From an uncultured Chloroflexia bacterium (lineage in GTDB: Bacteria; Chloroflexota; Anaerolineae; Anaerolineales; UBA4823), in NCBI GenBank assembly GCA_963714425.1, contig CAVQOI010000003.1:8062-72061 (forward strand): 64,000 nt of DNA, read 5' to 3'. Every line of letters begins with the position of its first letter. Positions within the stretch are counted from its first letter, which is position 1. The notes beneath the pieces are model-generated. The model was not told the origin of the DNA, searched no databases, and saw nothing but the letters and a program-made list of their open reading frames with translations. Position numbers and translations under genes: made by a program. This document shows positions 1 to 64,000 of the stretch, in pieces.

Positions 1-19
1 TATATGGGCTCCCTAGCCC

Positions 20-89
20 TGGTAACTTGGAACGTGGAACCTGAAACATGGAACCCGAAACATGGAACATGAAACCTGGAACCTGACCG
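20..89. repeat. tandem heptanucleotide repeat, about 10 units of NNGRAAC
   Basis: Direct reading: tggtaac ttggaac gtggaac ctgaaac atggaac ccgaaac atggaac atgaaac ctggaac ctgaccg. It overlaps the annotated start of ORF 62..607. Confidence 0.8.
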
Positions 90-607
90 ACCCCCAATGG
101 TCCCTGCTCGAACCCATCTTCTCGCGACCCTACCGTAGCCTGCCTTTGGCTGGCAGGCAGGGTTCCTCCCGCGGCCGTACCGCCTATTCCGATCGTTCCA
201 TCCTCGACGCCATCTTCTGGGTCCGCCGCACCGCCTCCCCCTGGTCCGCTCTCCCACCCGGCTACCCCTCCTACCTCACCTGCCGCCGCCGCGAGCTCGC
301 CTGGTCCCGTTCCGGCCTCCTCCCCCGCATCCTTGCCATCCTTCAAGACGATCTATGCCAGCGCGGCGGCATCGACCTTGACCGCCTTGTCCCCGATAAT
401 CTCATTGCCATCCAGCAGCGCGGCTCCAGCCTCCTGCTCGCTGTCCATCCCAGCTTATTAGATACCTGGCAGTTGAGCACCCTCATGATCTTCCTCGCCC
501 CTCCCCTCAAGCGCACCCTCCGTCGCCGCCGCCTGAGCATTCAATTCACCCCCATGCCCCCCTCCCCCAGTGTAGGGGCAGGTTTTATGCCTGCCCAGGT
601 TCCATGA
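62..607 (+). CDS. DUF4096 / IS5-family transposase N-terminal-domain protein with no DDE domain (probable IS remnant or domesticated fragment)
   Basis: The segment LTDPQWSLLEPIF...RSILDAIFWVRRTASPWSALPPGYPSY.TCRRRELAWSRSGLLPRILAIL fits the DUF4096 pattern (LTDxxW..I.PLLP...IL.VLRTG.PWR.LP...Y.RF.RW...G.W). No catalytic DDE region follows. The 3' end runs into a GGGCAGG-ttttat-GCCTGCCC hairpin repeat. The true start is uncertain because the first codons lie in the heptamer repeat. Confidence 0.6.
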   Translation: MEHETWNLTDPQWSLLEPIFSRPYRSLPLAGRQGSSRGRTAYSDRSILDAIFWVRRTASPWSALPPGYPSYLTCRRRELAWSRSGLLPRILAILQDDLCQRGGIDLDRLVPDNLIAIQQRGSSLLLAVHPSLLDTWQLSTLMIFLAPPLKRTLRRRRLSIQFTPMPPSPSVGAGFMPAQVP

Positions 608-612
608 TGCTC

Positions 613-647
613 TTCACCATTCACTATTCACTATTCACTCTTCACTG
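613..647. repeat. tandem heptamer TTCACNN x5
   Basis: ttcacca ttcacta ttcacta ttcactc ttcactg read directly. Two related units (ttcacgc ttcactg) sit at 1298-1311. Confidence 0.8.
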
Positions 648-654
648 CAGACAT

Positions 655-709
655 GCCAATTGAATGGAAAATTCTTGCATTATCGCTTTCAAAATATCAA
701 AAATCCCCC
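655..709 (+). repeat. copy 1 of a ~55-nt repeated module (gccaattgaatgN..cgctttcaaaatatcaaaaaTcccc)
   Basis: Near-identical core to 1317-1375. Both copies are preceded by TTCACNN heptamers. Confidence 0.7.
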
Positions 710-745
710 ACCACCAGCGCACCCCTTCCAGCGAGACCACCTCTT

Positions 746-1123
746 ATGACTCTAGATGAACACCCCACCCCCCGCCGCCGCCCCGGAGCGCCCCCCGGTA
801 ACACCAATGCCTTGAAGCACGGCTATTATGCCCACGTGCGCAAGCGCAAGCAGATGCGCAGCGATGGCGACCTCATGCAGGAGATCGCCTTCCTGCGGGC
901 ACTCGTCCGCCGCCTCTACCAGCAATCCGCTGGCGAGATGACTCTCCAGGAATTGATGAACGTCCTGCGCATCCTCTCCCTCGCCTCGGGCAGCCTCAAG
1001 CGCTTGCTCGATGCCCAGATGAACCTCAAGATGAGCCCTCAGATTTATCGCGACATGTTACAGGAAGCGCTGGATACCGCCATGAACGAAATGCAATCCG
1101 ATGAAACCAATGCACCCCCGTAG
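746..1123 (+). CDS. hypothetical small protein with a GAPPGNTNALKHGYYA motif
   Basis: ORF 653..1123. ATG at 746 (MTLDEHP...) is preferred because the upstream codons lie in the repeated module. The GNxNAxKHGxY motif recalls small DNA-binding or terminase-small-subunit-like proteins (from memory, unverified). The 3' end abuts a GGGCAGG..CCTGCCC hairpin. Confidence 0.45.
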   Translation: MTLDEHPTPRRRPGAPPGNTNALKHGYYAHVRKRKQMRSDGDLMQEIAFLRALVRRLYQQSAGEMTLQELMNVLRILSLASGSLKRLLDAQMNLKMSPQIYRDMLQEALDTAMNEMQSDETNAPP

Positions 1124-1155
1124 GGGCAGGCTTTATGCCTGCCCCGGGAATGTCC

Positions 1156-1285
1156 CCGAAAACTGGGTGTACGCAGGGGCGTAGCCCCTGTGTACACCCA
1201 GTTTTCGGGTATTCTCCCCCTTCCCTTCAGGGAAGGGGGCTAAAGGTCTGCGACCGGAGGGAAGCAGAGCGGGGGGATGGGTGAG
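1156..1285. repeat. composite GC-rich intergenic repeat (long palindrome + CCCCCTTCCC/GGGAAGGGGG hairpin + ctgcgaccggagggaagcag..ggggggatgggtgag tail)
   Basis: Palindrome ccgaaaactgggtgtacgcagggg/cccctgtgtacacccagttttcgg at 1156-1208. Hairpin arms at 1216-1225 and 1230-1239. The reverse complement of the tail matches 6505-6540, so this is the same element as 6505-6633 in the opposite orientation. Confidence 0.8.
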
Positions 1286-1316
1286 TACATACCCCTCTTC
1301 ACGCTTCACTGAACCT

Positions 1317-1375
1317 GCCAATTGAATGCAAAAAAAACCTGATTTAACGCTTTCAAAATATCAAAATTCCCCCCC
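1317..1375 (+). repeat. copy 2 of the ~55-nt module
   Basis: gccaattgaatgc...cgctttcaaaatatcaaaattccccc. Followed at 1443-1465 by a weak hairpin (cctgcc aga ggcagg) plus a T-rich tract. Confidence 0.7.
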
Positions 1376-1517
1376 TCGTTTTACCTCCCGGAAATGCGCC
1401 GTCCAAAACCCTCCCCCTTATTTGGCTTCCTTCGTGTACATCCCTGCCAGAGGCAGGTTTGTGTTAAAAAAACCACTGCCTTGGGTTGTGCTCATCGGTC
1501 GCGAAACTCCTCCCCCC

Positions 1518-2363
1518 CTACCCAACCTCCCCCCACACCTGGCGCATGTAGCCAGCATCCTCCTCCATCACCGGGCTCTCGCACAGCAGCCGCCCGGCGC
1601 AGCCGAAATCCAGCAGCGCCTGGAAGATCGCCCGCAGGTCCAGGTCGGAGTCCTGCAGCGGCAGGTGGTTCTTCTCGCCCTTCTCGCCGTACTCGATGCC
1701 CGAGAGGTGCACGTGCAGGTTCTTGAGCGCCTCATCCCCCAGCGCCTTGCCATACGCCTCCAGCGTCCGCGACCAATCGTCGTAGGTGTTCATCGTGCCG
1801 TCGCCCGGGCGGGCGTGCAGGTGGGCAAAGTCGATGCACGGCAGCACCCCGGGGATCGCCCGGCTCATCGCCAGCGTATCCTCCAGCGAGCCCAGCATGG
1901 CAGATTTGCCCATCGTCTCCGGGCGCAGGATGGCCGGGTTGCCCGCCGCCCGCAGCTCATCGACGCAGCCCTGCAGCCTTTGGATAGCCCCCGGCAGCAC
2001 CTCCGCCGGCGGGCGCTCGAAGTACGAGCCGGGGTGGAAGATGATGTCGGTCGCCCCTGCCAGGTTGCCGAAGTGCGCCGAATCCATCAGCCGCTGGCGC
2101 GACTTGGGCCACTCCTCGTCGTCCGCGTTCAGGTTGATGTAATACGGGGCGTGCACGCTGATGCGCACGTCATTTTCGGCGGCGGTCTCCTGGATGGCGG
2201 CGCACGTCTCGGGCGAGACGCGCACCGAGCGCACCCAGCCCAGCTCCAGGGCGAACAGCTCCAGCTCGGCGGAGCGCAGCACCGCGCCCACGCTGCCCCC
2301 GGGCTTCTTGGGGGTGGATTTGGGCGAGCCCACCGTGCCAAAACGGAAAGGGGATTTGGTCAT
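1518..2363 (-). CDS. xylose-isomerase-like TIM-barrel protein, AP endonuclease family 2 (endonuclease IV-like)
   Basis: ORF 1518..2378 with the start taken at MTKSPFRFG (2363). VHAPYYINLNA and IIFHPGSY resemble Nfo/AP_endonuc_2 motifs. Confidence 0.7.
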   Translation of the reverse strand: MTKSPFRFGTVGSPKSTPKKPGGSVGAVLRSAELELFALELGWVRSVRVSPETCAAIQETAAENDVRISVHAPYYINLNADDEEWPKSRQRLMDSAHFGNLAGATDIIFHPGSYFERPPAEVLPGAIQRLQGCVDELRAAGNPAILRPETMGKSAMLGSLEDTLAMSRAIPGVLPCIDFAHLHARPGDGTMNTYDDWSRTLEAYGKALGDEALKNLHVHLSGIEYGEKGEKNHLPLQDSDLDLRAIFQALLDFGCAGRLLCESPVMEEDAGYMRQVWGEVG

Positions 2364-2380
2364 AGATACCTCACACAACT

Positions 2381-2436
2381 CTCCATTCTCTACTCTCTAC
2401 TCTCCAATCCTCAATCTTCAATCTCCAATCAACAAT
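2381..2436. repeat. tandem heptamer repeat, about 8 units (ctctact/ctccaat type)
   Basis: ctccatt ctctact ctctact ctccaat cctcaat cttcaat ctccaat caacaat. It overlaps the stop and last codons of dgkA. Confidence 0.8.
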
Positions 2437-2816
2437 TTCACCAACGGTGGCCCCAGGATCAGAATTCCAATCAACGCCGCGCTGGTGGCAGCGATCAGCA
2501 CCGCCGCCGCGCCCACGTCTTTGCCCACGCGTGCCAGCTCCCGGTGCTCGTGGTCGGTCGCCAGGTCCACCACAGCTTCCAGGGCGGTGTTGATGAACTC
2601 AGCCGTCCACACCATGGCGATAGCAATGATGATTGCCGCCCAGTCGCGCGTCGACAGGCGCAGCCAAACAGCCAGGATCACCACCACCACGCTCACCACC
2701 GCGTGGATCCAGGCGTTGCGTTGCGTGCGGATCACAAACCACCACCCGCTGAAAGCGTATCGAAAGGAGCGTGCCCGCGATGCAAGGAAAGCGATCATGA
2801 GTTGATTATACGCCAA
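2418..2816 (-). CDS. dgkA: diacylglycerol/undecaprenol kinase family protein
   Basis: 132 aa with 3 TM segments. RNAWIH...TAEFINTALEAVVD matches the DgkA family pattern. It sits downstream of ybeY, as in many bacteria. Confidence 0.85.
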   Translation of the reverse strand: MAYNQLMIAFLASRARSFRYAFSGWWFVIRTQRNAWIHAVVSVVVVILAVWLRLSTRDWAAIIIAIAMVWTAEFINTALEAVVDLATDHEHRELARVGKDVGAAAVLIAATSAALIGILILGPPLVKLLIGD

Positions 2817-2835
2817 TCACAAGAGGCTCTGCAAT

Positions 2836-2856
2836 CACGCTATACGCTCTACGCTA
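2836..2856. repeat. tandem heptamer NACGCTN x3
   Basis: cacgcta tacgctc tacgcta. The same unit recurs at 35914-35934. Confidence 0.7.
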
Positions 2857-2885
2857 TATCGATGGAAATCACGTATAACGTACCC

Positions 2886-3332
2886 TTACGGGCTTATGTT
2901 TACCCCTAACTCACCCAGCACCTCGGCCTGGATGCGCCACATGCGGGCTTTCTCATCTACCTCGCCATGGTCGTAGCCCAGCAAGTGCAGCACCCCGTGC
3001 ACCACCAGGAGCTGCAGCTCATCCGCAACGCCGTGCCCTCCCTCTCTGGCTTGGGCGGCAGCCCGCGGCAGGGAGATGAGCACATCACCCAGGTAGCGCT
3101 CACCAGAATCGGGGTCCTCCTCGTCCGAGGGGAATGACAGCACGTCGGTAGGCGCGTCGATCTGAAGGAACTGGCGGTTCAGCCGCTGCAGCGGCTCGTC
3201 GCCTGTGATGACCACGCTCAATCCAGCCGATTCCGGGGCGCCCGCCTGAGCCAGGGCAGCCTGGGCGGCGCGCTCCAGCAGCGCCGGGTCTTCGATCTCG
3301 AAGTTGGCATCCGGCACCTGGATGGAGATCAT
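2886..3332 (-). CDS. ybeY: rRNA maturation endoribonuclease YbeY
   Basis: HGVLHLLGYDH zinc-binding motif. 4-nt overlap with the upstream HDIG gene. Confidence 0.9.
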   Translation of the reverse strand: MISIQVPDANFEIEDPALLERAAQAALAQAGAPESAGLSVVITGDEPLQRLNRQFLQIDAPTDVLSFPSDEEDPDSGERYLGDVLISLPRAAAQAREGGHGVADELQLLVVHGVLHLLGYDHGEVDEKARMWRIQAEVLGELGVNISP

Positions 3333-5515
3333 TGGGTTGATTCAGAAGCTGGTTCGGGGGACTTGTGTTTGGGTTCGGACGGTGCATCCATAACAGGGCG
3401 CTGCGTGGGCAGGGTCGGCACGTTTTCACTGGCAGGGACGGGGGCGCCCTTCTCCAGGCTGGGGTACTCGATGCGTGGGTGGTAAACGCCGCGCAGCGTG
3501 GCGGTGAACGACTCAGCGATGGCATCCAGATCGCGCAAGGTCAGATCCGTGTCAGCCAGCTGCTCCATGTTGATGCGGTTCTGGATCACGCTCTTGATCA
3601 GTGTCCGCATTTCATCCACGTCCTTCGGACGCTCGGCGCGCACCCGCGCCTCGCTGCCGTCTGCCAGCATCAGGATGGCGGTCTCGCGCGAGCCAGGGCG
3701 CGGGCCGGGATAACGGAATAGCTCTTGGTCCACCAGGTCCTCGTCACCGCCGGCGGCTTTGACCGCGTTGATGTATTGGTAGCGAGTGAGCATGGTGCCG
3801 TGGTGCTCGAGGATGAAATCCTGGATGCGGCGCGGAATGCGGTACTGGCGCGCCAGCTCCACGCCATCCGTGATGTGCTTGATGATGATCACCGCGCTGT
3901 CGGTAGGTGTGAACTGGTCGTGAGGGTTTTGGCTGCCGGGCACCTGGTTCTCGATGAAAAAGATCGGGTTCAGGGCTTTGCCGATGTCATGGTACAGGGC
4001 GCCCACCCGGGTGAGCAGTGTGTCAGCCCCAATGCGCTCGGCGGCTTGCTCAGCCAGGTTAGCCACCTGCAAGCTGTGCTGGTATGTGCCCGGGGCGTTG
4101 CGCAGAACACGCTGCAGCAGTGGGTTGTCGGCCCGCGAGATCTCCAGCAATTGCAGGGCGGTGGTAAGCCCCATAAATTGCGCCAGGAAGAACTGCAGCA
4201 GCACTGCCAGGCTGGCAGAAGCGATGCCGTTGAGAAGCGCAGCGCCAACCAGGGTGGTGATGCCCACCCAATCCGTCTCGGGCAAGGGCAGCCGGTAGAC
4301 AATAGAGACCAGGCTGCCGCAGCTGGCAATCACAGCGCCGGCCCAGAAGAAAGCCAGGATGCGCTGGGCGCGGCCCAGTGTGAGCACTCCCAGGATGCTG
4401 CTGAGCATATAGTACAGGGTCATCTCCAGGGAGTTGGGCAGGCCAAACGCCACCAGGATCGACAGCGATAACGAAAACACCACCGCCGCCTCTGCGCCAA
4501 AAAGGGCAGTCATCGTCAATCCGAACGCGGCTAATGGGAAGACATAGGGGATGACGGCATGTCCGGGGATGATCACCCGCGCCGACATCAAAAAGGCGAG
4601 GAAGAGCAGGGTCGCCACGGTGAGACCGCGCACGTCCCGGTTCAGCTGCCGATTGCGCCGCAGGTAGAGCAGGTTGAAGCTGGTCACCAGGAAAACCAGG
4701 ATGGCTGCCGCGGCGATATCTTGCCATCCGAATTGGGGCTGGACTAACCCCAGGTTTTGCAGCGCCTCCAGGTCGGTCTCGGAGATGATGCGGCCGCGCT
4801 GAACGACGGTCTCACCGAATTTGTAGCTGCGCGTGATAGGGGTGACGCTTTCGCGGGCTTTATCGCGTGCGGCATTTGTCAGGGTCTCGCTGTAGAAGCT
4901 GTTAGGCGTGACAAAGGCTGTAACCAGCTCGCTGACGATGTTTGCCTGGTTCTCAGGGAGCGACAGGCTTACCAGGGAATGAACGCTGCGGCGAGCATCT
5001 TCGAGGCGGTCCTCACGGATGGTGGTGCGCATCACCTGTTCGAGCACGACGATCGCCTCAGCATGTATGGCCTGCCAGCGCGAATCGTTGAGGGCCAGGA
5101 TGCCCTGGGCAGTCTCCAGGCTGAGCTGGATCTCTACCAGGGCAGCCAGGTCGCTCAGTTTCTGCTCGGGGGTGGCAAAGGTGTCGGCGCGCACGTTGGA
5201 GATGAAAGCCAGAGATGTGCGCAGCATCTCGAGCTGGCGGCGAGCGATGCCTGTATCAGCTGGTGTATAGATGGCGGGGATGCCCCGGGCGGCGGCGTCG
5301 CGCTGCTGCGCGGTGAGCAGCTTGCTCTCATAGGAGACGTCCTGAGGGGCGAGGACATCCTCGGTAGCAACCTGACCGGCCTGTAAAGAAGTGGAGGCGA
5401 GAGGCGTGATCTGAGGGGTTATCAGTGCAATGAAAGCTGTTGCAAGGGTAACTGATAACAATAAGAACCGGTACGTTCCTGCATTCCTGCCTGATTCAGG
5501 CATAGCAACTTTCAA
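3329..5515 (-). CDS. 7TM-HD (HDIG) membrane phosphohydrolase, PgpH/YqfF-like
   Basis: 728 aa with an extracellular N-domain, about 7 TM segments and a C-terminal HD domain carrying YHDIGK. Classic position upstream of ybeY. Confidence 0.85.
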   Translation of the reverse strand: MKVAMPESGRNAGTYRFLLLSVTLATAFIALITPQITPLASTSLQAGQVATEDVLAPQDVSYESKLLTAQQRDAAARGIPAIYTPADTGIARRQLEMLRTSLAFISNVRADTFATPEQKLSDLAALVEIQLSLETAQGILALNDSRWQAIHAEAIVVLEQVMRTTIREDRLEDARRSVHSLVSLSLPENQANIVSELVTAFVTPNSFYSETLTNAARDKARESVTPITRSYKFGETVVQRGRIISETDLEALQNLGLVQPQFGWQDIAAAAILVFLVTSFNLLYLRRNRQLNRDVRGLTVATLLFLAFLMSARVIIPGHAVIPYVFPLAAFGLTMTALFGAEAAVVFSLSLSILVAFGLPNSLEMTLYYMLSSILGVLTLGRAQRILAFFWAGAVIASCGSLVSIVYRLPLPETDWVGITTLVGAALLNGIASASLAVLLQFFLAQFMGLTTALQLLEISRADNPLLQRVLRNAPGTYQHSLQVANLAEQAAERIGADTLLTRVGALYHDIGKALNPIFFIENQVPGSQNPHDQFTPTDSAVIIIKHITDGVELARQYRIPRRIQDFILEHHGTMLTRYQYINAVKAAGGDEDLVDQELFRYPGPRPGSRETAILMLADGSEARVRAERPKDVDEMRTLIKSVIQNRINMEQLADTDLTLRDLDAIAESFTATLRGVYHPRIEYPSLEKGAPVPASENVPTLPTQRPVMDAPSEPKHKSPEPASESTQ

Positions 5516-5958
5516 CCTGTAAGCAACTTACGCACAGCCTGGCTGGCGGCGTCGCCGGTGGCGCGCCCCTGGATGCGCGGCATGAGCAATTTCATCACCT
5601 GGCCCATTTCGGCCGGCGAGGAAGCGCCCGCTTCTGCGATCGCCTGGCGAGCCTGCTCTTCCAGCTCTTGCGTGGTGAGCGCCTTGGGCAAGAAGCTCTC
5701 CAGCAGAGCGATCTCCACATGCGCTGTGGCCGCCAGGTCAGGGCGGCGGGCGCGCTCTGCGTCAGCGATCGTCTCGTGGCGAGACTTGACCTCCTTCTGC
5801 AGGATGGCCATCATGCCAGGATCATCGAGGGTGATGCGGCGGTCGATCTCGATCTGCTTGATCGCCGCCAGGGCGCCCCTAAGGGTGCGCTTGCGCAGGT
5901 CATCACCGGCGCGCATAGCGTCCTTCAAAGCATCCTCGAGCTGGGTTTTAACGCTCAT
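5512..5958 (-). CDS. GatB/YqeY domain protein
   Basis: 148 aa. LKDAMRAGD..R...LR...AAIKQIEIDRR pattern typical of YqeY. 4-nt overlap with the next gene. Confidence 0.85.
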   Translation of the reverse strand: MSVKTQLEDALKDAMRAGDDLRKRTLRGALAAIKQIEIDRRITLDDPGMMAILQKEVKSRHETIADAERARRPDLAATAHVEIALLESFLPKALTTQELEEQARQAIAEAGASSPAEMGQVMKLLMPRIQGRATGDAASQAVRKLLTG

Positions 5959-6083
5959 ATATTTATTATACCTAATTTTAAGGTGAGCGGGTCACAACGG
6001 GAATGGCACGAATGTGCGTATACAGCGAATGCGGTGTGGAATATGATGAAGCTATCAACGAATAAGTAAGATAGGTTAGAGAT

Positions 6084-6383
6084 TTATTCCTTTTTCAGGT
6101 TCTCTGCGATCCTGGCCTTTACCATCTTGCTGATCAACGCATACGGCATGGGTTGATCCAGCGGGAAATGAACTGACCCTTTTGTGCCCTTATAGGAAGA
6201 CAGTCCTTCAAGAGCCTCCATTGCAGATGTCTTTGGATAAAACCCTATGTGGTGCTTCCAAACCGCAAAGGAGACCAGGAACCCATTGAGATGATAAGCC
6301 GGCATTTGATAGCTTATCTTTCCCTCTGCTTCCGGAGCGGCTTCTTTAATGGTGGTCGTGATCTTGACCAGAATTTGCTGCAC
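6084..6383 (-). CDS. DUF1801 (YdhG-like) domain protein; the true start is probably upstream
   Basis: The ORF track starts at GTG 6383, but the in-frame upstream codons (..NKGTPTTIDEYIAQFPPDV) look like the conserved DUF1801 N-terminus. No ATG/GTG/TTG lies before the upstream stop. A candidate ATT at 6446 sits 6 nt after AGGAG. Confidence 0.7.
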   Translation of the reverse strand: MQQILVKITTTIKEAAPEAEGKISYQMPAYHLNGFLVSFAVWKHHIGFYPKTSAMEALEGLSSYKGTKGSVHFPLDQPMPYALISKMVKARIAENLKKE

Positions 6384-6504
6384 GTCTGGCGGAAACTGGG
6401 CGATGTATTCGTCGATCGTGGTTGGGGTGCCTTTGTTCTCTATAATGTAAATCTCCTGAAGTAGCCTTGTCTAGAACAATTGTACTACTCTTTCCAGGTT
6501 TCTA

Positions 6505-6633
6505 CTCACCCATCCCCCCCTGCTTCCCTCCGGTCGCAGGCCCTTCCCTCGAAGGGGGGAAAGAAACCGAAAATTGGGCGTACGCCCAATTTTCGGAATT
6601 ACTCCCCTCCCCGGCTGGTGGGGGGTGGGGGTG
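6505..6633. repeat. composite GC-rich intergenic repeat, inverted copy of 1156-1285
   Basis: ctcacccatccccccctgcttccctccggtcgcag + cccttccctcgaagggggg hairpin + perfect 30-nt palindrome ccgaaaattgggcgtacgcccaattttcgg (6567-6596) + cccctcccc..ggggtgggg. Confidence 0.8.
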
Positions 6634-6682
6634 CAAGTCGAAACCTTTCTGGGAGACATAAGCGGGGATTATCGAAAAGTCC

Positions 6683-6710
6683 TTGACCTTTCCGATTTTA
6701 GCGCGATAAT
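6683..6710 (+). promoter_or_regulatory. sigma70-like promoter TTGACC-16-GATAAT upstream of the GntR gene
   Basis: TTGACC at 6683-6688, GATAAT at 6705-6710, 16-nt spacer. A second perfect TATAAT at 6728-6733 lies only 12 nt before the GTG start. Confidence 0.5.
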
Positions 6711-6716
6711 AGCTAT

Positions 6717-6726
6717 TGTTATAACA
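6717..6726. promoter_or_regulatory. candidate GntR-type operator, perfect palindrome TGTTATAACA
   Basis: 10-bp perfect palindrome of GT-N-AC type between the -10 box and the GntR start codon. Position fits autoregulation. Confidence 0.45.
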
Positions 6727-6745
6727 TTATAATCTTTCGATCACC

Positions 6746-7513
6746 GTGATGCCCACGATGAATATCCCCACACAACCCTTCAGCGTGGATAAGCACAGCC
6801 CTGTGCCTTACTACTACCAAATCGAAGAATGGCTGCGCGGCCAGATCTTGAGTGGCGCCTTGCAGCCCGGTGACCAGCTGCCCAGCGAGATGGACCTCAG
6901 CAAGCAGCTGGGTGTCAGCCGCATCGTCGTGCGCCAGGCGCTCAAAGATCTAACCCACGAAGGCCTGATCGACCGCCATCGCGCTCTGGGCACATTCGTG
7001 GCGCGTCCACGGAGAGTGGTGCCTTTCTCACGCCAGAGCTTGCGTGGCCTTACCGAGGACGTGGCCGCCGAAGGGCTTACCGTGCGCTCGCAAGTCCTTG
7101 CTCAGGAGCGGCTCCCCGCAGCGGGCGAGGTGATGCATGAGTTGCTCCTCCCGCCGGGGACTCAGGTGCTGCTCATCCGCCGTTTGCGCTCCGTGCAGGG
7201 AGTCCCCATTGTGATAGAGAGCTCCTACCACCCTTACGAACGCTTCTCAGCGCTGCTGGAAATGGATTTGAGCGACCGCTCTGTATATGAGATCCTCAAC
7301 AAGGAATACGATGCCCGTCCGGTTTACGCTCGCGACCGCTTTGTCGCCGAGGTTGCCGACCAGGAGATCGCCAGCCTGCTGGAGATCGAACCTGGTGATC
7401 CGGTGATGCGCTACAAGCGCACCGCCCGAGATAAATCTGGGAATGTGATGGAGTTCACCATCTCAATCTACCGTGCCGACCAGTACCAGTTTGTCGTCGA
7501 GTACGAAAGCTAA
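6746..7513 (+). CDS. GntR family transcriptional regulator, HutC/FarR subfamily (wHTH + UTRA)
   Basis: PGDQLPSEMDLSKQLGVSRIVVRQALKDLTHEGLIDR is a GntR wHTH. The C-terminal ~150 aa are UTRA-like. Confidence 0.85.
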   Translation: MMPTMNIPTQPFSVDKHSPVPYYYQIEEWLRGQILSGALQPGDQLPSEMDLSKQLGVSRIVVRQALKDLTHEGLIDRHRALGTFVARPRRVVPFSRQSLRGLTEDVAAEGLTVRSQVLAQERLPAAGEVMHELLLPPGTQVLLIRRLRSVQGVPIVIESSYHPYERFSALLEMDLSDRSVYEILNKEYDARPVYARDRFVAEVADQEIASLLEIEPGDPVMRYKRTARDKSGNVMEFTISIYRADQYQFVVEYES

Positions 7514-7535
7514 ACCAAATTAGGAGGTCACCCAG

Positions 7536-8792
7536 ATGTCAACCACCGCAAAAGAGATCAAGGTCTACGGTTATCGTTGGGTGGTGTTGCTGGCGTTCAT
7601 GTTCGTCAGCCTCACCATGCAGATCTTCTGGATCTGCTACGCGCCCATCACGGGGGTCGCCGCACAACATTATGGCGTCTCAGATCTGGAGATCGGCCTG
7701 CTGGCAATGATCTTCATGTTCGTGTACCTCCCGCTGGCAATCCCCGCTTCGTGGGCGATTGACACCTGGGGGTTTAAGAAGGCGGTCAGCGTGGGAGCGG
7801 TTTTGATGGGGGTCTTTGGCTTGCTGCGCGGCATATTCACCCAGGATTACACTGCCGCCCTGATCTTCACCATAGGCATCGCCGCCGCCCAGCCGCTGTT
7901 CCTCAACGCCGGCACCAAGCTGGCTGCCAACTGGTTCCCAATCCAGGAGCGCGCCACTGTCGTCGGAATCGGCGCGGTAGCCCCCTTGCTGGGCATCGTC
8001 ATTGGTCAGATGCTCACCCCTTTTCTGGTGCAGGGGTCCAGCATCGCATCAGCGATGATGATCTATGGTGTCATCGGCGCGGTCTCGGCGGTCGTCTTCT
8101 TGATTTTCGCCAAAGACCAACCGCCGACGCCTGCGGGTTTTGAAGAGCGAGTCGTCATGCTTGAGGGTCTCAAGCATATCCTCAAGATGCGCGACTTCTA
8201 CTTGCTGGCCCTGATCCTTTTTGTGGTGAACGCCATATTTAATGGTGTTTCCACCTGGGTCGAGCCTATCGTGCGCCCAAAGGGTATGGACATCGCCCAG
8301 GCTGGAATTATCGGCGGGCTGTTGATGATCGGCGGCATCGTTGGCGTGTTTGTGCTCCCGCCATTATCTGACCGCATGAGCAAGCGCAAGCCGGTCTTCC
8401 TGGTTGGGATATTGGCGACCATTCCCTTCCTGCTCTTGATGGCGTTCATCGGCAACTTCGCCCTCCTGGCAGTTGTCACCTTCGTCTTAGGCCTGTTTAT
8501 GATGGGCATACTGCCAGTCGCCATGCAGTATGGCACTGAGATCTGCTACCCTGCCCCAGAGGGCACATCGGCGGGCTTGTTTACCCTGGCGGGTCAGCTC
8601 TCGGTGGTCGCAATCACCGCCATGGGCTGGTCGAATGAAGCCTACGGCTCGTTCACGCCATCGATCATCTTCCTGTCATTGGCAATGCTGATCAGCGGAT
8701 TTCTGCTCGGGATGATGAAAGAATCAAAGATGATGCAGGCTGCCCAGCCCTCGAGCGAGGTGCAGGAAGCGCCGCAACCAGACAAGGCTTGA
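7536..8792 (+). CDS. MFS transporter
   Basis: 418 aa with about 12 TM segments. RBS aggagg lies 8 nt upstream. Confidence 0.85.
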   Translation: MSTTAKEIKVYGYRWVVLLAFMFVSLTMQIFWICYAPITGVAAQHYGVSDLEIGLLAMIFMFVYLPLAIPASWAIDTWGFKKAVSVGAVLMGVFGLLRGIFTQDYTAALIFTIGIAAAQPLFLNAGTKLAANWFPIQERATVVGIGAVAPLLGIVIGQMLTPFLVQGSSIASAMMIYGVIGAVSAVVFLIFAKDQPPTPAGFEERVVMLEGLKHILKMRDFYLLALILFVVNAIFNGVSTWVEPIVRPKGMDIAQAGIIGGLLMIGGIVGVFVLPPLSDRMSKRKPVFLVGILATIPFLLLMAFIGNFALLAVVTFVLGLFMMGILPVAMQYGTEICYPAPEGTSAGLFTLAGQLSVVAITAMGWSNEAYGSFTPSIIFLSLAMLISGFLLGMMKESKMMQAAQPSSEVQEAPQPDKA

Positions 8793-8817
8793 GTGCGTAT
8801 GCCCATTTTCCGGGAGA

Positions 8818-8913
8818 TCCCTCCTCCCCCATTCTAGGGGAGAAGAAGCCTGCCGCCGCGAAGCGCGTACGAACGCAGCGAAGTAGGGCAGGCAGGCCGG
8901 GAGTGGGGGTGGT
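8818..8913. repeat. GC-rich hairpin repeat family member (inside the operon, between the MFS and PLP-enzyme genes)
   Basis: ccctcctccccattctaggggag...aagcctgcc...gggcaggcagg...gggagtgggggtgg. Shares the CCCC/GGGG hairpin + AGCCTGCC..GGCAGG + GGGGTGGG architecture. Confidence 0.65.
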
Positions 8914-8944
8914 AGATACAAGTAGAGAATAATAAGGAGTCACT

Positions 8945-10342
8945 ATGGATATCGAGCAACTTGTAAGCGAGCTCACACAGTCAATCAAGCCATACCGGGA
9001 GAGTTTGACCAGCTACGATCGCCTGCCGGAGGCCGGGCGCTCACGAGACGAGATCCTTCAGGAGATGCAGGCGCTTTACGCCCGCGAAGAGCCCAGGTGG
9101 CGGGAGGGGCTTGTCTCTGGTGCCGTTTACCATGGCAGCCAGGACCACATCGATTTCCAGAATCAGGTATACGCCATAAACTCTCAGACAAACCCGCTGC
9201 ACTTCGACGTCTGGCCGAGCGGGGTGAAATTCGAAGCCGAGGTGGTTTCGATGACCGCCCACATGCTCGGAGCAGATAAGGAGGGGGACGAGATTGTCGG
9301 CACAGTCACGTCCGGCGGCACCGAGAGCATCCTTCTGGCAATGAAGACATACCGCGACTGGGCACGTGACACGAAGGGTATCCCTAATCCGGAGATGGTG
9401 GTGCCCACTACCGCTCATGCCGCCTTTGATAAAGCTTCCCAGTATTTCGACATCAAGATGAACCGCATTCCGGTTGGCTCTGACTTGCGAGCCGACGTAG
9501 AGGCCACACGCGCTGCCATCAATGCGAATACAGCAGTGATCGTCGGCTCTGCGCCGCCTTTCCCGCACGGCATCCTCGACCCGATCGAAGAGCTATCCGA
9601 GCTTGCCCGACAGCACGGGGTTGGCTTCCACACCGACGCCTGCCTGGGCGGCTTCATCCTGCCCTGGGCGGAGAAGCTGGGCTATCCAGTCCCGCTGTTC
9701 GACTTCCGTTTGCCTGGGGTCACGTCGATGTCAGCAGACACACACAAATATGGCTATGCTGCCAAGGGTACCTCGGTTGTGCTCTACCGCGGTCGCGAGC
9801 TGCGTCACTACCAGTTCTACGCCAATACCGAATGGCCCGGCGGGTTGTACTTCTCCCCCACCCTGGCGGGCAGCCGGCCTGGCGCACTGAGCGCAGCCTG
9901 TTGGGCTGCCATGGTCTCTATGGGCGAGCAGGGCTACCTCGACGCCGCTCGTGGCATCCTTGAGACAGCTGCCGAGGTCAAGCGCGGCCTGGGCGAGATC
10001 CCCGAGCTGCGCTTGCTCGGTGACCCGCTGTTCGTCATCGCTTTTGCCTCCGATACGCTCGACGTCTACGCCATCTCGGATGCCATGACACGCAAAGGCT
10101 GGAGCCTGAACGGCTTGCAGAACCCGCCTGCCATCCACATCGCCCTCACCATCCGCCACGCCCAACCCGGCTTCGCCGAGCGCTTCATTGCCGATTTAAA
10201 GGAAGCTGTCGCTTACGTCAAGGATCACCCTGAGATGGAAGGCTCCCTCGGTCCGGTGTATGGCCTGGCCAGCAACGTATATACCAAAGGAGCAGTCAAG
10301 GATTTCCTCAAAGGGCTGCTCGATCTGGTCTTCGAGGTTTAA
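8945..10342 (+). CDS. PLP-dependent group II decarboxylase-fold enzyme, sphingosine-1-phosphate-lyase-like
   Basis: 465 aa. [15 protein letters not shown] (PLP lysine motif) and [11 protein letters not shown]. The overall pattern resembles bacterial SPL homologs (from memory). Confidence 0.75.
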
Positions 10343-10343
10343 C

Positions 10344-11855
10344 ATGTCCAAACAATATCTTCTTGCCCACGACCTGGGCACCAGTGGTGTCAAAGCTGCC
10401 CTGACCGACCTAACCGGCAGCGTGATTGCCGCATCAGAGAGCCGTTACCCGGTCTACTACAGCCCGGACGGCGGCGCCGAGCAGGATGTAGAAGAGTGGT
10501 GGGCGGCAATTGTCAAGACCACACATGACATGCTCGCGCAGGCTGGCATACATCCATCACAGATCGCTGGCATGAGCATGGACGCCCAGATGGTTGGGAC
10601 TCTCCCCGTCGACAAGGACGGCAAGCCCCTGCGCCGTGTGATGATCTGGCTGGACGGGCGCGCTCAGCACGAAGCCGAAACCCTGGTTGAGATGACCGGC
10701 CTCCCCTTCATCACTGGCAAGGCTCCATCCGCAAAGGTCTTGTGGATCAAAAATAACGAGCCGCACATCTATGGTAAAACCTACAAATTCCTGGACTGCA
10801 AAGATTACCTGCAGTTTCGCATGACAGGCGAGTACGGTACCGATTACACCCTGGCCGTCGCCACTACCTACTTCAATCCCTTTACCATGGGCTGGTGGGA
10901 CGAGGTGCTGGCTGCCATGGGTGTGCCGGTCGAGATGCTCCCACCTGTCATGCCATCCACGCAGGTGGTTGGCAAGCTGTTGCCACAGGCTGCCCAGGAG
11001 CTCGGGCTGGTCCCCGGCATCCCGGTGATCAGTGGAGGTGGGGACGTACCCTGCGCGGTGATCGGCTCTGGGGCTATCTCTCCTGGAAAGGCGCATCTAT
11101 ACTTGGGCACCTCCGCCTGGATTTTCGCTGCTGTGAGCGATTTCCTTCTCGAAGCTCAGGGCGTCTCCCCCGGCGTGGGCTGCGACCCGACTACATTTTT
11201 GCTCGGCGGCGAGATGGACAACGCGGGTGGCTGCCTGAAGTGGTTCCATGAGAACTTGATGTCGCCCAGCGATAATGAGGAGGCCTCTCGCCTCGGTCTC
11301 AGCCCATTCGCCTACCTGGACCAAAAGGCTGACGCAGTGCCACCCGGCGCTGAAGGGCTGCTCTTCCTACCCTGGGTGTGGGGTGAACGCTCTCCGCTCG
11401 ATGACGACCTGCTGCGTGGCGGTTTCGCCATGCTAGGGCTCAACCACACCAAATGGCACATGGCACGCGCCATTTTGGAAGGTTGTGGGCATCACCTGCG
11501 TTGGATCCTGGACTCGATGCGCGACGCCGGCGTCCCCCTCGACGTGCTCAACGTCATTGGAGGCGGAGCCTTCAGCAAGACTTGGCTGCAAATGCTCTCC
11601 GACGTAATCGGCATCCGCCTGCTGCAGGTCGAAGGTCCCCTGGACGCCTGCGCTCGCGGCACAGCGATGACGGCTGCCGTTGGCCTGGGCTTCTACCCGG
11701 ACTTCGCCGCAGTTGAGAAGGTCATCCGCCTGACTGGCGCCGAATTTAGCCCCGACCCGGCTTGCCGCCAGCTCTACGACCGCGCTTACGCCGACTTCCG
11801 CTCGCTGTACCCGCCTTTTAGCGCTATCGGGCACGGCAAAGTCGCCGCACTATAG
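10344..11855 (+). CDS. FGGY-family carbohydrate kinase (xylulokinase/glycerol-kinase-like)
   Basis: The internal ATG at 10344 gives MSKQYLLAHDLGTSGVKAAL, a typical FGGY N-terminus, and starts 1 nt after the stop of the previous gene. C-terminal GGGAFSKTWLQMLSDV motif. Confidence 0.85.
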   Translation: MSKQYLLAHDLGTSGVKAALTDLTGSVIAASESRYPVYYSPDGGAEQDVEEWWAAIVKTTHDMLAQAGIHPSQIAGMSMDAQMVGTLPVDKDGKPLRRVMIWLDGRAQHEAETLVEMTGLPFITGKAPSAKVLWIKNNEPHIYGKTYKFLDCKDYLQFRMTGEYGTDYTLAVATTYFNPFTMGWWDEVLAAMGVPVEMLPPVMPSTQVVGKLLPQAAQELGLVPGIPVISGGGDVPCAVIGSGAISPGKAHLYLGTSAWIFAAVSDFLLEAQGVSPGVGCDPTTFLLGGEMDNAGGCLKWFHENLMSPSDNEEASRLGLSPFAYLDQKADAVPPGAEGLLFLPWVWGERSPLDDDLLRGGFAMLGLNHTKWHMARAILEGCGHHLRWILDSMRDAGVPLDVLNVIGGGAFSKTWLQMLSDVIGIRLLQVEGPLDACARGTAMTAAVGLGFYPDFAAVEKVIRLTGAEFSPDPACRQLYDRAYADFRSLYPPFSAIGHGKVAAL

Positions 11856-11914
11856 AATCAAACACCCTGCCCCGCCCGCATGCCTGACAGCTGGCAGGTG
11901 AGAGTAGACCTAAT

Positions 11915-11955
11915 AACAGTTTGCAGATTATTTCCTGCAAACTGTTGTTTTTTTA
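11915..11955 (+). terminator. rho-independent terminator
   Basis: aacagtttgcag / ctgcaaactgtt is a perfect 12-bp stem with an 8-nt loop, followed by a run of T. Confidence 0.8.
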
Positions 11956-12284
11956 TTCTTCTTCAGCCGGTGCTTGCGTCATTCGTCGATGCGCCGGGGT
12001 TGCCATCAGCCAGAAGCCCTACGCCCAGTTGAGTGACCGTATTGAGATGAAATCTTTGTCATCTTGATATCTCGGTAGCAATTATCATCCACTTTTCTTG
12101 TGGAAAGATTCATCATTCAAAACCTATCGATGCCGGGGTCAGCGCGGATATAATAACGGTATCCACCCACATTCCCCCTTGCCTCCCACCATTTTGGAGG
12201 AGGGCAGAGAGTGGGGCGCGGCGTAGCGATCAGTCTTAGCGAGAAAATGATACACATTGCGGATTTCAATTAGGAGAAAAAATC

Positions 12285-13943
12285 ATGACTATCGTTCTGG
12301 ATGGCTCCGGCCTGACGGTTGACAAGCTAACACGCATCGCACGGCATGGGGAGGGCGTGGAGCTGCACCGCGATGCTCTGGATCGAATCAAAGACTGCCG
12401 GAGCATGCTGGAAGAGAAACTCAACGCCCGCGAGATCATGTACGGCACCAACACTGGCATTGGGGAGTTCTCCGAGGTAGTGCTCAACGATGAGCAGGTG
12501 AAAGACTTCCAACGCTACTTGATCTACAACCATGCAGCTGGCATCGGCGAGCCTGTGCCTATCGAACACGCTCGAGCAGCCCTGGCCTCGCGGGTGAACG
12601 TTCACGCCCACGGGAACTCGGGCTGCCGACCGGAGATCACCCTGACCATGGTGGAGATGCTCAACCGGGGGGTGACGCCAGTGGTGTGTCAAAAGGGATC
12701 GGTGGGGGCGTCTGGCGACCTGGCGCCCATGGCGCAGATGGCGCTGCTGCTGATGGGCGAAGGCGAGGCATTTTACCAGGGCGAGCGCCTGCCTGGAAAG
12801 ACCGCCCTGGAGCGGGCGGGTATCCCCATCCCTGGCTTGCAGGCACGCGATGGCTTGGCAGCCATCAACGGCTCTAACCTGCTGACCGCCATGAGCGCCT
12901 TACACGTGTATGACATGAACCGCTGGTTGAAGCAAGCTGAAATCGCCTGTGCCATGAGTCTGGAGGCGTTGAAGGCTAACCTCAAGCCCTACGATGTGCG
13001 CCTGCACAAAGTGCGCGGCTTCACCGGCGCCATCCGCAGCGCCATTGCAATCATGAAGTGCATCAATGGGAGCGACCTGGTATCGGGTAAGATGAAGACC
13101 AAGGTGCAAGACGCCTACTCGATGCGCTCGTCCCCGCAAGTCATCGGGGCAGCTCACGACGCCATTGCATACGCTCGCAGCCAGGTGGAGATTGAGTTGA
13201 ACGGCGTGGGCGATAACCCCATCTTCCTGCCCGAGTATAGGCTCACACTCACGGGGGCAAATTTCCAGGGCACACCTGTATCCCTGCCGATGGATATGGC
13301 AGGAGCAGCCATTACCATGGTGTGCGTCCTTTCCGAGCGCCGCCTGAACCGCCTGACCAACCCTGCGCTCAGCGTGGGCTTACCGGCTTTCTTGACCAAG
13401 GGAGCGGGCATGTTCTCCGGGCTGATGCTCAGCCAGTACACCGCTGATACGCTTATCGTAGAGCAGCGTATGCTGTCCGCGCCTGCCAGCGTCCAATCTA
13501 TCCCAGCTGCCGCCGACCAGGAGGACTTCGTCTCCATGGGCATGAACACAGCCTTGAAGAACCAGCAGATCCTGGAGAACGCTTATGGTGTGCTGGGCAT
13601 TGAGTTCATGGGCGCCGCGCAAGCGCTGGATTTCCGCGATTTCACCCCCGGGCGCGGCGTGCAGGTTGCCAGGCAGGTGATCCGCAAGCACGTCGAGCAC
13701 CTGGACGAGGACCGCCCGCTGTATCCCGATCACAATACCATGGCGGCGCTGGTGAAATCCTGCGAGATTTTGGAGGCAGTCGAGACGGAGGTGGGCAGCC
13801 TGGAGGTAGTAAGCTTCCAGATTTGCCTCCATCCAATAATGGACAGTTATTTGGACGAATATTATCTACGATATCCGGCGACGGGAAGCGTCACACGACT
13901 GTTGGGACGTAAGCAAAATTGCCCAAACGAGAATTTCAGGTAG
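12285..13943 (+). CDS. MIO-dependent ammonia-lyase/aminomutase family enzyme (HAL/PAL/TAL family)
   Basis: GSVGASGDLAPMAQMAL contains the Ala-Ser-Gly MIO triad. Length and pattern are HAL-like. The last ~45 aa (VVSFQICLHPIMDSY...) look like non-homologous read-through. Confidence 0.8.
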   Translation: MTIVLDGSGLTVDKLTRIARHGEGVELHRDALDRIKDCRSMLEEKLNAREIMYGTNTGIGEFSEVVLNDEQVKDFQRYLIYNHAAGIGEPVPIEHARAALASRVNVHAHGNSGCRPEITLTMVEMLNRGVTPVVCQKGSVGASGDLAPMAQMALLLMGEGEAFYQGERLPGKTALERAGIPIPGLQARDGLAAINGSNLLTAMSALHVYDMNRWLKQAEIACAMSLEALKANLKPYDVRLHKVRGFTGAIRSAIAIMKCINGSDLVSGKMKTKVQDAYSMRSSPQVIGAAHDAIAYARSQVEIELNGVGDNPIFLPEYRLTLTGANFQGTPVSLPMDMAGAAITMVCVLSERRLNRLTNPALSVGLPAFLTKGAGMFSGLMLSQYTADTLIVEQRMLSAPASVQSIPAAADQEDFVSMGMNTALKNQQILENAYGVLGIEFMGAAQALDFRDFTPGRGVQVARQVIRKHVEHLDEDRPLYPDHNTMAALVKSCEILEAVETEVGSLEVVSFQICLHPIMDSYLDEYYLRYPATGSVTRLLGRKQNCPNENFR

Positions 13944-13994
13944 CGCCAGGTGTTTTTTGGATTGGGGGGGGCGTTGTAAAGATGAGGGAGATAC

Positions 13995-14339
13995 CTACCC
14001 CATCGGGTATCGCATGCGCTGTCCGCCGATCAGGTGCAGGTGGATGTGGAATACCGCCTGCCCGGCGTTGCGTCCGGTGTTGACAATTATGCGGTAGCCG
14101 CTCTCGTGGATGCCGTGATTGTGGGCGAGCTGCTGGGCAATTGTGAACAGGTGTCCGATGCGGAGCTCGTCATCTTCCCTCAGGTCATTGACTGAGGCGA
14201 TGTGCTGGTTGGGGACGATCAGGATGTGCGTGGCAGCTACGGGGTGGATGTCGTGAAAGGCAGTGGCGAGCTCGTCAGAGTAGACGATCTCAGCCGGGGC
14301 TTCCCCAGAGATAATTCTACAGAAGATGCAGTCATTCAT
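13995..14339 (-). CDS. HIT family (histidine triad) protein
   Basis: CIFCRII...HIHLHLIGG motif. The start overlaps the mtaB stop (ATGAATGA). Confidence 0.9.
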   Translation of the reverse strand: MNDCIFCRIISGEAPAEIVYSDELATAFHDIHPVAATHILIVPNQHIASVNDLREDDELRIGHLFTIAQQLAHNHGIHESGYRIIVNTGRNAGQAVFHIHLHLIGGQRMRYPMG

Positions 14340-15651
14340 TATTAACGTTTGAACGTTCTAACGTTCCAGCGTATGTGTTAATCACGGTACCAAGAATTCC
14401 ATCGCCTTGGAATGTGTCGAGCAGGACGGGTGTAATCCGGTTCCACAGGTGCTTGCCAGCGAAGGCGCTGACGCGCAGGTAATTGTCTGTCAAGCCGCTC
14501 ATGCGCCAGCCTTGCGGACCCAACGCCGCGGCGCTTTCCCACAGCACGGGCAGGATGCTGCCCAGGAAGAGACTCTGGTACTCGCGGGCAGACCTGTCGA
14601 AGACCTGGCGCATCTGTGCGTTGCGCTCTTTTCGCAACGCATGTGGCACCTGACCAGGCATGCGGCTCGCAGCTGTGCCTTGCCGTGCCGAGTAGCTGAA
14701 GACATGCCCGCCAGCAAAGCGCATGCTGCGCACGAACTCCAGGCTCGCGGCGAACTCCTGGGTGGTCTCCCCTGGGAAGCCGGTGATTATGTCGGTGGTG
14801 ATTGCCACGCCAGGGATGCGGCGGCGGGCTGCCTCGACCAGGCTGGCAAATGAGTCCGGCGTGGTCTTGCGGCTCATGCGCCGCAGCGTAGCGGCGCTGC
14901 CCGATTGCAGTGGCAGATGCAGGTGGCGGCACATGCGCGGCTCTTCCCACAGCTCAAAAAAATCTTCATCCAGGTCCCAGGGCTCCAGGGATGACAGGCG
15001 CAGTCGTGGGGCATCCGTTTCGCGCAGCACCGCCTCGACCAGAACGCGCAGGTGCAGATCAGGGGCGAGGTCCTGCCCCCACGATCCCAGGTGCACGCCA
15101 GTGAGCACGACCTCCTGGCAGCCTCCCAGCAGCGCGGCGCGTACGTCCTTCACCACTGATCCGATTCGACGGCTGCGACCCAGGCCGCGGGCGAGAGTGG
15201 TCACGCAAAAAGTGCAGTGGTTATCACAGCCGTCCTGCACCTTGATGAAGGCGCGTGTGCGCAGTCGCGCCCCGGGCACTGCCTGGCGAGCTGTGGGCTC
15301 GATGTCGAATGCCTCTTCTGGCAGGTCGAGCAGCCCGGCAACCAGGCTATCCTTGTCTGCGTTAGATACAACATGGCGCACCCGCGGTAGAGAAGCAGCA
15401 CCCTGCGGGTTGAGGGTGGACCAGCATCCGGTTACAGCAACCTCGCTGGCTCCCAGGCGGGCTGCCTTGCGCACTTTCTGGCGCGAATCCGCCGCGGCTT
15501 GAGATGTGACCGTGCAGGTGTTAATTACCGCCAGGTCAGCTTGTTCTGGAGAAGGGACAAGCTCGTGCCCCGCGCTGTGGAACTGGCGGGCGTAGGCTTC
15601 AATCTCGCTCTGGTTTAACCGGCAACCAATTGAGTCTAAAAATATCTTCAT
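14332..15651 (-). CDS. mtaB: radical-SAM methylthiotransferase, MtaB/MiaB-like
   Basis: The N-terminal MKIFLDSIGCRLNQSE (UPF0004 domain), the CDNHCTFC radical-SAM cluster motif and a TRAM-like C-terminus are all present. The start is taken at 15651. The last codons lie in an AACGTTNN x3 tandem repeat (14344-14367). Confidence 0.85.
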   Translation of the reverse strand: MKIFLDSIGCRLNQSEIEAYARQFHSAGHELVPSPEQADLAVINTCTVTSQAAADSRQKVRKAARLGASEVAVTGCWSTLNPQGAASLPRVRHVVSNADKDSLVAGLLDLPEEAFDIEPTARQAVPGARLRTRAFIKVQDGCDNHCTFCVTTLARGLGRSRRIGSVVKDVRAALLGGCQEVVLTGVHLGSWGQDLAPDLHLRVLVEAVLRETDAPRLRLSSLEPWDLDEDFFELWEEPRMCRHLHLPLQSGSAATLRRMSRKTTPDSFASLVEAARRRIPGVAITTDIITGFPGETTQEFAASLEFVRSMRFAGGHVFSYSARQGTAASRMPGQVPHALRKERNAQMRQVFDRSAREYQSLFLGSILPVLWESAAALGPQGWRMSGLTDNYLRVSAFAGKHLWNRITPVLLDTFQGDGILGTVINTYAGTLERSNVNNE

Positions 15652-15765
15652 CACTTGCTTGCTTTCGTTCAAGCACCCTATTTCCTCAGTCCCGCCATCC
15701 GTAAAGGGTTGGGGGCTTATTGCGTTATAGGGGGAGGGGTCGGGGGTGGGGGATTCGAGGGGACA

Positions 15766-16419
15766 TCACGGTCTGGTCACCATGAAATCATCGAAGTAGA
15801 TATCCACGCCTGGGGTGTCGAATGTCCCAGCGACCAGCCCTACATCGCCTGAGACGAACTCCGTATCCTCATACTCCGCAAGGAGTTCGCCGTTGGCATA
15901 AAAGCTCAAAGTGCTGCCATTACACACAGCGCGTAAGCGGTTGGTCGCGTTGCCCTGGCTGATGGCCTCACTGGGCGGCATCGAATCTACCCCGACCAGC
16001 TGCTGCAGCCCTGCCGATACCTTGCCGATGCCAAAGTACCCATCGCTGCTGATGATAAAGAAGTAGAAATTTTCCTCATCCAAATAGCGGCAGATCAAGC
16101 CATAATCGTTGTCATTCTCGCCGCTCACCTTGGTGGCTACCACATCGATGGAAACGTCGGTGAAATCAAGGCTTGGGTTGGCCCATATGTCGGTGTTGCT
16201 GGTGTTGACAAAAATGCGGTAGACACCGTCGGCATAATCGGTAACGCCATCGGCGACGATGATGCGATCCCAGCCGCTCTCAGGGTCGGAAAAATCATCC
16301 TGGAAGAGTACCTCGCCGGGCTGTGTCGCGGGGTTTCCGTTGCCTTCGCCGGAGGCAGCCTGGCATGCCAGCGCCCCCATCATGAGGGCGGATAAGAAAA
16401 GTATCAGACGAAGCTTCAT
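15766..16419 (-). CDS. secreted/lipoprotein-like hypothetical protein (possible concanavalin/LamG-like fold)
   Basis: Signal peptide MKLRLILFLSALMMGALAC. No confident family assignment from sequence alone. Confidence 0.55.
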   Translation of the reverse strand: MKLRLILFLSALMMGALACQAASGEGNGNPATQPGEVLFQDDFSDPESGWDRIIVADGVTDYADGVYRIFVNTSNTDIWANPSLDFTDVSIDVVATKVSGENDNDYGLICRYLDEENFYFFIISSDGYFGIGKVSAGLQQLVGVDSMPPSEAISQGNATNRLRAVCNGSTLSFYANGELLAEYEDTEFVSGDVGLVAGTFDTPGVDIYFDDFMVTRP

Positions 16420-16718
16420 TGGATAAGTCCTTTCGCAAGCATGAGTGGCGTAATTTTAACATAAACACTCATGGGTTGTAGCTATTCCGAAGACAGGACG
16501 CGTAGGGGCATTTTGGCTGATAGTTCCAGTTTTTGGAGGGGGTTGGGTGATTAATATGATGTCATTCTAAGAATTTCGTTAATCTTACAATCCTGATCGT
16601 ATAAATCACATGTGCCTGAGGCAAACTCTGGTAGAATCCAATCGGACAATTATTCTCAGAATCAAAAAATAATCGCCCTTAGACGTAATAATCGTCGTGG
16701 TTACGAGGAGGTAACATT

Positions 16719-19228
16719 TTGGCCGGCATGGAGCGTTTTACACAGCGGGCGCGCCGCGTGCTCAGCCTGGCTCACCAGGAAGCAGAGCGAATGCGCCATA
16801 ATTACATCGGTACCGAGCATTTGCTCCTGGGTCTTATTCGCGAAGAAGGCGGGGTTGCTGGACGCGTACTGCGTGAGCTGGGCTTGGAGCCCGAGCGTGT
16901 GCAAGAAATTGTGGAAAGATTAACCGGCACAGGACAATCTCGCGGGGGAAAGCTGGACCTGGCCCCCGGTACGCAGCAAGTACTGGAATATGCCGTAGAC
17001 GAAGCCCGCCGGATGGGTCACCACTATATTGGTACAGAGCACCTCCTGCTTGGGTTGGTTCGCTATGGCGAGGGTGTGGCGATGGATGTCTTGCGCAAGC
17101 TGGGTGTGACACCCGAGCAGATCCGCCGCCAGACACGCCGCGTGCTCCAGGAGAGCACAGCCACGCGCCGCACCAGCGTGGGTGAGACACAGAAACCTGC
17201 CAAGAGCGAGGGGCAAAAACCTAAGACTCCTATGGTGGATCAGCTTGCCACCGACCTGACCAGCCTTGCCGAAGAAGAGAAGCTAGACCCGGTCATCGGG
17301 CGGCAGATGGAGATCGAGCGCGTTATCCAGATCCTGGCGCGGCGCACCAAGAACAACCCGGCCCTGATAGGGGAGCCAGGTGTGGGCAAGACCGCAATCG
17401 TCGAAGGACTGGCGCAACGCATCACCGAAGCCGATGTCCCGGTTCCGCTTCTAAATAAGCGTGTCTTACAACTGGATGTTGGATCGCTGGTCGCTGGCAC
17501 CATGTACCGCGGCCAGTTCGAAGAGCGCCTCAAGCGCGTTATCGAGGAGCTGAAGTCTTCCGGCGCCATCCTGTTCATCGACGAGGTGCACATGCTGGTC
17601 GGCGCTGGCGCAGCCGGTTCATCGGTGGATGCCGCTAATATCCTGAAACCTGCCCTGTCACGCGGCGAGCTTCAGGTGATCGGCGCTACCACATTGGATG
17701 AGTACCGCAAGCACATCGAGAGCGACGCAGCACTCGAGCGCCGCTTCCAGCCGATCATGGTCGAGGAGCCTTCCGAAGAAGAGACAATCGAGATTCTGCG
17801 CGGCATCCGCGGCGCCTACGAGGAGCATCACCGCCTGACTATCTCCGACGAAGCTCTCGACGCTGCCGTTCATCTCTCAGCCCGTTACGTCACAGAACGC
17901 TTCCTGCCCGATAAAGCCATCGACTTGATCGATGAATTTTCCTCCCGCGTGCGCATGTACAAGAGCGAGGCTGCGCAGACTGCCAAAGAGATAACTAAAG
18001 AGCTGCGCGAGCTGCGCGCCAACCATGCCATGGCGCTGGAAGATAGCCGTTTCGACGATGCTCAGGATTACCTGGAGCGCCAGGAAGTGATCGAGCGCCA
18101 GCTGGAGCGCATGCGCACTGTTTGGGACCGCTCGAACAGCCCGGTGGTCTCGGCAGAAGATATTGCCGAGGTGGTCTCCATGTGGACGGGTGTGCCGGTC
18201 ATGCAGATCGCCCAGGAAGAATTGCAGCGCCTGCTGGATATGGAAAATGAGATGAGCGGGCATATCGTTGGGCAGGGCGAGGCGATCCAGGCGATCGCCA
18301 AGGCTGTCCGCCGAGCGCGCGCCGGGTTGAAAGACCCGCGCCGACCCATTGGCTCGTTCATTTTCTTAGGACCCACCGGTGTGGGCAAGACCGAGCTGAC
18401 CAAGGCTATGGCTCGCTTCCTGTTTGGTAGCGAAGATGCTCTGATCCAGCTCGACATGTCTGAGTTTATGGAGCGCCACACGGTCAGCCGGCTGGTGGGC
18501 GCGCCTCCCGGATACGTGGGCTACGAAGAGGCCGGGCAGCTCACCGAAGCGCTGCGCCGCGGCCTTACTCGATCGTGGTGTTCGATGAGATCGAGAAAGC
18601 CCATCCCGACGCGCACAACATGCTGCTGCAGATCATGGAGGAAGGGCACCTTTCCGATGCTAAAGGGCACAAGGTGGACTTCCGCAATGCCATCATCGTG
18701 ATGACCTCCAACATCGGCGCCGAGATGATTAAGCGCCAGGGCGGCTTCGGTTTTGAGATGAAGCGCTCAAAGGAGCTGGACGAGAAGCTTACCTATGAGG
18801 ACATGCGCAAAAAGCTGCTGGATGCGCTCAAGCGTGTCTTCCGCCCAGAGTTCATCAACCGCCTGGATTCGGTGATCGTATTCCGCTCGCTGAACAAGGA
18901 AGATATCCAGAAGATCGTGGAGCTGGAGTTGGCGAAGGTCTCGCTGCGCCTGGTGGAGCATGATTTGACTTTGAGTGCCACCGCCGGAGCGTTAGGGATA
19001 CTGGCAGAGCTGGGGTATGACCCGGATATGGGCGCCCGCCCGCTGCGCAGGGTTATCCAGCAAAAGGTCGAGGACCCGCTCTCCGATGGGCTGCTCTCAG
19101 GCGATTTCCAGGATGGCGACGCCATCCGTATCGTCGTCGATGGCGACGATGTCAAGCTCAAGCGCACCAAGCGCAAAAAGAAAGTAGTAGCTGCTCCTCC
19201 GCCCGAAGAGGAATTGGCGGCGGCTTAA
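16719..19228 (+). pseudogene. clpC: ATP-dependent Clp protease ATP-binding subunit ClpC, reading frame broken by a 1-nt deletion near 18561 (possibly a sequencing error)
   Basis: Two ORFs (16719..18701 and 18575..19228) join as ...QLTEALRR|(R/G)[16 protein letters not shown]... Two Clp_N repeats and two AAA+ modules ([16 protein letters not shown]) are present. RBS gaggagg is upstream. Start is TTG 16719 or ATG 16728. Confidence 0.85.
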
Positions 19229-19236
19229 GAACTCCA

Positions 19237-19270
19237 TCCCCCCTTCCCTTAGGAAGGGGGGATTTGATTT
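19237..19270 (+). terminator. hairpin terminator after clpC
   Basis: tccccccttcc ctta ggaagggggga is an 11-bp stem, followed by tttgattt. The hairpin belongs to the CCCCTTCC/GGAAGGGG repeat family. Confidence 0.6.
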
Positions 19271-19276
19271 ATAATC

Positions 19277-19325
19277 CTCGCACTCCGCACCTGAAACATG
19301 GAACTTGGAACCTAGCACCTGGTAC
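19277..19325. repeat. tandem heptamer repeat related to 20-89
   Basis: ctcgcac tccgcac ctgaaac atggaac ttggaac ctagcac ctggtac. Shares the 15-mer cctgaaacatggaac with the window start. Confidence 0.75.
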
Positions 19326-19333
19326 TTTATAAT
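19305..19333 (+). promoter_or_regulatory. sigma70-like promoter TTGGAA-17-TATAAT, probably giving a leaderless radA mRNA
   Basis: TTGGAA at 19305-19310, perfect TATAAT at 19328-19333, 17-nt spacer. The radA ATG (19340) starts 7 nt after the -10 box and has no Shine-Dalgarno. Confidence 0.55.
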
Positions 19334-19339
19334 ATCGAC

Positions 19340-20750
19340 ATGCCCAAAACACACACCCAATTCGTCTGCCAGCAATGCGGTCGCATCACCCCGCAGTACA
19401 TGGGACGCTGCCCGCAATGCAGCTCGTGGAATAGTATGGTCGAGGAGGTGGTGTCTGCGCCCGCCCCCTCCAAACGCCGCCCTGCCCTGGCTGGCCTGGG
19501 AGGGCGCTCCTCCCCGCAGCGTCTTTCTGAGGTCAGCGGCGACGCCGACGAGCGCCTGCCGCTGTCCATTGGCGAGTTTGCCCGCGTGCTGGGCGGCGGG
19601 GTGGTGCCCGGCTCGATCGTGCTCATCGGCGGCGACCCGGGCATCGGCAAGTCCACCCTGCTGCTGCAGGTAGCCCTGGAGAGCGCCCATGATAGCCGCG
19701 TGCTGTACGTTTCGGGGGAGGAGTCTGAGCGGCAGATCAAGATGCGCGCTGCGCGCCTTCTCAAGGACACGGAAGACCGCTCTTTCCCCGACGATCTCTT
19801 CCTGGTCACTGAGACCGACCTGGCCGCCATCCTGGGGCACGTCAGCGAGCTGCAGCCTGCGCTGCTGGTGGTCGATTTCGATCCAGACCACCTCTCTTTC
19901 CGAGCTGGAGTCGTCGGCGGGCTCGGTTTCGCAGGTGCGTGAGTGCGCCTCACGCTTGCGCGAGCTGGCCAAGTCCTCGGGCATTGCCATCTTTCTCATC
20001 GGGCACGTAACGAAGGAGGGGACCATCGCCGGGCCGCGCGTCCTGGAGCACATCGTGGATACCGTGCTGTACCTGGAGGGCGACCGCTTCCAATCCTACC
20101 GGCTGTTGCGCTCGGTCAAGAACCGCTTTGGGGCCACCTCCGAGGTGGGCGTGTTCGAGATGAGCGAGCGCGGTATGGCTGAGGTGCCCAATCCTTCGGA
20201 GGCTTTCCTGGCGGAGCGCTTGGTCAACGCCCCCGGCTCAGCGATTGCTGTGACCATGGAGGGCACGTGCCCGCTGCTGGTGGAAATCCAGGGGCTTACC
20301 AGCCCAACATCCTTTGGCAATCCGCGCCGCACGCCCAACGGCATCGACTTCAACCGCCTGCTGCTGGTGGCGGCGGTGCTCACCCGCCGCATGGGCATAC
20401 GCCTGGGCGAGCAGGATGTGTTTATCAATGTGGTGGGCGGTTTGCAGGTGGACGAGCCCGCCGCCGACCTGGCGGTTGCAGCCGCCATCACCTCCTCGGC
20501 GCGTAATATCGCCGTGCGCGCCGACACGGTGCTGATCGGCGAGGTGGGTCTCTCCGGCGAGCTGCGCATGGTGGGGCACATGCCGGCGCGCCTGCGCGAG
20601 GCCGCCAACCTGGGCTTCAAGACAGCCGTGGTGCCGCGCAGGATGCGCCAGGGCGAGCCCTGGCCCTCAGGCTTGCAGGTGCTGGAAGCGCGCTCGCTCA
20701 AGCAGGCGCTGGAGATGGCGTTTTTGGGGGGGGAAGAGAGTGGGGAGTAG
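19340..20750 (+). pseudogene. radA: DNA repair protein RadA/Sms, reading frame broken by a 1-nt insertion in a TTT run at 19876-19878 (possibly a sequencing error)
   Basis: The N-terminal zinc ribbon (CQQCG...CPQC), the Walker A motif (GGDPGIGKST) and a Lon-like C-terminal domain are all present. The frames join as ...LLVVD|SIQTTSLSELESSAGSVSQVRE (KNRFG follows). Confidence 0.85.
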
Positions 20751-20776
20751 TAATTTGCTTTATCAGAAATAAGGGT

Positions 20777-21034
20777 ATGAAAGAAGAATATGACTCTACC
20801 CAAGGCAAACGTGGGCCGATAGAACCCAGCCCGATGGGCAAAACTCGCATTACCATCCGCCTGGATAATGATCTCCTGGATTCGTTTCGGAATGAGGTTG
20901 ATCTCATGGGCGGTGGGAATTACCAGACCTTGATTAATGACGCTCTTCGGGAGTACGTCCACCAGCATAAAGAGCCGTTGGAAGAGATCCTCCGCCGGAT
21001 AGTGCGTGAGGAGCGCGGTCAATACAGTAAATAA
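20777..21034 (+). CDS. BrnA-family antitoxin-like protein (orphan, no BrnT seen)
   Basis: KTRITIRLDNDLLDSFRNEV..GGNYQTLINDALREYV matches the BrnA/CopG-like pattern. Confidence 0.65.
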   Translation: MKEEYDSTQGKRGPIEPSPMGKTRITIRLDNDLLDSFRNEVDLMGGGNYQTLINDALREYVHQHKEPLEEILRRIVREERGQYSK

Positions 21035-21226
21035 TTTGCCCAGAAGTTATGTTTAATGGATGATCCGGCCGCGGTTTATTCCATGTACCCGCTATCGACT
21101 GCGGGGAACTGTAGCATGAGACGGATGTGAAAGGAGTCCGCGTCTGCTAATGCTTGGCAGGGTTAATTTGTTTAATCTCGACTGAAGCGAGCGAATATTA
21201 CGGATACATGAATGAAGGGATGACCA

Positions 21227-21970
21227 ATGCAATTATCTGCGCAAGCCTGGATGGAAATTTCGTTCAACATAGCTTATCTGCTCGCGATATGGGGGCTGGT
21301 TGCCGCTATGCAGCTCCGCAACCGCCAGCTTGGAACGCGCCAGCGCCGGCTCAGGGCGATGTTTATCGCCGCGTTTGCTCTGCTGGCGTTGGGTGACACC
21401 GGGCACGTGGGCTTTCGCGTGCTCGCCTACTTTCAGGGGGCTTCGCTTTCTGCCAACCTGGCTGGGGACGGGCTTGGACTGGTTGGTCTGGGCGCCCTGG
21501 CGACTGCCGTCACGGTGACCTTCTTTTACGCGATCATGCTCCTGATCTGGCAGCAGCGCTTTAGCAGACCCCTGGGCTGGCTGGGATGGTTGCTCATCCT
21601 CTCAGCTGTGCTGCGGCTGGCGCTGATGCTCTTCCCCGAAAATCAATGGAATAACACCATCCCGCCACAGCCCTGGTCGCTGTACCGCAACCTGCCGCTG
21701 GTGATCCAGGGGTTGGGAGTAGCTTATCTCATCCTGCGCGACGCAAGGTCGAGCGGCGACCATGCGTTCCAATGGATCGGCATGATGGTCCTGGTTTCTT
21801 TTGCCTTCTACCTGCCTGTGATCCTGTGGGTACAGCGCCTGCCGGCTATCGGCATGTTGATGATCCCAAAGACCCTGGCATATGTCGCCATTGCGGTGAT
21901 CGCATACCGCAACCTCTTTCTCGCCCCACAGCGACCTGGCATCGCAGCGCCTGTTCAATCTGAGATCTGA
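21227..21970 (+). CDS. hypothetical polytopic membrane protein (about 7 TM)
   Basis: Seven hydrophobic segments. No recognisable family motif. Confidence 0.55.
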   Translation: MQLSAQAWMEISFNIAYLLAIWGLVAAMQLRNRQLGTRQRRLRAMFIAAFALLALGDTGHVGFRVLAYFQGASLSANLAGDGLGLVGLGALATAVTVTFFYAIMLLIWQQRFSRPLGWLGWLLILSAVLRLALMLFPENQWNNTIPPQPWSLYRNLPLVIQGLGVAYLILRDARSSGDHAFQWIGMMVLVSFAFYLPVILWVQRLPAIGMLMIPKTLAYVAIAVIAYRNLFLAPQRPGIAAPVQSEI

Positions 21971-21997
21971 TCGAGCGTAAAGCGGATTGTCGATCGA

Positions 21998-22915
21998 ATG
22001 TCCCTGGATATTGTTACCGGCTCCTTCGGCTACATCGGGCGGGCCATCACACGCCAATTGCTGGATTCCGGCAGGCAGGTGCGCACCGTCACCGCCCATC
22101 CGGGCAAGCCCAGCCCTTTTGGCGACAGGGTCGATGCACACCTCTTCAACTTCGATAAGCCAGAGCGGCTGGTTGCTTCCTTGCAAGGCGCAGAGACGCT
22201 CTACAATACCTACTGGATCCGCTTCCCGTACGGCGGGGCGACCTTCGAGGGCGCTGTCCAGAACACGAAGATATTGTTCGACTGCGCCCGGCGCGCCGGG
22301 GTGCGCAAGATTGTGCACATCAGCGTCACCCAGGCCTCCGAGTCATCCCCATTACCCTATTACCGCGGCAAGGCGCAGCAAGAGCAAGCGCTGATTGAAA
22401 CAGGCGTCGAGTACGCCATCGTCAGGCCGACGCTGGTCTTCGGGCAGGGCGATATCCTGGTCAACAACATGGCCTGGCTGCTGCGCCGCTTCCCACTCTT
22501 CCCCATCTTCGGCTCGCGGGAGTATACCCTGCAGCCTGTGCATGTGGATGACGTCGCCGCCCTGGCGATCGCCAGCACTGCAGCCGGAGGACGTCAGGTG
22601 CTGGACGCTGCCGGCCCGGAGACATTTACCTTTGAAGCTTTTATCCGTTTGATGGCGTCTGCCTTGGGAAGCCCCTCCATGCTTGTCCACCTCCCGCCGG
22701 GTTTGGGTATCACCCTGGGCAGGCTCATCGGCTTGTTCATCGGCGATGTGATCTTGACCCGCGACGAGCTGGAGGGGCTGATGGCGAGCCTTCTGGTCTC
22801 ATCCGATCCACCTTTAGGAAAGACGCTCTTTTCGGAGTGGCTGCGCCGGCAGGCAGACAATCTGGGGAAGGAGTACGCTTCGGAGTTGCGCAGGCATTTT
22901 CGTTGGAAGCCGTGA
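21998..22915 (+). CDS. NAD(P)H-binding SDR-family protein (NmrA/atypical SDR-like)
   Basis: N-terminal VTGSFGYIGRAI Rossmann motif. 305 aa. Confidence 0.75.
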   Translation: MSLDIVTGSFGYIGRAITRQLLDSGRQVRTVTAHPGKPSPFGDRVDAHLFNFDKPERLVASLQGAETLYNTYWIRFPYGGATFEGAVQNTKILFDCARRAGVRKIVHISVTQASESSPLPYYRGKAQQEQALIETGVEYAIVRPTLVFGQGDILVNNMAWLLRRFPLFPIFGSREYTLQPVHVDDVAALAIASTAAGGRQVLDAAGPETFTFEAFIRLMASALGSPSMLVHLPPGLGITLGRLIGLFIGDVILTRDELEGLMASLLVSSDPPLGKTLFSEWLRRQADNLGKEYASELRRHFRWKP

Positions 22916-23006
22916 TCCGCCAGCACCTGGCGCGTTTGACCGAGGAGCAGAAGCCTTCTATAATGAAGACGAACGGGAGGGGTATAGCCGGAAAGGAGAT
23001 AATCAT

Positions 23007-23309
23007 ATGAGTCCTGATTTAAACAACAGCGGTCCTGACAGCAAGCCGGCGAGCATGCTCGGAGCATGGATCGCCATCGGGGCGGGACTGGGGGTTGCCC
23101 TGGGAGTTGTCTTCGACAGCATTGCGCTGGGGATCGCCATGGGAGTATCCATTGGCGTGGCGATTGGGGCCAGCGTAGATCGCTCCCGCAAGACTGAGGG
23201 TGAGCAAATATCCGGGGGAGGACAGCGCCTCCTCTATGTTGGATTGGGTTTGGGGCTGCTCGTCGGTCTTGTTGTCCTGGTTGCTTTCTTGCTACTGAAG
23301 GCAAGTTAA
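23007..23309 (+). CDS. small glycine-zipper membrane protein
   Basis: GAWIAIGAGLGVALGVVF..GIAMGVSIGVAIGASV plus a C-terminal TM. RBS ggaaaggag is upstream. Confidence 0.5.
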   Translation: MSPDLNNSGPDSKPASMLGAWIAIGAGLGVALGVVFDSIALGIAMGVSIGVAIGASVDRSRKTEGEQISGGGQRLLYVGLGLGLLVGLVVLVAFLLLKAS

Positions 23310-23335
23310 CACCTTCCGCTGCCAAGGTCTGTCAG

Positions 23336-24163
23336 ATGAGCGCGATGGCGTCTGCACCTAAAGAAAAAATTCACCTCAAAGCAGAGCAGGAGACCCTGCT
23401 CATCACCTTGTATTCCAAGGCAGTAAATGTCCCGGCTGGGCTCCCCCGTGGCTCCAAAGCCCGCCAGATCCTCGAGCAGCTCGAGTATGATTTCTCTGCC
23501 TTGCGCGTCCCGCTGGGGACGCGGCTGACGGTCTGCCTGCGCGCCATGAAGCTGGATGATATCGCCCGGGACTTTCTGCATGATCTCCCAGATTGTGTGG
23601 TGCTCCATCTTGGCTGTGGCCTGGACAACCGCTTCCAGCGTGTGGACAACGGCCGCGTCGAATGGTACGACCTGGATCTTCCGGACGTCATCGCTCTGCG
23701 CCGCCGTTTCTACGAGGAGTGCGAACGCTGCCACATGATCGCTTCGTCGGTCACCGATCTTGAGTGGACCCGCTTTGTCTCGGCTCAGGGGCGTCCTGTA
23801 CTGGTGATCGCCGAGGGGTTACTGATGTACTTGGAAGAGCCAGATATAAAAGCCTTGCTGCTTAAGCTGCAAGCTGAATACCCGGGATGCTCCCTGGCTT
23901 TCGACGCCTACAGCCCGCAGGTGGTGCGGCGCATCTCAGCGCACCCATCCATCCAGCGCACAGGGGCGACCATCCAGTGGGGGATCGATGACGCCAGACA
24001 GATCGAAGCCTGGGGCGAGGGCATTCGCTTGAATGAGGAGTGGTATTTCGACCAATCCCAGGCCATCGCTCGACTGGCTTTCGGCTACCGCTTGGTGTTT
24101 GCCCTCGCTGCTCTCTTCCCAGCCGCCCGCAAAGCGCACCGCATTCTGCATTTTAACCTCTAA
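23336..24163 (+). CDS. class I SAM-dependent methyltransferase, TcmP/LCM-like O-methyltransferase family
   Basis: VVLHLGCGLDNRFQRV...WYDLDLPDVIALRRRF pattern typical of the tetracenomycin TcmP-like family (from memory). Confidence 0.7.
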   Translation: MSAMASAPKEKIHLKAEQETLLITLYSKAVNVPAGLPRGSKARQILEQLEYDFSALRVPLGTRLTVCLRAMKLDDIARDFLHDLPDCVVLHLGCGLDNRFQRVDNGRVEWYDLDLPDVIALRRRFYEECERCHMIASSVTDLEWTRFVSAQGRPVLVIAEGLLMYLEEPDIKALLLKLQAEYPGCSLAFDAYSPQVVRRISAHPSIQRTGATIQWGIDDARQIEAWGEGIRLNEEWYFDQSQAIARLAFGYRLVFALAALFPAARKAHRILHFNL

Positions 24164-24287
24164 GCAATCTCCGCGTCCTGGTGGTCTGGGGGGCGATGGA
24201 TTTACGTTTGTAACCATTTGTCGGGTCAAGCGTAGACCATAGCGGGGCTGACTGATAGATCATACGGGCAATGCATACCTTGAGGAG

Positions 24288-25166
24288 ATGGATATGAACA
24301 AATATCTCGGTTTATTTTTGGCTTTGTTGCTGGGTTTCTCCATGGCATGCCGCCTGGTCACGGCCCCTTTGGAGTCAGTCGGCGTCCTGCGCGGTTCGGG
24401 CGAGATCGTGCGTGAGACCCGCCAGGTTAGCGGGTTCGATGAGATCGACGTTTGCTGTGGCATGCAGCTCACCCTCACCCAGGGCGATACAGAGTCTCTC
24501 GAGATCGAAGCAGACGACAACCTGCTGCCTGAGATCCTCTCCTCGGTAACGGCTGACAAGCTGGCCATCCGCTTCAGAGATGAAATCGGCAGTGCGCGAT
24601 ACCTGCCCAGCCAGCCGGTACGATTGCGGATCAGCGCACGAGACATCCAGAGCCTGGATATCTCTGGAGGCGGCAGCCTGAGAGCGACAAACATCGAGAC
24701 TAACAGCCTGAGCATTGGGCTGAGCGGTGGCAGCCGTGCAGCTCTCGGCCGTGTCGCAGCAAATTCTCTGGATGTGGGTATATCCGGCGGCGGGGAGTTC
24801 TCTGCTCAGGTGCTCTCACTCTCCAGCCTCGACCTCGGCTTGAGCGGTGGGAGTAGAGTCACCATCGACTCGATGACTGCCGATACCCTGTCTCTGGGAG
24901 CCAGCGGGGGTGGTAAGTTGACCGTCAACGGCAGCCTCCGTGAGGAAGACATCAGCTGGAGCGGCGGCGGAAGCTACCTGGCGGGAGACCTGGAGAGCGA
25001 AACCGCCTCCATCTCCATGTCAGGTGGCGGGGAAGCCTGGTTGTGGGTGACCAACTCACTCATAGTAGACCTGAGCGGTGGGGCGCAGGTCGCATATTAT
25101 GGCAGACCGTTGATCGAGCAGAGCCTTACTGGCGGCAGTACCCTGGATAGTCTGGGTGAGCGTTAA
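24288..25166 (+). CDS. DUF2807 (GIN-domain, adhesin-head-like) lipoprotein
   Basis: Signal peptide + Cys (LLLGFSMAC). Repeated (L/I)SGGGS beta-helix-like units. GFDEIDV start motif. Confidence 0.7.
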   Translation: MDMNKYLGLFLALLLGFSMACRLVTAPLESVGVLRGSGEIVRETRQVSGFDEIDVCCGMQLTLTQGDTESLEIEADDNLLPEILSSVTADKLAIRFRDEIGSARYLPSQPVRLRISARDIQSLDISGGGSLRATNIETNSLSIGLSGGSRAALGRVAANSLDVGISGGGEFSAQVLSLSSLDLGLSGGSRVTIDSMTADTLSLGASGGGKLTVNGSLREEDISWSGGGSYLAGDLESETASISMSGGGEAWLWVTNSLIVDLSGGAQVAYYGRPLIEQSLTGGSTLDSLGER

Positions 25167-25357
25167 GAAATTTGGGTTAGGTGGACGGCAACGCCGCCTA
25201 CCTATCTAGGACTATAGTCCTCATTGACGTTTCGTGGGGGAATGTAATACAATTGCAACTATTCTATAATGATCTAAATTATCTGAATTCTCCCCTCGGG
25301 GCAGAATTCTGATTTGGATTTAGACATCGCAAACATCATCACAGGAGCAGCCCCTTT

Positions 25358-26827
25358 ATGACCTCTATTCCAAAATCAACCCAGATCCTCGTCATCGGCG
25401 GTGGACCTGGAGGATCTACGGCCGCCACATTGCTTGCCCGCCAGGGGCTCAATGTTGTCGTGCTTGAGCAAGCCCGTTTTCCGCGTTACCACATTGGTGA
25501 ATCATTATTGCCCTCCGTACTTCCGGTGCTCGACCTGTTGGGGGCGCGCGAAAAATTCGAAGCCCACGGGTTCGTACGCAAACAGGGCGCCTTCCTGGAG
25601 TGGGGGCGCGAGCGCTGGCCTCTCAACTTCGGCGAGCTGAGCGGCAGCTCCACGTATGCTTTCCAGGTCGTACGCTCCGAATTTGACCAGCTGCTTCTAG
25701 ACCATTCCCGCAGCCAGGGCGCCCAGGCATTTGAAGGCGTCGAAGTGCGCAGCATCACGTTCGACGGTCCCCGTCCGGTGTCCGCAAACTGGCGCAGGGT
25801 AGGCGAGAATGGTCATGCGCCGGAAGAGGGTGAGATCGCCTTCGAGCACCTGATCGATGCCTCCGGGCGCAACAGCTTGATGGCAACCCGCTACCTGCGC
25901 AACCGTAACTATCACAAGATCTTTCAAAACGTCGCCCTTTGGGCTTACTGGGAGGGCGCAGACCGGCTAGCAACGGGTAGAGAGGGAGATATTGCCGTCA
26001 GCTCGATCGCCGATGGCTGGCTTTGGGCTATCCCGCTGCATGACGGCACGATGAGCGTGGGCGTGGTGATGCACAAGGATACATTAACCGAGAGGCGGGC
26101 CGAGGGGCTGGAAGCGATCTACCAGCAGGCGATCGACAACTCTCCCCTGGTGAAAAAGATCTTGCGCTCGGCGGAGTGTGTCTCCTCCATCCACACAGAG
26201 ACCGATTACTCTTATGCATCGGAAAAATTCTGTGGACCGGGATACTTCCTGGTGGGGGATGCTGCCTGTTTCCTGGATCCGCTGCTCTCCAGCGGTGTAC
26301 ATTTGGCGACCTTCAGCGCCATGCTGGCAGCTGCCAGCCTCTCCAGCCTGTATCACGGGGAGGTGGGCGAGCAAGAGATGGGCGCTTTCTACGAAACCAG
26401 CTATCGTCAGGCCTACCTGCGCTTCCTGGTTTTCCTCTCGGCTTTCTACGACGTGGGTCGTCCAAAAGAGTCCTATTTCTGGGAGGCGCAGCGTGTCACC
26501 CAGGAGGAGGTGAGCGCCAGCGAGTTAAAGCGCGCCTTCCTCAAGCTGGTGACGGGTCTTAAGGATATGAGCGACGCTTCCACCTCCGAGGCGCGCCATT
26601 ACGTCCTGAATGAGATGACCCGTAGGGTGGATGAGAACCTGAAATTCCGCAAGGACAAGATGGCCCTGGCATCCCTGGAGGGCGAGCAAGAGGCGGCGGC
26701 GCGAGCCAATGCGCGCTTCTTCACTTCGGTGGAAGGGATGTTCTCGTTGGACCAAGAGGATGCTGTCGAAGGGCTGTATGTCGTCACGGAGCCGCGGCTC
26801 AGACTGGAGCGCGTTCCACGGGGATAA
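25358..26827 (+). CDS. flavin-dependent halogenase family protein
   Basis: GGGPGGS FAD motif. GWLWAIPL (the WxWxIP halogenase hallmark). FVRKQGAFLEW carries the candidate catalytic Lys. GDAACFLDPLLSSGVH. Confidence 0.75.
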   Translation: MTSIPKSTQILVIGGGPGGSTAATLLARQGLNVVVLEQARFPRYHIGESLLPSVLPVLDLLGAREKFEAHGFVRKQGAFLEWGRERWPLNFGELSGSSTYAFQVVRSEFDQLLLDHSRSQGAQAFEGVEVRSITFDGPRPVSANWRRVGENGHAPEEGEIAFEHLIDASGRNSLMATRYLRNRNYHKIFQNVALWAYWEGADRLATGREGDIAVSSIADGWLWAIPLHDGTMSVGVVMHKDTLTERRAEGLEAIYQQAIDNSPLVKKILRSAECVSSIHTETDYSYASEKFCGPGYFLVGDAACFLDPLLSSGVHLATFSAMLAAASLSSLYHGEVGEQEMGAFYETSYRQAYLRFLVFLSAFYDVGRPKESYFWEAQRVTQEEVSASELKRAFLKLVTGLKDMSDASTSEARHYVLNEMTRRVDENLKFRKDKMALASLEGEQEAAARANARFFTSVEGMFSLDQEDAVEGLYVVTEPRLRLERVPRG

Positions 26828-26957
26828 CGCCTCATCGTGAGGGGAAATCGAAGTCCACTCTTTCCCGGCACGCGCTGGGATTTGTTGTCCTATTGCAGCC
26901 GAGTGCTGAATTGAGTATACTTGCTTCTGAGCCCGGAAGGCGGGCTCAGGCAAGCCA

Positions 26958-28106
26958 ATGAAGAAGATCCTAACATCCCAACGGCTGGCAGATGCGCTCG
27001 TTTTAAGTCTGGGCATCGCTCTGGCGATCGCTGTTCGCCTGAGCTTGCGCCTGTTCCTATCCCAGGATTACCTGGGCGAACTCGGTGGGTGGTACGATAC
27101 GCTGCGCAATCAAGGCTTTGCTGCCATCGGTACGGATTTCTCCAATTACACCCCTGCCTACCTCTATCTGCTCTACCTGGTCTCGATCCTTGCTCCTACG
27201 GTCTATTCTTTCACCGCGGTCAAGATCCCACCCATGCTGTTCGATTTTATTACAGCCTGGTTTGTCTACCGCATAGTCGCTGTTCGCTTTAAGAACAGCC
27301 CCCTCCCCGTATTCGCCTTCTTCGCCGTGTTGTTCGCACCGACGATCATCTTGAACAGCTCTATGTGGGGGCAGTTCGAAAGCATTTACACCGCCATGCT
27401 CGTCGCCTGTATCTACTTCATCACTCAGCGGCGAGACACCGCAGCTTCCCTGGCGTTCGGCGTGGCAATCTCTATCAAGCTACAGGCGATCTTCCTGCTC
27501 CCCTTTCTCCTGGCGTTGGTTGTCAAGGGTCGTCTCTCCTGGAAAAGCCTGATCTGGATTCCGCTGGTGTTCCTGGTGAGCCTGGTCCCCGCCTGGATTG
27601 CCGGACGCCCCCTGGGAGAGCTTGCCACGATTTACCTCTTGCAAACCCAGCGCGATGCCAGCTTGACGATCAACGCCCCCAGCGTGTACGCCTGGCTGCC
27701 GGAAAAAGCATACGACTTGTTCTTGCCCGCTGGAATCATTTGGGCTGCTTGCCTGGTTTTCGGGTATATCTTCGTGATTTGGAAAAGCCGGGCGTCACTG
27801 CATGATGGCCTGCTCATCAAGCTAGGATTACTCTCGCTGATACTGGTTCCCTTTGTCCTCCCAAAAATGCACGAGCGCTATTTCTACCCGATGGATGTGC
27901 TCTCAATCGCGTACGCTTTTTTCTACCCCAGGCATTATTACGTGCCCATCGCCTTTAACCTGATCTCTTTTTTCACTTACCTGCCCTTCCTCTATATGTG
28001 GCGCGCCTTTACCATGCCCTATCTGGCGCTGGGCATGCTTGTCCTGCTGGTGTTGATTGCCCGCAGCGCGGTCTTGGAGCTGTATGCTCAGGGTGAGGGT
28101 GCTTGA
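26958..28106 (+). CDS. GT-C fold membrane glycosyl/mannosyltransferase-like protein
   Basis: 382 aa with about 10 TM segments. DFSNYTPAYLYLL and HERYFYP are reminiscent of Gpi18/DUF2029-type mannosyltransferases. Confidence 0.6.
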   Translation: MKKILTSQRLADALVLSLGIALAIAVRLSLRLFLSQDYLGELGGWYDTLRNQGFAAIGTDFSNYTPAYLYLLYLVSILAPTVYSFTAVKIPPMLFDFITAWFVYRIVAVRFKNSPLPVFAFFAVLFAPTIILNSSMWGQFESIYTAMLVACIYFITQRRDTAASLAFGVAISIKLQAIFLLPFLLALVVKGRLSWKSLIWIPLVFLVSLVPAWIAGRPLGELATIYLLQTQRDASLTINAPSVYAWLPEKAYDLFLPAGIIWAACLVFGYIFVIWKSRASLHDGLLIKLGLLSLILVPFVLPKMHERYFYPMDVLSIAYAFFYPRHYYVPIAFNLISFFTYLPFLYMWRAFTMPYLALGMLVLLVLIARSAVLELYAQGEGA

Positions 28107-28542
28107 CAGAAAATGGGGAGGTATTTCTCTGGCTGGTCGTTCTCTTATCGGTAAGCTGAAGCTCAAGCCCGGACAGAGGGCCGCCCTCGTGAACCAACCA
28201 CAGGGCTATCTGGAATCGCTCGGGCAATTGCCGGAAGGGGTGCAGCTCTCTCAGCAGTTGCAGGGGGTATTCGATTGGGTGCAGGTCTTCATCCGCACGA
28301 GGGTGGAGCTGGATGAAATCGCCCCTCGGTTGGTTGCCGCTCTCAAGCCAGAGAGCCTCTTGTGGATCTCCTTTCCCAAAGGCACATCCAAGATCCAAAC
28401 CGACCTGACCCGCGACCAGGGCTGGGAGAGCCTGGAGGGGGCTGGCTTGAAGTGGACCAACCTGGTCTCGATAGACGGCACCTGGTCGGCCTTCTCCCTG
28501 CGCCCTTACAAGCCCGGCGAAAAGCGCCAATCCTTCCGCTAG
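28084..28542 (+). CDS. DUF3052-like hypothetical protein
   Basis: LIGKLKLKPGQRAALVNQPQGY...LLWISFPKG pattern. The start is uncertain (ATG 28084 overlaps the upstream gene; no clean start after GGGGAGG at about 28115). Confidence 0.5.
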   Translation: MLRVRVLDRKWGGISLAGRSLIGKLKLKPGQRAALVNQPQGYLESLGQLPEGVQLSQQLQGVFDWVQVFIRTRVELDEIAPRLVAALKPESLLWISFPKGTSKIQTDLTRDQGWESLEGAGLKWTNLVSIDGTWSAFSLRPYKPGEKRQSFR

Positions 28543-28615
28543 TTTGCGGTTCCCTTTCTCTTCTGATAACCAATCACGATGTTGCTCCACGCAATAATGT
28601 GTTATATATCCACGC

Positions 28616-29560
28616 GTGAGAATTCGCGCCCTCGCTATTTCGTTTCTGCTGCTCTGGATCGCGCCCCTCTCAGCAACGGTCGCTGCAACTCGGAGTCAAG
28701 CAACCCCACACACAGCATTGGTTTTTGCGGTCACCGCCGATATGCGCCAGTTTGCCGGGCCGGGAACTTACGATAGCTCCCAGTATTTCCGAGGAGCTGT
28801 AGAAGCCATCGCCGCCCACGGTCCCGGCGCCTTCATGGTCAGCCCAGGCGATATTGACCCGCCAGCAAGCGTGCTGTGGACCATCACACAGACCCTGGGG
28901 AGCAGCTACACCTGGTATCCGGTGGCGGGCAACCACGAGACCGAGACCCCAGCCGATATGGACTGGCTGCGCCAGTACGATTATGGCCTGGTCAACCCGG
29001 GTCCGAGCGGGTGCCCGGAGACTACCTATTCCTACGACTTCGGGAATGCGCACTTTGTCATGTTAAACGAGTATTGTGATACAGCTGGCGATACAGTTAC
29101 AGATGGCGACATCCCGGATCACCTGTATAACTGGCTGGTTGCTGACCTGCAAGCCACGTCACAAATGCACGTTTTCGTATTCGGTCACGAGCCGGCTTTC
29201 CCCCAACCAGATGCAGACAATGGGCGGTTGCGCCACGAAACCGACAGCCTGAACGCCCATCCCATCAATCGCGATCGATTTTGGAATTTACTCACGGATC
29301 AGGGCGTGGTTGCTTATATCTGCGGGCACACGCACAATTACAGCCTGGCGCACATCGATGGCGTCTGGCAGCTGGATGTAGGCCATTCCAGAGGCCTCGG
29401 CGATACAGGAGCGCGCAGCACCTTTGTTTTGATCAATATCGATGGGAGGCGGGTCGCTTACCAGACCTACCGCGACGATGCCAGCGGTGGGGTCTATACC
29501 TTGACCCATGTCGGCAACCTGGCTAGAGAGCCAATCTACCTGCCGGTGGTTGCCGATTGA
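28616..29560 (+). CDS. secreted calcineurin-like metallophosphoesterase
   Basis: Signal peptide, then the GDID, GNHE and GHTHNY motifs. Confidence 0.75.
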   Translation: MRIRALAISFLLLWIAPLSATVAATRSQATPHTALVFAVTADMRQFAGPGTYDSSQYFRGAVEAIAAHGPGAFMVSPGDIDPPASVLWTITQTLGSSYTWYPVAGNHETETPADMDWLRQYDYGLVNPGPSGCPETTYSYDFGNAHFVMLNEYCDTAGDTVTDGDIPDHLYNWLVADLQATSQMHVFVFGHEPAFPQPDADNGRLRHETDSLNAHPINRDRFWNLLTDQGVVAYICGHTHNYSLAHIDGVWQLDVGHSRGLGDTGARSTFVLINIDGRRVAYQTYRDDASGGVYTLTHVGNLAREPIYLPVVAD

Positions 29561-29570
29561 CTGCTTCCAA

Positions 29571-30740
29571 TCAGCGGGCGGTTGAAGCCAGGATCCTGAG
29601 CAATTTGGGAACGAATCTGAACGGTACAGCCCCAGCAGTTGCTTGGTCTACGCTCCCGCACAGATACACATCCAGCTCCGGGCAGAAGAACAACCAAGTA
29701 CCAGTCGATCCGGTGTGACCGATCACGGCTGGAATCGAATATGGGAGCGTGAACGCCCGTGGCAGGCGGAAGCGCATCAACCCCAACCCATATTCAATTG
29801 GCCAGCCTGGGGAGCGCAGCGCAGCTGCATCCAGTGGAAACCCGAAGCGGTTCCAGCGCTGCTGCATCAAGCTGAGTGTTGTTGGGTAATCGAAAACCTC
29901 GGCCCGGGTGAGCGCACGCAAGAACGCCAGCAGGTCAGCGGCTGTGCTGTATAGATCACCAAACGATTGCATCGCCATGGGCAGGACGAGTGGTTGGCTT
30001 TCGACCCAGACGGTCGCCGGCTCGGACGTGGCCTCCAGCGGGGCTTGCCCTGGATGAAAAGTATGGCGCAGGTTCAACGGTCGGAATAACTGTTCGTCGA
30101 ATACCTGGTGCAGCGGTTTTTCGTGAAGCGTTTCGATGATGGCAATTAACAACTGGAAGTTGGTATCCGAATAACGCGTCTTATTGCCTTTCGCCTCGAG
30201 AGGTTGCGGTGGGAAATGGGGACTGAGCTGGTCGCGGATGATTTGAGTCACGTCCTCAATGCGCAATGCCCTGTCACCCCCACGAAAGAGTTGTTCAATC
30301 AAGCTCTCCCCACCCTTTGGGCGATCTTCAAGCCAATCCGCAAGTCCCGAGGTATGGCTTAGCAGGTGCTGGATGGTGATGGCGTTTGTGTAGTCGACTC
30401 CACCCATCCGGTGAATCCCGGAGATCAGTGACTGCGGGAGATACCTCGAAATCGGTTTGTCAAGATGGAGCAAGCCGCGCTCGTGCAGTTTCAGGATAAC
30501 GACAGCGATGTACAGCTTTGTCACACTGGCGATAAAGAAGGGGGTGTCTTCGTGCATTAGCGTGCCATCCGGGTTCGCCTCGCCCGCCGCGCCTATCCAG
30601 CGGAGCGACCTGTCGCCGCTCTCGACGGCAACAATCGCGTGCTTTACATGCTTTTGCGACAGGAGACTGTCTAGTTGAGCCTGTAACTGCTCGATTACAG
30701 CGCCCTTCCCAGCCGGCTTCTTCGCATCTTTTACTGGCAT
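29571..30740 (-). CDS. serine hydrolase, beta-lactamase/PBP4* (class C fold) family
   Basis: FFIASVTKLY contains the SxxK motif. 389 aa. Confidence 0.85.
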   Translation of the reverse strand: MPVKDAKKPAGKGAVIEQLQAQLDSLLSQKHVKHAIVAVESGDRSLRWIGAAGEANPDGTLMHEDTPFFIASVTKLYIAVVILKLHERGLLHLDKPISRYLPQSLISGIHRMGGVDYTNAITIQHLLSHTSGLADWLEDRPKGGESLIEQLFRGGDRALRIEDVTQIIRDQLSPHFPPQPLEAKGNKTRYSDTNFQLLIAIIETLHEKPLHQVFDEQLFRPLNLRHTFHPGQAPLEATSEPATVWVESQPLVLPMAMQSFGDLYSTAADLLAFLRALTRAEVFDYPTTLSLMQQRWNRFGFPLDAAALRSPGWPIEYGLGLMRFRLPRAFTLPYSIPAVIGHTGSTGTWLFFCPELDVYLCGSVDQATAGAVPFRFVPKLLRILASTAR

Positions 30741-31011
30741 GTGTGCCTCCTGTAGTGAGAGGTGTTTCTATCGCCTGCTTGGGCATATCCAATACTATAG
30801 CCCAATCTTGATTGTTCCCAAAACCCTGAACCGATGCTCACAACGGTACGCTTATTTTACAATAGGAATTCGACCTTGATCATGAGGATGTAGATTTCCT
30901 TACTTTTCTCTATACAAAATCTACCTAAACCTACATTGAAATCCCTGGCAAATTCTGATACATTCGAGCATAATTGCTAAACACCCAATTCTGCCTGCCC
31001 TGGGATCGTTC

Positions 31012-32313
31012 ATGTTAATTAAGCGTCTACAGCTGGGCCTCATCCACGTCGCAGTCGCGATGACCCTGGTCCCAATCAACAGCACCCTCAACCGGGTGAT
31101 GATCAAGGAGCTGGCGATCTCGGCTACGCTGGTAGCTGCGCTTGCCTCGCTTCCTTATTTGTTCTCACCCATCCAGGTTGCCATCGGTTCTTTCTCTGAC
31201 CGCCACCCCTTATTCGGCTTGCGACGCAGCCCCTACATCGTTTTGGGGCTTCTGCTGTGTGTTCTGGGAGTTGTGTTAGCGCCTCTGGCTGCGTTCCAGC
31301 TGGCGGAAAATTTCTGGGCGGGATTGGGCATGGGGCTGCTGACTTTCGGCGCATGGGGCATGGGTTTCAATTTCACCACGGTCTCTTATCTATCTCTGGC
31401 TACCGAGCTGTCGGGAGTGGATGGGCGCGGCAAGACCATCGCAGTGATGTGGTTCATGATGATTGCCAGCATTATCGCCACTTCGATCGCCCTGAGCCAG
31501 ATGATCGATCCGTACACGCCGCAGGCATTGGAGCAGGCGTTCTGGATCGTGGGTCTGGCCGCCCTCTTCCTGGGACTTCTCGGTTTGCTGGGATTGGAGC
31601 GGCGGGACGAACGCCCGGCGGACGCCTCCGAAGGATATTCCTGGAGCGTGCTGCTCAGAGGCATTCTGGAGAACCGGCAGGTAGCGCTATTCTTCTGGTA
31701 TCTCACCATCCTTCTGGCGGCAATTCTGGGTCAAGATATCCTGCTGGAGCCATTTGGTGGCGAAGCTTTTGGGCTCTCGGTACAGGAGACGACGCGCATT
31801 ACTTCGCTGTGGGGTGGCTGTGTGCTGGTGGCGTTGCTCCTGGCGGGAGTGATGGAAACGCGCATGGGCAAACGCAGCGTAGCGCGTTGGGGCGCCTGGT
31901 GTGCGCTGCTGGGATTCCTCTTGATTGTGGCAAGTGGTATCACGTTGTCGCTAAGTGTTTTCTACCTGGGCGTGGTTTTCCTTGGCGTGGGCACCGGGCT
32001 GTCCACCGTAGCCAATCTATCCCTCATGCTGGATATGACCACCGCCGAGAATGTAGGCTTGTTTATGGGCGCCTGGGGCATGGCGAACGCCGCATCACGC
32101 ATGGCAGGCACCGTCCTGGGAGGTGCAGTGCGGGATGTGATTACCCATCTCTCTGGGTTACCGCTTGTGGGATATGTCACCGTGTTCGCCATTGAGGCCG
32201 CCCTGCTGGGCGGATCGCTGCTGTTGCTGCGTCGCATCGACGTGAGCGCTTTCCAGCGTAAGGCAGAGGCGGTTTCGCTGGCAGAGCGCGCAGCCATGGC
32301 CGGAGATGCGTGA
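31012..32313 (+). CDS. BCD-family MFS transporter (PucC/LhaA-like)
   Basis: LQLGLIHVAVAMTLVPINSTLNRVMIKEL..LPYLFSPIQVAIGSFSDR resembles the PUCC family N-terminus. About 12 TM segments. Confidence 0.75.
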   Translation: MLIKRLQLGLIHVAVAMTLVPINSTLNRVMIKELAISATLVAALASLPYLFSPIQVAIGSFSDRHPLFGLRRSPYIVLGLLLCVLGVVLAPLAAFQLAENFWAGLGMGLLTFGAWGMGFNFTTVSYLSLATELSGVDGRGKTIAVMWFMMIASIIATSIALSQMIDPYTPQALEQAFWIVGLAALFLGLLGLLGLERRDERPADASEGYSWSVLLRGILENRQVALFFWYLTILLAAILGQDILLEPFGGEAFGLSVQETTRITSLWGGCVLVALLLAGVMETRMGKRSVARWGAWCALLGFLLIVASGITLSLSVFYLGVVFLGVGTGLSTVANLSLMLDMTTAENVGLFMGAWGMANAASRMAGTVLGGAVRDVITHLSGLPLVGYVTVFAIEAALLGGSLLLLRRIDVSAFQRKAEAVSLAERAAMAGDA

Positions 32314-32941
32314 ACGAATGAAACAGTGGCTGAGTCTCAGTGATGTTGCCGAGCTGCTTGGCATTCACCCCAGCACGGTGCGGGTGTGGTCGGATAAGGG
32401 CACCTTACCGGTGCACCGCACACAGGGCGGTCACCGCCGCTACCTGCGCAGCGAGTTGGAGCTGTGGGTGCAATCGCAACGCAGCGACGGTGCCAGCGAG
32501 GCGCACCTGGTGGTGCAGAACGCCCTGAAGAATACGCGCTTCCAGATCAGCGAAGGGCGATTGCAAGCGGAGGCCTGGTACCAAAAGCTGGATGAAGAAG
32601 CCCGCGCTCAGTATCGCCGGAGCGGGCGCCAGCTGCTCGAAGGGTTGTTCAACTTCATGGCTTCACACGGCAAAGAGGCTGCAGCTGAGGGAAGATCGCT
32701 GGGGTATGAGTACGCCTCACGCGGGCGGCGCTACGGGCTGAGCACTGCCGAGGCCATGCACGCTTTCCTGTTCTTCCGCAACTTGCTGATGGATTCAATG
32801 CTCACCGTTTACGAGGCTGCTGCTGTGCAGTCGCCAGCTGCCTGGAGCGATATGTTCCGTAAGATAAACCAGTTCACCGACCAGATCCTTGTGACGCTCC
32901 TGGAGACTTACGAAGCTTACGAGCGAGGCAACCACCGGTAA
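32306..32941 (+). CDS. MerR/excisionase-type HTH transcriptional regulator with an all-helical C-terminal domain
   Basis: LSLSDVAELLGIHPSTVRVWSDKGTLPVHRTQGGHRRY is an HTH_17-type motif. It overlaps the upstream gene by 8 nt. Confidence 0.7.
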   Translation: MRERMKQWLSLSDVAELLGIHPSTVRVWSDKGTLPVHRTQGGHRRYLRSELELWVQSQRSDGASEAHLVVQNALKNTRFQISEGRLQAEAWYQKLDEEARAQYRRSGRQLLEGLFNFMASHGKEAAAEGRSLGYEYASRGRRYGLSTAEAMHAFLFFRNLLMDSMLTVYEAAAVQSPAAWSDMFRKINQFTDQILVTLLETYEAYERGNHR

Positions 32942-33087
32942 TGGCTGGCAAGCGCCCCAGCAAGCGTTTCCTCCCCACTGCCTGGATGGAGCGCCTGGTG
33001 CCGATCATGCTGGTGTTCTTGCTGCTGGCATTATTGGCGACGATCCTGGTGGTCGTCTTTTCGGTGTTGGGTTGGATACCTGTTTAA
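32941..33087 (+). CDS. 48-aa single-TM micro-protein (below the ORF-track cutoff)
   Basis: Hand translation gives MAGKRPSKRFLPTAWMERLVPIMLVFLLLALLATILVVVFSVLGWIPV. The TAATG overlap with the regulator stop suggests translational coupling. Confidence 0.45.
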   Translation: MAGKRPSKRFLPTAWMERLVPIMLVFLLLALLATILVVVFSVLGWIPV

Positions 33088-33110
33088 TGCCCCCACTCCT
33101 TAGACAATTT

Positions 33111-33175
33111 TCCCCCTTCCCTTTAGGGAAGTGGGGATCTAAGCCTGCCAAAGGCAGGAAGGGCGGATGGATGAG
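33111..33175. repeat. GC-rich hairpin repeat family member
   Basis: tcccccttccctttagggaagtgggga..aagcctgccaaaggcaggaagggcggatggatgag. Confidence 0.7.
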
Positions 33176-33256
33176 CGTAAATATACTGAATAACTTTCCC
33201 CGAACCTCGTTGCGAAGCTAGGAGTCTGGCAAAAGCTCAGCTAAAAGGAGTCATCC

Positions 33257-33982
33257 ATGCACTACATCCCTCTCTTTTCCACCCTGGTCACTTTTATTTT
33301 TGTTGTTGCGGTGTTGAACCGCTACCGCTACAAGCATGGGCAGCATCTGTTGTTGTGGGGCATCGGACTGGTCTTCTACGGCTTTGGCACGCTCTCGGAG
33401 GTGATCCTGGGCTTCACCTTTAGCGCATGGGTGCTGAAGCTGTGGTATTTGAGCGGCGCCATGCTCACCGCCGCCTGGCTCGGGCAGGGGACCATCTTCC
33501 TGCTGGTGCGCCGCAGAGGGGTGGCGATGGGGTCGGCGATTGGGCTGGCTCTGATCTCGCTGGTCTCCTTGGTCTTGATTGTGGCGGCGCCTCTGACTAC
33601 TGCCGCGGCGGCTTACGACGTCAGCCAGCCCATATCCATCCAATACAAGGACGTTCTCACACGTGGCGGGGGGATCATCTTCCTGACTATCCTCCTGAAC
33701 CTCTACGGCACTCTCGGTCTGGTGGGCGGGGCGCTGTACTCAGCCTACCTGTTCTGGCGCAAGCGCGTCCTGGCAGACCGCATGCTGGGCAATATCCTCA
33801 TCGCCGCCGGGGCGCTGATGCCCGCCATGGCTGGCTCGTTCCTGCAGGCTGGTTTAGCCGACTGGCTGTACGCCAGCGAGCTGCTGGGGGTGATCCTGAT
33901 GTACCTGGGCTTCTTGCGCGCCACCGCCGTCGCCGCTCGTCGGGCAGGAGGCTGCGGCGGTCGCCAGGTAGGAATTTTGTAA
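33257..33982 (+). CDS. hypothetical polytopic membrane protein; the 3' end lies inside direct repeat A
   Basis: 241 aa with about 7 TM segments. The last ~30 codons are duplicated at 35682-35796. Confidence 0.6.
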   Translation: MHYIPLFSTLVTFIFVVAVLNRYRYKHGQHLLLWGIGLVFYGFGTLSEVILGFTFSAWVLKLWYLSGAMLTAAWLGQGTIFLLVRRRGVAMGSAIGLALISLVSLVLIVAAPLTTAAAAYDVSQPISIQYKDVLTRGGGIIFLTILLNLYGTLGLVGGALYSAYLFWRKRVLADRMLGNILIAAGALMPAMAGSFLQAGLADWLYASELLGVILMYLGFLRATAVAARRAGGCGGRQVGIL

Positions 33983-34011
33983 CGCGAAGGCACAGAAGAG
34001 CGAATACCGCC
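33894..34011 (+). repeat. direct repeat A (~118 nt) flanking the RAYT insertion
   Basis: By hand alignment with 35682-35796, the first ~75 nt differ only by a 2-nt indel and one substitution. The remainder is more diverged. Confidence 0.8.
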
Positions 34012-34264
34012 AAATGTTATTTAGAAGCCATTCGCGGCATTCGCGTTGAAAGAAGTTTTTTTCTCAGGAAATTCAGAATCGGGGTTAGTTAGCTCTCACC
34101 AATTTCCCGGCAGAGATGACAATTGGCACTTGAACCGAGGGGTTGGTTTTGCTATGATGTATGGAGCATTCCATGCTGGTTGGGTAGAGCACCGCCTCCA
34201 AACCACGAAGCCCCGGTAGGTTGGGTTGAGCTCCGCTTTACCCAACGATTGAGCGAAGCACATA

Positions 34265-34414
34265 TATTCCAATCCTGTGCATCACGGATTGGTACAGCGG
34301 GTGGTTGAATGGCCATGGTCGAGTTTTCACAAGTACATCAAAAAGGGGTATTATGAGAATGGATGGGGAGAGGCGCTTGGGGAGGATGTGAGCAGGATGG
34401 GCTGCGGGGAGTGA
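34265..34414 (+). pseudogene. 3' fragment of a REP-associated tyrosine transposase (RAYT) gene
   Basis: Encodes NPVHHGLVQRVVEWPWSSFHKYIKKGYYENGWGEALGEDVSRMGCGE*. Highly similar at the nucleotide level to 35405-35549. No N-terminal part is present. Confidence 0.75.
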
Positions 34415-34419
34415 AGGTT

Positions 34420-34440
34420 GGTGTGGTCTGCGTCCACACC
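34420..34440. repeat. REP-like hairpin downstream of the RAYT fragment
   Basis: ggtgtgg tctgcgt ccacacc. Confidence 0.65.
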
Positions 34441-34616
34441 TTACGACTTATGATGAAGTGGTATTGAATATACCTAGTGAATTCAAATGGACCCTGATCC
34501 CAGCATTGTTATCAGTTTTTGAAAAACCATAACAAGCTTGATCAGTAAACGAATTTTTAGATGCGTTCGAATAGGAACATTAATGGATAGTAAGATTCGA
34601 ATGATTTGAATATTGT

Positions 34617-34946
34617 TTGCTATTTGACAATGGTGAAGGAGTTAGATGTCGAAATAATATGATGCGATCAATTGGCATATTAGCATGTTTCATAATTCTG
34701 CCATTTCTTTTTTACCTGCTTTTACGACATCCAAGAATCACTCAACGCGGTTTCGCCTTATGGGGGGCAGCAATTTTTGGATTGTTTTTTCTGGCTTTAG
34801 TACTTATTGCGGCTCCCCGCCCACCGCGTGACACAATTATCATCGGAGTGACCCTTTGTATTTCTAACTTCCTAATTGGGATTCCTATCACATATTTTAT
34901 GTATTCAATGATTCGCTCTCTCCGAGAGAAAATTCGTAAGTCGTAG
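34617..34946 (+). CDS. small membrane protein in an AT-rich segment (likely start MMRSIG at 34659)
   Basis: Three hydrophobic segments. Composition is clearly AT-richer than the surroundings. Followed by a GGTGCGG-tttta-CCGCACC hairpin at 34948-34968. Confidence 0.45.
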   Translation: MLFDNGEGVRCRNNMMRSIGILACFIILPFLFYLLLRHPRITQRGFALWGAAIFGLFFLALVLIAAPRPPRDTIIIGVTLCISNFLIGIPITYFMYSMIRSLREKIRKS

Positions 34947-34996
34947 GGTGCGGTTTTACCGCACCATCCTTTCATTATCCAATATAATTTCAAGAA

Positions 34997-35549
34997 ATGC
35001 CTGAATACCGTCGATTATTTATCTGAGGGCGGCACATACTTTTTCACCGTGGTTACCTACCACCGCCTGCCTATATTGACTTCTTCTCAAGCCAGAGCCC
35101 TGTTGCGCGCTGCCTGGCAGAATGTGCGCCAACGATTCCCTTGCAGCATCGATGCCGTTTGCCTGCTGCCTGATCACATCCATGCCATTTGGACACTGCC
35201 CGAGGAAGATGCGGATTATTCCAAACGCTGGGGAGAGATAAAAAGGCTGTTTACCAAAGGCTATTTAGATCAAATTGGACCTGGGGGAACTCGAAACCAA
35301 TCGCGCAGGCGGCGGGGCGAAGCTGCCATCTGGCAGCCACGATTTTGGGAGCACGCCATCCGGGGTGGGGCGGATCTGAACCGGCATCGAGATTACGTCC
35401 ATTACAACCCTGTGAAGCACGGATTGGTACGGAGGGTGGTTGAATGGCCATGGTCGAGTTTTCACAAGTACGTCAAGATGGGGTATTATGAGAATGGATG
35501 GGGAGAAGCGCTTGGGGAGGATGTGAGCAGGATGGGCTGTGGGGAGTGA
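34997..35549 (+). pseudogene. REP-associated tyrosine transposase (RAYT, IS200/IS605-like Y1), N-terminus frameshifted at about 35024
   Basis: MPEYRRLFI (ATG 34997) stops at TGA 35024. The +1 frame continues EGGTYFFTVVTYHRLPIL...LPDHIHAIWTLPE (HUH)...RFWEH..YVHYNPVKHGLV..WPWSSFH (catalytic Tyr region). Confidence 0.8.
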
Positions 35550-35554
35550 AGGTT

Positions 35555-35575
35555 GGTGTGGTCTGCGACCACACC
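35555..35575. repeat. REP-like hairpin downstream of RAYT
   Basis: ggtgtggtc tgc gaccacacc, a perfect 9-bp stem. Confidence 0.7.
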
Positions 35576-35681
35576 CTACGACTTAAGCTAAATGAGAGGT
35601 GGACCTGTGGCAAGAAATAAGCGCCTTTACATCTTGTTGCTGGGTTTGGTGTTAGTGGTCTTGTGTGGATTCTCCGTTTTT

Positions 35682-35796
35682 TCCTGATGTACCTGGGCTT
35701 CTTGCGCGCCACCGCCGTCCGCTCGTCGGGCAGGAGGTTGCGGCGGTCGCCAGGTAAAGATCTTGTAACACGAAGGCGCAGAACGCGAAAACCGCC
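35682..35796 (+). repeat. direct repeat B (partner of 33894-34011)
   Basis: See repeat A. The 2-nt deletion relative to A would frameshift the duplicated gene end. Confidence 0.8.
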
Positions 35797-35913
35797 TGCG
35801 CGTCGCGTGGACATGTGTCTCCTTTAAGCTTCCTGGCGAGAAGCCGTTAGCGGAAGAGTTCGGGGGTCTGTATGCAAAAAATCTGCCCCCTGCGCTGAGA
35901 TCGGATAAGCCCC

Positions 35914-35934
35914 CTACGCTATACGCTACACGCT
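35914..35934. repeat. tandem heptamer NNACGCT x3
   Basis: ctacgct atacgct acacgct. Same unit as 2836-2856. Confidence 0.7.
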
Positions 35935-35939
35935 ATATC

Positions 35940-36251
35940 TTAGATCACCGGCACGCCTTCTAACTTGTCCTGGTTCGCCTGAACCTCATCGGTGACCACG
36001 ATCTCTTTCTCCCCCGCTTTTGTCAGGCGCACCGAGGCGCCCACTTCGAAGGTGCCCGCCAGGTAGGGCACACGTGACCCCGCCACATATCGCCTGCCGG
36101 ACTTGATGCGCTCGACGAGCGTCTTGCGGTCGTAGATCAGGTAATCCGTGAACACGGCCCCGCGCCGCTCGAACAGGCGCACCCAATCGATCTCTCCGTT
36201 TGACTTGTAGCGCACGGCCTCTACCACCCCGTCGTATTTCACCTTGGCCAT
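35940..36251 (-). CDS. hypothetical 103-aa protein
   Basis: ORF 35940..36308 with the start taken at MAKVKYDGVVEAV (36251). No family recognised. Confidence 0.5.
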   Translation of the reverse strand: MAKVKYDGVVEAVRYKSNGEIDWVRLFERRGAVFTDYLIYDRKTLVERIKSGRRYVAGSRVPYLAGTFEVGASVRLTKAGEKEIVVTDEVQANQDKLEGVPVI

Positions 36252-36325
36252 CGGCTGCTCTCCCTGGCGCCAGATTGTGCTGTGCGGGCGGCATAGCCGC
36301 CCGCACAATCATTCTTCTCTTCCTG

Positions 36326-36399
36326 TCGGGGCGGGCGGACTTGAACCGCCGGCCCCCGCGTCCCAAACGCGGTGCGCTACCGGACTGCGCTACGCCCCG
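36326..36399 (-). tRNA. tRNA-Pro (anticodon UGG)
   Basis: The reverse complement folds by hand as a cloverleaf: acceptor CGGGGCG/CGCCCCG, D stem GCGC/GCGC, anticodon stem CCGCG/CGCGG with loop TTTGGGA, T stem GGCGG/CCGCC with TTCAAGT. 74 nt, no encoded CCA. Confidence 0.9.
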
Positions 36400-36466
36400 A
36401 GTGATGCCTGCCTGTGATAGGCGAAGAGAGTATAATGCGAACCAGCCGGAAACGTCAAGGAGATTT

Positions 36467-37210
36467 ATGCTCGCCCGTTTGTACCACGCCCATCACAGCC
36501 GCCATATGGAAGACCTGCCTTTCTGGCTGGACCTCGCCCAACATACCGGCGGACCGCTCCTGGAGCTGGGCTGCGGCAGCGGGCGCCTGCTGTTGCCTTT
36601 GGCGGGACAAGGCCACCGCGTGGTTGGATTGGAGCGCGACCCCGCCATGCTGGCTGTGCTGGAAGAGCAGATCACTCCACGCATGCGCCTGCGCTCTCGC
36701 GTTCGTATCGTCCAGGGGGACATGGCAGCCTTCGATCTGGGGGAGCGCTTCAATCTGATCCTGCTGCCGTGTAACACCTACAGCACGCTTGAATCCAACC
36801 AGCGCCGGGATATGCTGGAATGCGTCCGCCGCCACTTGCTTCCGGGAGGGCTGTTCGCCCTCAGCCTGCCCAACCCCGCTTTGCTGCGGCGGTTGCCACC
36901 TCGCCTCGAGTCCGAAGTGGAAGATATTTTTCCCCATCCGCTGGATGGCGAGCCGGTGCAGGTGAGCAGCGGCTGGGAGCGCACCGCCGGGCGTCTCACC
37001 ATCCACTGGCACTACGACCACCTGTTGCCTGACGGCCGCGTGGAGCGCCTGTCCACGCAAACAGTCCACATCCTGGACACGATAGAAGCCATCTTTGCCG
37101 AGCTTGAGTCTGCCGGATTGCAGCCTGCGGATCAATACGGGGATTTCGACCGCACGCTCTATACGCCCGATTCGCCTTACTTGATCCTCACCGCCACCCC
37201 GCGTTTCTAA
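36467..37210 (+). CDS. class I SAM-dependent methyltransferase
   Basis: The internal ATG after aaggag gives MLARLYH. LELGCGSGRLLLPLA is motif I. Confidence 0.8.
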   Translation: MLARLYHAHHSRHMEDLPFWLDLAQHTGGPLLELGCGSGRLLLPLAGQGHRVVGLERDPAMLAVLEEQITPRMRLRSRVRIVQGDMAAFDLGERFNLILLPCNTYSTLESNQRRDMLECVRRHLLPGGLFALSLPNPALLRRLPPRLESEVEDIFPHPLDGEPVQVSSGWERTAGRLTIHWHYDHLLPDGRVERLSTQTVHILDTIEAIFAELESAGLQPADQYGDFDRTLYTPDSPYLILTATPRF

Positions 37211-37394
37211 TAAAAATTCTACACTTCTCTTGCGCCTCTCTGATACACGCCCGGTACACTATAGGTGCATAAAAAATAAATATTCACACAGGTAATCAAA
37301 GATCGCTCGATAAACACTGCTGCTTATTTGGATCAGTTGATTAAAAAACCCTATGTGACCTTTGTGTTGATAAATGACGAATAAGGAGAACCCC

Positions 37395-37826
37395 ATGACC
37401 ATCTATATTTCCCCCTACCGCCGAATGGCAACCATGCGTGACGCCATGAATCGTATGTTTGAGGATACCATCGCCGAGACGACCCCCACCGAGCGCGAGA
37501 TGATGCTTGCCGTGGATGTGCAGGCAGAAGACGAAGCCTACGAGATCGTAGCCCTCGTGCCTGGCCTGGACGCCGATGACCTGAACATCGAGGTGCTCAA
37601 TAACACCGTCACCCTGCGCGGTGAGTTCAAGTCGACCGCCATGGAAGACAGCAAGTATCTGGTGTCCGAGTTGCCCGCGGGTCGCTTCAGCCGCGTCCTG
37701 ACCATGCCCGCTGATCTGGACTCCGCCAAGGCTGAGGCTAGCATCAAGAACGGCGTGTTGCGATTGCGTGTCCCCAAAGCCGAATCGCACCGCCCCAAGA
37801 GCATCAAGATCATAACGTCGAATTAG
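37395..37826 (+). CDS. Hsp20/alpha-crystallin small heat-shock protein
   Basis: RBS aaggag + ATG 37395. ACD pattern ...AVDVQAEDEAYEIVALVPGLDADDLNIEV..NTVTLRGE...GRFSRVLTMPADLD..KAEASIKNGVLRLRVPK. Confidence 0.9.
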   Translation: MTIYISPYRRMATMRDAMNRMFEDTIAETTPTEREMMLAVDVQAEDEAYEIVALVPGLDADDLNIEVLNNTVTLRGEFKSTAMEDSKYLVSELPAGRFSRVLTMPADLDSAKAEASIKNGVLRLRVPKAESHRPKSIKIITSN

Positions 37827-37857
37827 TTATTCACGAGTATCACCTATCCCCATTGAA

Positions 37858-37896
37858 TCCGGAATTAGGGACGCAATCCCTAATTCCGGATTTTTT
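37858..37896 (+). terminator. rho-independent terminator after hsp20
   Basis: tccggaattaggga / tccctaattccgga is a perfect 14-bp stem with a 5-nt loop, followed by TTTTTT. Confidence 0.85.
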
Positions 37897-37956
37897 CCTT
37901 AATTTTTGGGAGCTTCAACACAGGCATTAATTCGCGTTATACTTATCCCAAGGCAG

Positions 37957-38685
37957 ATGATTCCACTCCGAGATACGATCCGCTCGCGTACCATCCCATT
38001 CGTCAACCTTGCGATCATTGGGCTGAATGCGCTCGTATTCCTGTTTGAGCTCAGGCTGTCGCCACAAGGCTTGAACCGGTTTACATTTGCATTCGGCATG
38101 GTGCCTGCCCGCCTGCAGCTTACCTCGCCCCTGGCGCTGCTGAGCAACCCGCTGCCGCTCGCAACCCTGTTTACTCACATATTCCTGCACGGCGGCTGGT
38201 TACACTTTCTCAGCAATATGTGGACCTTATTCATATTTGGTGACAATGTGGAAGACCGCATGGGACACGGGCGCTACTTCCTGTTCTATATCCTGGCAGG
38301 TCTGGTTTCTGGGCTATTGCAGGCGCTTGCTATGACGGGCAGTAACATCCCAGCTATCGGCGCCAGCGGAGCGATCGCCGGAGTACTGGGGGCTTACTTT
38401 ATCCTCTACCCTGCCGGCCGGGTATTGACGCTCATCCCCCTGTTCATCTTCCCCTGGCTCGTGGAGATCCCGGCTATCATTTACCTGGGATTCTGGTTCA
38501 TCACCCAGCTCTTTTCGGGCATTGCCTCCTTGAACGTTGCTGGCTCAGCCAGTATGGGAGGCGTGGCCTGGTGGGCGCACATCGGAGGCTTTGTATTCGG
38601 AATCTTTGCCTACCGTTACTTTCTCCGTAGGTTGCGCCCGTCTTATTCCACCCAATACCAGCACTTTCCAAATGATCCGTTTTAG
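37957..38685 (+). CDS. rhomboid family intramembrane serine protease
   Basis: MIPLRD start. HGGWLHFLSNMW, GASGAIAGVLGAY (catalytic Ser) and WAHIGGF (catalytic His). Confidence 0.85.
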   Translation: MIPLRDTIRSRTIPFVNLAIIGLNALVFLFELRLSPQGLNRFTFAFGMVPARLQLTSPLALLSNPLPLATLFTHIFLHGGWLHFLSNMWTLFIFGDNVEDRMGHGRYFLFYILAGLVSGLLQALAMTGSNIPAIGASGAIAGVLGAYFILYPAGRVLTLIPLFIFPWLVEIPAIIYLGFWFITQLFSGIASLNVAGSASMGGVAWWAHIGGFVFGIFAYRYFLRRLRPSYSTQYQHFPNDPF

Positions 38686-38706
38686 GTTTACGTAAGGAGG
38701 TTCGTA

Positions 38707-39612
38707 ATGAATGACAGACCCGCTCTGGTGAATATCAATACCGCCGGACCGGACGAATTAATGACAGTCTCCGGAATTGGCCCGGAGATGGCTGGACGCA
38801 TTCAAGCGGCGAGACCGTTCGAATCGTTAGAAGATTTGCAACGCGTAAGTGGCATTGGTCCAGCAATATTGGAGCGCTGGCAGCCTTACCTGACCCTCGC
38901 ATCCTCGGAGAACGGCGGAGAAGGCATACCTGCTGAAGTCCAGGAGGAAATGCCAGCTAGCGAGTTGGCCTCTTTTGAAGAGATCCCTGCCGAGGAGTTG
39001 GATGAAACCGTCACGGGCGAGGAGATGCCTGTTCTCTTTGATGCTGAGCAGGAAGAACCCGAAATGCCCACGGACGAGATCACCGAACCTGAGGATGTCA
39101 CTCCTCTGGAGGATAAACCAGCCCCTGCTCCCAAGCCAGCCATAACTCCCACGCCTCAGAAACAGGAGCAGCGCTTTGCCTCTCGTGGGCAGGTCTTCTG
39201 GTGGGGGCTGGCGGCGCTGGTAGTCGCCACCCTTCTCGGTGCAGCCTTGAGCCTGGGTGTGCTGGCGCTGATCAACAATAGCTTGACCTTTGCCCTGCCT
39301 ACCGAAGTTACCGCGCTCAGCCGTCAGATTGATGGGGTGAGCTCGCAGGCTGACATCCTGCAGCAAGACATGGACGGGATGCGCACTCGCCTCGACAACC
39401 TGGAAAGCTTGAGTGGGCGTGTGGGTGAGATGGAGCGTTCTGTGAGCGCCATTCAGAAGGATGCAGACGCACTACAGACCCGTGTAGTGATGCTGGGTGA
39501 GCAAGTGGATGGTCTGGACGGCGCAGTAACAGAGTTGCAGGCCCGCACTGACCGCTTCCAGGGGTTCCTGGAAGGGCTTCGCAACCTGATGGATGGAATA
39601 TTTACTCCTTAA
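38707..39612 (+). CDS. N-terminal ComEA-like helix-hairpin-helix domain + acidic linker + TM + coiled-coil protein
   Basis: VNINTAGPDELMTVSGIGPEMAGRI...LEDLQRVSGIGPAILERW gives two HhH motifs. TM WWGLAALVVATLLGAALSLGVLALI. The C-terminus has heptad-like repeats. Confidence 0.6.
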   Translation: MNDRPALVNINTAGPDELMTVSGIGPEMAGRIQAARPFESLEDLQRVSGIGPAILERWQPYLTLASSENGGEGIPAEVQEEMPASELASFEEIPAEELDETVTGEEMPVLFDAEQEEPEMPTDEITEPEDVTPLEDKPAPAPKPAITPTPQKQEQRFASRGQVFWWGLAALVVATLLGAALSLGVLALINNSLTFALPTEVTALSRQIDGVSSQADILQQDMDGMRTRLDNLESLSGRVGEMERSVSAIQKDADALQTRVVMLGEQVDGLDGAVTELQARTDRFQGFLEGLRNLMDGIFTP

Positions 39613-39651
39613 GGGTCTCGAGAATCCTTAAGGTTTTTGGAAGGAGGGATA

Positions 39652-40557
39652 ATGTCCAACGAAAGTTCTACGCCGAGCCCCTCAGCCAGTGAGCGTGTTG
39701 GGCAAGCGATATTGGGATTCATAAGAGCGTTAGTGCGCATCTTGCTGGTGCTGGTGTTTGCCGTCTTGCTTGGTGTAGGCATCTATTTTGGCGTACCCGC
39801 TGTGTACCGGAACTACGTTCAGCCCGTCGAAAAGAATATTGCCAGCCTGAATGATGCCAACGCCCGCCAGGAGGATGTGAACGACCAGCTCGACCAGCGA
39901 CTGGATGGCTTGCAAAGCCGTCTGGGAGACTTGGAGCAACAAAATGACACCTACAAGCAGACCCTCGATGAGCTGCAATTCCAGCTGGGTAATTTGGAAG
40001 CTGAAATCCAATCCATTGGGGAGCAAGATGTAGGCACCCGCCTGGGTGAGGTGGAAGCCGCGCTGGAGACGGCCGGCGCCGACCTCGTGCAAATGCAGCG
40101 TGACCTGGCGGTTATAAATGAAACGCTGGCGGATACCAACGTTGAGGTGAATGTTCTCACAAGCCAGATGCAGGCAGACGAGCTACCGCTCCAGGCGCTG
40201 CGCTATGAGCTCCAGATGGTTAAGGCCATGGAGTATCTCACCCGCAGCCGCTTGTCCCTGGTGGAGAATAATTTGGGAGTGGCCGAGCAGGACCTGATCG
40301 CCGCACGAGCCGTCCTGGCACGCTTGCAAAGCGAAGTGTCAGAAGACGAGGCGGATGCGCTGGGAACGGTGCTCACAAGGCTGGATAATGCCATGGACAA
40401 CCTGCCCGCCCGGCCTCTCCTGGCCGCACAGGAGCTGGAGGGCGCCTGGCAGTTGCTGCGCATCCGCGCGGTAGGGGAGCTAACGCCAGAGCCCACTCCG
40501 GCTGGGGGCGCCGTGCGCGGGACCCCCACGCCTTTTCCAGTCACACCGACCCCTTAG
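39652..40557 (+). CDS. membrane-anchored coiled-coil protein
   Basis: RBS ggaaggaggg + ATG 39652. One N-terminal TM, a long Q/L/E-rich helical region and a Pro/Thr-rich tail. Confidence 0.55.
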   Translation: MSNESSTPSPSASERVGQAILGFIRALVRILLVLVFAVLLGVGIYFGVPAVYRNYVQPVEKNIASLNDANARQEDVNDQLDQRLDGLQSRLGDLEQQNDTYKQTLDELQFQLGNLEAEIQSIGEQDVGTRLGEVEAALETAGADLVQMQRDLAVINETLADTNVEVNVLTSQMQADELPLQALRYELQMVKAMEYLTRSRLSLVENNLGVAEQDLIAARAVLARLQSEVSEDEADALGTVLTRLDNAMDNLPARPLLAAQELEGAWQLLRIRAVGELTPEPTPAGGAVRGTPTPFPVTPTP

Positions 40558-40696
40558 GGGATGGTGCCTGAGCGAGAGGCTGTGACCGGCATTTGACGAA
40601 CTGGCGAGGCGGAAGGTGGACGGCGGTAATGCCCTCCATATTCCAGCAGAGTACAGAAAACCCAGAGGAATCCTGAAGAGATAAGGAGACCAAGCC

Positions 40697-41360
40697 GTGG
40701 AAGAAGGCGAAAAAGAGGAAGTACAAGAGCAAGAGCAGGAACAAGCTGAATCCAAGCCGCCGGTAGAGGAGGTCGCCAAACCGGAGGAAGCCAAACCCGA
40801 GAGCCGGCTGAACCGCTTTCTGCTGCGCTCAATGCGCTGGCTGATTGGAATCCTGATTGTCGCCGGGTTGGGCGCATTGCTCGTGATTTTCACGATGTAT
40901 GTGCCCTTGCAGCAGAGGCTATCTCAGAGCCAGGGTGATTTAGACCAGGCTTCATCCCGGGTGACCGAGCTGGAGAACGAGGTGGAGCGGCTCTCCACGT
41001 TTGAGGCGAAGAATAAAGCGCTACAGGCAGAGAATAATGCGCTACAGGCAGAGATGGATCTAGCCGAGCTGCATGTGGCTGTGCTGAGTGCCGCGTGCAG
41101 ACGTCGCCGCGGCTCAGCTGGCACTGGCGCAGGACGATGCTGCGAAGGCGCGCCTGGCGCTAGGCAAGACCGGTGACACGATCAATAAGCTGGAAGGGCT
41201 GCTTAAGCCCGGTGAGAAGGCGCTGGCTGCCGACCTGCAGTCTCGCTTGAAGCTGGCTCTCGCCGGGATCGGAGTAGATGATTTTGCTGCCGCCTCCGAT
41301 TTGAGCGTGCTGGCAAACGGGCTGATCGAATTGGAAAACGCTTACTTCGCCGGGCCCTAG
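40697..41360 (+). pseudogene. membrane-anchored coiled-coil protein, frame broken by a 1-nt insertion near 41090-41093
   Basis: ORFs 40697..41176 and 41088..41360 join as ...LHVAVLSA|RADVAAAQLALAQDDAAKARLAL... The first frame continues as implausible AACRRRRGSAG. Confidence 0.5.
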
Positions 41361-41400
41361 TTACACCCCCGATAAGCGGGAAGGGGAAAATCCCATAAAG

Positions 41401-41440
41401 AAGTCCTCCGGTGGCTAAGTCACCGGAGGACTTCTTTTTA
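41401..41440. terminator. bidirectional rho-independent terminator between convergent genes
   Basis: aagtcctccggtg / caccggaggactt is a 13-bp stem, flanked by aaag on one side and cttttt on the other. Confidence 0.8.
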
Positions 41441-41473
41441 GCGGTTGCCTTTGTACCCTTAGAGGATGGGGGG

Positions 41474-42574
41474 TCAATATCTCAGCAAGGCGGCGATGTC
41501 CCCGTGCTCCTGCAATCCATGTTCACCGTGCAGCACTTCGACCTCGCCCCCGGATTGCATCACTTTGCGCACCGCCAGCTCCACTGCGTCGGGGATGTTC
41601 TCAACCTTACCACCGCAGAATGAGCACACCTGGCTGCGTTTTGATGTGATGTAACCGCAGCTCTTGCAGCGCCGCCCCGCTGCGCGGTAACCGTCACTCA
41701 CCAGCAGGGTAAGCACGCGCCCCTGGTGCACTGCATTCAGCGTTTCCTCCAGAGACACCACACCACCACGCCCCTTGGCTGCTCCTGTTATGGCGGCTTT
41801 TACCAGCCCCGCCTCCCGCCGGCGCTCGGCTTGCTGCCCGATGTCCATGGCGCGTTCAAGCACCTCGTTACTGCTGGCGGTCATGCTTATCGGAAAGGTA
41901 CCGACGATCAGGCTTTGCCATGACTTGGGTAGAAAAGAACGGAAGGGCGCCAGGTTATCATCCGTGCCGCCCAGCAGGATGCGGCGGACATTGTTCTCGC
42001 CGAAGAAACGAGCGGCAAACTCGGCGGCTTCTTTGATGTTTCGTTCCGGAATCTCCTCGTTGTAGCTGGTTCGACCAGCGCTACTCCCACGGCGACCTTG
42101 CGCCATGGAGCCGCCGCCGCGTTTGGTGCGGCGCACATTGGCACCCAACACACCTTCCTGCTCACGCAGCTCGCCCAGATGAAAACTGAACAGGCGCCCG
42201 CCTTGCTTATCGATCAGGGCAACGCCGTAGCCGCCATAGGCGTCCAGCAAATCCGCAAGTGGCTTCACATGTGGACGGTCTCCCACGCGCAAACGACTGC
42301 GTACTGGCACAGCCAGGGTGTAGGTGCGAAAAAAGTCATCGTCCGCGCAGGAAAATATCGCCACGCTCCACCCCGTCCAGTCATACTCAAACTCGATAAA
42401 TCGTTCTACCCTGTCAGCATCTTTTGGAAGCTCAACCTCTTTCAGCATGCTGCGCAGCCGGAGCTTGTGGATATCAGCGCTTCCTTCTGTGGGGCTGGTG
42501 TTCAGATAGATGCTGAGCACCGGGGTGTGGGGATGATAATCGAGAAGTTCGCGTTGATCGGTTTCAGTCAACAT
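41474..42574 (-). CDS. bacterial eRF1/Pelota-like protein (baeRF / Vms1-like release factor family candidate) with an inserted zinc ribbon
   Basis: PVLSIYLNTSP N-terminus. Central loop VRRTKRGGGSMAQGRRG. VSLEETLNAVHQGRVLTLLVSD is like eRF1 domain 3. CKSCGY...CSFCGG forms the zinc ribbon. Confidence 0.65.
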   Translation of the reverse strand: MLTETDQRELLDYHPHTPVLSIYLNTSPTEGSADIHKLRLRSMLKEVELPKDADRVERFIEFEYDWTGWSVAIFSCADDDFFRTYTLAVPVRSRLRVGDRPHVKPLADLLDAYGGYGVALIDKQGGRLFSFHLGELREQEGVLGANVRRTKRGGGSMAQGRRGSSAGRTSYNEEIPERNIKEAAEFAARFFGENNVRRILLGGTDDNLAPFRSFLPKSWQSLIVGTFPISMTASSNEVLERAMDIGQQAERRREAGLVKAAITGAAKGRGGVVSLEETLNAVHQGRVLTLLVSDGYRAAGRRCKSCGYITSKRSQVCSFCGGKVENIPDAVELAVRKVMQSGGEVEVLHGEHGLQEHGDIAALLRY

Positions 42575-42622
42575 ATTAACCTCCTCATAGCGTGGTATAC
42601 GGCGAGATACAGCCGGGGTGGA

Positions 42623-43765
42623 TTAACGAGATGGACGCTTGTCCAAAGTAATGTTCACATCCATCGGTTCATCTTCGCGCAGGATTGTCAGGGTCACAGT
42701 ATCTCCTGGGCTTTTATTTCGTAGCAGGTAGCTGATGAAATCTGCAAAGCTCATGACCTCCGTCCCATCAATAGCGACGATCAAATCTCCTCCGGCAAGC
42801 AGGCCAGGTAGGTTAGTGCGTTGGCTGCCAGCGCGCAAGCCAGCCAGGTCAGCAGGACTGTCTGGGGTGACTTCGGTGATATATACACCGGTGGCGCGCC
42901 TTAAGCCGAGGGCCTCCTGCTCCAGGAGCGACAAATCGCTCAGGCTGACGATGCCTACGTAAGGGTAATCATAGCTGCCCGATGAGATCAGGGAGGGCAC
43001 GACGCGCTTGACGATATTGGCAGACACTGCAAAACCCAGCCCGGAATTGACCGGCTGGCCCTGGTCGTTGAACTGGGTGGTGAAGATGGCGCGGTTTATG
43101 CCGATTACTTCTCCGTTGAGATTGAGCAGCGGTCCGCCGGAGTTGCCGGGGTTAATGGCGGCATCGGTCTGGATAATGTCCCCGGCGGAGAAAACCCCGC
43201 CGGTGGGGGCTTCGTGCAAGGACGACATGCTGCGCGCCAGCCCCGAGATAATACCCATTGTCATAGTCCCGTCAAATCCGAATGGGTTGCCAATCGCGAT
43301 CACTGTCTGACCCACCTTCACCAGGTCGGAATCCCCCCAGGCGAGCGGTTGAAGCGCCTCCTCAGGCACGTCCACGTGGATGACGGCAATGTCAGAATCC
43401 AGGTCGGTGCCGAGGATCTCGCCGCGAGTTTTCAGACCGGAGGCGAATGCCACTTCCAAATCACGCACATTCTCGACGACGTGGTAATTGGTGACAATGT
43501 GCCCTTCCCTGTCAATGACGAAGCCGGAGCCTCGGCTGCCGCCATCTTCGCCCAATGCGCGCAGCGCCACCACGCCTGCGTTAGCCTCCTCATAGATATT
43601 GACGAGAGTATCCTGCAGGTCGACCAGGTCGGCGGCGGGGGGGAGATAGACCGGAGTGACGATGATTTGGACGCGGGGTGTCGGCTGCAGCGGGGGGACG
43701 ACCTGCTCTTGCGGCGCACTGCTCACCCGGCATGCCAGCGCAGACGCTGCCAACAGGAAAAGCAT
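42623..43765 (-). CDS. HtrA/DegP-family serine protease (trypsin-like domain + PDZ)
   Basis: Catalytic triad contexts TNYHVV, DIAVIHV and GNSGGPL, plus a C-terminal PDZ. The ORF track extends to 43858, but codons 1-31 lie in a GC-rich repeat hairpin, so ATG 43765 (MLFLLAASALAC) is preferred. Confidence 0.8.
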   Translation of the reverse strand: MLFLLAASALACRVSSAPQEQVVPPLQPTPRVQIIVTPVYLPPAADLVDLQDTLVNIYEEANAGVVALRALGEDGGSRGSGFVIDREGHIVTNYHVVENVRDLEVAFASGLKTRGEILGTDLDSDIAVIHVDVPEEALQPLAWGDSDLVKVGQTVIAIGNPFGFDGTMTMGIISGLARSMSSLHEAPTGGVFSAGDIIQTDAAINPGNSGGPLLNLNGEVIGINRAIFTTQFNDQGQPVNSGLGFAVSANIVKRVVPSLISSGSYDYPYVGIVSLSDLSLLEQEALGLRRATGVYITEVTPDSPADLAGLRAGSQRTNLPGLLAGGDLIVAIDGTEVMSFADFISYLLRNKSPGDTVTLTILREDEPMDVNITLDKRPSR

Positions 43766-43780
43766 CAATAAGGTTTTCTT

Positions 43781-43848
43781 GTACCCTCCCCTGCTTTTGG
43801 GGGAGGGTACAGCCTGCCTACCGGCAAGCCCGCGGGATGGTGATGGTG
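43781..43848. repeat. GC-rich hairpin repeat family member
   Basis: gtaccctcccc tgctttt ggggagggtac is an 11-bp stem, followed by agcctgcctaccggcaagcc...ggatggtgatggtgg. Confidence 0.65.
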
Positions 43849-43860
43849 GTCGGAGCATAC

Positions 43861-44802
43861 TTATTTTGTTTGTGCCAGATCCTCAAAGAGCCGGCGCTGC
43901 TCATCCGTGAGCTTGCGCGGGATGGTCACTTTGGTGCGCACGTACAGGTCGCCGTGTCGCTTTGGGTCTTTGATCTTTGGCATGCCTCGCCCAGATAACC
44001 TGAAGGTCTGCCCGGATTGCGTTCCCGGGGGGACGGTGAGCATCACGCTGCCTCCAAGGGTCTGCACAGGCACCTCGCTACCCAGCACGGCTTTGTAGAG
44101 ATCAATATCCAAATCCGTGTAAAGGTCTTCGCCCTTGCGCTCATACAGCGGGTCATCCTCTACCTGGATGACAAGATACAGGTCGCCTTTGGACACGTTA
44201 GGTGAGGTGACAACCTCGGGCACACGAATGCGCGTGCCAGTGCGCGACCCGGCAGGGATCTTCACCTCCAGCCGGCGACCGTCCACTTCGATGCGCCGAA
44301 GGGTGCCCTGGAATGCTTCGCGTAGGCTGATGGGTACGTTGTATTGGAAGGATTGTGGAATGCTTTGGGTCGCCCGCCGGCCGCCCACCCTGCTTGTGCC
44401 CATATCGGGCACACCCCCCATCCCGCCAAAAATACGCCTGAAGAACTCGGAGAAGTCACCCAGACCACCCCCAAACAGGTCGTCCAGGCTACCTACCTCC
44501 ACACGCACATGCCCGCCCCCTGGAGCACCACCCCACTCGTCCCAATTAAACCCGCCCGGTGCGCCGCGCTGCTGCCAGTGCTGGTATGAATCGCCCAGCT
44601 GGTCGTATCGCTGGCGCTTCTGCGGGTCGCTCAAAACCTGGTAAGCTTCGTTGATCTCTTTGAATTTTTCCTCAGCCTTTGGGTCTCCCGGGTTGCGGTC
44701 GGGGTGATATTCTAGCGCCAGTTTGCGGTACGCACGCTTGATCTCATCTTCGCTTGCCTTGCGTGCAACGCTTAAAACTTTGTAATAATCTTTATATTCC
44801 AT
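43861..44802 (-). CDS. J-domain co-chaperone, CbpA/DnaJ class II-like (no zinc finger)
   Basis: [21 protein letters not shown] (HPD motif), a G/F region and two C-terminal beta domains. No CxxCxGxG repeats. Confidence 0.85.
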
Positions 44803-44927
44803 AGAACCGGCTCAATGACAAATAGATGCCTCTCCACAAATGGTTATTTTCTTAATATGATTGTATGCGCATCTACTATGCAAAGTCAAGTCTTATGAAA
44901 AACATTTATGAGATTCTAACGATTTAT

Positions 44928-44994
44928 CCCCCCTTCCCCTGGGAAGGGGCCGAAAGCCTGCGACCAAAGGGAAGCAGGGAGAGGGATGAGGTAG
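44928..44994. repeat. GC-rich hairpin repeat family member
   Basis: ccccccttcccctgggaaggggccgaaagcctgcgaccaaagggaagcagggagagggatgaggtag. Collinear with 1214-1285. Confidence 0.75.
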
Positions 44995-45062
44995 ATGTTG
45001 TTTCACTTTTCAATAATGACAACTGGAGGATGATTCTGTCTCATCCGTGCTATGATTACCAC

Positions 45063-46253
45063 ATGCCCAATCCAGCAGAGAGGATCCTGATCATCGAAGA
45101 TAAGCGCGAGATCAGCAACCTGATCGCACGGCAGGCGCTGCAACCTCTGGGCTACCGTGTGGAAACAAGCAGCAGTGTGCCAGCGGCAATCCAGGAAACG
45201 GCGCGCTATGGTCCTGATTTGATCATCGCCAGTTTGAGACTGCCGGGATTGAGCAGCAAAGACTTATTAGCAGCGCTTTCGTCCCAGGGGCTGGAAATTC
45301 CCATCATAGTGCTCTCCGAGGAGGGCACGGAAAATGATATTATCCAGGCCTTTCGCCTGGGGGCTGCAGATTTCATACAGTGGCCTGCGCGTGAAGCCGA
45401 GGTGGTCACAGCTGTGGAGCGCGTCCTTAAGCGCGTGCGGGCGCGCCGCGAGCGCGAAGCCCTCGCTCGCCAGCTGATGCAGACTAACCAGGAACTACAG
45501 CGCCGCGTGCGTGAGCTGACCACGCTCTCGGCCATTGGTAAAGCTGTGACCTCGATCAGTGATCACCAGAGCTTGTTCGAGCGCATCGTGTTTGGCGCTA
45601 CCTCTGTTGCTGAGGCAGATGCAGGCTGGCTGCTGTTGCGCCAGGACCAGCGGAGATCCTTTGTCCTTGGAGCCCAGCGGAACTTGCCAGAGAATATTGC
45701 TTCCAGGGTGGGGCAGCCCTGGAATGACGGTATTAGCTCGCTGGTGGCTGTCTCTGGAGAACCACTTTCCATCCATGGTGAACCAATCAAGCGCTTTAAA
45801 ATCTCGCGTTTGGGACTCTCTGCGCTGGTGATGCCAGTCAAAGCCAAGAACGATGTGGTGGGCTTGCTCACGGTACTCCGCCGGGAACCGCAACCCTTCG
45901 GACCAAACGCACAGATGCTCCTTGGGACAGTAACAGATTATGCTTCGATCTCTATTGTCAACGCCCACCTGTTCAAGGCGTTGCAAGAGCGGGCTCAGTC
46001 CTTGGAACAGGTCGCCGATATTGCTCGTGCAAAAGAACAGGAAATGGAGGAGCTGCTTGAGGGGGACGCAGCCGAGCTACAGAAATCAATGGACGCGCTG
46101 AACGCAATGCTAAATGATATGCTGGGCGGCGAAGGCGGAAGTCTAAAACCCGAACAGGAGATTCTGCTGAATTCAGTACAAGAAAACTTGACCAGTGTTT
46201 ATAATATCCTGGAGGAATGGCGCAATCATCGATGGGTAAAGAACAGATCTTAG
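45063..46253 (+). CDS. atypical (pseudo-)receiver domain + GAF domain protein
   Basis: The start is taken at MPNPAERILIIEDK. In the REC fold, the phospho-acceptor position reads PDLIIASLRLPG (Ser instead of Asp) and the conserved Lys position reads FIQWPA (Trp). A coiled-coil linker, a GAF-like domain and a helical C-terminus follow. Confidence 0.7.
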   Translation: MPNPAERILIIEDKREISNLIARQALQPLGYRVETSSSVPAAIQETARYGPDLIIASLRLPGLSSKDLLAALSSQGLEIPIIVLSEEGTENDIIQAFRLGAADFIQWPAREAEVVTAVERVLKRVRARREREALARQLMQTNQELQRRVRELTTLSAIGKAVTSISDHQSLFERIVFGATSVAEADAGWLLLRQDQRRSFVLGAQRNLPENIASRVGQPWNDGISSLVAVSGEPLSIHGEPIKRFKISRLGLSALVMPVKAKNDVVGLLTVLRREPQPFGPNAQMLLGTVTDYASISIVNAHLFKALQERAQSLEQVADIARAKEQEMEELLEGDAAELQKSMDALNAMLNDMLGGEGGSLKPEQEILLNSVQENLTSVYNILEEWRNHRWVKNRS

Positions 46254-48175
46254 TCTTTTTATCAGATCTCCATACAGGTCGCTCTCTCGAGCGTTCTGCT
46301 CTCCGTCCAGGCGGGTATGATGTAACCCTGGCACGAGATTTAGAATCATTCGAGAATGTGACTGCCGCGAGCACGCCTGACGTGGTCGTGCTTGGAGATG
46401 AGCTGCCCGGTAAAGGGGAAGGTCAGATACTGCGTGGTCTGGATCTGGCTGCAGGATTGCTCAAGCTGCACCCTGGGTTGTCGATTGTGCTGGTGGCGAG
46501 CAAGCCGTCGGACACACAGGCGGTTGAGGCGATGCGCATTGGTATCGTCGACTACCTCAAGCTGCCCCTGCAGACCGGTGATGCCCTGCAGGCGGTACAG
46601 CGGGCATTGCTGCGGCGTGAAGAGAGGGAAGCCTGGACGCGCCGTGAGGTCAACCGCAATACCAAGTCTTTACAGGATAGACTGAGCGGTCTGGAAACCC
46701 TGGTGAAGATCGGGCGAGCCGTAACCTCGTCCCTCGACCTGGATAGCATCCTTACTTCAGTCGTCGAAGCCGCGGTTGAGCTGACCGGCGCCGAAGAGGG
46801 CAGCCTGCTCCTGCTGGATGAGGCCACAGGCGAGCTGTATATGCGCGCCGCACGCAACTTCCGTGAAGACTTCGTACGCACCTTTCGACTCCCAGTCGAG
46901 GATACACTGGCGGGTGAGGTAATGACCACCGGCAAGCCGGTCATCCTGGATGAGCAATCGCCCACTAAAATCAAGACCACATACCTGGTGCACAACCTGG
47001 TGTACGTGCCAATGCTTCTGGCGGAACAGCCTATTGGCGTGTTGGGTATCGACAATCGCAGCAGTGGACGCCCTTTCAGCGAGTACCACATCGGGCTGGT
47101 CTCTGCCCTGGCAGGTTATGCCGCCATCGCTATCCAGAATGCCCGCTTGTATGAGCGTTCCGAGATTGAGCGCAACAAGCTAGAAACGCTGCTCAGGCGC
47201 ATAGCAGATGGGATTATTGTGGTGGACCAGGAGGGGCGCATCATGCTGGTCAACCAGACTGTCCGTCAAATCTTCAACATCCAGGATGAGCAGCCGACCG
47301 GCAAGCGCGTGAGCGATGTGATCCGCTCCCAAGATTTGTTAGACCTCCTGGACAAGCGGCGCGCCAGCGCGCCCTTCCGCAGCGAGATTGGACTGGAGGA
47401 TGGGAGGGTATTCAACGCCCAGGTGACGCCCATTCCAGAGGTGGGTTTGGCGGTGATCCTGCAAGAGATCACGCACCTGAAGGAGCTTGACCGGATCAAG
47501 AGCGATTTCGTCAGCACCGTCTCGCATGACCTTCGCTCGCCTCTGACCGCGATCCTGGGCTATATCGAGCTGATCGAGCGCGTGGGACCCACCAACAAGC
47601 AGCAGAAGGAGTTTATCCAGCGCGTTGAGCTGAGCGTACAGAACATCACCGCGCTCATAAACGACCTGCTGGACTTGGGCCGCATCGAGGCCGGGTTTGA
47701 CGCACGCAATGAAATCGTGCCACTCACCCCACTGGTGCAGGTGACCCTGGACGGGCTGAAACCTAATCTGGCGGAAAAGTCGCAAAAGCTGGAGTTAGAC
47801 CTGCCAGAGCGCCTGCCGCCGCTGTTGGGTAACCCGGTGCGCCTGCGCCAGATGCTGGTGAACCTGGTCGGCAACGCCCAAAAGTACACTCAGCCAGGAG
47901 GCGAGATACGCGTGCTCGCTAGGGTTGAGGGAGAGCAGGTGATTTTGCAGGTAAGCGATGACGGGCCCGGCATCCCGCTGGCGGATCAGCCTTACATCTT
48001 CGATAAATTCTACCGTGCCAGCAACATCCCGCCCGATGTGCACGGCACAGGCCTGGGGCTAGCGATTGTCAAGTCCATCGTGGAGACCCATCAAGGTCGT
48101 ATCTGGGTGGATTCGCTCCCGGGGCACGGCTCGCACTTCACCGTCGTACTGCCAGCCGTGGATCAGGAGCTTTAG
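46232..48175 (+). CDS. sensor histidine kinase: degenerate REC - GAF - PAS - HisKA - HATPase_c
   Basis: H-box VSHDLRSPLTAI, N-box NLVGNAQKYT, and G-boxes DDGPGI and GTGLGLAIV. The N-terminal REC-like fold has PDVVVLGDELPG. Start is 46217 or 46232. Confidence 0.85.
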   Translation: MGKEQILVFLSDLHTGRSLERSALRPGGYDVTLARDLESFENVTAASTPDVVVLGDELPGKGEGQILRGLDLAAGLLKLHPGLSIVLVASKPSDTQAVEAMRIGIVDYLKLPLQTGDALQAVQRALLRREEREAWTRREVNRNTKSLQDRLSGLETLVKIGRAVTSSLDLDSILTSVVEAAVELTGAEEGSLLLLDEATGELYMRAARNFREDFVRTFRLPVEDTLAGEVMTTGKPVILDEQSPTKIKTTYLVHNLVYVPMLLAEQPIGVLGIDNRSSGRPFSEYHIGLVSALAGYAAIAIQNARLYERSEIERNKLETLLRRIADGIIVVDQEGRIMLVNQTVRQIFNIQDEQPTGKRVSDVIRSQDLLDLLDKRRASAPFRSEIGLEDGRVFNAQVTPIPEVGLAVILQEITHLKELDRIKSDFVSTVSHDLRSPLTAILGYIELIERVGPTNKQQKEFIQRVELSVQNITALINDLLDLGRIEAGFDARNEIVPLTPLVQVTLDGLKPNLAEKSQKLELDLPERLPPLLGNPVRLRQMLVNLVGNAQKYTQPGGEIRVLARVEGEQVILQVSDDGPGIPLADQPYIFDKFYRASNIPPDVHGTGLGLAIVKSIVETHQGRIWVDSLPGHGSHFTVVLPAVDQEL

Positions 48176-48182
48176 TTTCAGG

Positions 48183-48836
48183 TTACCCCATCTTCACCAC
48201 GATATCTGACAGCACGTTCGCGGCGTCATCGCCGCGGTCTGCAGCATTGCTCAGGTGGCGATATGTCTCACGCAGCTTGAGCATCTCGATGATGTGCTCG
48301 GCGTCTTTGGGCTGCATGAATAGATCCGCCAGTGCTTCACGGTACAAAGTCTCCACCTGATTTTCGAGCTGCTTGGCGCGCACTGCGTGAGTTTGCGTCA
48401 CGCCGGGGTGGTCTGCCAAGCGCTGCACACCCAGGTGCACATGGTTGGCGGCCTTCGCCAACAGGGCGCCGATTTCGCGGATGCGGGGGGTAGGCTCGAC
48501 ATCCAGGATGGACATCTCCATCACGGTGGTGTAGGCGTAGTCGAGCATATCGTCAATGGCGCGCGACAGCGAGTGGATATCCTCGCGGTCGATGGGGGTG
48601 ACGAAAGTTCGGTTCAGCTCATCGATCAAGATACGGCGGATTTCATCGGCAGCCGACTCGAGCTTATCCACCATGTCAGCACGGCGCTTGGTAGGCTTCT
48701 CGAAGTAAGCCACCAGAGCCTCCAGGCCTTCTTCAGTAATCTGTGCCTGCTGGGTGAGCAGCTCGATAAACCGGTTGGGTCTGCGCTTGAAGAGTGAGCG
48801 CAGACTGATTTTCTTCCACCAGGGTTTTGGGTCCAT
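48183..48836 (-). CDS. DUF47 family (PhoU-like, Pit accessory) protein
   Basis: The pattern ...E.EADEI.R.....L...F.TPIDREDI..L....DD..D is present. It sits immediately downstream of the PiT gene. Confidence 0.85.
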   Translation of the reverse strand: MDPKPWWKKISLRSLFKRRPNRFIELLTQQAQITEEGLEALVAYFEKPTKRRADMVDKLESAADEIRRILIDELNRTFVTPIDREDIHSLSRAIDDMLDYAYTTVMEMSILDVEPTPRIREIGALLAKAANHVHLGVQRLADHPGVTQTHAVRAKQLENQVETLYREALADLFMQPKDAEHIIEMLKLRETYRHLSNAADRGDDAANVLSDIVVKMG

Positions 48837-48852
48837 TATGTAGAGTAACCTT

Positions 48853-49836
48853 TCACATAATACGGCGCAATATCAAGAAGCAGATCGCGCCTAGTATGCC
48901 GGTTGTAGGGATGGTCAGGATCCAGGCAATGACGATCTGTGTGGCAGTTCCCCAGCGCACCATACGAACACGGTGAGCCGCGCCTGCTCCCACAATTGTC
49001 GAGCTGATTACCTGTGTCGTGCTCACCGGAGCGCCCAGGATCGCCGCGCCTAAGATAACCACAGTACTGGCGACCTGGGAAGAGAGAGCATGGATTGCGC
49101 GGATGCGGTAAAAGCCTGCGCCAATGGTGCGGATTAGCCGCCAGCCGCCGAATACAGTGCCCAGAGCGATTGCCGCCGCGCTGGCAGCGATCACCCACAA
49201 AGGCACCTGGAAAGTTGGCAGAATCCCAAATGCCACCAAACCCATGGCGATGATGCCCATTGTCTTCTGGGCGTCGTTGGTGCCGTGGCTCAATCCCAGA
49301 GTCAATGCTGTCAGCCACTGGGCGCGCCGGAAAAATATATTAATGGATGGTGGCGAATGCGACCCAATGAACAGGCTCTGGCGCATGATGAACCACCCGA
49401 AGATCAGCCCAATCACCGGGGAGATGAACAGCCCCAGGCCGACTTTGATCATTCCCTCCAGGTGAATAATCTCCAGCCCGAAGCCGGTGATCGCAGCGCC
49501 GACGAAGCCGCCGATCAAGGCGTGTGAGGAGCTGGAAGGGATGCCCAACCACCACGTGAGCACGTTCCAGAAGATGGCTGAGATGAGCGCCGCCAGCGCC
49601 ACCGGGATGGTAACTGCCTCAGCGTACACCACCTCGTTTCCGATCGTATTGGCGACCGCCACTCCAAAGAGGAATGGACCGACGAAGTTCGCCAGGGCGG
49701 TCATGCCCAACGCCCAGCGGGGTGAGATGGCGCGTGAGGCGATGGCGGTGGCCACCACATTGGCGCTGTCGTGGAAGCCGTTGAGGAAGTCAAAGAGCAG
49801 GGCAACGGCGACGAATGTTACGACGAGAGGGTTCAT
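48853..49836 (-). CDS. inorganic phosphate transporter, PiT family
   Basis: The duplicated signature NGFHDSANVVAT / HGTNDAQKTMG is present. About 10 TM segments. Confidence 0.9.
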   Translation of the reverse strand: MNPLVVTFVAVALLFDFLNGFHDSANVVATAIASRAISPRWALGMTALANFVGPFLFGVAVANTIGNEVVYAEAVTIPVALAALISAIFWNVLTWWLGIPSSSSHALIGGFVGAAITGFGLEIIHLEGMIKVGLGLFISPVIGLIFGWFIMRQSLFIGSHSPPSINIFFRRAQWLTALTLGLSHGTNDAQKTMGIIAMGLVAFGILPTFQVPLWVIAASAAAIALGTVFGGWRLIRTIGAGFYRIRAIHALSSQVASTVVILGAAILGAPVSTTQVISSTIVGAGAAHRVRMVRWGTATQIVIAWILTIPTTGILGAICFLILRRIM

Positions 49837-49857
49837 CTGAAGGTATATTATATCGGG

Positions 49858-50703
49858 TCAAGCCACTGGCGCAGCTTTCATGGTTGTTGGGATAGGTATG
49901 CCGAGCAGGTTGCAGATCGTAGGCGCGATCTGTAGCTGCGATAGGGTGACACCGCTGTCGCCCTTTCCGGTGAGCTCGGGGCGGATGACATACAGGGGCA
50001 CCTCTCGCACATCGGGGGTAGTGCCGCCGTGCGAGCGATCCGCGCTGATTCCATGGTCACCGGTGACCAGGACAGTGTAACCGCCAGTTAACCACTCGAC
50101 AAGCTGCGCAGATAGGAACATATCCTGGTGGATAGCGTGGTTGCGGTACTCCGGCGAATCGGCGCCGTAGATCCCGCCGGTGTAATCCAAGCCCATGGGG
50201 TGCAGCAGCAGGTAATCGGGTTGGAAACGACGAACTAGCATGGCAGCTGTGTGCAGGGACTCCAAGTCGGGATAAGCGTCCTGGGTGTAGAAACGCCCGT
50301 GTTGGATAGGCAGGGAAGGGTCGTCTACTTCCCTGTCCTCTACCGGGTCGTAGGGGGCACGGTTGTACAGCTCAGAGAACCAGTAGTAGGCGGCCGCGGC
50401 GGTAGTCTTGCCGGCGCTCTGGGCAAGCTCGAACAGGTTGGGTTGGGACGAGCGTCGCACGACTAAGTTGGAGACCACGCCGTGCTGGCTGGAGGGCAGC
50501 CCAGTGTGGATCGTTTCATACATCGGGCGCGACATACTGGGCAGCTCACCGGTCACCTTGAAAAGGCTGGCCTGGCGAGTCTCCACCAGGTGACCCAAGT
50601 AACCCATAGATGCGACGGCGGTATCGTATCGTAGCGCGTCGGAGAGGATTAGGATGACTTTAGGCAATAGGGGGTCCCAATGGGTTCTTAATGCGAAGGG
50701 CAC
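49858..50703 (-). CDS. alkaline-phosphatase-superfamily enzyme, nucleotide pyrophosphatase/phosphodiesterase (NPP)-like, short form
   Basis: ILILSDALRYD (metal Asp), PSMSRPMYETIHTGLPSSQHG (nucleophile region, Ser in the Thr position) and VTGDHG. 281 aa. Confidence 0.7.
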   Translation of the reverse strand: MPFALRTHWDPLLPKVILILSDALRYDTAVASMGYLGHLVETRQASLFKVTGELPSMSRPMYETIHTGLPSSQHGVVSNLVVRRSSQPNLFELAQSAGKTTAAAAYYWFSELYNRAPYDPVEDREVDDPSLPIQHGRFYTQDAYPDLESLHTAAMLVRRFQPDYLLLHPMGLDYTGGIYGADSPEYRNHAIHQDMFLSAQLVEWLTGGYTVLVTGDHGISADRSHGGTTPDVREVPLYVIRPELTGKGDSGVTLSQLQIAPTICNLLGIPIPTTMKAAPVA

Positions 50704-50800
50704 CAGGTAGCATCATGATTATCCCTTGTGCCCTCTTGCATAAATTATTGGCGCCAGACCGCCCGGCGATAATACAGCGGTTGAGCAGCCCATCGCCTGT

Positions 50801-51880
50801 TCACGCCGTAGAAATCTTCTCCTGGTTCAGGATCAGCACCGCCTCACGCGAGCAGGTGATCTGAACCTTATCCCCTATTCTGGGAAGTTCCAGGTATGGA
50901 TTATTAAACGTGTCCATGTGGAAGGTCGCATTACCAAAGCTTACCTGGATGCGCACAATCGAGCCCAAGAAAGTGATGTTTTCTATGGTGCATTCGATCA
51001 GGTTAGCCTTCTTGCCTTCCGATGCAAAGCTCAGCCGCTCAGGGCGGATTGCGATCATCACCCGGCTGCCAGCCTGGCGGTCAGCCAGGTTTCCTGCCGT
51101 CTGAAGGTTTTGTCCTTCGATGCGCAGCAAACTGCCGGCTGGATCGGTCACCTCAGCAGATACGGCATTCAACGTGCCAACGAACTGGGCGACGAATTCT
51201 GTCTTGGGGAAGTTATAGATCTCAAAGGGAGGTCCCACCTGTTCCATGCGTCCGGCGTTCATCACCACCACGCGGTCGGAGAGCGACAGGGCTTCCTCCT
51301 GATCGTGGGTGACGTAAATGGCAGTAATGCCCAGCTTCTGCTGGATGGCACGGATCTCAGAGCGCAGCGAGACGCGGATCTTGGCGTCCAGGGCAGAGAG
51401 AGGCTCGTCGAGTAAGAGAACCTCGGGGCTGAGCGCCAGGGCGCGTGCCAGGGCAACCCGCTGCTGCTGCCCGCCGGAGAGCTGGTGGGGATAGCGCTTG
51501 CCGAAACCGCCCATGGCAATCAAGTCCAGCATCTCGTCTACACGTTTCTTGATTTCCTCCGGCGTTTTCTTGGCGATCTTGAGGCCGAAGCCGATGTTGC
51601 CCCCTACCGTCATGTTGGGGAACAGGGCATATGCCTGGAAGACCATCCCCACATCGCGCTGGTTGGGGGGTCTGTCAGTAATATTTTCCCCGTCCATAAT
51701 GATCGTGCCGGCGGTGGGCGCCTCGAAGCCACCCACCATGCGCAAAGTGGTGGTCTTGCCGCAGCCACTGGGACCAAGGAAGGAAACCAGCTCGCCTTTT
51801 TGAATATCCAGGTTGAAATCCAGCACGGCTTCAGTCTTGCCGAATGTCTTGTTGAGATTGTGCAGTTCTAAGAATGCCAT
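50801..51880 (-). CDS. ABC transporter ATP-binding protein (PotA/CysA-type with a TOBE-like C-terminus)
   Basis: GPSGCGKTT, LSGGQQQRVALARAL and LLLDEP. Confidence 0.9.
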   Translation of the reverse strand: MAFLELHNLNKTFGKTEAVLDFNLDIQKGELVSFLGPSGCGKTTTLRMVGGFEAPTAGTIIMDGENITDRPPNQRDVGMVFQAYALFPNMTVGGNIGFGLKIAKKTPEEIKKRVDEMLDLIAMGGFGKRYPHQLSGGQQQRVALARALALSPEVLLLDEPLSALDAKIRVSLRSEIRAIQQKLGITAIYVTHDQEEALSLSDRVVVMNAGRMEQVGPPFEIYNFPKTEFVAQFVGTLNAVSAEVTDPAGSLLRIEGQNLQTAGNLADRQAGSRVMIAIRPERLSFASEGKKANLIECTIENITFLGSIVRIQVSFGNATFHMDTFNNPYLELPRIGDKVQITCSREAVLILNQEKISTA

Positions 51881-51895
51881 AATGACCTCTGTTTG

Positions 51896-52684
51896 TTAGT
51901 GAGCTCCAGCCACTTGCTGGCCAGGAGCGCCGCGCCCGATCCACTGCAGGATGCCGATCGAAATCCAGGTCATCATAAAACTGATGACTGACAATGCCTG
52001 GGGTACGTAGGCGCGCATGGAGCCCATCTCCTCGATATATGGGCCGAAGGCGGGCCACGCCAGCAGAGAAGCGAAGGTAAATTCGCCCATGACAATGGCA
52101 AAGGTAAGGAAGACCCCACTCAAGATCGCCACGCGCAGGTTGGGGAAGATCACTTGAAAGAGGATGATCCGCCAGCCGGCGCCCAGGCTAAGGGCTGCCT
52201 CGGTCAGCGTGCGCACATCGATGGCGCGCAGCCCGGTATCGACTGCCCGGAACATATAGGGCAGTGATAGGACGACGTATCCCGCGATCAATAAGGTCGG
52301 GCTGCCGATCAAGAGAATGGGTGGCCTCCCGTAAAGCTTGATCATGCCGAATGTAAGCACCACTGCTGGCACCACGAAGGGCATCAGCGTGACGAACTCC
52401 ACCACCGGTCGCAGCCGCGGCATGCGCCAGTGCACCCAATAGGCGGTGGGCACCACTAACAGTGAGCTGATAACGATGGTGGTGATGGCCCACATCAACG
52501 AGTAACCGAAGTTTTGATAGAACTTCGGATCGCTGAAGGCGACGCGATACGCCTCAAAGGTATACCGGTCTTTAATCATGGTCAGGCTGAAAATGAAGGT
52601 GGATACGAGCGGCAGGAAGAAATAAATGATCCCAATGATGAAGATGATCCAGGCCCAAATATTGGTTCGCTTCATCGCAACCAC
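51896..52684 (-). CDS. ABC transporter permease
   Basis: 262 aa with 6 TM segments. EAA-like loop TEAALSLGAGWRIILFQVIFPNL. Confidence 0.85.
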   Translation of the reverse strand: MVAMKRTNIWAWIIFIIGIIYFFLPLVSTFIFSLTMIKDRYTFEAYRVAFSDPKFYQNFGYSLMWAITTIVISSLLVVPTAYWVHWRMPRLRPVVEFVTLMPFVVPAVVLTFGMIKLYGRPPILLIGSPTLLIAGYVVLSLPYMFRAVDTGLRAIDVRTLTEAALSLGAGWRIILFQVIFPNLRVAILSGVFLTFAIVMGEFTFASLLAWPAFGPYIEEMGSMRAYVPQALSVISFMMTWISIGILQWIGRGAPGQQVAGAH

Positions 52685-53583
52685 CTCGCGGCTCTGCGCT
52701 GTAACACGGTGTAACCCAGCATACTGGAAGACATGATGACGATCATGCCTAATGCCAGGGCGTTGCCCAGCCCCGGATTATAGAGCACATCCCCCTGGAT
52801 TTGGGCGCCGATCAAGATCGTGACCAGGTTTATGAAGCTGCCCGAGAAGGCGTAGGCAGTGGCGTAGGCGCCGAAGGCGTTTCCGAACAGCAGGATGGAT
52901 GTGCCCAGAAGGGATGGCAGCAAGATGGGCAAGGCGATATAGCGCCAGTAATGGTATGAGGAGCCGCCCAGGTTTTCACAGGCTTCCTTCCACTCTCTAC
53001 GCAGGCCGTCCAGCGCGGGAGCCATGATCAGCACCATGAGGGGGAATTGGAAGTACATGTAGACGATGCTCAACCCTACCATGTTGTAGATGCTGAAGCC
53101 CATCTGGCGCAGGTCCAGGTTGAAGATCAACTCAATCGTGCGCGTAACCAGGCCGGCGTTGCCCATGGTGGCTACGAAAGCAAAAGCCAGGGGCACGCCC
53201 GCGAAGTTGGAAGCCACGCCCGAGAAAGTTAATAAGAATGTCCGCAGGTTGCTGGGCAGTCCACCCAGGACGACGGCGTAAGCCAGCAAGAAGCCGAAAA
53301 GTGCTCCACCCGTGGCGGTGATGGCGCTGATGGACAGGCTGGTCTTATAGGCGTTGATGATGTCCCTGACGGTGAACAGGGCGATGATATTTTCGAATGT
53401 AAAATCACCCGCACGAGTCTGGAAACTGCGGAGGAAAATCGATACCGAAGGCAAGAAGAGGAAAAGAATGGCAAACAAAAAGAAAGGAGCCACTCCCAGC
53501 CAGCCCCAGTTGACCGTTCGGGTTGGGGGACGCGCTTTTGGCGCGTCCCCGTTGCTCTTGGATTGTCTGGTTATACCGGTCAC
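52672..53583 (-). CDS. ABC transporter permease
   Basis: 303 aa with 6 TM segments. EAA-like loop KEACENLGGSSYHYWRYIALPIL. Overlaps the next permease by 13 nt. Confidence 0.85.
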   Translation of the reverse strand: MTGITRQSKSNGDAPKARPPTRTVNWGWLGVAPFFLFAILFLFLPSVSIFLRSFQTRAGDFTFENIIALFTVRDIINAYKTSLSISAITATGGALFGFLLAYAVVLGGLPSNLRTFLLTFSGVASNFAGVPLAFAFVATMGNAGLVTRTIELIFNLDLRQMGFSIYNMVGLSIVYMYFQFPLMVLIMAPALDGLRREWKEACENLGGSSYHYWRYIALPILLPSLLGTSILLFGNAFGAYATAYAFSGSFINLVTILIGAQIQGDVLYNPGLGNALALGMIVIMSSSMLGYTVLQRRAARWLR

Positions 53584-53601
53584 GATAGGCGCCTCCGGTT
53601 C

Positions 53602-54761
53602 TTATTCGCCGTAAACGACCTTGCGCCAGTTGTCGGTAATGTACTTGTTAGCGACCTGGAGCTGGTCAACAGTCAGGAAAGTTGCCTTCTCGTAAGCTTC
53701 GGCAGGTGGCAGCTTGTCCAGCATCTCTTGCGGGACGACGCCGCGCTTGACCATATCGTTGAAGCGGATCGGGTGGGCGTAACCCTTAAGGTACAGGTTC
53801 TGACCTTCATCGCTCATGACGAACTCCCACCACAGTCGGGCTGCGTAGGGGTGCGGGGCGTAGGCGCTGATGCCGCCGGCGTAGGGGCCAGCGACCACGC
53901 CGCTGTTCGGCACGATGATCTCGAGATCGGGGTTGCCCGCCAGGGCGTCCCGGTTAGCCAGGGCTAGGTAATCCCATTCCATGGTGACTAACGTCTCGCG
54001 GGCGGCAATGCGTCCCTGGTCGGAGATTACCGGGATGAAGTTGCCGGAGTCGACCATCTCTTTCCAGAACTGCAGGCCAGCCTCTGGCGCTTTTTCAATG
54101 TCCCCCCCGGTGCGGGCAAGCCCGGATGCCATAACGGTCTGAACCGATTGGTTGGACTTGAGCACGTCGCCAGCCATGGCGACCTTGCCTTTGAACTCAG
54201 GCTTGAGCAGGTCTTCCCAGTCTTTCGGGGAGTCGACAATGTCGGGCTTTACCACCTCGAAGACTAGCACGCCGTAGTACTCAGCCCACCAGAAACCATC
54301 CGGATTCTTCATCTCGATGGTATCCCAGGTCGGCAACCTTGTACTTGGCGAGCAAGCCATCGGTCATGGCAGTCTGCGGTGTGACCTACACCAATGTCGA
54401 TCACATCCGGAGCCTGCGGGCCTTTGCTATCCTTGTTGGCGCGGATGGCTTCCAGCTCGTCTGCTGAACCGGCATCTGGGTTCAGCTCGTTGATTGTCAG
54501 TCCGTACTTGGTCTTGAAGGTCTCGATAATCTCGCCGTAGTTAGCCCAGTCGTGCGGCAGGGCGATGGTGGTCAGCTGGCCTTCGCTCTTGGCTGCTGCG
54601 ATCAGCTCCTCAAGTGGGATGCTGTTGCCGCTGGTCAGGTCGGGCAGTGCCGCCCCTTCGGGTGCAGCAGGTCCGCCGCAAGCGGCGAGAAGCGATGCGC
54701 CACCGGCAAGGGCGCCCATTTTCAAGAACTGGCGTCGGCTGAGTTGTGAGTCCTGAGACAT
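53602..54761 (-). pseudogene. ABC transporter substrate-binding lipoprotein (Tat signal), reading frame broken by two 1-nt insertions
   Basis: SRRQFLKMGALAGGASLLAACGG gives a Tat motif plus lipobox. Three frames must be joined: ...DVIDIGVG (frame a), TPQTAMTDGLLAKYKVA (frame b), TWDTIEMKNPDGFWW... (frame c). The shifts lie near 54383-54389 and 54330-54333. Confidence 0.8.
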
Positions 54762-54974
54762 CTAATCCTCCTTCACTGGATTTTAAAGATAGTGTAGCTT
54801 GCTAAACGCTATTCTGGTACATCAGCTTTGTATATGCTCGAGACACCTCCTGAAGGGCTTGCAATCTTTACAAGAAGCGCGCAGTAGGGGGAGCGCGCTC
54901 ACCGATCATTGTAGCATTGTTAGGGGTCAGCGTCAATTTATTCTGGTGTGTCGTTTTCGTGGGCTTGACACCTG

Positions 54975-55003
54975 GTGGTTCAGCTTTTCAACAGCTGAAC
55001 CAC
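54975..55003. other. intercistronic hairpin 23 nt downstream of the APC permease stop
   Basis: gtggttcagct tttcaac agctgaaccac is a perfect 11-bp stem. There is no clear U-tract on the minus strand. Confidence 0.4.
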
Positions 55004-55025
55004 TAGAATGCTTGAGCCACAGTCA

Positions 55026-56910
55026 CTACTCGACCGGAATTTCCTTGTACACTTTGTCCACATCGATGCCCTGGCGGCGACGGTAGGCGTTGAAGCCGAA
55101 GTAAATCGCCGCAGCCAGCCCGTAGTTGATCAGCATGAAGACCATTGAGCTCAAGTTGCTCCAGCCGATGGCGTAGTAGGCGAAATCGAAGGGCGCTACA
55201 TGGGGATCCCAGAACCACTCGATCAGCAGCCAGTCCAGGAAGCCCAGGAACACCAGCCCGGCCAGGGTGATCAGCGGCATCGCAGCGCCGGAGGCGACCT
55301 TGCTGCCTACAACGTACAGGATCCACACCAGCATCACTGCGTTGAAAGCTGTAAGCGCAGCGACCAGGATCACGATCAGCCAGGTGAGTGGGGTAGCCAG
55401 CTCAGTCCCAGGCAGGCCGCTCATCACGGAGATGGCATAGCTGACGGAAGTGTAGATGAGATAAGCCGCCGCCACCGCAAAAACTGCGGTCATCAGCCAT
55501 CCCAGCCAGGATGGCACTTTGTAGCGGGCGATGGGCGAGCCCTCGAAGACCTCCTTCTGCCGCCAGGGCAGGATGGTTGCCGCCACCGTGGTACCCAAGA
55601 AGGTGACCGCGATCACAAGGGTGGCGTCCAGCACCAATGTCTGGAAGTTGAAGATATTGAAGGCATACAGGATGGATACAATTATCGATGGGATCACCAT
55701 CAGCAGCAGGGCGTTGACAGGTGTGCGCGTGCGAGGCTCTACCGCTGAAGCCCACTCAGGCAGCATGCGGTCGAAGGCTGCAGCAAAGATCACTCGCGTG
55801 GAGCTCAAGAACACCGTGCCCGACCAGCCGAACCACCACAGGCTCATCAGCAGGATAACGATAAATTGCAGCACGGGGCTCTTGGTCATGAAAGCGGCGA
55901 AGAGCACCGGGTAGGGCCAGAAGGGCAGGGGAGGCGCCTCTTCCACGTAGCCCCAGGTGTAGTTCCAGAACGCGCCGTTGGCCTTGTTGTAGAAATCCCA
56001 GCCAAGGGTCTTTGCGATTAGGGCAAAGAAAACCAGCGCCAGGATTGCCGTGACCACGATGGCAGCCGCCATGCCCCAGAAGTTGCGCTTGTAATCCGAA
56101 GCGCCGCGCACCTCGCCGTACAAGGTAGATCCCCAGTTCGGCCACAGGTTGAAGAACACGATCATGGGGATCAGCAAGAAGCTGGCGCCGAAGGCCAGGT
56201 TTCCCAGCGGCGCGGCAACTGTTCCGGCTGCTTCGCCGGCAGCCAGGGTAGCGTCATACAGGCCGCCTCCCTGCGCGCCGAAGAGCGCCGGGGCGAACTG
56301 GTCCAGGTTTGCGACGAAGGTCTCGTTGTTGCCGAAAAGAAGCAGGGCGAAGACCAGCGCCAGCCCGACCATGCCGCCCCAGAAGCAGAACTTCTGCACG
56401 CGGGCGTACCACTTCATGCCAATGGCGATGTAAAAGAAGCAGATACCGCAAACAACCAGCATGCCCACCAGCAAGCCGGTATTTTGTTGTGGTGAACCAC
56501 AGGGCGGCTGCTTTGAACCCCAGGATACCCAGGATAGGGGTGAAGAACTCGTAGTTAAGCATCTGCCCGTAGAGCGGCACCCACAGCCACAAGATGAACC
56601 ACCATCCAGTGACAGCCAGGATGAAGCCCCAGCCTCGCCCCAGGATGCGCGATTGCCACACGTAATCGCCGCCAGCACGCGGCATGGCAGAGATCAAGCT
56701 GGCGTACACGATCACCTCGAAGATTGTAAATATGCCGCCGATAACAACCGCCGTGGCAAGGTTGCCCTCAAAATAGTAACAGTAGGAGAAGATGAACAGA
56801 CCCAGGGTAATCAGGTTGATTGAGAATGTCGCGTAGATGAACGCATCGAATATAGACCAGGATCTAACCAGACCGCTGGCTTTACGCACGAAAAGGGTTA
56901 CCTCACTCAT
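55026..56910 (-). pseudogene. APC-superfamily permease (paralog of 61853..63703), frame broken by a 1-nt insertion in an A4 run
   Basis: ORFs 56254..56910 and 55026..56678 join as ..GFKAAALWFTT(T)|NTGLLVGMLVV.. at tttt 56482-56485. This aligns with IGLWFTGATGIIVTSIL of the paralog. The two share the N-terminus F.RKASGLVR and the C-terminus KEIP.E. Confidence 0.8.
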
Positions 56911-56999
56911 GTCAATGCTCCTCCAAGATTGTTGATTGGTTATCTTCCGTTTCCGCGAACTATTGAAGTTTCCTGACTTCCACCTCCTCTCACGGTTTT

Positions 57000-57092
57000 A
57001 CCCCTCCCCCAAGAAGGGGGAGTAATTTCTCTTCTTCCCTCCCCCATTTGGGGGAGGGGAAGCCTGCCGGAGGCAGGTAAGGGGTGGGGGTA
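57000..57092. repeat. GC-rich hairpin repeat family member (two hairpins)
   Basis: cccctcccccaagaagggggag ... ccctcccccatttgggggaggggaagcctgccggaggcaggtaaggggtggggg. Confidence 0.7.
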
Positions 57093-57140
57093 ATCTCCGG
57101 TGTGAAGCATACCAAACCTTATAATTGTTATAAAAGCTTA

Positions 57141-58079
57141 CTATCCCGTCACCATGATGTAGTTGCCCAGTGCCTTGGGTTTCAATTCGATCACGACACC
57201 GTGCAGGATACCCTGCTCGTACATGCTACCAGGATTGATGCACAGCGTCCGGCGTAACTTGCGTGAGCCTTTACCTTCGTGGATGTGCCCGTGCAGGCTT
57301 ACCAGGGGCTGGTACTTCTCAATGACATTCAAGACCGCACGGCTTCCCACCGGCACCAGCGAGCGACCGGCGTATGCCGGACGCAGGTCGTCGGTGAGCT
57401 CAGGCGCTTCGTCCAGCCCGCTGCCATAGGGAGGTGCGTGCAAATTGAAGACCGCGTTGGGGATATCGCGAACCTGGCTGATCACGGATTCGATGCGTTG
57501 CAGGAGTGCCTCATCGGGCTCCTCCCGGTGCGTGTTCCAGGGGGTGGGGTTGCTCCAGCCGGTGCTGGCCATCTCGTGGTGGTCGTCGAGCTGCACTACG
57601 CGCCCTTCAGCCAGCTTCACGCTCTTAGAAGACGCCAGAACCGGGTCGATCTCCATCATGTCGTCGTTGCCAGGACACACATAGCAGTTAATTCCAGTGC
57701 CTGCCAGCTTCTCATCGGCATAGTCCATCCAGCGCTGGACAGTGCTCAAAGCCTGTTCCAGGAACAGTTCGTCCGATTTGCCCGGGGTAGATGAGATAAA
57801 CGCCACCTCGTCAGGATCGGTTACGTAGGGATAGTATCCCCGATTCTGGATTGTCTGAGCCATCTTATCCACTTCTTCCTGGCTTTCCATGATGGTCTCT
57901 TGTTCCAGCAGGGTGACTTTGTATTTCCCACCACCTTGGGCGATAATGGGAATTATCGCTTTGCCGGTCATATCCCCGCCCAGGATTAGGGTATCCACTT
58001 CGTAGAATTTGCCGGCGTTGATGAATTTCTTCCAGCAGATCTCAGAGCCGTGAACGTCAGTGGCGTAATATAATTTCAT
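57141..58079 (-). CDS. cytoplasmic metallophosphoesterase family protein
   Basis: ATDVHGS, LILGGDMTGK, PGNDD, NLHAPP and HGHIHEG motifs. It is a paralog of the partial gene at 63853..64000. Confidence 0.8.
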   Translation of the reverse strand: MKLYYATDVHGSEICWKKFINAGKFYEVDTLILGGDMTGKAIIPIIAQGGGKYKVTLLEQETIMESQEEVDKMAQTIQNRGYYPYVTDPDEVAFISSTPGKSDELFLEQALSTVQRWMDYADEKLAGTGINCYVCPGNDDMMEIDPVLASSKSVKLAEGRVVQLDDHHEMASTGWSNPTPWNTHREEPDEALLQRIESVISQVRDIPNAVFNLHAPPYGSGLDEAPELTDDLRPAYAGRSLVPVGSRAVLNVIEKYQPLVSLHGHIHEGKGSRKLRRTLCINPGSMYEQGILHGVVIELKPKALGNYIMVTG

Positions 58080-58111
58080 GGGGCTCTCCTTGGGTTAATC
58101 ATCCATAATTA

Positions 58112-58139
58112 ACTATAATCATTCCTTCGAACTTGTCAA
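58112..58139 (-). promoter_or_regulatory. near-consensus sigma70 promoter TTGACA-16-TATAGT (minus strand) upstream of the phosphoesterase gene
   Basis: Minus-strand reading gives cgaTTGACAagttcgaaggaatgatTATAGTtaattatgg. The -10 box ends 32 nt before the ATG at 58079. Confidence 0.6.
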
Positions 58140-58175
58140 TCGATTCTGTGAAGTTATGCATCCTTTGACAAGTTT

Positions 58176-58189
58176 ATTGCTATAGCAAT
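58176..58189. promoter_or_regulatory. 14-bp perfect palindrome ATTGCTATAGCAAT (candidate operator)
   Basis: Read directly. It lies just upstream of the -35 box. A second inverted repeat, AACTTGTCAA (58130-58139) / TTGACAAGTT (58165-58174), overlaps the -35. Confidence 0.45.
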
Positions 58190-58261
58190 TATTTCTTGAA
58201 TCTCTGGTGCTCTCTCGATGTGCCCGCAGATCAACTGCGGGCAATCGGCGCAGAGAAGTTG

Positions 58262-59167
58262 TTATTTCTCCTGTACATCTTTGAGCCACCCAGGGAATTC
58301 GGGGGAGTCCAGCTTCTCCTCAGCCCTCCCCCAACGCTCGATCGCCCATCCCCAGAAGTCATAATCGATGGTGGAGATCTTGGCTTGGATGGCAGCCCAC
58401 AGTGCCCAGCCCACGTCGGACATGATCATGTTCAGCTTCATGCGCGCCAGCTTGGATAGCGTGGCCGCGCCAAAATAAGCAGCGCACATCTCCTGGATGC
58501 GTTCTTCGTCAAAGCCCATCTCCTGGCAGGTGTTGCCCAGCTCAAAACAGGGATCATTGTTGCCGCTGTATTCGTAGTCGATCAAGCGCAGCAGTTTTCC
58601 GTCGTCAATGTAATTCTCGCCCAGCAGGTCATTGTTGCAAGGCACGCTGGCAAGCGGCTGGGCGGCGAAGGCTTTTTCGATCTGGTATACCGCAGGCATG
58701 CGCTCGGGATAGCGATCGGGGATGGTGACATCATACTGCTTGCAGATATCCAGGTAGAACTCGGTCAGGCGGAACATATTGAAATCAGTGAGAAAGGGCG
58801 GCCCGTTGTGCAGCATCTTGATCGATTGCGCCATACGCGTGGGCATGCCCGGCTCCTGAAGCTTGTCTTTAGACATGGTTTCGCCGTAGATAAACTCCAG
58901 AACCATCACATCGTGTTCCGGCAGGTGGTAGACCACTTTTGCTCCCACGCCTGCCTGCGCAGCCGCCTTGGTGTTGTGCACTTCGTTTTTGCGGTCGATT
59001 GCCAGTAGTTCCGTCTTGGGACCGGGGATGCGCACGAAATACGGTACGCGATCAACTTCTACGCGGAAGTTTGTGTTGGTCAGACCTCCCAAAAGGGGTT
59101 GGATGGCGACCAGCTTCCCCCGCCAGTCTGGAATGCTCTTGGCAACTTCCTCGATGGTGATGGTCAT
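58262..59167 (-). CDS. choline/ethanolamine-kinase-like phosphotransferase (APH/ChoK fold)
   Basis: LLGGLTNTNFRV. Brenner-type motif PCNNDLLGENYI (Asn in the usual His position). LIDYEYSGNNDPCFELGN. Confidence 0.8.
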   Translation of the reverse strand: MTITIEEVAKSIPDWRGKLVAIQPLLGGLTNTNFRVEVDRVPYFVRIPGPKTELLAIDRKNEVHNTKAAAQAGVGAKVVYHLPEHDVMVLEFIYGETMSKDKLQEPGMPTRMAQSIKMLHNGPPFLTDFNMFRLTEFYLDICKQYDVTIPDRYPERMPAVYQIEKAFAAQPLASVPCNNDLLGENYIDDGKLLRLIDYEYSGNNDPCFELGNTCQEMGFDEERIQEMCAAYFGAATLSKLARMKLNMIMSDVGWALWAAIQAKISTIDYDFWGWAIERWGRAEEKLDSPEFPGWLKDVQEK

Positions 59168-59187
59168 GCAAGTCTCCTCGAAATGAA

Positions 59188-59223
59188 GACCCTAAAGGTG
59201 GGTGATCGCGCACCTTTAGGGTC
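59188..59223. other. intercistronic hairpin between the FAD/GcvT gene and the kinase gene
   Basis: gaccctaaaggtg / cacctttagggtc is a perfect 13-bp stem with a 10-nt loop. Confidence 0.45.
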
Positions 59224-59233
59224 TTTAAGGGCT

Positions 59234-61660
59234 CTAAGCCCTGAGCCTCTCGCCTTTCGGGTCGAGCAGGACGGTGGGTGAAACTTCCGCGGGATGCACG
59301 GCATCGAATACATCCAGCATCAGCCGGGTGCCTCTCTTCGCCAATTCCAATGGTAAATAGGCGTAGACGATATTGCGCTTGAGCGTGTATCCATAGCCGC
59401 CCGAGCGCACACGCGAGACGACCTGCTTGCCGAGATATACAGCCTCTCCCCCATAAACCGGCAGGAACTCCTCCCCATCCAGTACCAGGGTGCACAGCTT
59501 ACGATCCACCCCCGCTTCTTTGACCTTGACCAAAGCATCCCGCCCAGTGAAGTCACCTTTCTCCATGTCCACGCAGAAACCCAGACCGGCAGCGTAGGGA
59601 TTTTCCATGGGGGTTACGTCGGCGGTGAAGTAGCGGTAGCCTTTTTCCAGGCGCAGCGAGTCGGCAGCCTTGTAGCCCGCTAACTCCAGGCCGAAATCCT
59701 TCCCGGCTTCGTACAGCAGATCCCAAAGCATCATAGCCCGCTCATAGGGTACGTACAGCTCCCAGCCGAGCTCACCCACATAGCTGACGCGCTGGGCCAG
59801 CACCTGGGCATCGTTGACTTCGATCCACACCGCGGTCAGATAGGGGTTTGCCTGGTTTGAGACATCGCTGGCGGTCACTTTGCTTAGCACGTGGCGCGCT
59901 TTGGGACCCCACAGAGCCAGGCAAGCCCAATCGGTGGTCACGTCTCGCACTTCTACCGGGGGGTCGTCAGAGCGGATCGCCATACGAATCCACCCCAAGT
60001 CGTTGGCAATAAAACCAGAGCCGGTAACCACCCGGAAATAATCTTCCCCGAGGCGGGTGATGGTAAGGTCGGCCTCCACCCCGCCGCGCGTGTTGAGCAG
60101 CTGGGTGTAGATTGCGCTGCCCACCGGGCGGTCGATGTTGCTGTCTGCCACGCGCTGCATGAGGGCCAGGGCGCCGGGACCGCGCACATCGAACTTGCCG
60201 AAGGATGTCAGGTCGAACAGCGCCACACGCTCGCGAGCGGCCTCATGTTCCTGCCCAACCCGCTCAAAGAACGGTGGGCGCGTCCAACCCCACTGGCGCT
60301 GGTCTGCGCCTGCCATGCGCCATGGCTTGCCTGGCTGGAAGAAGTTGACTCGCTCCCAACCGAATTTCTCACCGAATACGGCGCCATGCTCTTGCAGCCT
60401 GAAATGCACCGGGCTGGTGCGATATGGGCGCGCCCATTCGTTCTCGTCATGAGGGAATTTCAGGCGATAGTAGTATTTGACGCACTCGCGTGTGCGCTCG
60501 ACGGCATAGGGCGTATGGGCGAAGTAATCGCCGAAGCGCGTGGAGCGGAACGCGTATATATCCTGGGTTGGCTCGCCTTCCACAATCCACTCTGCCATCA
60601 ACCTGCCCATGCCTCCGGCGCCGCCATAGCCATTCAACGACATACCGCACGTATTCCAGAAACCGCGCACCCCGGGCATAGGTCCCAGGATAGGCTGGCA
60701 ATCGGGGGTGTAGGCGCCGGGATGGTTCACCAGCGTGATGATCTCAGCCTTGTCGAGGAAGGGTAACCTGCGGATAGCGCCTTCAAATAACTGCTCGAAG
60801 CGGTCGAAATCCGGGGGCAGGGTGGTCCCTGCGTGATCCCAAGGGACGCCATCGATCCAGCGCTCTTTAGGGTTAGGCTCGTAGCCACCGATCACCAGTC
60901 CGCCTTGCTCTTCGCGCATGTACACCAGATTATCCGGGTCGCGCAGGCAGGGGGTGCTGTGGGCGAATTCATTGCCTGGGACGGCTTTGAGGGCGATGTG
61001 CTGGTGGTCTATCGGCACCGTGGGCAGGTGCAGCCCAGCCATGGCGGCGACGCGCGGCCCCCACAGGCCGGTGGCGTTGACCACGTGCTCGCATTTGATC
61101 GATCCCTTGTTAGTGAGCACCTCGCTCACCTCGCCTTTGGGTGAGATTTTGATGCCTGTGAGGCGTGTGCCTGTGTACACCTGGCAGCCCATCTCGCGCA
61201 CGATGCGCGCCATGCTGGTGGTGGTCAGATAAGGATCCAGGTGACCATCGCGCGGCAAGTAGATGGCGCCGTACAGGTCTTTATCGCTGAGCTGGGGCAT
61301 AATGCGCAGCGCCTCGGCAGGGGCGATTGTCTCGACCTCCATACCGATACCCTTGGCGCGGCTGACACTGCGCTGCAGCTCGCGTAGCTGCTCCTTGGAA
61401 GACGCCACGCGCAGGCTGCCAACATGGTCGAACAGGCCTAGCTCGCTGTATAGCTCGATGCTGTATTTGCGGAACTGCATTAATGTTTGGGATGTGGCAA
61501 ATTGTGTTACCAGACCGGCAGCCTGGGCAGATTCACCGCTGGCGATCTCATCCTTTTCCAGCAGCACCACATCGGTCCAACCTAGCTTGGCAAGGTGATA
61601 GGCAACGTTAACTCCGTAAATACCTCCCCCCACGACGACGACTCGAGCTTGGTCTTTCAT
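59234..61660 (-). CDS. FAD-dependent oxidoreductase fused to a GcvT-like folate-binding aminomethyltransferase domain (dimethylglycine/sarcosine dehydrogenase family)
   Basis: The start is taken at MKDQARVVVVGGGIYG (GGAGG lies 9 nt upstream). The DAO domain is followed by GcvT and GcvT_C-like regions (..FDLTSFGKFDVRGPGA.., ..LRLEKGY..). About 808 aa. Confidence 0.85.
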   Translation of the reverse strand: MKDQARVVVVGGGIYGVNVAYHLAKLGWTDVVLLEKDEIASGESAQAAGLVTQFATSQTLMQFRKYSIELYSELGLFDHVGSLRVASSKEQLRELQRSVSRAKGIGMEVETIAPAEALRIMPQLSDKDLYGAIYLPRDGHLDPYLTTTSMARIVREMGCQVYTGTRLTGIKISPKGEVSEVLTNKGSIKCEHVVNATGLWGPRVAAMAGLHLPTVPIDHQHIALKAVPGNEFAHSTPCLRDPDNLVYMREEQGGLVIGGYEPNPKERWIDGVPWDHAGTTLPPDFDRFEQLFEGAIRRLPFLDKAEIITLVNHPGAYTPDCQPILGPMPGVRGFWNTCGMSLNGYGGAGGMGRLMAEWIVEGEPTQDIYAFRSTRFGDYFAHTPYAVERTRECVKYYYRLKFPHDENEWARPYRTSPVHFRLQEHGAVFGEKFGWERVNFFQPGKPWRMAGADQRQWGWTRPPFFERVGQEHEAARERVALFDLTSFGKFDVRGPGALALMQRVADSNIDRPVGSAIYTQLLNTRGGVEADLTITRLGEDYFRVVTGSGFIANDLGWIRMAIRSDDPPVEVRDVTTDWACLALWGPKARHVLSKVTASDVSNQANPYLTAVWIEVNDAQVLAQRVSYVGELGWELYVPYERAMMLWDLLYEAGKDFGLELAGYKAADSLRLEKGYRYFTADVTPMENPYAAGLGFCVDMEKGDFTGRDALVKVKEAGVDRKLCTLVLDGEEFLPVYGGEAVYLGKQVVSRVRSGGYGYTLKRNIVYAYLPLELAKRGTRLMLDVFDAVHPAEVSPTVLLDPKGERLRA

Positions 61661-61795
61661 GGATGTGCACCTCCTCAGAATCACACGAATTGTCTATCCA
61701 TAAGGGAGGGTGCGCGTATTGTCCGATCCTCCCAAACCCTTGGACAGTTCCTACAGGAGTACAGGATCCCCCCAGGTGATTTTATTGTTGAGCTT

Positions 61796-61828
61796 CAGGG
61801 TTTCCAGCTGTGCTGGCTGGAAACCCTG
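61796..61828. other. intercistronic hairpin downstream of the APC permease gene
   Basis: cagggtttccagc / gctggaaaccctg is a perfect 13-bp stem with a 7-nt loop. Confidence 0.4.
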
Positions 61829-61852
61829 CTTTCCTGATCAGCCTGCCGGAGA

Positions 61853-63703
61853 TCACTCAGGCGGGATCTCCTTGAAGGCGTACTCCACATTGATGCCGCG
61901 CGCCCGCTGTGCCCGCTTGACCAGAATGTACCAGACGCCGGAAAGTATGATGATGCCAAATGCGATGATCTGCGCCCACAGACCGCCGATGCTGGAGAAA
62001 TCCCAGTTGCCCAGAACTCCCAGTTGCGGAGCGAGCAGGAAGGCGACCACCATCGCCATACCGAAGCCGCCGCCCAGCATACCAACGGCGGAGAGCCAGG
62101 GCATAGGCTTGCCGCTGAACCACTCCATGATGTGCTGGCGCATGGGGTTGAGGAACAGGATTACAGCGATGATCGAACCCAGCCGCACCAGCCAGATCAG
62201 CAGCGGGTAGCTGCCGAAAGCCTGCGGCGCTAGCACCCAGGAGGTGATAACGAAAGCCAGCACGCCAAGGATGGTGAATAGTACGCCGACGTAGCCGCTG
62301 ACGTTGTACTTCGCCCCGGGTGAGGCGTCATACACTTCTTTGGCGCGATAGGGCAGCAGCGCGCCTGCCAGGCAGGTGATGATGAACACATAGCCGCAGC
62401 CAAAGGTCACGCCCAGGGTCAAGCCGACCCAGCCGCCCACCAGGTTGTAAGCCAGGATGACAGGGATGCTGCCCAGGAAGTATGCCAGGTGAGCGTTCGC
62501 CGGTGTGTGCCGGCGCTCATCCACCTTGCTGAACCAATCCGGTAGCAGCCGGTCGAGCGACATGGCTACCAGCACACGCGTCATGCCGATATAGCAGTTG
62601 TGCACGATCTGATGGGAGTTCAAAATGTATCCCAGACCAATGATCAGCACGATCAACGGGCTGGCTGTTACAGCCACCGCGATAATATTAGGCCACAGGT
62701 AGAACCCATTGACGGTTGCTTCGGGGAGTCCATACCAGTAGCCCGCCCCAGCCACGTAAAGGAATTCGGAGCCAGCCAGGCGCTCCAGCCCCACCGCCAG
62801 CAGGGCCAGCAGCAAGCCGGTGACAATCAGCGAGCCGACCATGATAAAGGCCTGGTTTTTGAAGGAGCGTGCGTCCTTGATCTCGCCGTTCTGCTGGGCG
62901 CTGTAGGTAGCCCACTGCAGGGAGGTCCAGGCAATGGGGGCGACCAGGATGGTGGCAATCAGGCTGAAGGGCGGATTCACATCGACACCCGCAGACTGAG
63001 CCGCAGCCGTGGCGGTGGCGTAGAAATTCTCGCCCGCACCCGACGCGAGAGCAAAGGCATTCAGGCGCTCGACGAACTGCGATGCCGGAGTGAAGAAGAG
63101 CACGGCAAACATCACGGCAAATGCCAGCAGCACGGCATACCACATCACCCACTGGAAGCGCACGTAATTCTTGAAGCCGCTGGTCAGAATGAGCATCGAT
63201 ACCAGGGCATTCAAGATGCTGGTGACAATGATGCCGGTTGCTCCGGTAAACCATAAGCCGATACTGGTGAATGCGGCGTTATCCATCGTAGCACCCAGGC
63301 CAAGGAAGAGCGGCGCGAACCCCAGGTAGGCGAGCAGCCAGCCGGAGAGAGCTACCCACTGCAAGATCCAGATCACGTAACCCGACATCACCACAGTAAA
63401 GGCTGTGCCGCCGCCGAAGACGCGGCTCTCGAAGACGTAGTCGCCGCCCGAACGGGGTAGGGCGGTGGACAGCCACACGTAAGCCAGGGCGATGGGGATC
63501 TCGATCAGCATGGCTAGGATGATGCCCCAGGCCATCTTCCCGCCGGGTAAAGCGCCTGGCGCCCAAAGGTAGGTCCAGGGGAAGATTAATCCCATGGTCA
63601 GAATGTTATAGACGAAAGCAGAATATGGGGACATGACTCGCACCAGACCAGAAGCTTTACGGGTAAAAACCTCGGGCCGGGACGGAGCGGTTGTTGCAGT
63701 CAT
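61853..63703 (-). CDS. APC-superfamily permease
   Basis: 616 aa with about 14 TM segments. It is a paralog of 55026..56910. Confidence 0.85.
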   Translation of the reverse strand: MTATTAPSRPEVFTRKASGLVRVMSPYSAFVYNILTMGLIFPWTYLWAPGALPGGKMAWGIILAMLIEIPIALAYVWLSTALPRSGGDYVFESRVFGGGTAFTVVMSGYVIWILQWVALSGWLLAYLGFAPLFLGLGATMDNAAFTSIGLWFTGATGIIVTSILNALVSMLILTSGFKNYVRFQWVMWYAVLLAFAVMFAVLFFTPASQFVERLNAFALASGAGENFYATATAAAQSAGVDVNPPFSLIATILVAPIAWTSLQWATYSAQQNGEIKDARSFKNQAFIMVGSLIVTGLLLALLAVGLERLAGSEFLYVAGAGYWYGLPEATVNGFYLWPNIIAVAVTASPLIVLIIGLGYILNSHQIVHNCYIGMTRVLVAMSLDRLLPDWFSKVDERRHTPANAHLAYFLGSIPVILAYNLVGGWVGLTLGVTFGCGYVFIITCLAGALLPYRAKEVYDASPGAKYNVSGYVGVLFTILGVLAFVITSWVLAPQAFGSYPLLIWLVRLGSIIAVILFLNPMRQHIMEWFSGKPMPWLSAVGMLGGGFGMAMVVAFLLAPQLGVLGNWDFSSIGGLWAQIIAFGIIILSGVWYILVKRAQRARGINVEYAFKEIPPE

Positions 63704-63852
63704 CTTTTCCTCCTATTGGTCGTTGATCAATGAATTTTCGTTGAGAACGTTGCCGGGGACTTGCACCCAGGGCTGGTGGACCAGCCTGCGGTTAAGCCTG
63801 CCTGCACTAGACAACCCAATATATGCCCAATAGTTTCCTCCTTTTCCAATGC

Positions 63853-64000
63853 TCAACCCGACGTCATCTGGTAGCCGTCGATGATGCCGTCTGAAAAGTT
63901 CACTAGGCAGCCGCGTAAGATCCCCTCGCCATACTCGCTCCCGGGGTTAACGCAAGTCGTGCGACCAATTTTCGCCACCGATTGGGATTCGTGGATGTGC
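63853..64000 (-). CDS. metallophosphoesterase, 3' partial (continues beyond the window), paralog of 57141..58079
   Basis: Hand translation of the minus strand gives HIHESQSVAKIGRTTCVNPGSEYGEGILRGCLVNFSDGIIDGYQMTSG*. This aligns with HGHIHEGKGSRKLRRTLCINPGSMYEQGILHGVVIEL... Confidence 0.7.
   Translation of the reverse strand, partial: HIHESQSVAKIGRTTCVNPGSEYGEGILRGCLVNFSDGIIDGYQMTSG

Follow-up and report, generated by a model that had tools for sequence, protein, structure and literature searches.

What would a PLP-dependent enzyme of the S1P lyase (SPL) type and a kinase of the FGGY sugar and polyol family have to do with one another, and on which substrate would they act? The question is raised by a four-gene operon in the stretch of 64,000 nucleotides from an uncultured Chloroflexia bacterium that was analysed here (the window). 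An earlier note, made from the sequence alone, had taken the FGGY partner to suggest a non-lipid amino sugar alcohol as substrate and had called the function not predictable from known pathways. In our analysis the pairing of SPL and FGGY kinase points to an undescribed bacterial route in which a kinase and then a lyase break down sphingoid-like amino-diols.

Layout of the operon

All four ORFs of the operon lie on the + strand, with the promoter and operator on one side and the terminator on the other (Table 1). This arrangement bears out the earlier view of one regulated transcription unit. The terminator is strong, and its folding energy of -20.3 kcal/mol (z -8.2) was equalled by 0 of 200 shuffles. 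The "very short gaps" described earlier hold for the 22 nt between the GntR and MFS genes, which carry a GGAGG Shine-Dalgarno sequence, and for the 1 nt that separates the SPL stop codon (TAA, 10340-10342) from the FGGY ATG at 10344, but not for the 152 nt between the MFS and SPL genes. The FGGY kinase gene is translationally coupled to the lyase gene. The G+C-rich 152-nt spacer folds with -58 kcal/mol (z -2.2) and has AAGGAG, the Shine-Dalgarno sequence for the lyase, at its 3′ end; nothing resembling a terminator or a promoter was found in it, an Rfam search with it gave no match, and at one related locus (L002) the spacer is missing and the corresponding gap is about 4 nt.

Table 1. Genes and control elements of the operon, in window coordinates
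Feature	Position	Strand	Basis
GntR/HutC-subfamily repressor gene, wHTH + UTRA	6746-7513	+	Pfam PF00392 69 bits, PF07702 132 bits; start GTG 6746 or ATG 6749
MFS transporter gene (MFS_1), FLVCR/SLC49 type	7536-8792	+	Pfam and PDB matches
G+C-rich structured spacer between MFS and SPL genes	8793-8944	+	Folding
PLP-dependent S1P-type lyase gene, 465 aa	8945-10342	+	PLP lysine K268 in HKYGYAAKG
FGGY-family kinase gene, 503 aa	10344-11855	+	Pfam FGGY_N 198 bits, FGGY_C 105 bits
Sigma-70-type promoter TTGACC-16 nt-GATAAT	6683-6710	+	10/12 consensus matches
Second TATAAT hexamer	6728-6733	+	Sequence reading
Predicted operator palindrome ATTGTTATAACATT, core TGTTATAACA	6715-6728	.	Palindrome and conservation in related loci
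Intrinsic terminator, 15-bp stem + 8-nt loop + T-run	11912-11957 (stem-loop 11912-11949)	+	Folding

The lyase and its partner kinase

The Pfam label for the PLP enzyme is Pyridoxal_deC only, and its relatives appear in public annotation as "aminotransferase class V-fold" or "decarboxylase-like". Its score against the SPL of Symbiobacterium thermophilum (StSPL; STH1274, PDB 3MAD and 3MAU) is 658 bits, with about 68% identity over 458 residues, followed by human SPL (417 bits), yeast Dpl1 (398) and the Burkholderia enzyme (397), versus 88 bits for MfnA and 87 for GAD among the decarboxylases. All 12 of the StSPL ligand residues listed in PMC10243590 are identical, both those for PLP (K311, which is the PLP lysine, H310, D274, H201, G168, T169 and S353) and those for phosphate and phosphoethanolamine (A103, Y105, N126, H129 and K317); the SPL-specific ligands Y105, H129 and K317 are thus kept. 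Seven of these 12 residues do not vary across 76 homologues, and the remaining 5 are nearly invariant. As in StSPL there is no transmembrane helix, whereas the protein, like its 82-87%-identical homologues, starts about 43 residues later than annotated StSPL. Judged by these scores and ligands, the PLP enzyme is a true S1P lyase of the SPL clade (EC 4.1.2.27, fold-type I) and not a plain decarboxylase, which agrees with the SPL likeness previously read from its HKYGYAAKG lysine motif.

The association with an FGGY kinase extends well beyond the window. The loci that we surveyed were drawn from related MAGs, so their counts are not independent events, and a same-strand adjacent FGGY gene was present in 51 of the 53 related SPL loci whose flanks both reach 2 kb or more (L005 and L018 lack it) and an FGGY partner in 62 of 80 genome loci overall. 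Where SPL precedes FGGY, the two are a median of 13 nt apart. In the control set, 0 of 33 unrelated FGGY loci had an SPL within 5 kb. FGGY is the sole widely conserved neighbour of SPL; transporter and regulator are both absent from most loci, and several GntR-SPL(-AOR) loci have no adjacent kinase. Paired loci span Chloroflexota and Symbiobacteriaceae, with both gene orders and three FGGY subgroups that share 31-41% identity, although binning errors may lie behind some of the taxon labels (Acidobacteriota, Desulfobacterales, Bacteroidales). Two further contigs also had the pairing, as did Symbiobacteriaceae loci with 70-86% identity to StSPL. The pairing exceeds chance. The earlier note had named clustering with plain decarboxylases and absence of the pairing elsewhere as observations that would speak against its proposal; the survey gave a lyase of the SPL clade and a conserved pairing.

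The kinase itself gives FGGY domains only and was not matched by the sphingosine/long-chain-base kinase family (DAGK_cat, LCB5); it could count as a sphingoid-base kinase by function but not by family. It scores 316 against the XylB model TIGR01312, under the cut-off of 380, and 208 against PRK15027, under the cut-off of 912, and its closest solved relative is E. coli XylB (PDB 2ITM; 193 bits, 32% identity). At the specificity positions of XylB (PMC3245297) it has M, V, D and W versus M, H, D and V. All partner kinases lie under the XylB cut-off, yet are closest to the xylulokinase profile. In all of them the specificity His of XylB is replaced by Val, Leu, Ser or Ala, the position of the XylB Val is taken by Trp or Phe in nearly all, and the catalytic Asp (GlpK D245/XylB D233) is kept in 62 of 62. 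On the evidence of these scores and positions, the partner kinases are not xylulokinases. Because the three subgroups are about as far apart from one another as each is from XylB, they may serve different substrates. To our knowledge, no FGGY kinase acts on an amine-bearing or lipid substrate; our literature searches found no bacterial sphingoid-base kinase and no paper tying FGGY kinases to sphingoid metabolism. We put forward, tentatively and at somewhat less than even confidence, that these FGGY-fold enzymes, perhaps recruited from several subgroups of the family, are the bacterial kinases for sphingoid bases (2-amino-1,3-diols) that have been missing, forming with StSPL-type lyases a two-gene module widespread in Chloroflexota and Symbiobacteriaceae.

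Transporter, repressor and operator

The best PDB matches of the MFS protein, both over the full length, are FLVCR2 (120 bits) and FLVCR1 (109 bits), followed by DgoT at 33 bits. These human SLC49 proteins are choline/ethanolamine uniporters, whereas the window carrier is bacterial and operon-encoded. Four of the five FLVCR1 ligand residues are kept (W125, Q214, F348 and Q471), at an overall identity of only 25-31% over about 380 residues, and the aromatic-cage Tyr349 is replaced by Asn. Eight other SPL-linked MFS proteins share this pattern and another (L087) has Asn for Q471; the change of Tyr349 to Asn is common to all 10 SPL-linked bacterial homologues. At two loci (L088, L089) the MFS gene adjoins a group-A kinase gene even without an SPL gene between them. 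The protein is a predicted amino-alcohol carrier.

NagR (YvoA, B. subtilis) and DasR (Streptomyces) are GntR/HutC repressors that sense GlcN-6-P and GlcNAc-6-P. They are the best solved relatives of the window repressor (140 and 110 bits, respectively), so that "HutC", as used for the regulator earlier, is correct as a subfamily name and does not describe its closest characterised regulators; the equivalog for the HutC histidine-utilisation repressor was rejected (TIGR02018, 127 versus a cut-off of 220). Among the effector-pocket residues of NagR (PMC4333415), the phosphate set (T90, R133, R135, S165 and Y167) and four sugar ligands (E145, R211, E222 and Y228) are all identical in the alignment, and the pocket differs by S88G, F89L and I209Y. 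A pocket of the phospho-(amino)sugar type had been expected, and the retention of every NagR phosphate ligand supports this expectation.

The palindrome TTGTTATAACAT (6716-6727) overlaps the transcription start region, and the NagR and DasR operators are likewise palindromes over a promoter. The window operator, AATGTTATAACATT, differs from theirs in sequence, and the genes controlled are not amino-sugar genes. The operator 14-mer, with at most 2 mismatches allowed, occurs in 7 copies in 976 kb of related loci, and 5 of the 7 precede the first gene of a GntR/SPL operon by 30-100 nt (L002, L008, L009, L017 and L050). We predict that the palindrome is a GntR/HutC repressor site. A copy of the operator was looked for at the downstream HAL-like gene and none was found.

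The proposed pathway and its alternatives

Our results suggest that the operon probably serves the repressor-controlled catabolism or detoxification of a free 2-amino-1,3-diol, that is, a sphingoid-type base. The FLVCR-type carrier would import the amino alcohol, its conserved Trp holding the amine by a cation-pi contact and its two Gln residues binding the hydroxyls. The FGGY kinase, standing in for the eukaryotic DAGK/LCB-type sphingosine kinase, would then transfer a phosphate from ATP to the primary hydroxyl at C1, as the conserved adjacency and translational coupling suggest. The lyase would form an external aldimine at the C2 amine and cleave between C2 and C3 by a retro-aldol reaction, yielding phosphoethanolamine and an aldehyde; this cleavage of a D-erythro 2-amino-1,3-diol 1-phosphate is strongly inferred from the 68%-identical StSPL, all of whose ligands are kept. 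The NagR-like repressor would bind the promoter palindrome and be freed by the phosphorylated intermediate, as its conserved phosphate pocket and operator suggest. The aldehyde would be handled by unlinked enzymes at this locus; elsewhere AOR (5 loci), Zn-ADH (4 loci) and ALDH (L085) genes lie near the SPL loci.

Tail length reportedly makes no difference to SPLs (PMC5733215). The lyase is thus uninformative on the tail of the substrate, and the physiological substrate would be set by the kinase and the transporter. A lipid tail is suggested by these aldehyde-metabolising neighbours and by the plant-type FAAH (436 bits versus 210 for GatA) whose gene comes right after SPL in 5 loci, whereas the FLVCR-type transporter and the NagR-type sensor speak for a small polar solute. 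As substrates, long- or medium-chain sphingoid bases are plausible, at a little below an even chance, and short polar amino-diols or amino-polyols are less likely but not remote. With these context clues in conflict, and with a lyase 68% identical to the S1P-cleaving StSPL, the inference from the FGGY partner to a non-lipid amino sugar alcohol is not established. The statement that the function could not be predicted from known pathways was also too strong, in that the proposed chemistry is that of the eukaryotic route through a long-chain-base kinase and SPL, except that the kinase is not an orthologue.

A kinase step followed by a lyase step explains the operon most economically, and three other readings have to be weighed against it. 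The genes could form an ethanolamine module, with FLVCR-type import, an FGGY ethanolamine kinase and an "SPL" acting on phosphoethanolamine. Such an enzyme would either split it, as a phospho-lyase, into acetaldehyde, ammonia and phosphate or run in the aldol direction with an aldehyde as partner. This possibility draws on the choline and ethanolamine transport of FLVCR1 and FLVCR2 and the four retained ligand residues, on the adjoining FAAH genes (the enzyme is an N-acylethanolamine hydrolase), on AOR, ADH and ALDH neighbours compatible with acetaldehyde, on the Trp among the kinase specificity positions, and on the phosphoethanolamine bound at the active site of StSPL (PMC10243590). The same phosphoethanolamine is, however, trapped in the crystals as a stable aldimine, which argues against rapid elimination, and StSPL performs efficient retro-aldol cleavage of S1P (PMC3148216). 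Glycerol is the smallest known FGGY substrate, and Y349N widens the transporter pocket so that the choline/ethanolamine cage is not kept. We therefore regard an ethanolamine module as improbable.

The kinase might instead act after the lyase, a pre-phosphorylated amino-polyol being cleaved first and a xylulokinase-like enzyme then phosphorylating the sugar-like aldehyde or ketose for central metabolism. The proximity of all partner kinases to the xylulokinase profile and the loci where SPL has no kinase would fit this order of events, but the replacement of the XylB specificity His does not, and a second, unseen kinase or phosphorylating uptake would be needed, while the window carrier is not a PTS but an FLVCR homologue of the uniporter type. 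The MFS-kinase adjacency at two loci fits import followed by phosphorylation, and overall we consider this order very unlikely. That a xylulokinase lies beside a group II PLP decarboxylase by chance, the two sharing no pathway, is a reading that the Pfam label of the lyase and the public names of its relatives would allow, and it is hardly credible: it is already contradicted by the SPL scores, by the SPL-specific ligands, by adjacency in 51 of 53 loci over two phyla and by kinases that lie under the XylB cut-off.

Relation to known systems

The kinase-then-lyase route proposed here shares its two-step logic, its lyase family and its products, phosphoethanolamine and an aldehyde, with the eukaryotic route through Lcb4/SphK (DAGK_cat fold) and Dpl1/SGPL1. 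It differs in the fold of the window kinase, which is the unrelated sugar-kinase fold of FGGY/ASKHA proteins, and in that its proteins are soluble rather than ER-membrane-bound and their genes share an operon with those for a transporter and a repressor. In the FucK-FucA and RhaB-RhaD pathways of deoxy-sugar catabolism, an FGGY kinase likewise acts on a terminal hydroxyl before a lyase releases a small phosphate ester and an aldehyde; there the lyase is a metal-dependent class II aldolase, in contrast to the PLP-dependent SPL of the window, which requires an amine on its substrate.

StSPL cleaves S1P in vitro and in blood (PMC3148216), and it has been crystallised, used as a drug-design surrogate and considered as a candidate therapeutic, while its natural function was stated by its authors to be unknown (PMC3148216). 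An FGGY kinase also follows the SPL gene in its close Symbiobacteriaceae relatives, although the window kinase belongs to FGGY subgroup A and not B. The conserved partner kinase gives StSPL a pathway context and a directly testable substrate hypothesis, and the sphingoid-kinase reading, if true, would supply its natural function. Free sphingoid bases, or amino-diols related to them, would then be degraded or used as food by bacteria with the SPL-FGGY pair. The view of Chloroflexota ecology would change as well, since the Anaerolineae-type members that abound in sediments, digesters and sludge would turn over sphingoid bases or a class of amino-polyols that has gone unrecognised. If the kinase acts on amino-diols, the FGGY family would extend beyond sugars and polyols to substrates that bear an amine and may be lipids, and the missing bacterial sphingoid-base kinase step would be filled. 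The operon also offers testable bacterial models of an FLVCR-type carrier and of a NagR-like sensor with a defined predicted operator. We know of no kinase or SPL step described for the sphR/sphA/sphBCD system of Pseudomonas aeruginosa. That system is a bacterial one that is induced by free sphingoid bases and metabolises them (PMC11398299).

Identity of the lyase and its neighbouring kinase

The PLP enzyme of the operon is, as judged from its scores and active-site residues, a real sphingosine-1-phosphate (S1P) lyase (SPL). When compared against all solved structures it scored 658 bits to StSPL, the crystallised Symbiobacterium thermophilum enzyme STH1274 (~68% identity over 458 residues), 417 bits to human SPL, 398 to yeast Dpl1 and 397 to Burkholderia S1PL, versus 88 bits to the tyrosine/aspartate decarboxylase MfnA and 87 to glutamate decarboxylase. 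The twelve StSPL ligands of PLP, the phosphate ion and the product phosphoethanolamine (A103, Y105, N126, H129, G168, T169, H201, D274, H310, K311, K317 and S353; PMC10243590) are all identical in the window lyase, and across 76 homologues seven of these positions are invariant and the other five nearly so. The scores and active-site residues together rule out a decarboxylase, and the clustering with plain decarboxylases that the earlier note had held would count against its kinase and SPL-like lyase route for phospho-amino-polyols was not found. The window lyase begins at about StSPL residue 44 and has no counterpart of the StSPL 'Nt-FLEX' segment (residues 1-57), which was never visible in crystals; the Symbiobacterium homologues of StSPL that are 82-87% identical to it (among proteins P0122-P0130) are 458-461 aa long, and the annotated start codon of STH1274 may lie too far upstream.

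The pairing of an SPL with an FGGY kinase, for which the earlier note proposed a survey of genomic context, is conserved elsewhere. A scan with one genome per species gave 80 loci, almost all from Anaerolineales/Chloroflexota MAGs, with SPLs 64-81% identical to that of the window, and their neighbours were compared by tblastn and all-against-all clustering of ORFs. FGGY was the sole widely conserved neighbour (62 of 80 loci); the regulator occurred in 12, the MFS transporter in 8, and other neighbours were sporadic. Of the 53 loci flanked by 2 kb or more on each side, 51 had an adjacent same-strand FGGY gene. The median gap in the SPL>FGGY order was 13 nt. Of 33 control metagenome loci with different FGGY kinases (29-36% identity to the window kinase), none had an SPL within 5 kb. 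Because of the relatedness of the loci, the counts do not represent independent events. The pairing is seen in two gene orders, in at least two phyla and with three kinase subgroups. The genomic context of StSPL was judged through the loci of its 70-86%-identical relatives in Symbiobacteriaceae/Bacillota, in which SPL is followed by an FGGY kinase within 5-15 nt. The SPL-then-FGGY arrangement is repeated on two further contigs, and a metagenome scan with the window kinase returned four close relatives only, all on short contigs. Our full-text literature search, which covered a minority of subscription journals, found nothing on a pairing of S1P lyase with an FGGY kinase.

Some loci depart from this layout. 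In L005, L009 and L010 (also L075 and L079) a GntR-SPL pair lies beside a tungsten-type aldehyde:ferredoxin oxidoreductase (AOR) with no adjacent kinase, except that L075 has both; these loci suggest that some anaerobes gain energy by oxidising the aldehyde product, and that a kinase can be encoded elsewhere or is dispensable. In locus L015 (1023-9533) a single same-strand cluster contains an FGGY kinase, two MFS_2 (GPH-type) transporters and a pair of SPL paralogues, each with 45% identity to the clade of the other.

Partner kinases, order of reactions and substrate

The partner kinases are FGGY family members other than xylulokinases. Xylulokinase is the best profile for all of them, yet every score falls below the curated cut-off of 380. 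The specificity-determining positions of Zhang et al. (PMC3245297) were located with a GlpK sequence checked at its five landmark residues only, and position 3 (GlpK Y135) was excluded for unreliable alignment; on these readings the XylB His is absent from all three groups, and nearly all partner kinases carry an aromatic residue at the XylB Val position. The cut-offs and these positions rule out true xylulokinases. We infer that a hydrocarbon chain or an ammonium group could be accommodated well by these aromatic side chains.

Subgroups of SPL partner kinases, with the window kinase in group A, and E. coli XylB for reference
Group	Members	Identity	Xylulokinase-profile score	Residues at GlpK R83, E84, D245, F270
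A	window and six genome loci	60-77% to window kinase	316	M, V, D, W
C	five loci	about 39% to window kinase	335-344	M, V/L, D, F/W
B	48 Chloroflexota loci and three Symbiobacteriaceae kinases (51)	30-37% to window kinase; 45-96% to group references	257-266	W/G, S/A, D, W
E. coli XylB				M, H, D, V

We consider it moderately probable that the kinase would phosphorylate the substrate before the SPL cleaves it, the lyase being expected to require a 2-amino, 3-hydroxy, 1-phosphate head group and to release phosphoethanolamine and an aldehyde. A scheme centred on ethanolamine, in which the kinase acts on ethanolamine and the lyase then uses up phosphoethanolamine, agrees with the transporter type, the amide hydrolase and the aldehyde enzymes described below; however, the retro-aldol activity of StSPL is proven, and its crystals trapped phosphoethanolamine as a stable aldimine. 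Placing the kinase after the lyase would need an unseen first kinase and matches poorly with the lost XylB signature, while chance adjacency of the two genes is excluded by the conservation counts. Phosphorylation followed by cleavage would work like the eukaryotic pathway of long-chain-base kinase and SPL, which differs in kinase fold (DAGK_cat there, FGGY here), and would resemble the kinase-aldolase pairs FucK-FucA and RhaB-RhaD, in which the lyase is a metal aldolase and not a PLP enzyme. The window operon also differs from these known systems in that its two enzymes are packaged together with a carrier of the FLVCR type and a repressor of the NagR type.

Cleavage of S1P by StSPL has been shown both in vitro and in blood, and the authors of that work describe the enzyme's natural bacterial function as unknown (PMC3148216). 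SPLs are reportedly stereospecific for the head group and unspecific for chain length, unsaturation or branching (PMC5733215); the physiological tail is therefore not defined by the activity of StSPL on S1P and is set instead by the kinase and the transporter. The clues point both ways, some to a lipid tail and others to a small polar amino-diol or amino-polyol, the kind of substrate that the earlier note favoured. One clue to a lipid is that S1P is the one substrate demonstrated for any close homologue. Neighbouring genes give further clues in this direction: a plant-type fatty-acid amide hydrolase (FAAH) lies immediately 3' of SPL in five loci (L027, L029, L038, L059 and L078), and its product (e.g. 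L078:9424-11106) scores 436 bits, full length, to Arabidopsis FAAH (6DHV) versus 210 to GatA; all of these loci except L078 also have a gene for a Zn-dependent alcohol/aldehyde reductase 5' of the kinase, and AOR or ALDH genes lie near SPL in other loci. The absence of a transporter at most loci is consistent with a substrate that crosses membranes unaided. Detoxification would be a rationale, given the antibacterial action of free sphingoid bases. The clues to a polar substrate are the sugar-kinase family, the ethanolamine/choline-type carrier and the amino-sugar-phosphate-type sensor. An SDR beside the module in L007 and L051 has TSC10 as its best PDB match (111 bits); as a 3-ketosphinganine reductase it was rejected as weak evidence, since its NCBIfam KdsR score is 115 (cut-off 400) and other SDR models match it better.

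Transporter, regulator and operon structure

The MFS protein aligns over its full length with FLVCR2 (120 bits) and FLVCR1 (109 bits), the next solved relative being DgoT at 33 bits. FLVCR1 and FLVCR2 are choline/ethanolamine uniporters with ligand residues W125, Q214, F348, Y349 and Q471 (PMC11168923). Nine of the ten SPL-linked MFS proteins compared, the window's among them, keep the W, Q, F and Q; the tenth (from L087) has Asn in place of Q471, and the Y349 position is Asn in all ten. Transporters of this type are found with both group-A and group-B kinases, and on two metagenome contigs (L088 and L089) one lies directly 5' of a group-A kinase.

Among solved structures the regulator is closest to NagR/YvoA (140 bits), followed by DasR (110 bits), and it scores 127 against a true-HutC model with a cut-off of 220. 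NagR holds the phosphate of GlcN-6-P/GlcNAc-6-P through T90, R133, R135, S165 and Y167 and contacts the sugar through E145, R211, E222 and Y228 (PMC4333415); all nine residues are identical in the window regulator. The predicted repressor site at the operon promoter is ATTGTTATAACATT. Related loci totalling 976 kb contain seven copies of the 14-mer AATGTTATAACATT (two mismatches or fewer), of which five are 30-100 nt 5' of the first gene in GntR/SPL operons. Since the NagR phosphate and sugar ligands and the palindromic 14-mer are conserved, the inducer is likely to be a small phosphorylated compound, the simplest candidate being what the kinase produces.

The four-gene plus-strand arrangement, with promoter and palindrome upstream and hairpin terminator downstream, is as the earlier note described, and no fold of equal stability to the terminator arose in 200 shuffles. 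The very short gaps it reported hold between regulator and transporter (22 nt, containing the ribosome-binding site GGAGG) and between the lyase stop codon and the kinase ATG (1 nt), but not between transporter and lyase, where the gap is 152 nt. This spacer is G+C-rich, with nested inverted repeats and a stable fold (-58 kcal/mol, z -2.2). No promoter-like or terminator-like site was found in it, and Rfam gave no riboswitch or known RNA in it or in the operon leader. In L002, the closest relative, there is nearly no gap at this place; the spacer may be a repeat that was inserted, or may act in processing or stabilising the mRNA.

Features of the operon and other parts of the window
Feature	Position	Strand	Remarks
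Promoter TTGACC-16-GATAAT	6683-6710		upstream of operon
Palindrome TTGTTATAACAT	6716-6727		overlaps start region
GntR/UTRA regulator gene	6746-7513	+	
MFS transporter gene	7536-8792	+	
Transporter-lyase spacer	8793-8944		
PLP enzyme (SPL) gene	8945-10342	+	465 aa
FGGY kinase gene	10344-11855	+	503 aa
15-bp hairpin and T-run	11912-11957		-20.3 kcal/mol, z -8.2
Promoter-like site of ammonia-lyase	12056-12085		
Ammonia-lyase gene	12285-13943	+	552 aa
Dispersed small repeat	6503-6539		
Dispersed repeat copy	1248-1287	-	40 nt at 92% identity
Dispersed repeat copy	44956-44979	-	24 nt
Pospiviroid RY motif match	6544-6613	-	30 bits, gathering score 40
Low-G+C region	34000-36400		G+C 0.49
tRNA-Pro	36325-36399	-	

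Other features of the window

The gene downstream of the operon encodes a MIO-type aromatic amino-acid ammonia-lyase with an ASG motif and a C-terminal tail of ~50 aa; it scores just above the cut-off of the NCBIfam histidine ammonia-lyase subfamily (530 against 524) and below that of the hutH equivalog (497 against 539). A tie between this HAL-like gene and the operon through 'HutC' was rejected: the gene has its own promoter-like site, no operator copy and no counterpart in related loci. The dispersed repeat 5' of the operon sits in a C-rich/G-rich, hairpin-prone intergenic region. The sub-threshold Rfam match to the Pospiviroid RY motif coincides with the 13-bp terminator-like hairpin that follows the divergent DUF1801 gene, and almost certainly reflects chance. 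The low-G+C region (~0.58 across the window) adjoins the window's only tRNA gene and may be an integrated element.

Follow-up and report, generated by a model that had tools for sequence, protein, structure and literature searches.

A RAYT-bearing, low-GC islet between two copies of a gene end in an Anaerolineales genome, most likely a recombination scar

Introduction

RAYTs are HUH/Y1 single-strand DNA endonuclease-transposases that bind GTAG-tagged REP hairpins, cleave beside them and make no target duplications. The RAYT (TnpA_REP) and REP-BIME system of E. coli (YafM, PDB 4ER8) and the RAYT/REPIN systems of Pseudomonas are the closest described relatives of the locus analysed here, which lies in a stretch of 64,000 nucleotides (the window). 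It resembles them in the strong match of an enzyme of about 180 amino acids that carries HUH and Tyr motifs, and in the location of its gene between inverted hairpins with a 5' GTAG tag. Unlike them, it displays no dispersed REP or REPIN population within the 64-kb window, it comprises one possibly frameshifted and one truncated RAYT copy together with a REP of a second family, and it sits in a low-GC islet instead of holding a stable place in the chromosome. The IS200/IS605 elements (IS608, ISDra2) belong to the same HUH/Y1 superfamily, and they too have subterminal hairpins and no target duplication. However, the ends found here are symmetrical inverted REPs instead of distinct left and right ends, the gene falls into an NCBIfam RAYT equivalog and no multiple identical copies were seen.

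Two further settings are pertinent. Genomic islands that insert into gene 3' ends are flanked by attL and attR and supply a surrogate end; gene-end direct repeats, a perfect core and a restored frame are shared with the present locus, whereas the latter has no integrase, measures 1.7 kb only and shows similarity that extends beyond the coding sequence. In homology-facilitated illegitimate or Campbell-type insertion, foreign DNA is joined on one side via a homologous gene segment, and direct repeats bracket an insert that has no transposon ends; the likeness is drawn here from the structure of the locus. Homology-facilitated illegitimate recombination does not most commonly end in a join inside the homologous anchor, which gives a duplication and not a deletion.

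The duplicated gene end

The conserved ORF designated geneA (33257-33982, + strand) encodes a multi-pass membrane protein of 241 amino acids that matches neither a Pfam nor an NCBIfam family. Its last 89 nt and about 30 nt of 3' DNA constitute the direct repeat copy A1 (33894-34010, +). The second copy, A2 (35682-35797, +), is an orphan, 5'-truncated gene end, after which DNA of native GC content follows. BLASTN within the window aligns A1 and A2 with 91.3% identity over 104 nt (E=1.5e-31) and detects no third copy in the 64 kb. The initial annotation had placed the recurring gene end, with about 30 nt downstream of it, at 35682-35796 and had counted one substitution and a 2-nt indel in its first ~75 nt. 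The alignment agrees on both points, and the coordinates given earlier were all correct within a few bases.

The differences between the two copies are unevenly distributed. A perfect block of 38 nt heads both (33894-33931 = 35682-35719), and from there to 33970 they differ by one 2-nt indel and one substitution. Of 11 differences in all, 2 fall in the first 77 nt and 9 in the final 40 nt. The +1 frame of A1 reads PPPSPLVGQEAAAVAR*, its stop falling at 33968-33970, and looks like the tails found in relatives; the stop codon in this relative-like frame is TAG in A1 and TAA in A2. Compared with uniform decay, the clustering has a binomial P of 0.002-0.01, or of 0.04-0.10 if constraint acted on A1 alone, which is marginal with n=11 differences. 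The clustering after the ancestral-frame stop had previously gone unnoticed. A concentration of differences past that stop is expected of two alleles that diverged as working genes. A1 and A2 are also each able to pair with their own, different right flanks, which is weak evidence; the fold at the right boundary of A2 has z = -3.2 as DNA and -0.9 as RNA.

It is conceivable that the repeat arose within the genome. The islet would already have been present 3' of the gene, and the 116-nt copy of the gene end would have been made locally and have decayed since, either through a tandem duplication of 33894-35681, most of whose second copy was later deleted, or through a templated repair patch. The A copies are in direct orientation at a distance of 1.8 kb, and the A pair (91%) and the pair of RAYT repeats described below (94%) are similarly diverged and could be of one age. 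REP-rich regions, moreover, are known to serve as join points of duplications in enterobacteria, as Shyamala and colleagues reportedly found in 1990. We regard this history as unlikely, since it demands two coincident events, puts the join points away from the REPs, does not agree with the uneven spread of the A1/A2 differences and leaves the foreign composition of the interior unexplained.

A variable site downstream of the membrane-protein gene

GeneA has 3072 homologues, the nearest of which, itself excluded, is 80-81% identical over residues 1-225. The gene order MerR - 48-aa protein - geneA is kept in relatives, about 50 of which show the order MerR - small protein - geneA - DUF6391 - holA. 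In the closest clade (L001, L088-L091, L103 and L134; 77-81% identity) homology to the window ends at about 33928, within A1, and the DNA 3' of geneA is mutually unrelated; L001 carries a DGR cassette there. Judged from these comparisons, the site 3' of geneA is a hypervariable spot. Neither a RAYT nor a duplicated gene end occurs in the 50 metagenome loci found with the membrane protein, nor do these loci contain DNA like the spacers s1 and s2, the cargo gene (see below) or the right flank. No strain-level relative was present in the collections searched, where the nearest geneA homologue is 81% identical, and a scan of a genome collection with the RAYT yielded no close relative (best match 67% identical).

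An identical core at both boundaries, as is found in integrase islands, exists here in the form of the 38-nt perfect block. The islet could accordingly be viewed as the remnant of a site-specific integrative element that targeted the 3' end of geneA and carried a surrogate gene end. In that case attL and attR would be represented by A1 and A2, with a 38-nt core, and deletion would have removed the integrase together with most of the cargo. The perfect block followed by diverged sequence, the restored functional gene end and the variability of the site in relatives, including the DGR cassette of L001, are consistent with such an origin. On the other hand, the ORF list contains no recombinase gene between 33.9 and 36.4 kb, in or beside the islet, where Pfam and NCBIfam scans show the RAYT alone. 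The repeats also stay similar for some 40 nt beyond the stop codon, more than a surrogate end would require, and none of the relatives at the 50 loci has the duplication. Taken together, these points make the integrative remnant improbable.

The proximity of a tRNA gene had also been remarked upon. The tRNA-Pro(TGG) is indeed located at 36325-36399 (-) and is the sole Rfam match, even at E<=1. Its relevance to the insertion is not upheld. The right flank (59.8% GC) contains, between island and tRNA, a gene of native composition encoding 103 amino acids (35940-36251, -; no Pfam or NCBIfam match), and the tRNA 3' half has no second match in the window with up to 3 mismatches allowed. The tRNA gene is therefore probably incidental, and it was rejected as an integration site because no copy of its 3' end and no att-like repeat was found in the window.

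A foreign interior with the remains of two RAYT units

The DNA between the repeats (34011-35681, 1.67 kb) has a GC content of 47.1% and is the lowest such stretch in the 64-kb window (mean 58 +/- 2.6). In the cargo segment (34454-34936) GC drops to 37.5%, versus 58% in the window, which bears out the foreign composition suspected at the outset. All three of the components originally listed, a RAYT 3' fragment, an AT-rich small membrane-protein ORF and a full RAYT gene, are present. The interior is horizontally acquired DNA and holds the remains of two RAYT units. The islet has no phage match, and plasmids give weak matches to the RAYT gene only; the REP pattern was not found in viral contigs.

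The full RAYT gene (34997-35549, +) starts at ATG 34997 and has 183 codons. It encodes the HUH motif DHIHAIW and the Tyr motif YVHYNPV, and scores 186 bits with NCBIfam NF047646 (REP_Tyr_transpos) against a cut-off of 80. It matches E. coli TnpA_REP (4ER8) at E=2e-40 with DHIH and Y-x-x-x-NP aligned, and Pfam Y1_Tnp weakly. It departs from its family at 2 of 70 conserved columns, a number inside the range seen in the family. These features identify the full gene as a genuine REP-associated tyrosine transposase. A single additional T, at 35024 (ATC-T-GAG), shifts the frame (+1) after codon 9. When the T is removed, a protein of 183 amino acids results that matches 183-aa homologues from end to end; the intact homologue P0121, 94% identical to the full RAYT, reads MPEYRRLFIEGG at this point. 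The gene is thus possibly inactivated by the 1-nt insertion. However, ClpC and RadA in the window are likewise interrupted by single-base frameshifts, so that the one in the RAYT could stem from faulty assembly. Of the earlier description, then, the motifs stand, and the frameshift is seen in the assembly with this qualification. Single-base indel problems of this kind affect any pseudogene call in the window. A programmed +1 frameshift (AUC UGA G) was rejected, since the site offers neither slippery re-pairing nor an SD-like element 5' of it, and P0121, the closest homologue, has an unbroken frame. R114P was likewise dismissed as a RAYT defect, since QPRFWEH also occurs in E. coli TnpA_REP.

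The fragment R1 (34259-34414, +), delimited by tblastn with P0121, is a 5'-truncated RAYT remnant that corresponds to residues 133-183 plus the stop. The coding match (34259-34411) is 80% identical across 51 aa (E=3.6e-30); the same search found no further RAYT sequence 5' of R1. Its catalytic-Tyr motif is altered to HIYSNPV, versus YVHYNPV in the full copy. At the DNA level, 34266-34457 is 92% identical over 192 nt to 35401-35592, the equivalent part (R2) of the full copy (BLASTN, 93.8% over 177 nt, E=4e-72). The codons of R1 and R2 exhibit 5 synonymous and 8 non-synonymous differences, half of the latter (4/8) within the four codons next to the truncation. The similarity breaks off precisely at the REP unit's outer edge, which together with the codon differences indicates that R1 and R2 are remnants of two separate RAYT-REP units. 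These codon differences and the position of the edge do not support the fresh tandem partial duplication first proposed. The accompanying statement that RAYTs are normally single-copy was too strong, about two being found per replicon, with 7.7% recently duplicated (Bertels et al. 2017, PMC5581495). At this hypervariable intergenic spot RAYT units pile up and decay, in contrast with the picture of a single stable domesticated gene.

REP hairpins

The full RAYT is enclosed by inverted GTAG-tagged hairpins at 34943-34965 (+) and 35555-35579 (-), an arrangement for which 0 occurrences are expected by chance. The left REP (34937-34965, +; hairpin 34943-34965) reads TAAGTC-GTAG-GGTGCGGT-ttt-ACCGCACC. 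Over 18 nt it is 94% complementary to the right REP, in inverted orientation, and its fold has a dG of -10.3 (z -4.25). The right REP (35555-35588, -) reads GTAG-GGTGTGGTC-gca-GACCACACC plus a TAAGTC flank; the hairpin GGTGTGGTC-TGC-GACCACACC after the full gene (35555-35575) has zero matches expected by chance. The same hairpin had been said to follow each RAYT copy. This is true of the full gene, whereas the copy after R1 (34420-34440) has one stem mismatch, and the degenerate REP to which it belongs (34420-34453, -) bears a GTAA tag, not GTAG. The search, which covered the window alone, found three REPs of this first type, all at the RAYT locus.

A second type of hairpin, GTAG-GTTGGGT...ACCCAAC (34216-34246, +), lies 12 nt 5' of R1. 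It also flanks RAYT genes at the cyanobacterial and deltaproteobacterial loci L043, L059, L063 and L084. This second-type REP and the inverted upstream REP (34943-34965) had both been overlooked in the initial annotation. The same layout, with the RAYT between inverted GTAG-hairpins, is seen at L085, L086 and L005, and L086 has REP doublets beside its RAYT. Palindromes with a GTAG tag have been described as a superfamily (PMC3733652). The present locus adds an Anaerolineales case of the classical RAYT-REP architecture, in which inverted hairpins carry the GTAG tag.

Outer junctions and origin of the islet

Neither terminal inverted repeats nor REPs occur at the junctions 34010/34011 and 35681/35682, and no REP lies within 100 nt of the latter. 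A short fixed-length target duplication was not found; the repeats are ~116 nt long and 91% identical. As the outer junctions lack a transposition signature, recombination or integration rather than classical transposition, which was the original suggestion, stays the best reading.

The foreign-GC interior (47.1% vs 58%) is bracketed by diverged resident alleles, the configuration that recombinational acquisition would leave. Going by this configuration, we give about an even chance to the proposal that homologous plus illegitimate (or Campbell-type) recombination brought in DNA of a related strain and left the orphan gene end behind. A1 and A2 would be two alleles of the geneA 3' end. A donor fragment from the related strain, comprising geneA, its own terminator region and a RAYT cluster 3' of it, would have recombined into the resident gene. 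One crossover would have taken place by homology within or 5' of the gene end, and the other side would have been joined illegitimately at 35681/35682, which amounts to homology-facilitated illegitimate recombination. An identical product would result if a circular copy went in by a single crossover of Campbell type. The outcome would be a working gene that ends in A1, next to it the foreign islet, and beyond this the resident end A2, displaced but still followed by the resident downstream DNA. The RAYT would not have been the catalyst of the insertion. To account for the truncated RAYT, the nested order A1-R1-R2-A2 calls for one extra event or more. Most likely, the islet is an ordinary recombination scar at a hypervariable spot and not a new kind of mobile element; it opens no new mechanism. 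Its duplicated gene end would provide a readable footprint of the entry of foreign DNA.

The junction of s2 and A2 (35681/35682) is abrupt. An assembly artefact could have generated the structure if two co-existing strains, or a chromosome and a 1.79-kb circle, had been threaded via the shared 37-38-nt block; no such integrated form would then exist. The assembly is of metagenome style with evident single-base errors (the ClpC and RadA frameshifts), and an empty site plus a circle is an exact alternative path through the 38-nt shared node. Nonetheless, we think such an artefact hardly probable. The copies share just 91% identity, and present-day assemblers finish with k-mers or overlaps longer than the perfect block. 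The s2/A2 junction must be real in either path, and the contig is reported as 222 kb.

Cargo gene and spacers

The cargo ORF (34659-34946, +), situated between the two RAYT units, is intact and encodes a predicted three-helix membrane protein of 95 amino acids. Its stop codon TAG coincides with the TAG within the GTAG tag of the next REP. The protein has no Pfam or NCBIfam family, and a search of 1.84 billion representatives gave only 7 relatives at E<=1e-3, the best with 45% identity (E=1e-13). One homologue, L138, sits between GTAG-tagged palindromes, and another, L139, has no REP nearby. For annotation, the islet contributes a rare small membrane-protein gene, beside an orphan gene end and a possible pseudogene.

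The L138 arrangement, as well as the almost intact RAYT with both of its REP ends, might be taken to mean that the RAYT itself mobilized the islet, the cassette having moved as a single-strand circle or flanking DNA having been transduced to yield the duplication. This is very improbable. The outer junctions are at least 100 nt from any REP, and the REPs enclose the RAYT gene but not the whole 1.7 kb. HUH/Y1 transposition, as established for IS200/IS605, proceeds without target duplication, and the cargo homologue L139 lacks a nearby REP. Scarcely more credible is a model in which the 1.79-kb unit would be a minimal integrative cassette that enters and leaves the geneA 3' end as a circle, the RAYT/REP system supplying the circle or the small gene being a REP passenger. 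If true, it would mean an autonomous cargo-carrying lifestyle undescribed for RAYTs.

The spacer s1 (34011-34258, +) has 48.8% GC and is unique in the window. The right arm of a putative terminator-like hairpin (34040-34047) would lie here, pairing with 33981-33988, and a T7 run follows at 34056-34062; the z-scores are weak. The spacer s2 (35589-35681, +; 44% GC), read from the sequence, has no similarity elsewhere among the searches made. It harbours a hydrophobic ORF of 26 codons, from GTG 35607 to TGA 35687, with GAGAGGTGGA in front and its stop inside A2.

The insertion site

The locus is variable, and the repeated gene end that brackets the islet is most readily understood as an ordinary scar of recombination there. 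Gene order in about 50 related loci is MerR-like regulator, ~48-aa protein, membrane-protein gene, DUF6391 and holA. The names under which homologues are recorded indicate Anaerolineales. The homology of the window to all relatives stops at ~33928, within A1, the left copy of the repeat, and DUF6391 and holA are absent from the 64-kb window. The closest clade (77-81% identity; L001, L088-L091, L103 and L134) likewise carries no DUF6391 downstream. Because the DNA found 3' of the membrane-protein gene in these loci is mutually unrelated, this flank is a hypervariable spot. A related insert of ~850 nt between the membrane-protein gene and DUF6391 in L099 (8675-9531) and L101 (1737-2578) likewise points to an intergenic spot open to insertion. 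In L001, the closest metagenomic relative, a diversity-generating retroelement (RVT_1, bAvd and a NACHT/FGE-sulfatase target protein) lies 3' of the same gene, at 6854-12121. Upstream of the islet, synteny with L004 is broken as well: ~10 kb (20750-31000) lie between the RadA and PucC-like transporter genes, an interval that in L004 holds just a Dus gene.

In none of the ~50 loci examined is the gene end duplicated or a RAYT present at this position, and none contains DNA similar to the two spacers (34011-34258 and 35589-35681), the cargo gene or the right flank. Apart from the window's own sequence, a collection of 5.8 billion proteins holds no membrane-protein homologue above 81% identity. 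The interior (34011-35681) is of foreign composition, as the initial annotation held: at 47.1% GC it is the lowest 1.67-kb stretch in the window (mean 58%, sd 2.6). The DNA to the right of A2, the right copy of the repeat, is native-like (59.8% GC). The tRNA-Pro(TGG) gene said to lie nearby is present at 36325-36399 on the minus strand; its 3' end is not repeated within the 64 kb.

The RAYT-REP units

The full RAYT (REP-associated tyrosine transposase) gene extends from an ATG at 34997 to 35549 and belongs to a known family. Its product scores 186 bits against the NCBIfam equivalog REP_Tyr_transpos (cut-off 80 bits) and matches E. coli TnpA_REP (PDB 4ER8; E=2e-40), with which the HUH and Tyr motifs, already described as intact, both align. 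It deviates from the family at two of 70 conserved columns (≥95% conserved), a departure of a size also seen among its homologues. At one of these columns, in QPRFWEH, it has the E. coli TnpA_REP state. The frameshift reported after codon 9 is due to one surplus T at 35024 (ATC-T-GAG). Without it the protein has 183 amino acids, like almost all close homologues, and the closest of these (P0121, 94% identical) is uninterrupted, reading MPEYRRLFIEGG across the site.

Two REPs, or GTAG-tagged hairpins, flank the gene as inverted partners within common TAAGTC flanks: the left one at 34943-34965 (GTAG-GGTGCGGT-ttt-ACCGCACC) and the right one at 35555-35579 on the minus strand (GTAG-GGTGTGGTC-gca-GACCACACC). 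The initial annotation had seen a hairpin 3' of each RAYT copy, which is correct, and had overlooked the upstream one. The layout GTAG-hairpin, gene, hairpin-CTAC is the classical RAYT/REP arrangement, and it also surrounds related RAYTs in L085, L086 and L005. Motifs, curated score and inverted flanking GTAG REPs all place this gene among the RAYTs. REPs of the local type are found nowhere else in the 64 kb. In L086, two tandem REP doublets (7830-7963; REPIN-like) lie directly upstream of the related RAYT; downstream is a palindrome with a tag at each end (GTAG...CTAC).

R1 (34259-34414) is a 5'-truncated remnant encoding RAYT residues 133-183; no more RAYT sequence is found upstream of it. 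It forms part of an inner repeat pair (34266-34457 and 35401-35592; 92% over 192 nt) made up of the RAYT gene 3' end and the hairpin behind it. The REP of R1 is degenerate, with GTAA in place of GTAG and a stem mismatch. Similarity to the full copy runs up to the outer boundary of the REP unit and stops there. The codon differences are five synonymous and eight non-synonymous, and four of the latter are clustered at the truncation point, in the opening four codons. This boundary and these differences indicate that R1 and the full copy are remnants of two separately evolved RAYT-REP units and did not arise by a fresh local duplication, such as the tandem partial duplication first proposed. That RAYTs are normally single-copy, as had been supposed, is an overstatement: according to Bertels et al. 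2017 (PMC5581495), replicons carry about two each, 7.7% of them recent duplicates, and Cyanobacteria and Caldilineae commonly have Group 4 RAYTs. Several or duplicated copies are not exceptional. A second type of GTAG hairpin (GTAG-GTTGGGT...ACCCAAC; 34216-34246) lies 12 nt upstream of R1; in cyanobacteria and elsewhere, RAYTs are flanked by hairpins of this type.

The repeated gene end

A1 (33894-34010) takes in the final 89 nt of the membrane-protein gene (33257-33982) and ~30 nt 3' of it; A2 occupies 35682-35797. Both copies lie where they had been placed, with 91.3% identity over 104 nt (BLASTN, E=1.5e-31), and BLASTN detects no third copy in the 64-kb window. They are identical over the first 38 nt and then differ by a 2-nt indel and one substitution as far as 33970, which agrees with the ~75 nt of near-identity originally noted. 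Nine differences fall within the final 40 nt.

The annotated tail of the gene (33921-33982, ...AVAARRAGGCGGRQVGIL) does not resemble those found in relatives. Read in the +1 frame, A1 gives ...PLVGQEAAAVAR up to a stop at 33968-33970, similar to relatives' C-terminal tails such as ...REAVAATSAR of P0002. It is this resemblance that makes the gene end appear frameshifted near 33931. A2 retains a stop at the equivalent position, TAA where A1 has TAG. Two difference events precede the +1-frame stop and nine lie beyond it, a clustering that departs from uniform neutral decay (P=0.002-0.01) and is marginal under constraint on A1 alone (P=0.04-0.10). A terminator-like hairpin is possible between each copy and its own, differing right flank, with weak folding statistics. 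On this evidence as a whole, A1 and A2 resemble two alleles of one gene end that diverged while each was part of a working gene.

Two other genes, both conserved and of housekeeping function, bear single-base frameshifts. A ClpC-like ATPase gene (16692-19225) lacks one base near 18560, in its RRRPYS motif, and the Pfam AAA_2 matches on either side of the break (model positions 1-73 and 72-165) are in different frames; in the RadA gene (19316-20747) a surplus T near 19877 breaks the frame. Such breaks point to indel errors in the assembly or, failing that, to real pseudogenes, and single-base errors are therefore plausible here. The RAYT frameshift, likewise due to a surplus T, may accordingly be artefactual, as may the membrane-protein gene's out-of-frame tail and a part of the 2-nt indel between A1 and A2. 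That the whole structure is an assembly path artefact, created through the shared 38-nt block, seems unlikely.

Origin of the islet

The outer junctions are abrupt and lack terminal inverted repeats, and the nearest REP is at least 100 nt away; the islet contains no recombinase gene. With neither transposition nor integrase signatures at the junctions, the original preference for recombination or integration over classical transposition stands. Movement catalysed by the RAYT is a very improbable reading, since the outer junctions are not located at REPs and HUH/Y1 enzymes, to our knowledge, make no duplications. Very improbable, too, is a RAYT-bearing cassette with a passenger gene that integrated as a circle into the gene end. 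A decayed integrase-type island could have used the 38 nt as its core, but there is no integrase and the A1/A2 similarity extends beyond the stop codon; we doubt this origin. Somewhat less doubtful, though still improbable, is a local duplication or templated patch that made the second gene end; it requires two events and leaves the pattern of A1/A2 differences unexplained.

We infer instead, with about even confidence, that DNA of a related strain recombined into the resident gene, by homology on one side and an illegitimate join on the other. On the incoming DNA the gene and its terminator region would have been followed by a RAYT/REP cluster. Homology would have resolved one end; at the other, an illegitimate join at 35681/35682 would have cut off A2, the resident gene end, as an orphan. 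The product would be the same had a circular copy integrated by a Campbell-type single crossover.

Cargo and minor elements

The segment between the two RAYT units has 37.5% GC and contains an intact gene of 95 codons that encodes a small membrane protein (34659-34946), in keeping with the RAYT fragment, AT-rich small membrane ORF and full RAYT first described between the repeats. Only seven relatives of this protein are detectable among 1.84 billion representative proteins. The family, very rare, consists of three-helix membrane proteins of ~90-120 aa (also L138 468-788 and L139 1532-1843) with the conserved motif LL(R/Q)xP(R/N)xT(R/Q)RxFA; one homologue sits between GTAG palindromes and another adjoins a ParA-like gene.

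A third GTAG-tagged palindrome, GTAG-GGGCAGG-nTTTAT-GCCTGCCC, occurs at 572-596 and 1120-1144, each time just 3' of an ORF, and may represent the genome's dispersed REP family. L138 has a similar one (335-358) upstream of its homologue of the cargo gene. An intergenic repeat of ~90 nt (1195-1295 and 33090-33190; 81% column identity) is centred on the palindrome CCCTTCCCTTnAGGGAAGGGG, one copy being immediately upstream of the membrane-protein gene. Finally, a 26-codon hydrophobic ORF (VARNKRLYILLLGLVLVVLCGFSVFS; 35607-35687), preceded by a Shine-Dalgarno-like GAGAGGTGGA, has its stop codon within A2.

Follow-up and report, generated by a model that had tools for sequence, protein, structure and literature searches.

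The question raised by this locus is which compound is handled by a cluster joining a choline-kinase-like gene, a DMGDH/sarcosine-dehydrogenase-like fusion gene, and metallophosphoesterase (MPE) and APC-permease genes in pairs. A preliminary description of the 64,000-nt stretch analysed here (the window) had proposed uptake, phosphorylation, tetrahydrofolate-dependent N-demethylation and dephosphorylation of a methylated amino alcohol or related organocation. The window contained one end (the right-hand part) of a gene island conserved in Anaerolineales, a reduced version with one dehydrogenase-kinase pair; the island may serve the catabolism of N-methylated 2-amino-alcohols (choline, dimethyl- and monomethyl-ethanolamine) as phosphate esters, a reading to which we give slightly less than an even chance.

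ORF calls and profile annotation placed MPE-B, APC-A, the DAO-GcvT fusion, the kinase (KIN), MPE-A and APC-B, in that order, on the minus strand (Table 1), in agreement with the preliminary description, and the motifs quoted there (permease termini, CNNDL and GESAQAAGL) were all present in the translations. The MPE-B fragment of the window translated as HIHESQSVAKIGRTTCVNPGSEYGEGILRGCLVNFSDGIIDGYQMTSG*, the asterisk marking the stop. The palindrome I2 was located in the 66-bp gap separating the dehydrogenase and kinase genes. No MttB or Rieske gene was found in the window.

Table 1 Features in the right-hand part of the window
Feature	Position	Strand	Basis or remarks
MPE-B paralogue (formerly MPE2)	63853..64000	-	Last 48 codons, runs off window; stop ends at 63853
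APC-A permease (formerly APC2), 616 aa	61853..63703	-	PF13520 AA_permease_2
DMGDH-type FAD dehydrogenase with GcvT folate domain (DAO-GcvT), 808 aa	59234..61660	-	Pfam DAO, FAO_M, GCV_T and GCV_T_C
Near-perfect palindrome (inverted repeat I2), 40 nt	59186..59225	no strand	20-nt arms, 90% complementary, no spacer
Choline/ethanolamine-kinase-family kinase (KIN), 301 aa	58262..59167	-	PF01633
MPE-A metallophosphoesterase (formerly MPE1), 312 aa	57141..58079	-	Conserved metal-site residues; fold matches of AlphaFold model
APC-B permease (formerly APC1), one frameshift	55026..56910	-	ORFs 56254-56910 and 55026-56678 in different frames; blastx
ABC substrate-binding protein, TAT signal, frameshift at about 54,310-54,360	53602..54761	-	ORFs 54309-54761 (TAT_signal) and 53602-54360 (SBP_bac_6, 71 bits)
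ABC transporter	50801..53583	-	Permeases 52672-53583 and 51896-52684, ATPase 50801-51880; profile matches
Alkaline-phosphatase-superfamily protein	49858..50703	-	PF01663 Phosphodiest, 51 bits
PHO4/PiT phosphate transporter	48853..49836	-	72% identical to island copies in other loci
PhoU_div/DUF47 partner of PHO4	48183..48836	-	DUF47, 60% identical to island copies elsewhere

A search with the kinase gave 177 species-level matches, and the best 80 of these 177 loci, which were listed and examined, were all from Chloroflexota. The recurring gene order was DeoR, MPE-B, APC-A, kinase, DAO-GcvT, an optional GbcA-like Rieske gene, PfkB, an MttB-family gene, MPE-A, APC-B, a PhnS/T/U-like ABC transporter and PHO4, usually with a divergent arm encoding a nucleotidyltransferase (NTase)-fold protein, a CBS protein, and a second DAO-GcvT with a second kinase. 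Over the 49 kinase loci of at least 15 kb, APC was present in 47, DAO-GcvT in 39, MPE-A and MttB in 34 each, DeoR in 33 and MPE-B in 32, while KIN adjoined DAO-GcvT in 31 and an APC gene followed MPE-A in 32 and MPE-B in 29, counts that are not independent since all loci were from one phylum, mostly from Anaerolineales MAGs. Because the same families recurred jointly in dozens of genomes, the clustering is far beyond chance, and the co-localisation of the four families, proposed earlier as a check, was strong across the 80 loci. The order was APC-DAO-KIN in the clade of the window versus APC-KIN-DAO elsewhere, thus the KIN/DAO pairing survives rearrangement; the second kinase (32% identical) was likewise paired with the second DAO-GcvT (45% identical). 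A minimal variant consisting of MPE, APC-B, KIN and the NTase-fold protein, without the dehydrogenase, was found in about 10 genomes, indicating that the kinase module can work independently of demethylation. An island common to many Anaerolineales joins choline-kinase (ChoK)-type kinases, folate-dependent N-demethylases, permeases and phosphoesterases.

KIN scored 86 bits against PF01633 Choline_kinase (cut-off, 29 bits), 46 bits against APH, and 189 bits against NCBIfam GntI, the last being under that model's cut-off. The nearest solved relatives in a PDB search were the uncharacterised 3dxq (146 bits) and LicA of Streptococcus pneumoniae (4r77, 67 bits), which share its fold and with which the segments NNDLLGEN, IDYEYSGNND and W..W aligned; the catalytic Asp/Asn, the ChoK motif and the W..W pair (two choline-cage Trp) aligned to both LicA and human ChoK-alpha. 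The choline/ethanolamine kinase motifs with Asn replacing the usual His, as read earlier, were borne out by translation and alignment: the window kinase reads PCNNDLLGEN, and among 83 orthologues the Brenner motif opened with Asn instead of His in 77. Profile and PDB searches gave no match to MTR or fructosamine kinases, a grouping that had been named as counting against the route, and KIN is assigned from its sequence to the choline-kinase family and not to either of these. Unlike LicA and 3dxq, KIN starts its Brenner motif with Asn, lacks LicB, LicC and LicD partners and stands in a catabolic context.

For DAO-GcvT, an ATG at MKDQ gave the length observed in orthologues, and the Pfam scores were 222 (DAO), 33 (FAO_M), 244 (GCV_T) and 65 bits (GCV_T_C). 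The protein aligned end to end with rat DMGDH (4pab, 485 bits over about 805 residues, a distant relationship) and scored 399 bits with Arthrobacter dimethylglycine oxidase (DMGO, 1pj5); it shared with DMGDH, SARDH and DMGO the four-domain architecture, an intact folate domain and the His/Tyr dyad, its DHQH and Y.R positions aligning with the catalytic dyad of DMGO. ETF alpha/beta genes, encoding an ETF partner, followed the dehydrogenase paralogue in one locus (L090). What sets the island enzyme apart from DMGDH, SARDH and DMGO is linkage of its gene to a kinase gene in the loci examined. In the HMMER alignment to rat DMGDH, the Gln of GESAQAAGL occupied, as had been noted, the column of the STWHAAGL His, to which FAD is covalently bound (His91 of human DMGDH; PMC5082570). 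The distinct non-covalent-FAD subfamily suggested on this basis did not hold, the Gln being lineage-specific (window, L003 and L005 only) and the His kept in 58 of 63 orthologues.

The termini shared by the two permeases are real (FTRKASGLVR...KEIPPE in APC-A, FVRKASGLVR...KEIPVE in APC-B), but the duplication read from them was not recent. Identities were 41% between MPE-A and MPE-B and 26-36% between APC-A and APC-B, the MPE-B fragment was 42% identical to the MPE-A C-terminus and 77-92% identical to 331-aa MPE-B orthologues, and no nucleotide-level repeat was found between the two pairs, which are ancient paralogues. APC-A (PF13520, 56.8 bits; cut-off, 27 bits) was 70-92% identical to the permease following MPE-B in related loci, and APC-B was 63-91% identical to its orthologues in the five closest loci (L003, L005, L007, L008 and L012). 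The APC-B frameshift, missed previously, lies close to 56,480, where there is a short A run (AAAA), and blastx against intact orthologues switched frame at about region position 612-637.

Residues D8, H10, D36, N138, H214, H265 and H267 were invariant in 25 MPE-A orthologues, and motif III was GNDD in place of GNH[D/E], thus lacking the His. The AlphaFold model of MPE-A (pLDDT 75) matched aq_1956 (2yvt, E 3e-11), then TT1561 (1uf3), Mre11, Rv0805 and MJ0936 (1s3l), sharing with aq_1956, TT1561, MJ0936 and Rv0805 the fold and metal ligands; the motif-III His is likewise missing from MJ0936 and from YfcE-type enzymes, which are phosphodiesterases. Unlike these small MPEs, those of the island were 312-331 aa long and contained an additional beta/alpha segment (TM-scores, only 0.5-0.7), and their genes stood immediately before an APC permease gene; no characterised close relative was found. 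With GNDD at motif III and uncharacterised MPEs (aq_1956, TT1561) and diesterases/nucleases as nearest folds, the dephosphorylation previously proposed for them is weakened; they look more like diesterases than phosphatases, and any role of either in the pathway is conjectural.

From the genes present and their families, the intactness of the catalytic motifs and the linkage conserved across loci, we infer the following route for the amino alcohols. APC permeases would bring in the free base, KIN would phosphorylate its hydroxyl, and the phospho-base, not the free base, would be N-demethylated. In fuller islands the quaternary methyl would be taken off by the MttB-family or GbcA-like Rieske enzyme; two DMGDH-type FAD/THF enzymes, presumably acting on phospho-esters, would strip the tertiary and secondary methyls, with the C1 unit passing to tetrahydrofolate and electrons to ETF, and the product phosphoethanolamine would be hydrolysed or further metabolised. 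Import of preformed phospho-bases or of phosphonate analogues, and the handling of phosphate set free, may fall to the PhnS/T/U-like ABC transporter together with PHO4. A methylated-amine substrate, as proposed earlier, agrees with the quaternary-N-methyl enzymes of related islands, namely the MttB-family and GbcA-like Rieske proteins and a corrinoid protein seen in one lineage (in L084/85 the genes for the kinase, MttB and the corrinoid protein are consecutive). Choline itself, however, is not obviously the substrate of the window copy because no enzyme there attacks a quaternary amine; lacking MttB and Rieske genes, this copy would take tertiary or secondary amines as its starting point, barring further genes past position 64000.

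The route is favoured by the conserved KIN/DAO-GcvT linkage, which both paralogue pairs keep, by the full DMGDH architecture and catalytic dyad of the dehydrogenase, and by the quaternary-amine enzymes in the same islands. DeoR-family regulators typically sense sugar or polyol phosphates, and HisC and CobD both act on phospho-amino-alcohols; the DeoR-type regulator, the HisC/CobD-like aminotransferase (carried by some islands, as are a class II aldolase and a HAD hydrolase) and the phosphate transporter fit phosphorylated intermediates. Against the route, two ChoK-type kinases plus a PfkB kinase are superfluous if a single phosphorylation suffices, the conserved NTase-fold and CBS proteins are left without a role, no phosphate-binding residue could be assigned in the dehydrogenase, and APC-B and the binding protein are both frameshifted in the window.

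Ordinary betaine/dimethylglycine/sarcosine catabolism, with the DAO-GcvT enzymes as DMGDH and SARDH, betaine demethylated by the Rieske and MttB enzymes, and the kinases, MPEs and permeases otherwise employed and sharing only the regulon, is unlikely. It would accord with DMGDH and DMGO as best solved relatives of the dehydrogenase, the ETF genes beside one paralogue, GbcA as best family of the Rieske protein and MtgB as best PDB match of the island MttB proteins. The Rieske protein, however, scored 394 bits, far under the GbcA cut-off of 670, and the MttB proteins lacked all four residues by which MtgB binds glycine betaine, the carboxylate-binding R312 and H348 plus two aromatics (PMC13080624). 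This lack, together with the absence of betA/betB-like genes (choline or betaine-aldehyde dehydrogenases) among the conserved neighbours, argues against a plain betaine route; BCCT/OpuA-type transporters were likewise absent there, and kinase and dehydrogenase remain adjacent in both paralogue pairs.

Anabolic choline salvage of the Lic type, in which the permease imports choline, the kinase forms phosphocholine, the NTase-fold protein activates it for lipid or glycan decoration and the MPEs trim or recycle phosphodiesters, is quite improbable. KIN has LicA among its solved relatives, the minimal variant contains no demethylase, and the NTase-fold protein (unk263) has the Pol-beta NTase motif GS...DIDF; its fold matches to ANT(2''), LnuA and FKRP, however, were weak (E about 2e-3), no LicC- or LicD-type transferase was found, and catabolism is indicated by the surroundings of the module, which in most genomes include N-demethylases of three kinds.

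Breakdown of N-methylated 2-aminoethylphosphonate, the C-P analogues of the phospho-bases being taken up by the PhnS/T/U-like transporter, demethylated, transaminated and hydrolysed, is less probable still. The ABC genes follow APC-B in related loci, where the binding protein, with a weak PhnS2 match, is syntenic; the ATPase scored 427 bits on PhnT2 (2-aminoethylphosphonate type; cut-off, 457.7 bits), the permease scanned (52672-53583) matched the PhnU and CysT models, the EamA protein scored 153 bits on the phosphonate-associated phn_DUF6 model, phosphonoacetate hydrolase was the sole, weak PDB match of the alkaline-phosphatase-superfamily protein, and fuller islands carry the aminotransferase, HAD hydrolase and PHO4. 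Every such profile match, however, was under curated cut-offs, PhnW, PhnX, PhnY and PhnZ equivalogs were not found, and the best-linked genes, two or three kinases and the APC permeases, would have no role. Least probable of all is an N-methylated amino-sugar or polyol handled as sugar phosphate, suggested by the DeoR match to AgaR (175 bits), PfkB matches to hexose and 1-phosphofructokinase models, an aldolase passing the cbbA ketose-bisphosphate cut-off and a TAL_FSA gene beyond the island in three loci, since aldolase, transaldolase and transketolase are all absent from the window and perhaps mere housekeeping neighbours, and the ChoK-family assignment and W..W cage indicate a small ammonium head group.

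For the phosphorylated amino alcohols, experimental support covers the first step alone and comes from an unrelated gut bacterium, Eubacterium limosum, in which choline is phosphorylated by MthK and phosphocholine is the only form that MthB demethylates, the MthK/MthB/MthC/MthA choline:THF methyltransferase pathway ending at dimethylaminoethanol (Jiang et al., J Biol Chem 2025, PMC12155760). The earlier statement that no such pathway is described thus fails for phosphorylation before demethylation, the phospho-ester idea itself having precedent, and stands for what would be new here, the proposed coupling of choline-type phosphorylation to DMGDH-type enzymes. Compared by described motifs, both systems encode a ChoK-like kinase (Brenner and ChoK motifs) beside N-demethylation genes, with kinase, MttB and corrinoid genes consecutive in some Chloroflexota loci; in E. 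limosum the demethylase acts on the phospho-ester and the methyl group reaches tetrahydrofolate, as would also be the case for the island. Arg312 is reported to be conserved in all characterised members, MthB included (PMC13080624), and because its equivalent is absent, the island MttB proteins are not demonstrable MthB orthologues. The window, without MttB, differs further in that its kinase is paired not with a cobalamin system but with a DMGDH-type flavin dehydrogenase carrying a GcvT domain of its own, and the island has enzymes for demethylation past dimethylaminoethanol.

All the genes of the cluster named in the preliminary description, together with the motifs quoted there, were found by ORF listing and profile searches, and the cluster continued further downstream (see table). 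The gene for APC-B, one of the two APC-type permeases, was contained in two reading frames, the shift being located beside an AAAA run at about nt 56,480 (window 56440-56520), which the preliminary description had missed, and a single frameshift was observed in the gene of the ABC substrate-binding protein (window 54290-54390). Since genes were split in a similar way in L001, a locus from a related long-read assembly, these frameshifts may stem from errors of assembly instead of marking pseudogenes. PDB searches with the alkaline-phosphatase-superfamily protein and the substrate-binding protein were uninformative.

Genes of the cluster and of its downstream continuation (positions are those of the window)
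Feature	Length	Position	Strand	Basis or remark
MPE-B (metallophosphoesterase), partial	last 48 codons	stop ending at 63853	-	ORF listing and profile searches
APC-A, permease	616 aa	61853-63703	-	ORF listing and profile searches
DAO-GcvT, fusion of DAO, FAO_M, GCV_T, and GCV_T_C	808 aa	59234-61660	-	ORF listing and profile searches
KIN, choline/ethanolamine-kinase-family kinase	301 aa	58262-59167	-	ORF listing and profile searches
MPE-A, metallophosphoesterase	312 aa	57141-58079	-	ORF listing and profile searches
APC-B, permease, frameshifted		55026-56910	-	ORF listing and profile searches
TAT-signal ABC substrate-binding protein, frameshifted		53602-54761		downstream continuation of cluster
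Two ABC permeases and PhnT2-like ATPase		50801-53583		downstream continuation of cluster
Alkaline-phosphatase-superfamily protein		49858-50703		downstream continuation of cluster
PHO4 phosphate transporter and PhoU_div partner		48183-49836		downstream continuation of cluster

A scan for the kinase in one genome per species gave 177 matches, and the best 80 of these 177 loci, in which ORFs were called and compared by blastp, were all from Chloroflexota, mainly Anaerolineales MAGs; all genomes counted thereby belong to one phylum and the locus counts are not independent. In the recurring layout of the island, the rightward arm encoded DeoR, MPE-B, APC-A, KIN, DAO-GcvT, an optional GbcA-like Rieske oxygenase, PfkB, and an MttB-family protein, followed by MPE-A, APC-B, an ABC transporter, an optional alkaline-phosphatase-superfamily protein, and PHO4; the divergent arm encoded a 263-aa protein, a protein with four CBS domains, and a second DAO-GcvT and kinase (KIN2), which shared 45% and 32% identity, respectively, with their counterparts of the first pair. 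The order of these genes differed among clades but their linkage was kept, which argues in favour of function over common descent alone. The window island was a reduced form, common to L003, L005, L007, L008, L012, and L033; the window contained no MttB, Rieske, or PfkB gene, and the left arm of its island would be situated past position 64000.

A minimal variant, observed in Ca. Villigracilis and relatives, consisted of MPE, APC-B, KIN, and an NTase-fold protein of 35-40% identity (L026, L029, L048, L053, L058, L064, L066, L067, L070, and L075); no demethylase gene was found near the kinase in these ten loci. The 263-aa protein possessed a Pol-beta nucleotidyltransferase motif (GS...DIDF) and fold, with weak matches. 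The genes for this NTase-fold protein and the four-CBS protein were always neighbours at the start of the divergent arm (L002, 4780-5571 and 3957-4769, respectively; also L083, L084, L089, L090, and L091), and both remained even where the locus carried no flavin dehydrogenase (L084/85). In one clade, the second dehydrogenase-kinase pair was followed by genes for a class II ketose-bisphosphate aldolase, a HisC/CobD-like aminotransferase, a HAD hydrolase, and a phn_DUF6-like EamA membrane protein, a set seen at L083 15319-19133 and in the P0281 locus; the aldolase gene by itself was seen at the edge of at least 20 loci. These four genes suggest further phospho-amino-alcohol metabolism, or they may instead be housekeeping neighbours.

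KIN scored 86 bits with PF01633 Choline_kinase (cut-off 29) versus 46 bits with the generic APH family PF01636, and its closest solved structures were 3dxq (146 bits) and then pneumococcal LicA. The ChoK-like assignment proposed earlier was thus borne out, as the alternative considered at that time, an MTR or fructosamine kinase, gave no match in the profile search; MTR, fructosamine, and homoserine kinases were ruled out by the family profile scores. The top NCBIfam model was the guanitoxin kinase GntI, with a score under its cut-off. In the Brenner motif (H-x-D-x4-N), the catalytic Asp180 and Asn185 were kept and the leading His was replaced by Asn (PCNNDLLGEN), a replacement that prevails among the orthologues (Asn in 77 of 83, His in the other 6), and the kinases of the second type all had His. 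The ChoK motif of KIN, LIDYEYSGNNDP, lined up with LIDWEYSSMNDP of LicA; similarly, GWALW of KIN lined up with IWSLW of LicA and with the human ChoK-alpha segment, the two cage tryptophans being matched. KIN is therefore predicted to be a member of the choline/ethanolamine kinase family with an APH fold. Thousands of relatives sharing more than 70% identity with KIN were found in metagenomes.

In the window dehydrogenase, all four Pfam domains (DAO, FAO_M, GCV_T, and GCV_T_C) exceeded their cut-offs, and the protein could be aligned over its whole length with rat and human DMGDH (485 bits), as well as with DMGO, the alignment with 4pab spanning residues 2-806. The catalytic His/Tyr dyad, His225/Tyr259 of DMGO (as cited in PMC5082570), was kept, with DHQH and VYMRE corresponding to VQHQY and SYYLRQ of the rat enzyme; DHQH was present in 47 of 55 clade-1 orthologues (45 PVDHQHI and 2 PIDHQHI). 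At the position aligned with the covalent 8-alpha-N3-histidyl FAD site (His91 of human DMGDH), the window protein had Gln, from which a distinct non-covalent-FAD subfamily had been proposed. This proposal was ruled out by an alignment of 97 island homologues, in which 58 of the 63 orthologues and every one of the 34 clade-2 paralogues kept the flavinylation His, and Gln was limited to the window and the two relatives nearest to it; the Gln thus represents a lineage-specific loss. Two further orthologues (L082 and L074) had Trp at this position (GESGWAAGL), which is another, independent loss of the His. Gene context argues that the substrate of the window dehydrogenase is other than dimethylglycine or sarcosine.

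The partial metallophosphoesterase at the window edge shared 42% identity with MPE-A versus 77-92% with MPE-B, a separate 331-aa paralogue in related genomes. MPE-A was encoded immediately upstream of an APC gene in 32 of the 49 loci of at least 15 kb, and MPE-B in 29 of them; among the permeases of the window, AA_permease_2 scored 56.8 bits with APC-A, over its cut-off, and 30.5 and 20.9 bits with the two pieces of APC-B. The pairs described previously as a duplicated functional unit are thus real and recurrent, but they are ancient paralogues and not a recent copy, because identity was low (41% between MPE-A and MPE-B, 26-36% between the two permeases) and no DNA-level repeat joined the two pairs. 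A recent tandem duplication, ruled out on these grounds, was also opposed by the conservation of both paralogues across the Chloroflexota loci examined. Metal-ligand motifs of the metallophosphoesterases (DxH, GD, GN, H, and GHxH) were present, with D8, H10, D36, N138, H214, H265, and H267 invariant in 25 sequences; in the same set the motif III His (GNH[D/E]) was missing and GNDD was invariant. Foldseek searches with an AlphaFold model (pLDDT 75) confirmed the calcineurin-like fold, the first matches being the uncharacterised aq_1956 and TT1561, followed by nucleases and diesterases. With GNDD and these fold matches, a phosphomonoesterase role is not established.

The closest precedent is from Eubacterium limosum, in which the ChoK-like kinase MthK produces phosphocholine and the MttB-family protein MthB has phosphocholine as its sole demethylation substrate (Jiang et al., PMC12155760). 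This was described as the first case of substrate modification preceding MttB-type demethylation, and the phosphate was suggested to provide the acidic group required by the MttB family (PMC12155760). In comparison with MthK/MthB/MthC/MthA, an MttB-family gene, which the window lacks, was present in 34 of the 49 large loci, a corrinoid protein was encoded only in L084/85 among the related loci, and no MthA-like (cobalamin:THF methyltransferase) gene was seen in the island loci. In L084/85, genes for the NTase-fold protein, CBS protein, kinase, MttB, and corrinoid protein were consecutive, mirroring the E. limosum arrangement. However, Arg312, reported to be conserved in all characterised MttB members including MthB (PMC13080624), corresponded in pairwise HMMER alignments to Gly in the island MttB and to Ser in that of L084, and the island proteins (L002 15315-16766 and L084 12753-14216) had none of the MtgB residues Y97, F356, R312, and H348. 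A glycine betaine-demethylating MtgB was therefore ruled out on four binding residues, and the island MttB is neither MtgB nor a demonstrable MthB orthologue; since Arg312 is reported as conserved in all characterised members, its loss raises the possibility that the island MttB may act on a new type of substrate.

Linkage, family assignments, and the E. limosum precedent make catabolism of choline-family amino alcohols, via demethylation of the kinase product, the most likely function of the island, at a confidence slightly short of even. The kinase product, rather than the free base, would undergo demethylation, and the DMGDH-type enzymes would act on tertiary and secondary phospho-bases, passing C1 units to folate; ETF genes adjoining one dehydrogenase paralogue are consistent with a dehydrogenase role. 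Four other readings, namely methylated aminophosphonates or amino-sugar-like compounds as substrates, a Lic-like anabolic salvage, and plain betaine/dimethylglycine/sarcosine catabolism, each account for part of the genes but leave the best-linked ones with no role. Within choline-family catabolism, a complete phospho-ester mineralisation of choline in Anaerolineales appears considerably more doubtful. Here, choline would be converted to phosphocholine, phospho-dimethylethanolamine, phospho-monomethylethanolamine, and phosphoethanolamine, and two DMGDH-family "phospho-base dehydrogenases", so far unrecognised, would carry out the last two demethylations; three C1 units would be transferred onto folate, betaine and trimethylamine would never be formed, and a HisC-like transaminase would turn the C2 phosphate skeleton into phosphoglycolaldehyde, which would feed sugar-phosphate metabolism. 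Each pair of MPE and permease would form a new coupled unit by which phosphodiester or phospho-base forms are supplied or removed.

Choline and its relatives are major sources of nitrogen, carbon, and C1 units in soils, sediments, guts, and wastewater, and their fate (trimethylamine, betaine, or other) sets methane precursors and the output of TMA/TMAO. To our knowledge, the sole phosphorylate-first demethylation route shown experimentally is anaerobic and cobalamin-dependent, and ends after one methyl group. The kinase-DMGDH island is widespread in an abundant lineage, and its putative function is directly assayable in vitro because its parts are all small soluble enzymes. If the proposed function is true, the phosphorylate-first logic would be extended to flavin/folate enzymes and complete demethylation, new substrate specificities would be added to the well-studied DMGDH and choline-kinase families, and a function would be gained by thousands of metagenomic proteins, highly conserved but unannotated, of an abundant though poorly cultured group. 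The literature search gave no paper joining choline-type kinases with DMGDH-type enzymes or describing this island, and for Anaerolineae choline kinase and phospho-dimethylethanolamine oxidation it gave nothing apart from the E. limosum paper. The earlier statement that no such pathway had been described thus holds for the gene combination in the literature searched, but not for the concept of phosphorylation followed by demethylation, which was shown in 2025 in E. limosum (PMC12155760).

Several local features of the window DNA were also observed. A 40-nt near-perfect palindrome (59186-59225; 20-nt arms, no spacer), a possible RNA hairpin or operator, took up the greater part of the 66 bp that separate the dehydrogenase gene from the kinase gene. 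G/C-rich hairpins were located between the MPE-A and APC-B genes (57001-57059) and immediately past the stop codon of APC-B (54972-55006); they may be transcript boundaries, although promoter and terminator scans of the window gave site numbers no higher than in shuffled sequence. No Rfam elements, riboswitches included, were found in the window. The region 34000-36400 had 49% GC versus 55-62% elsewhere; an ORF in it (35049-35549) resembled, by eye, an IS200/RAYT-type Y1 transposase and adjoined the sole tRNA gene of the window (tRNA-Pro, 36325-36399).
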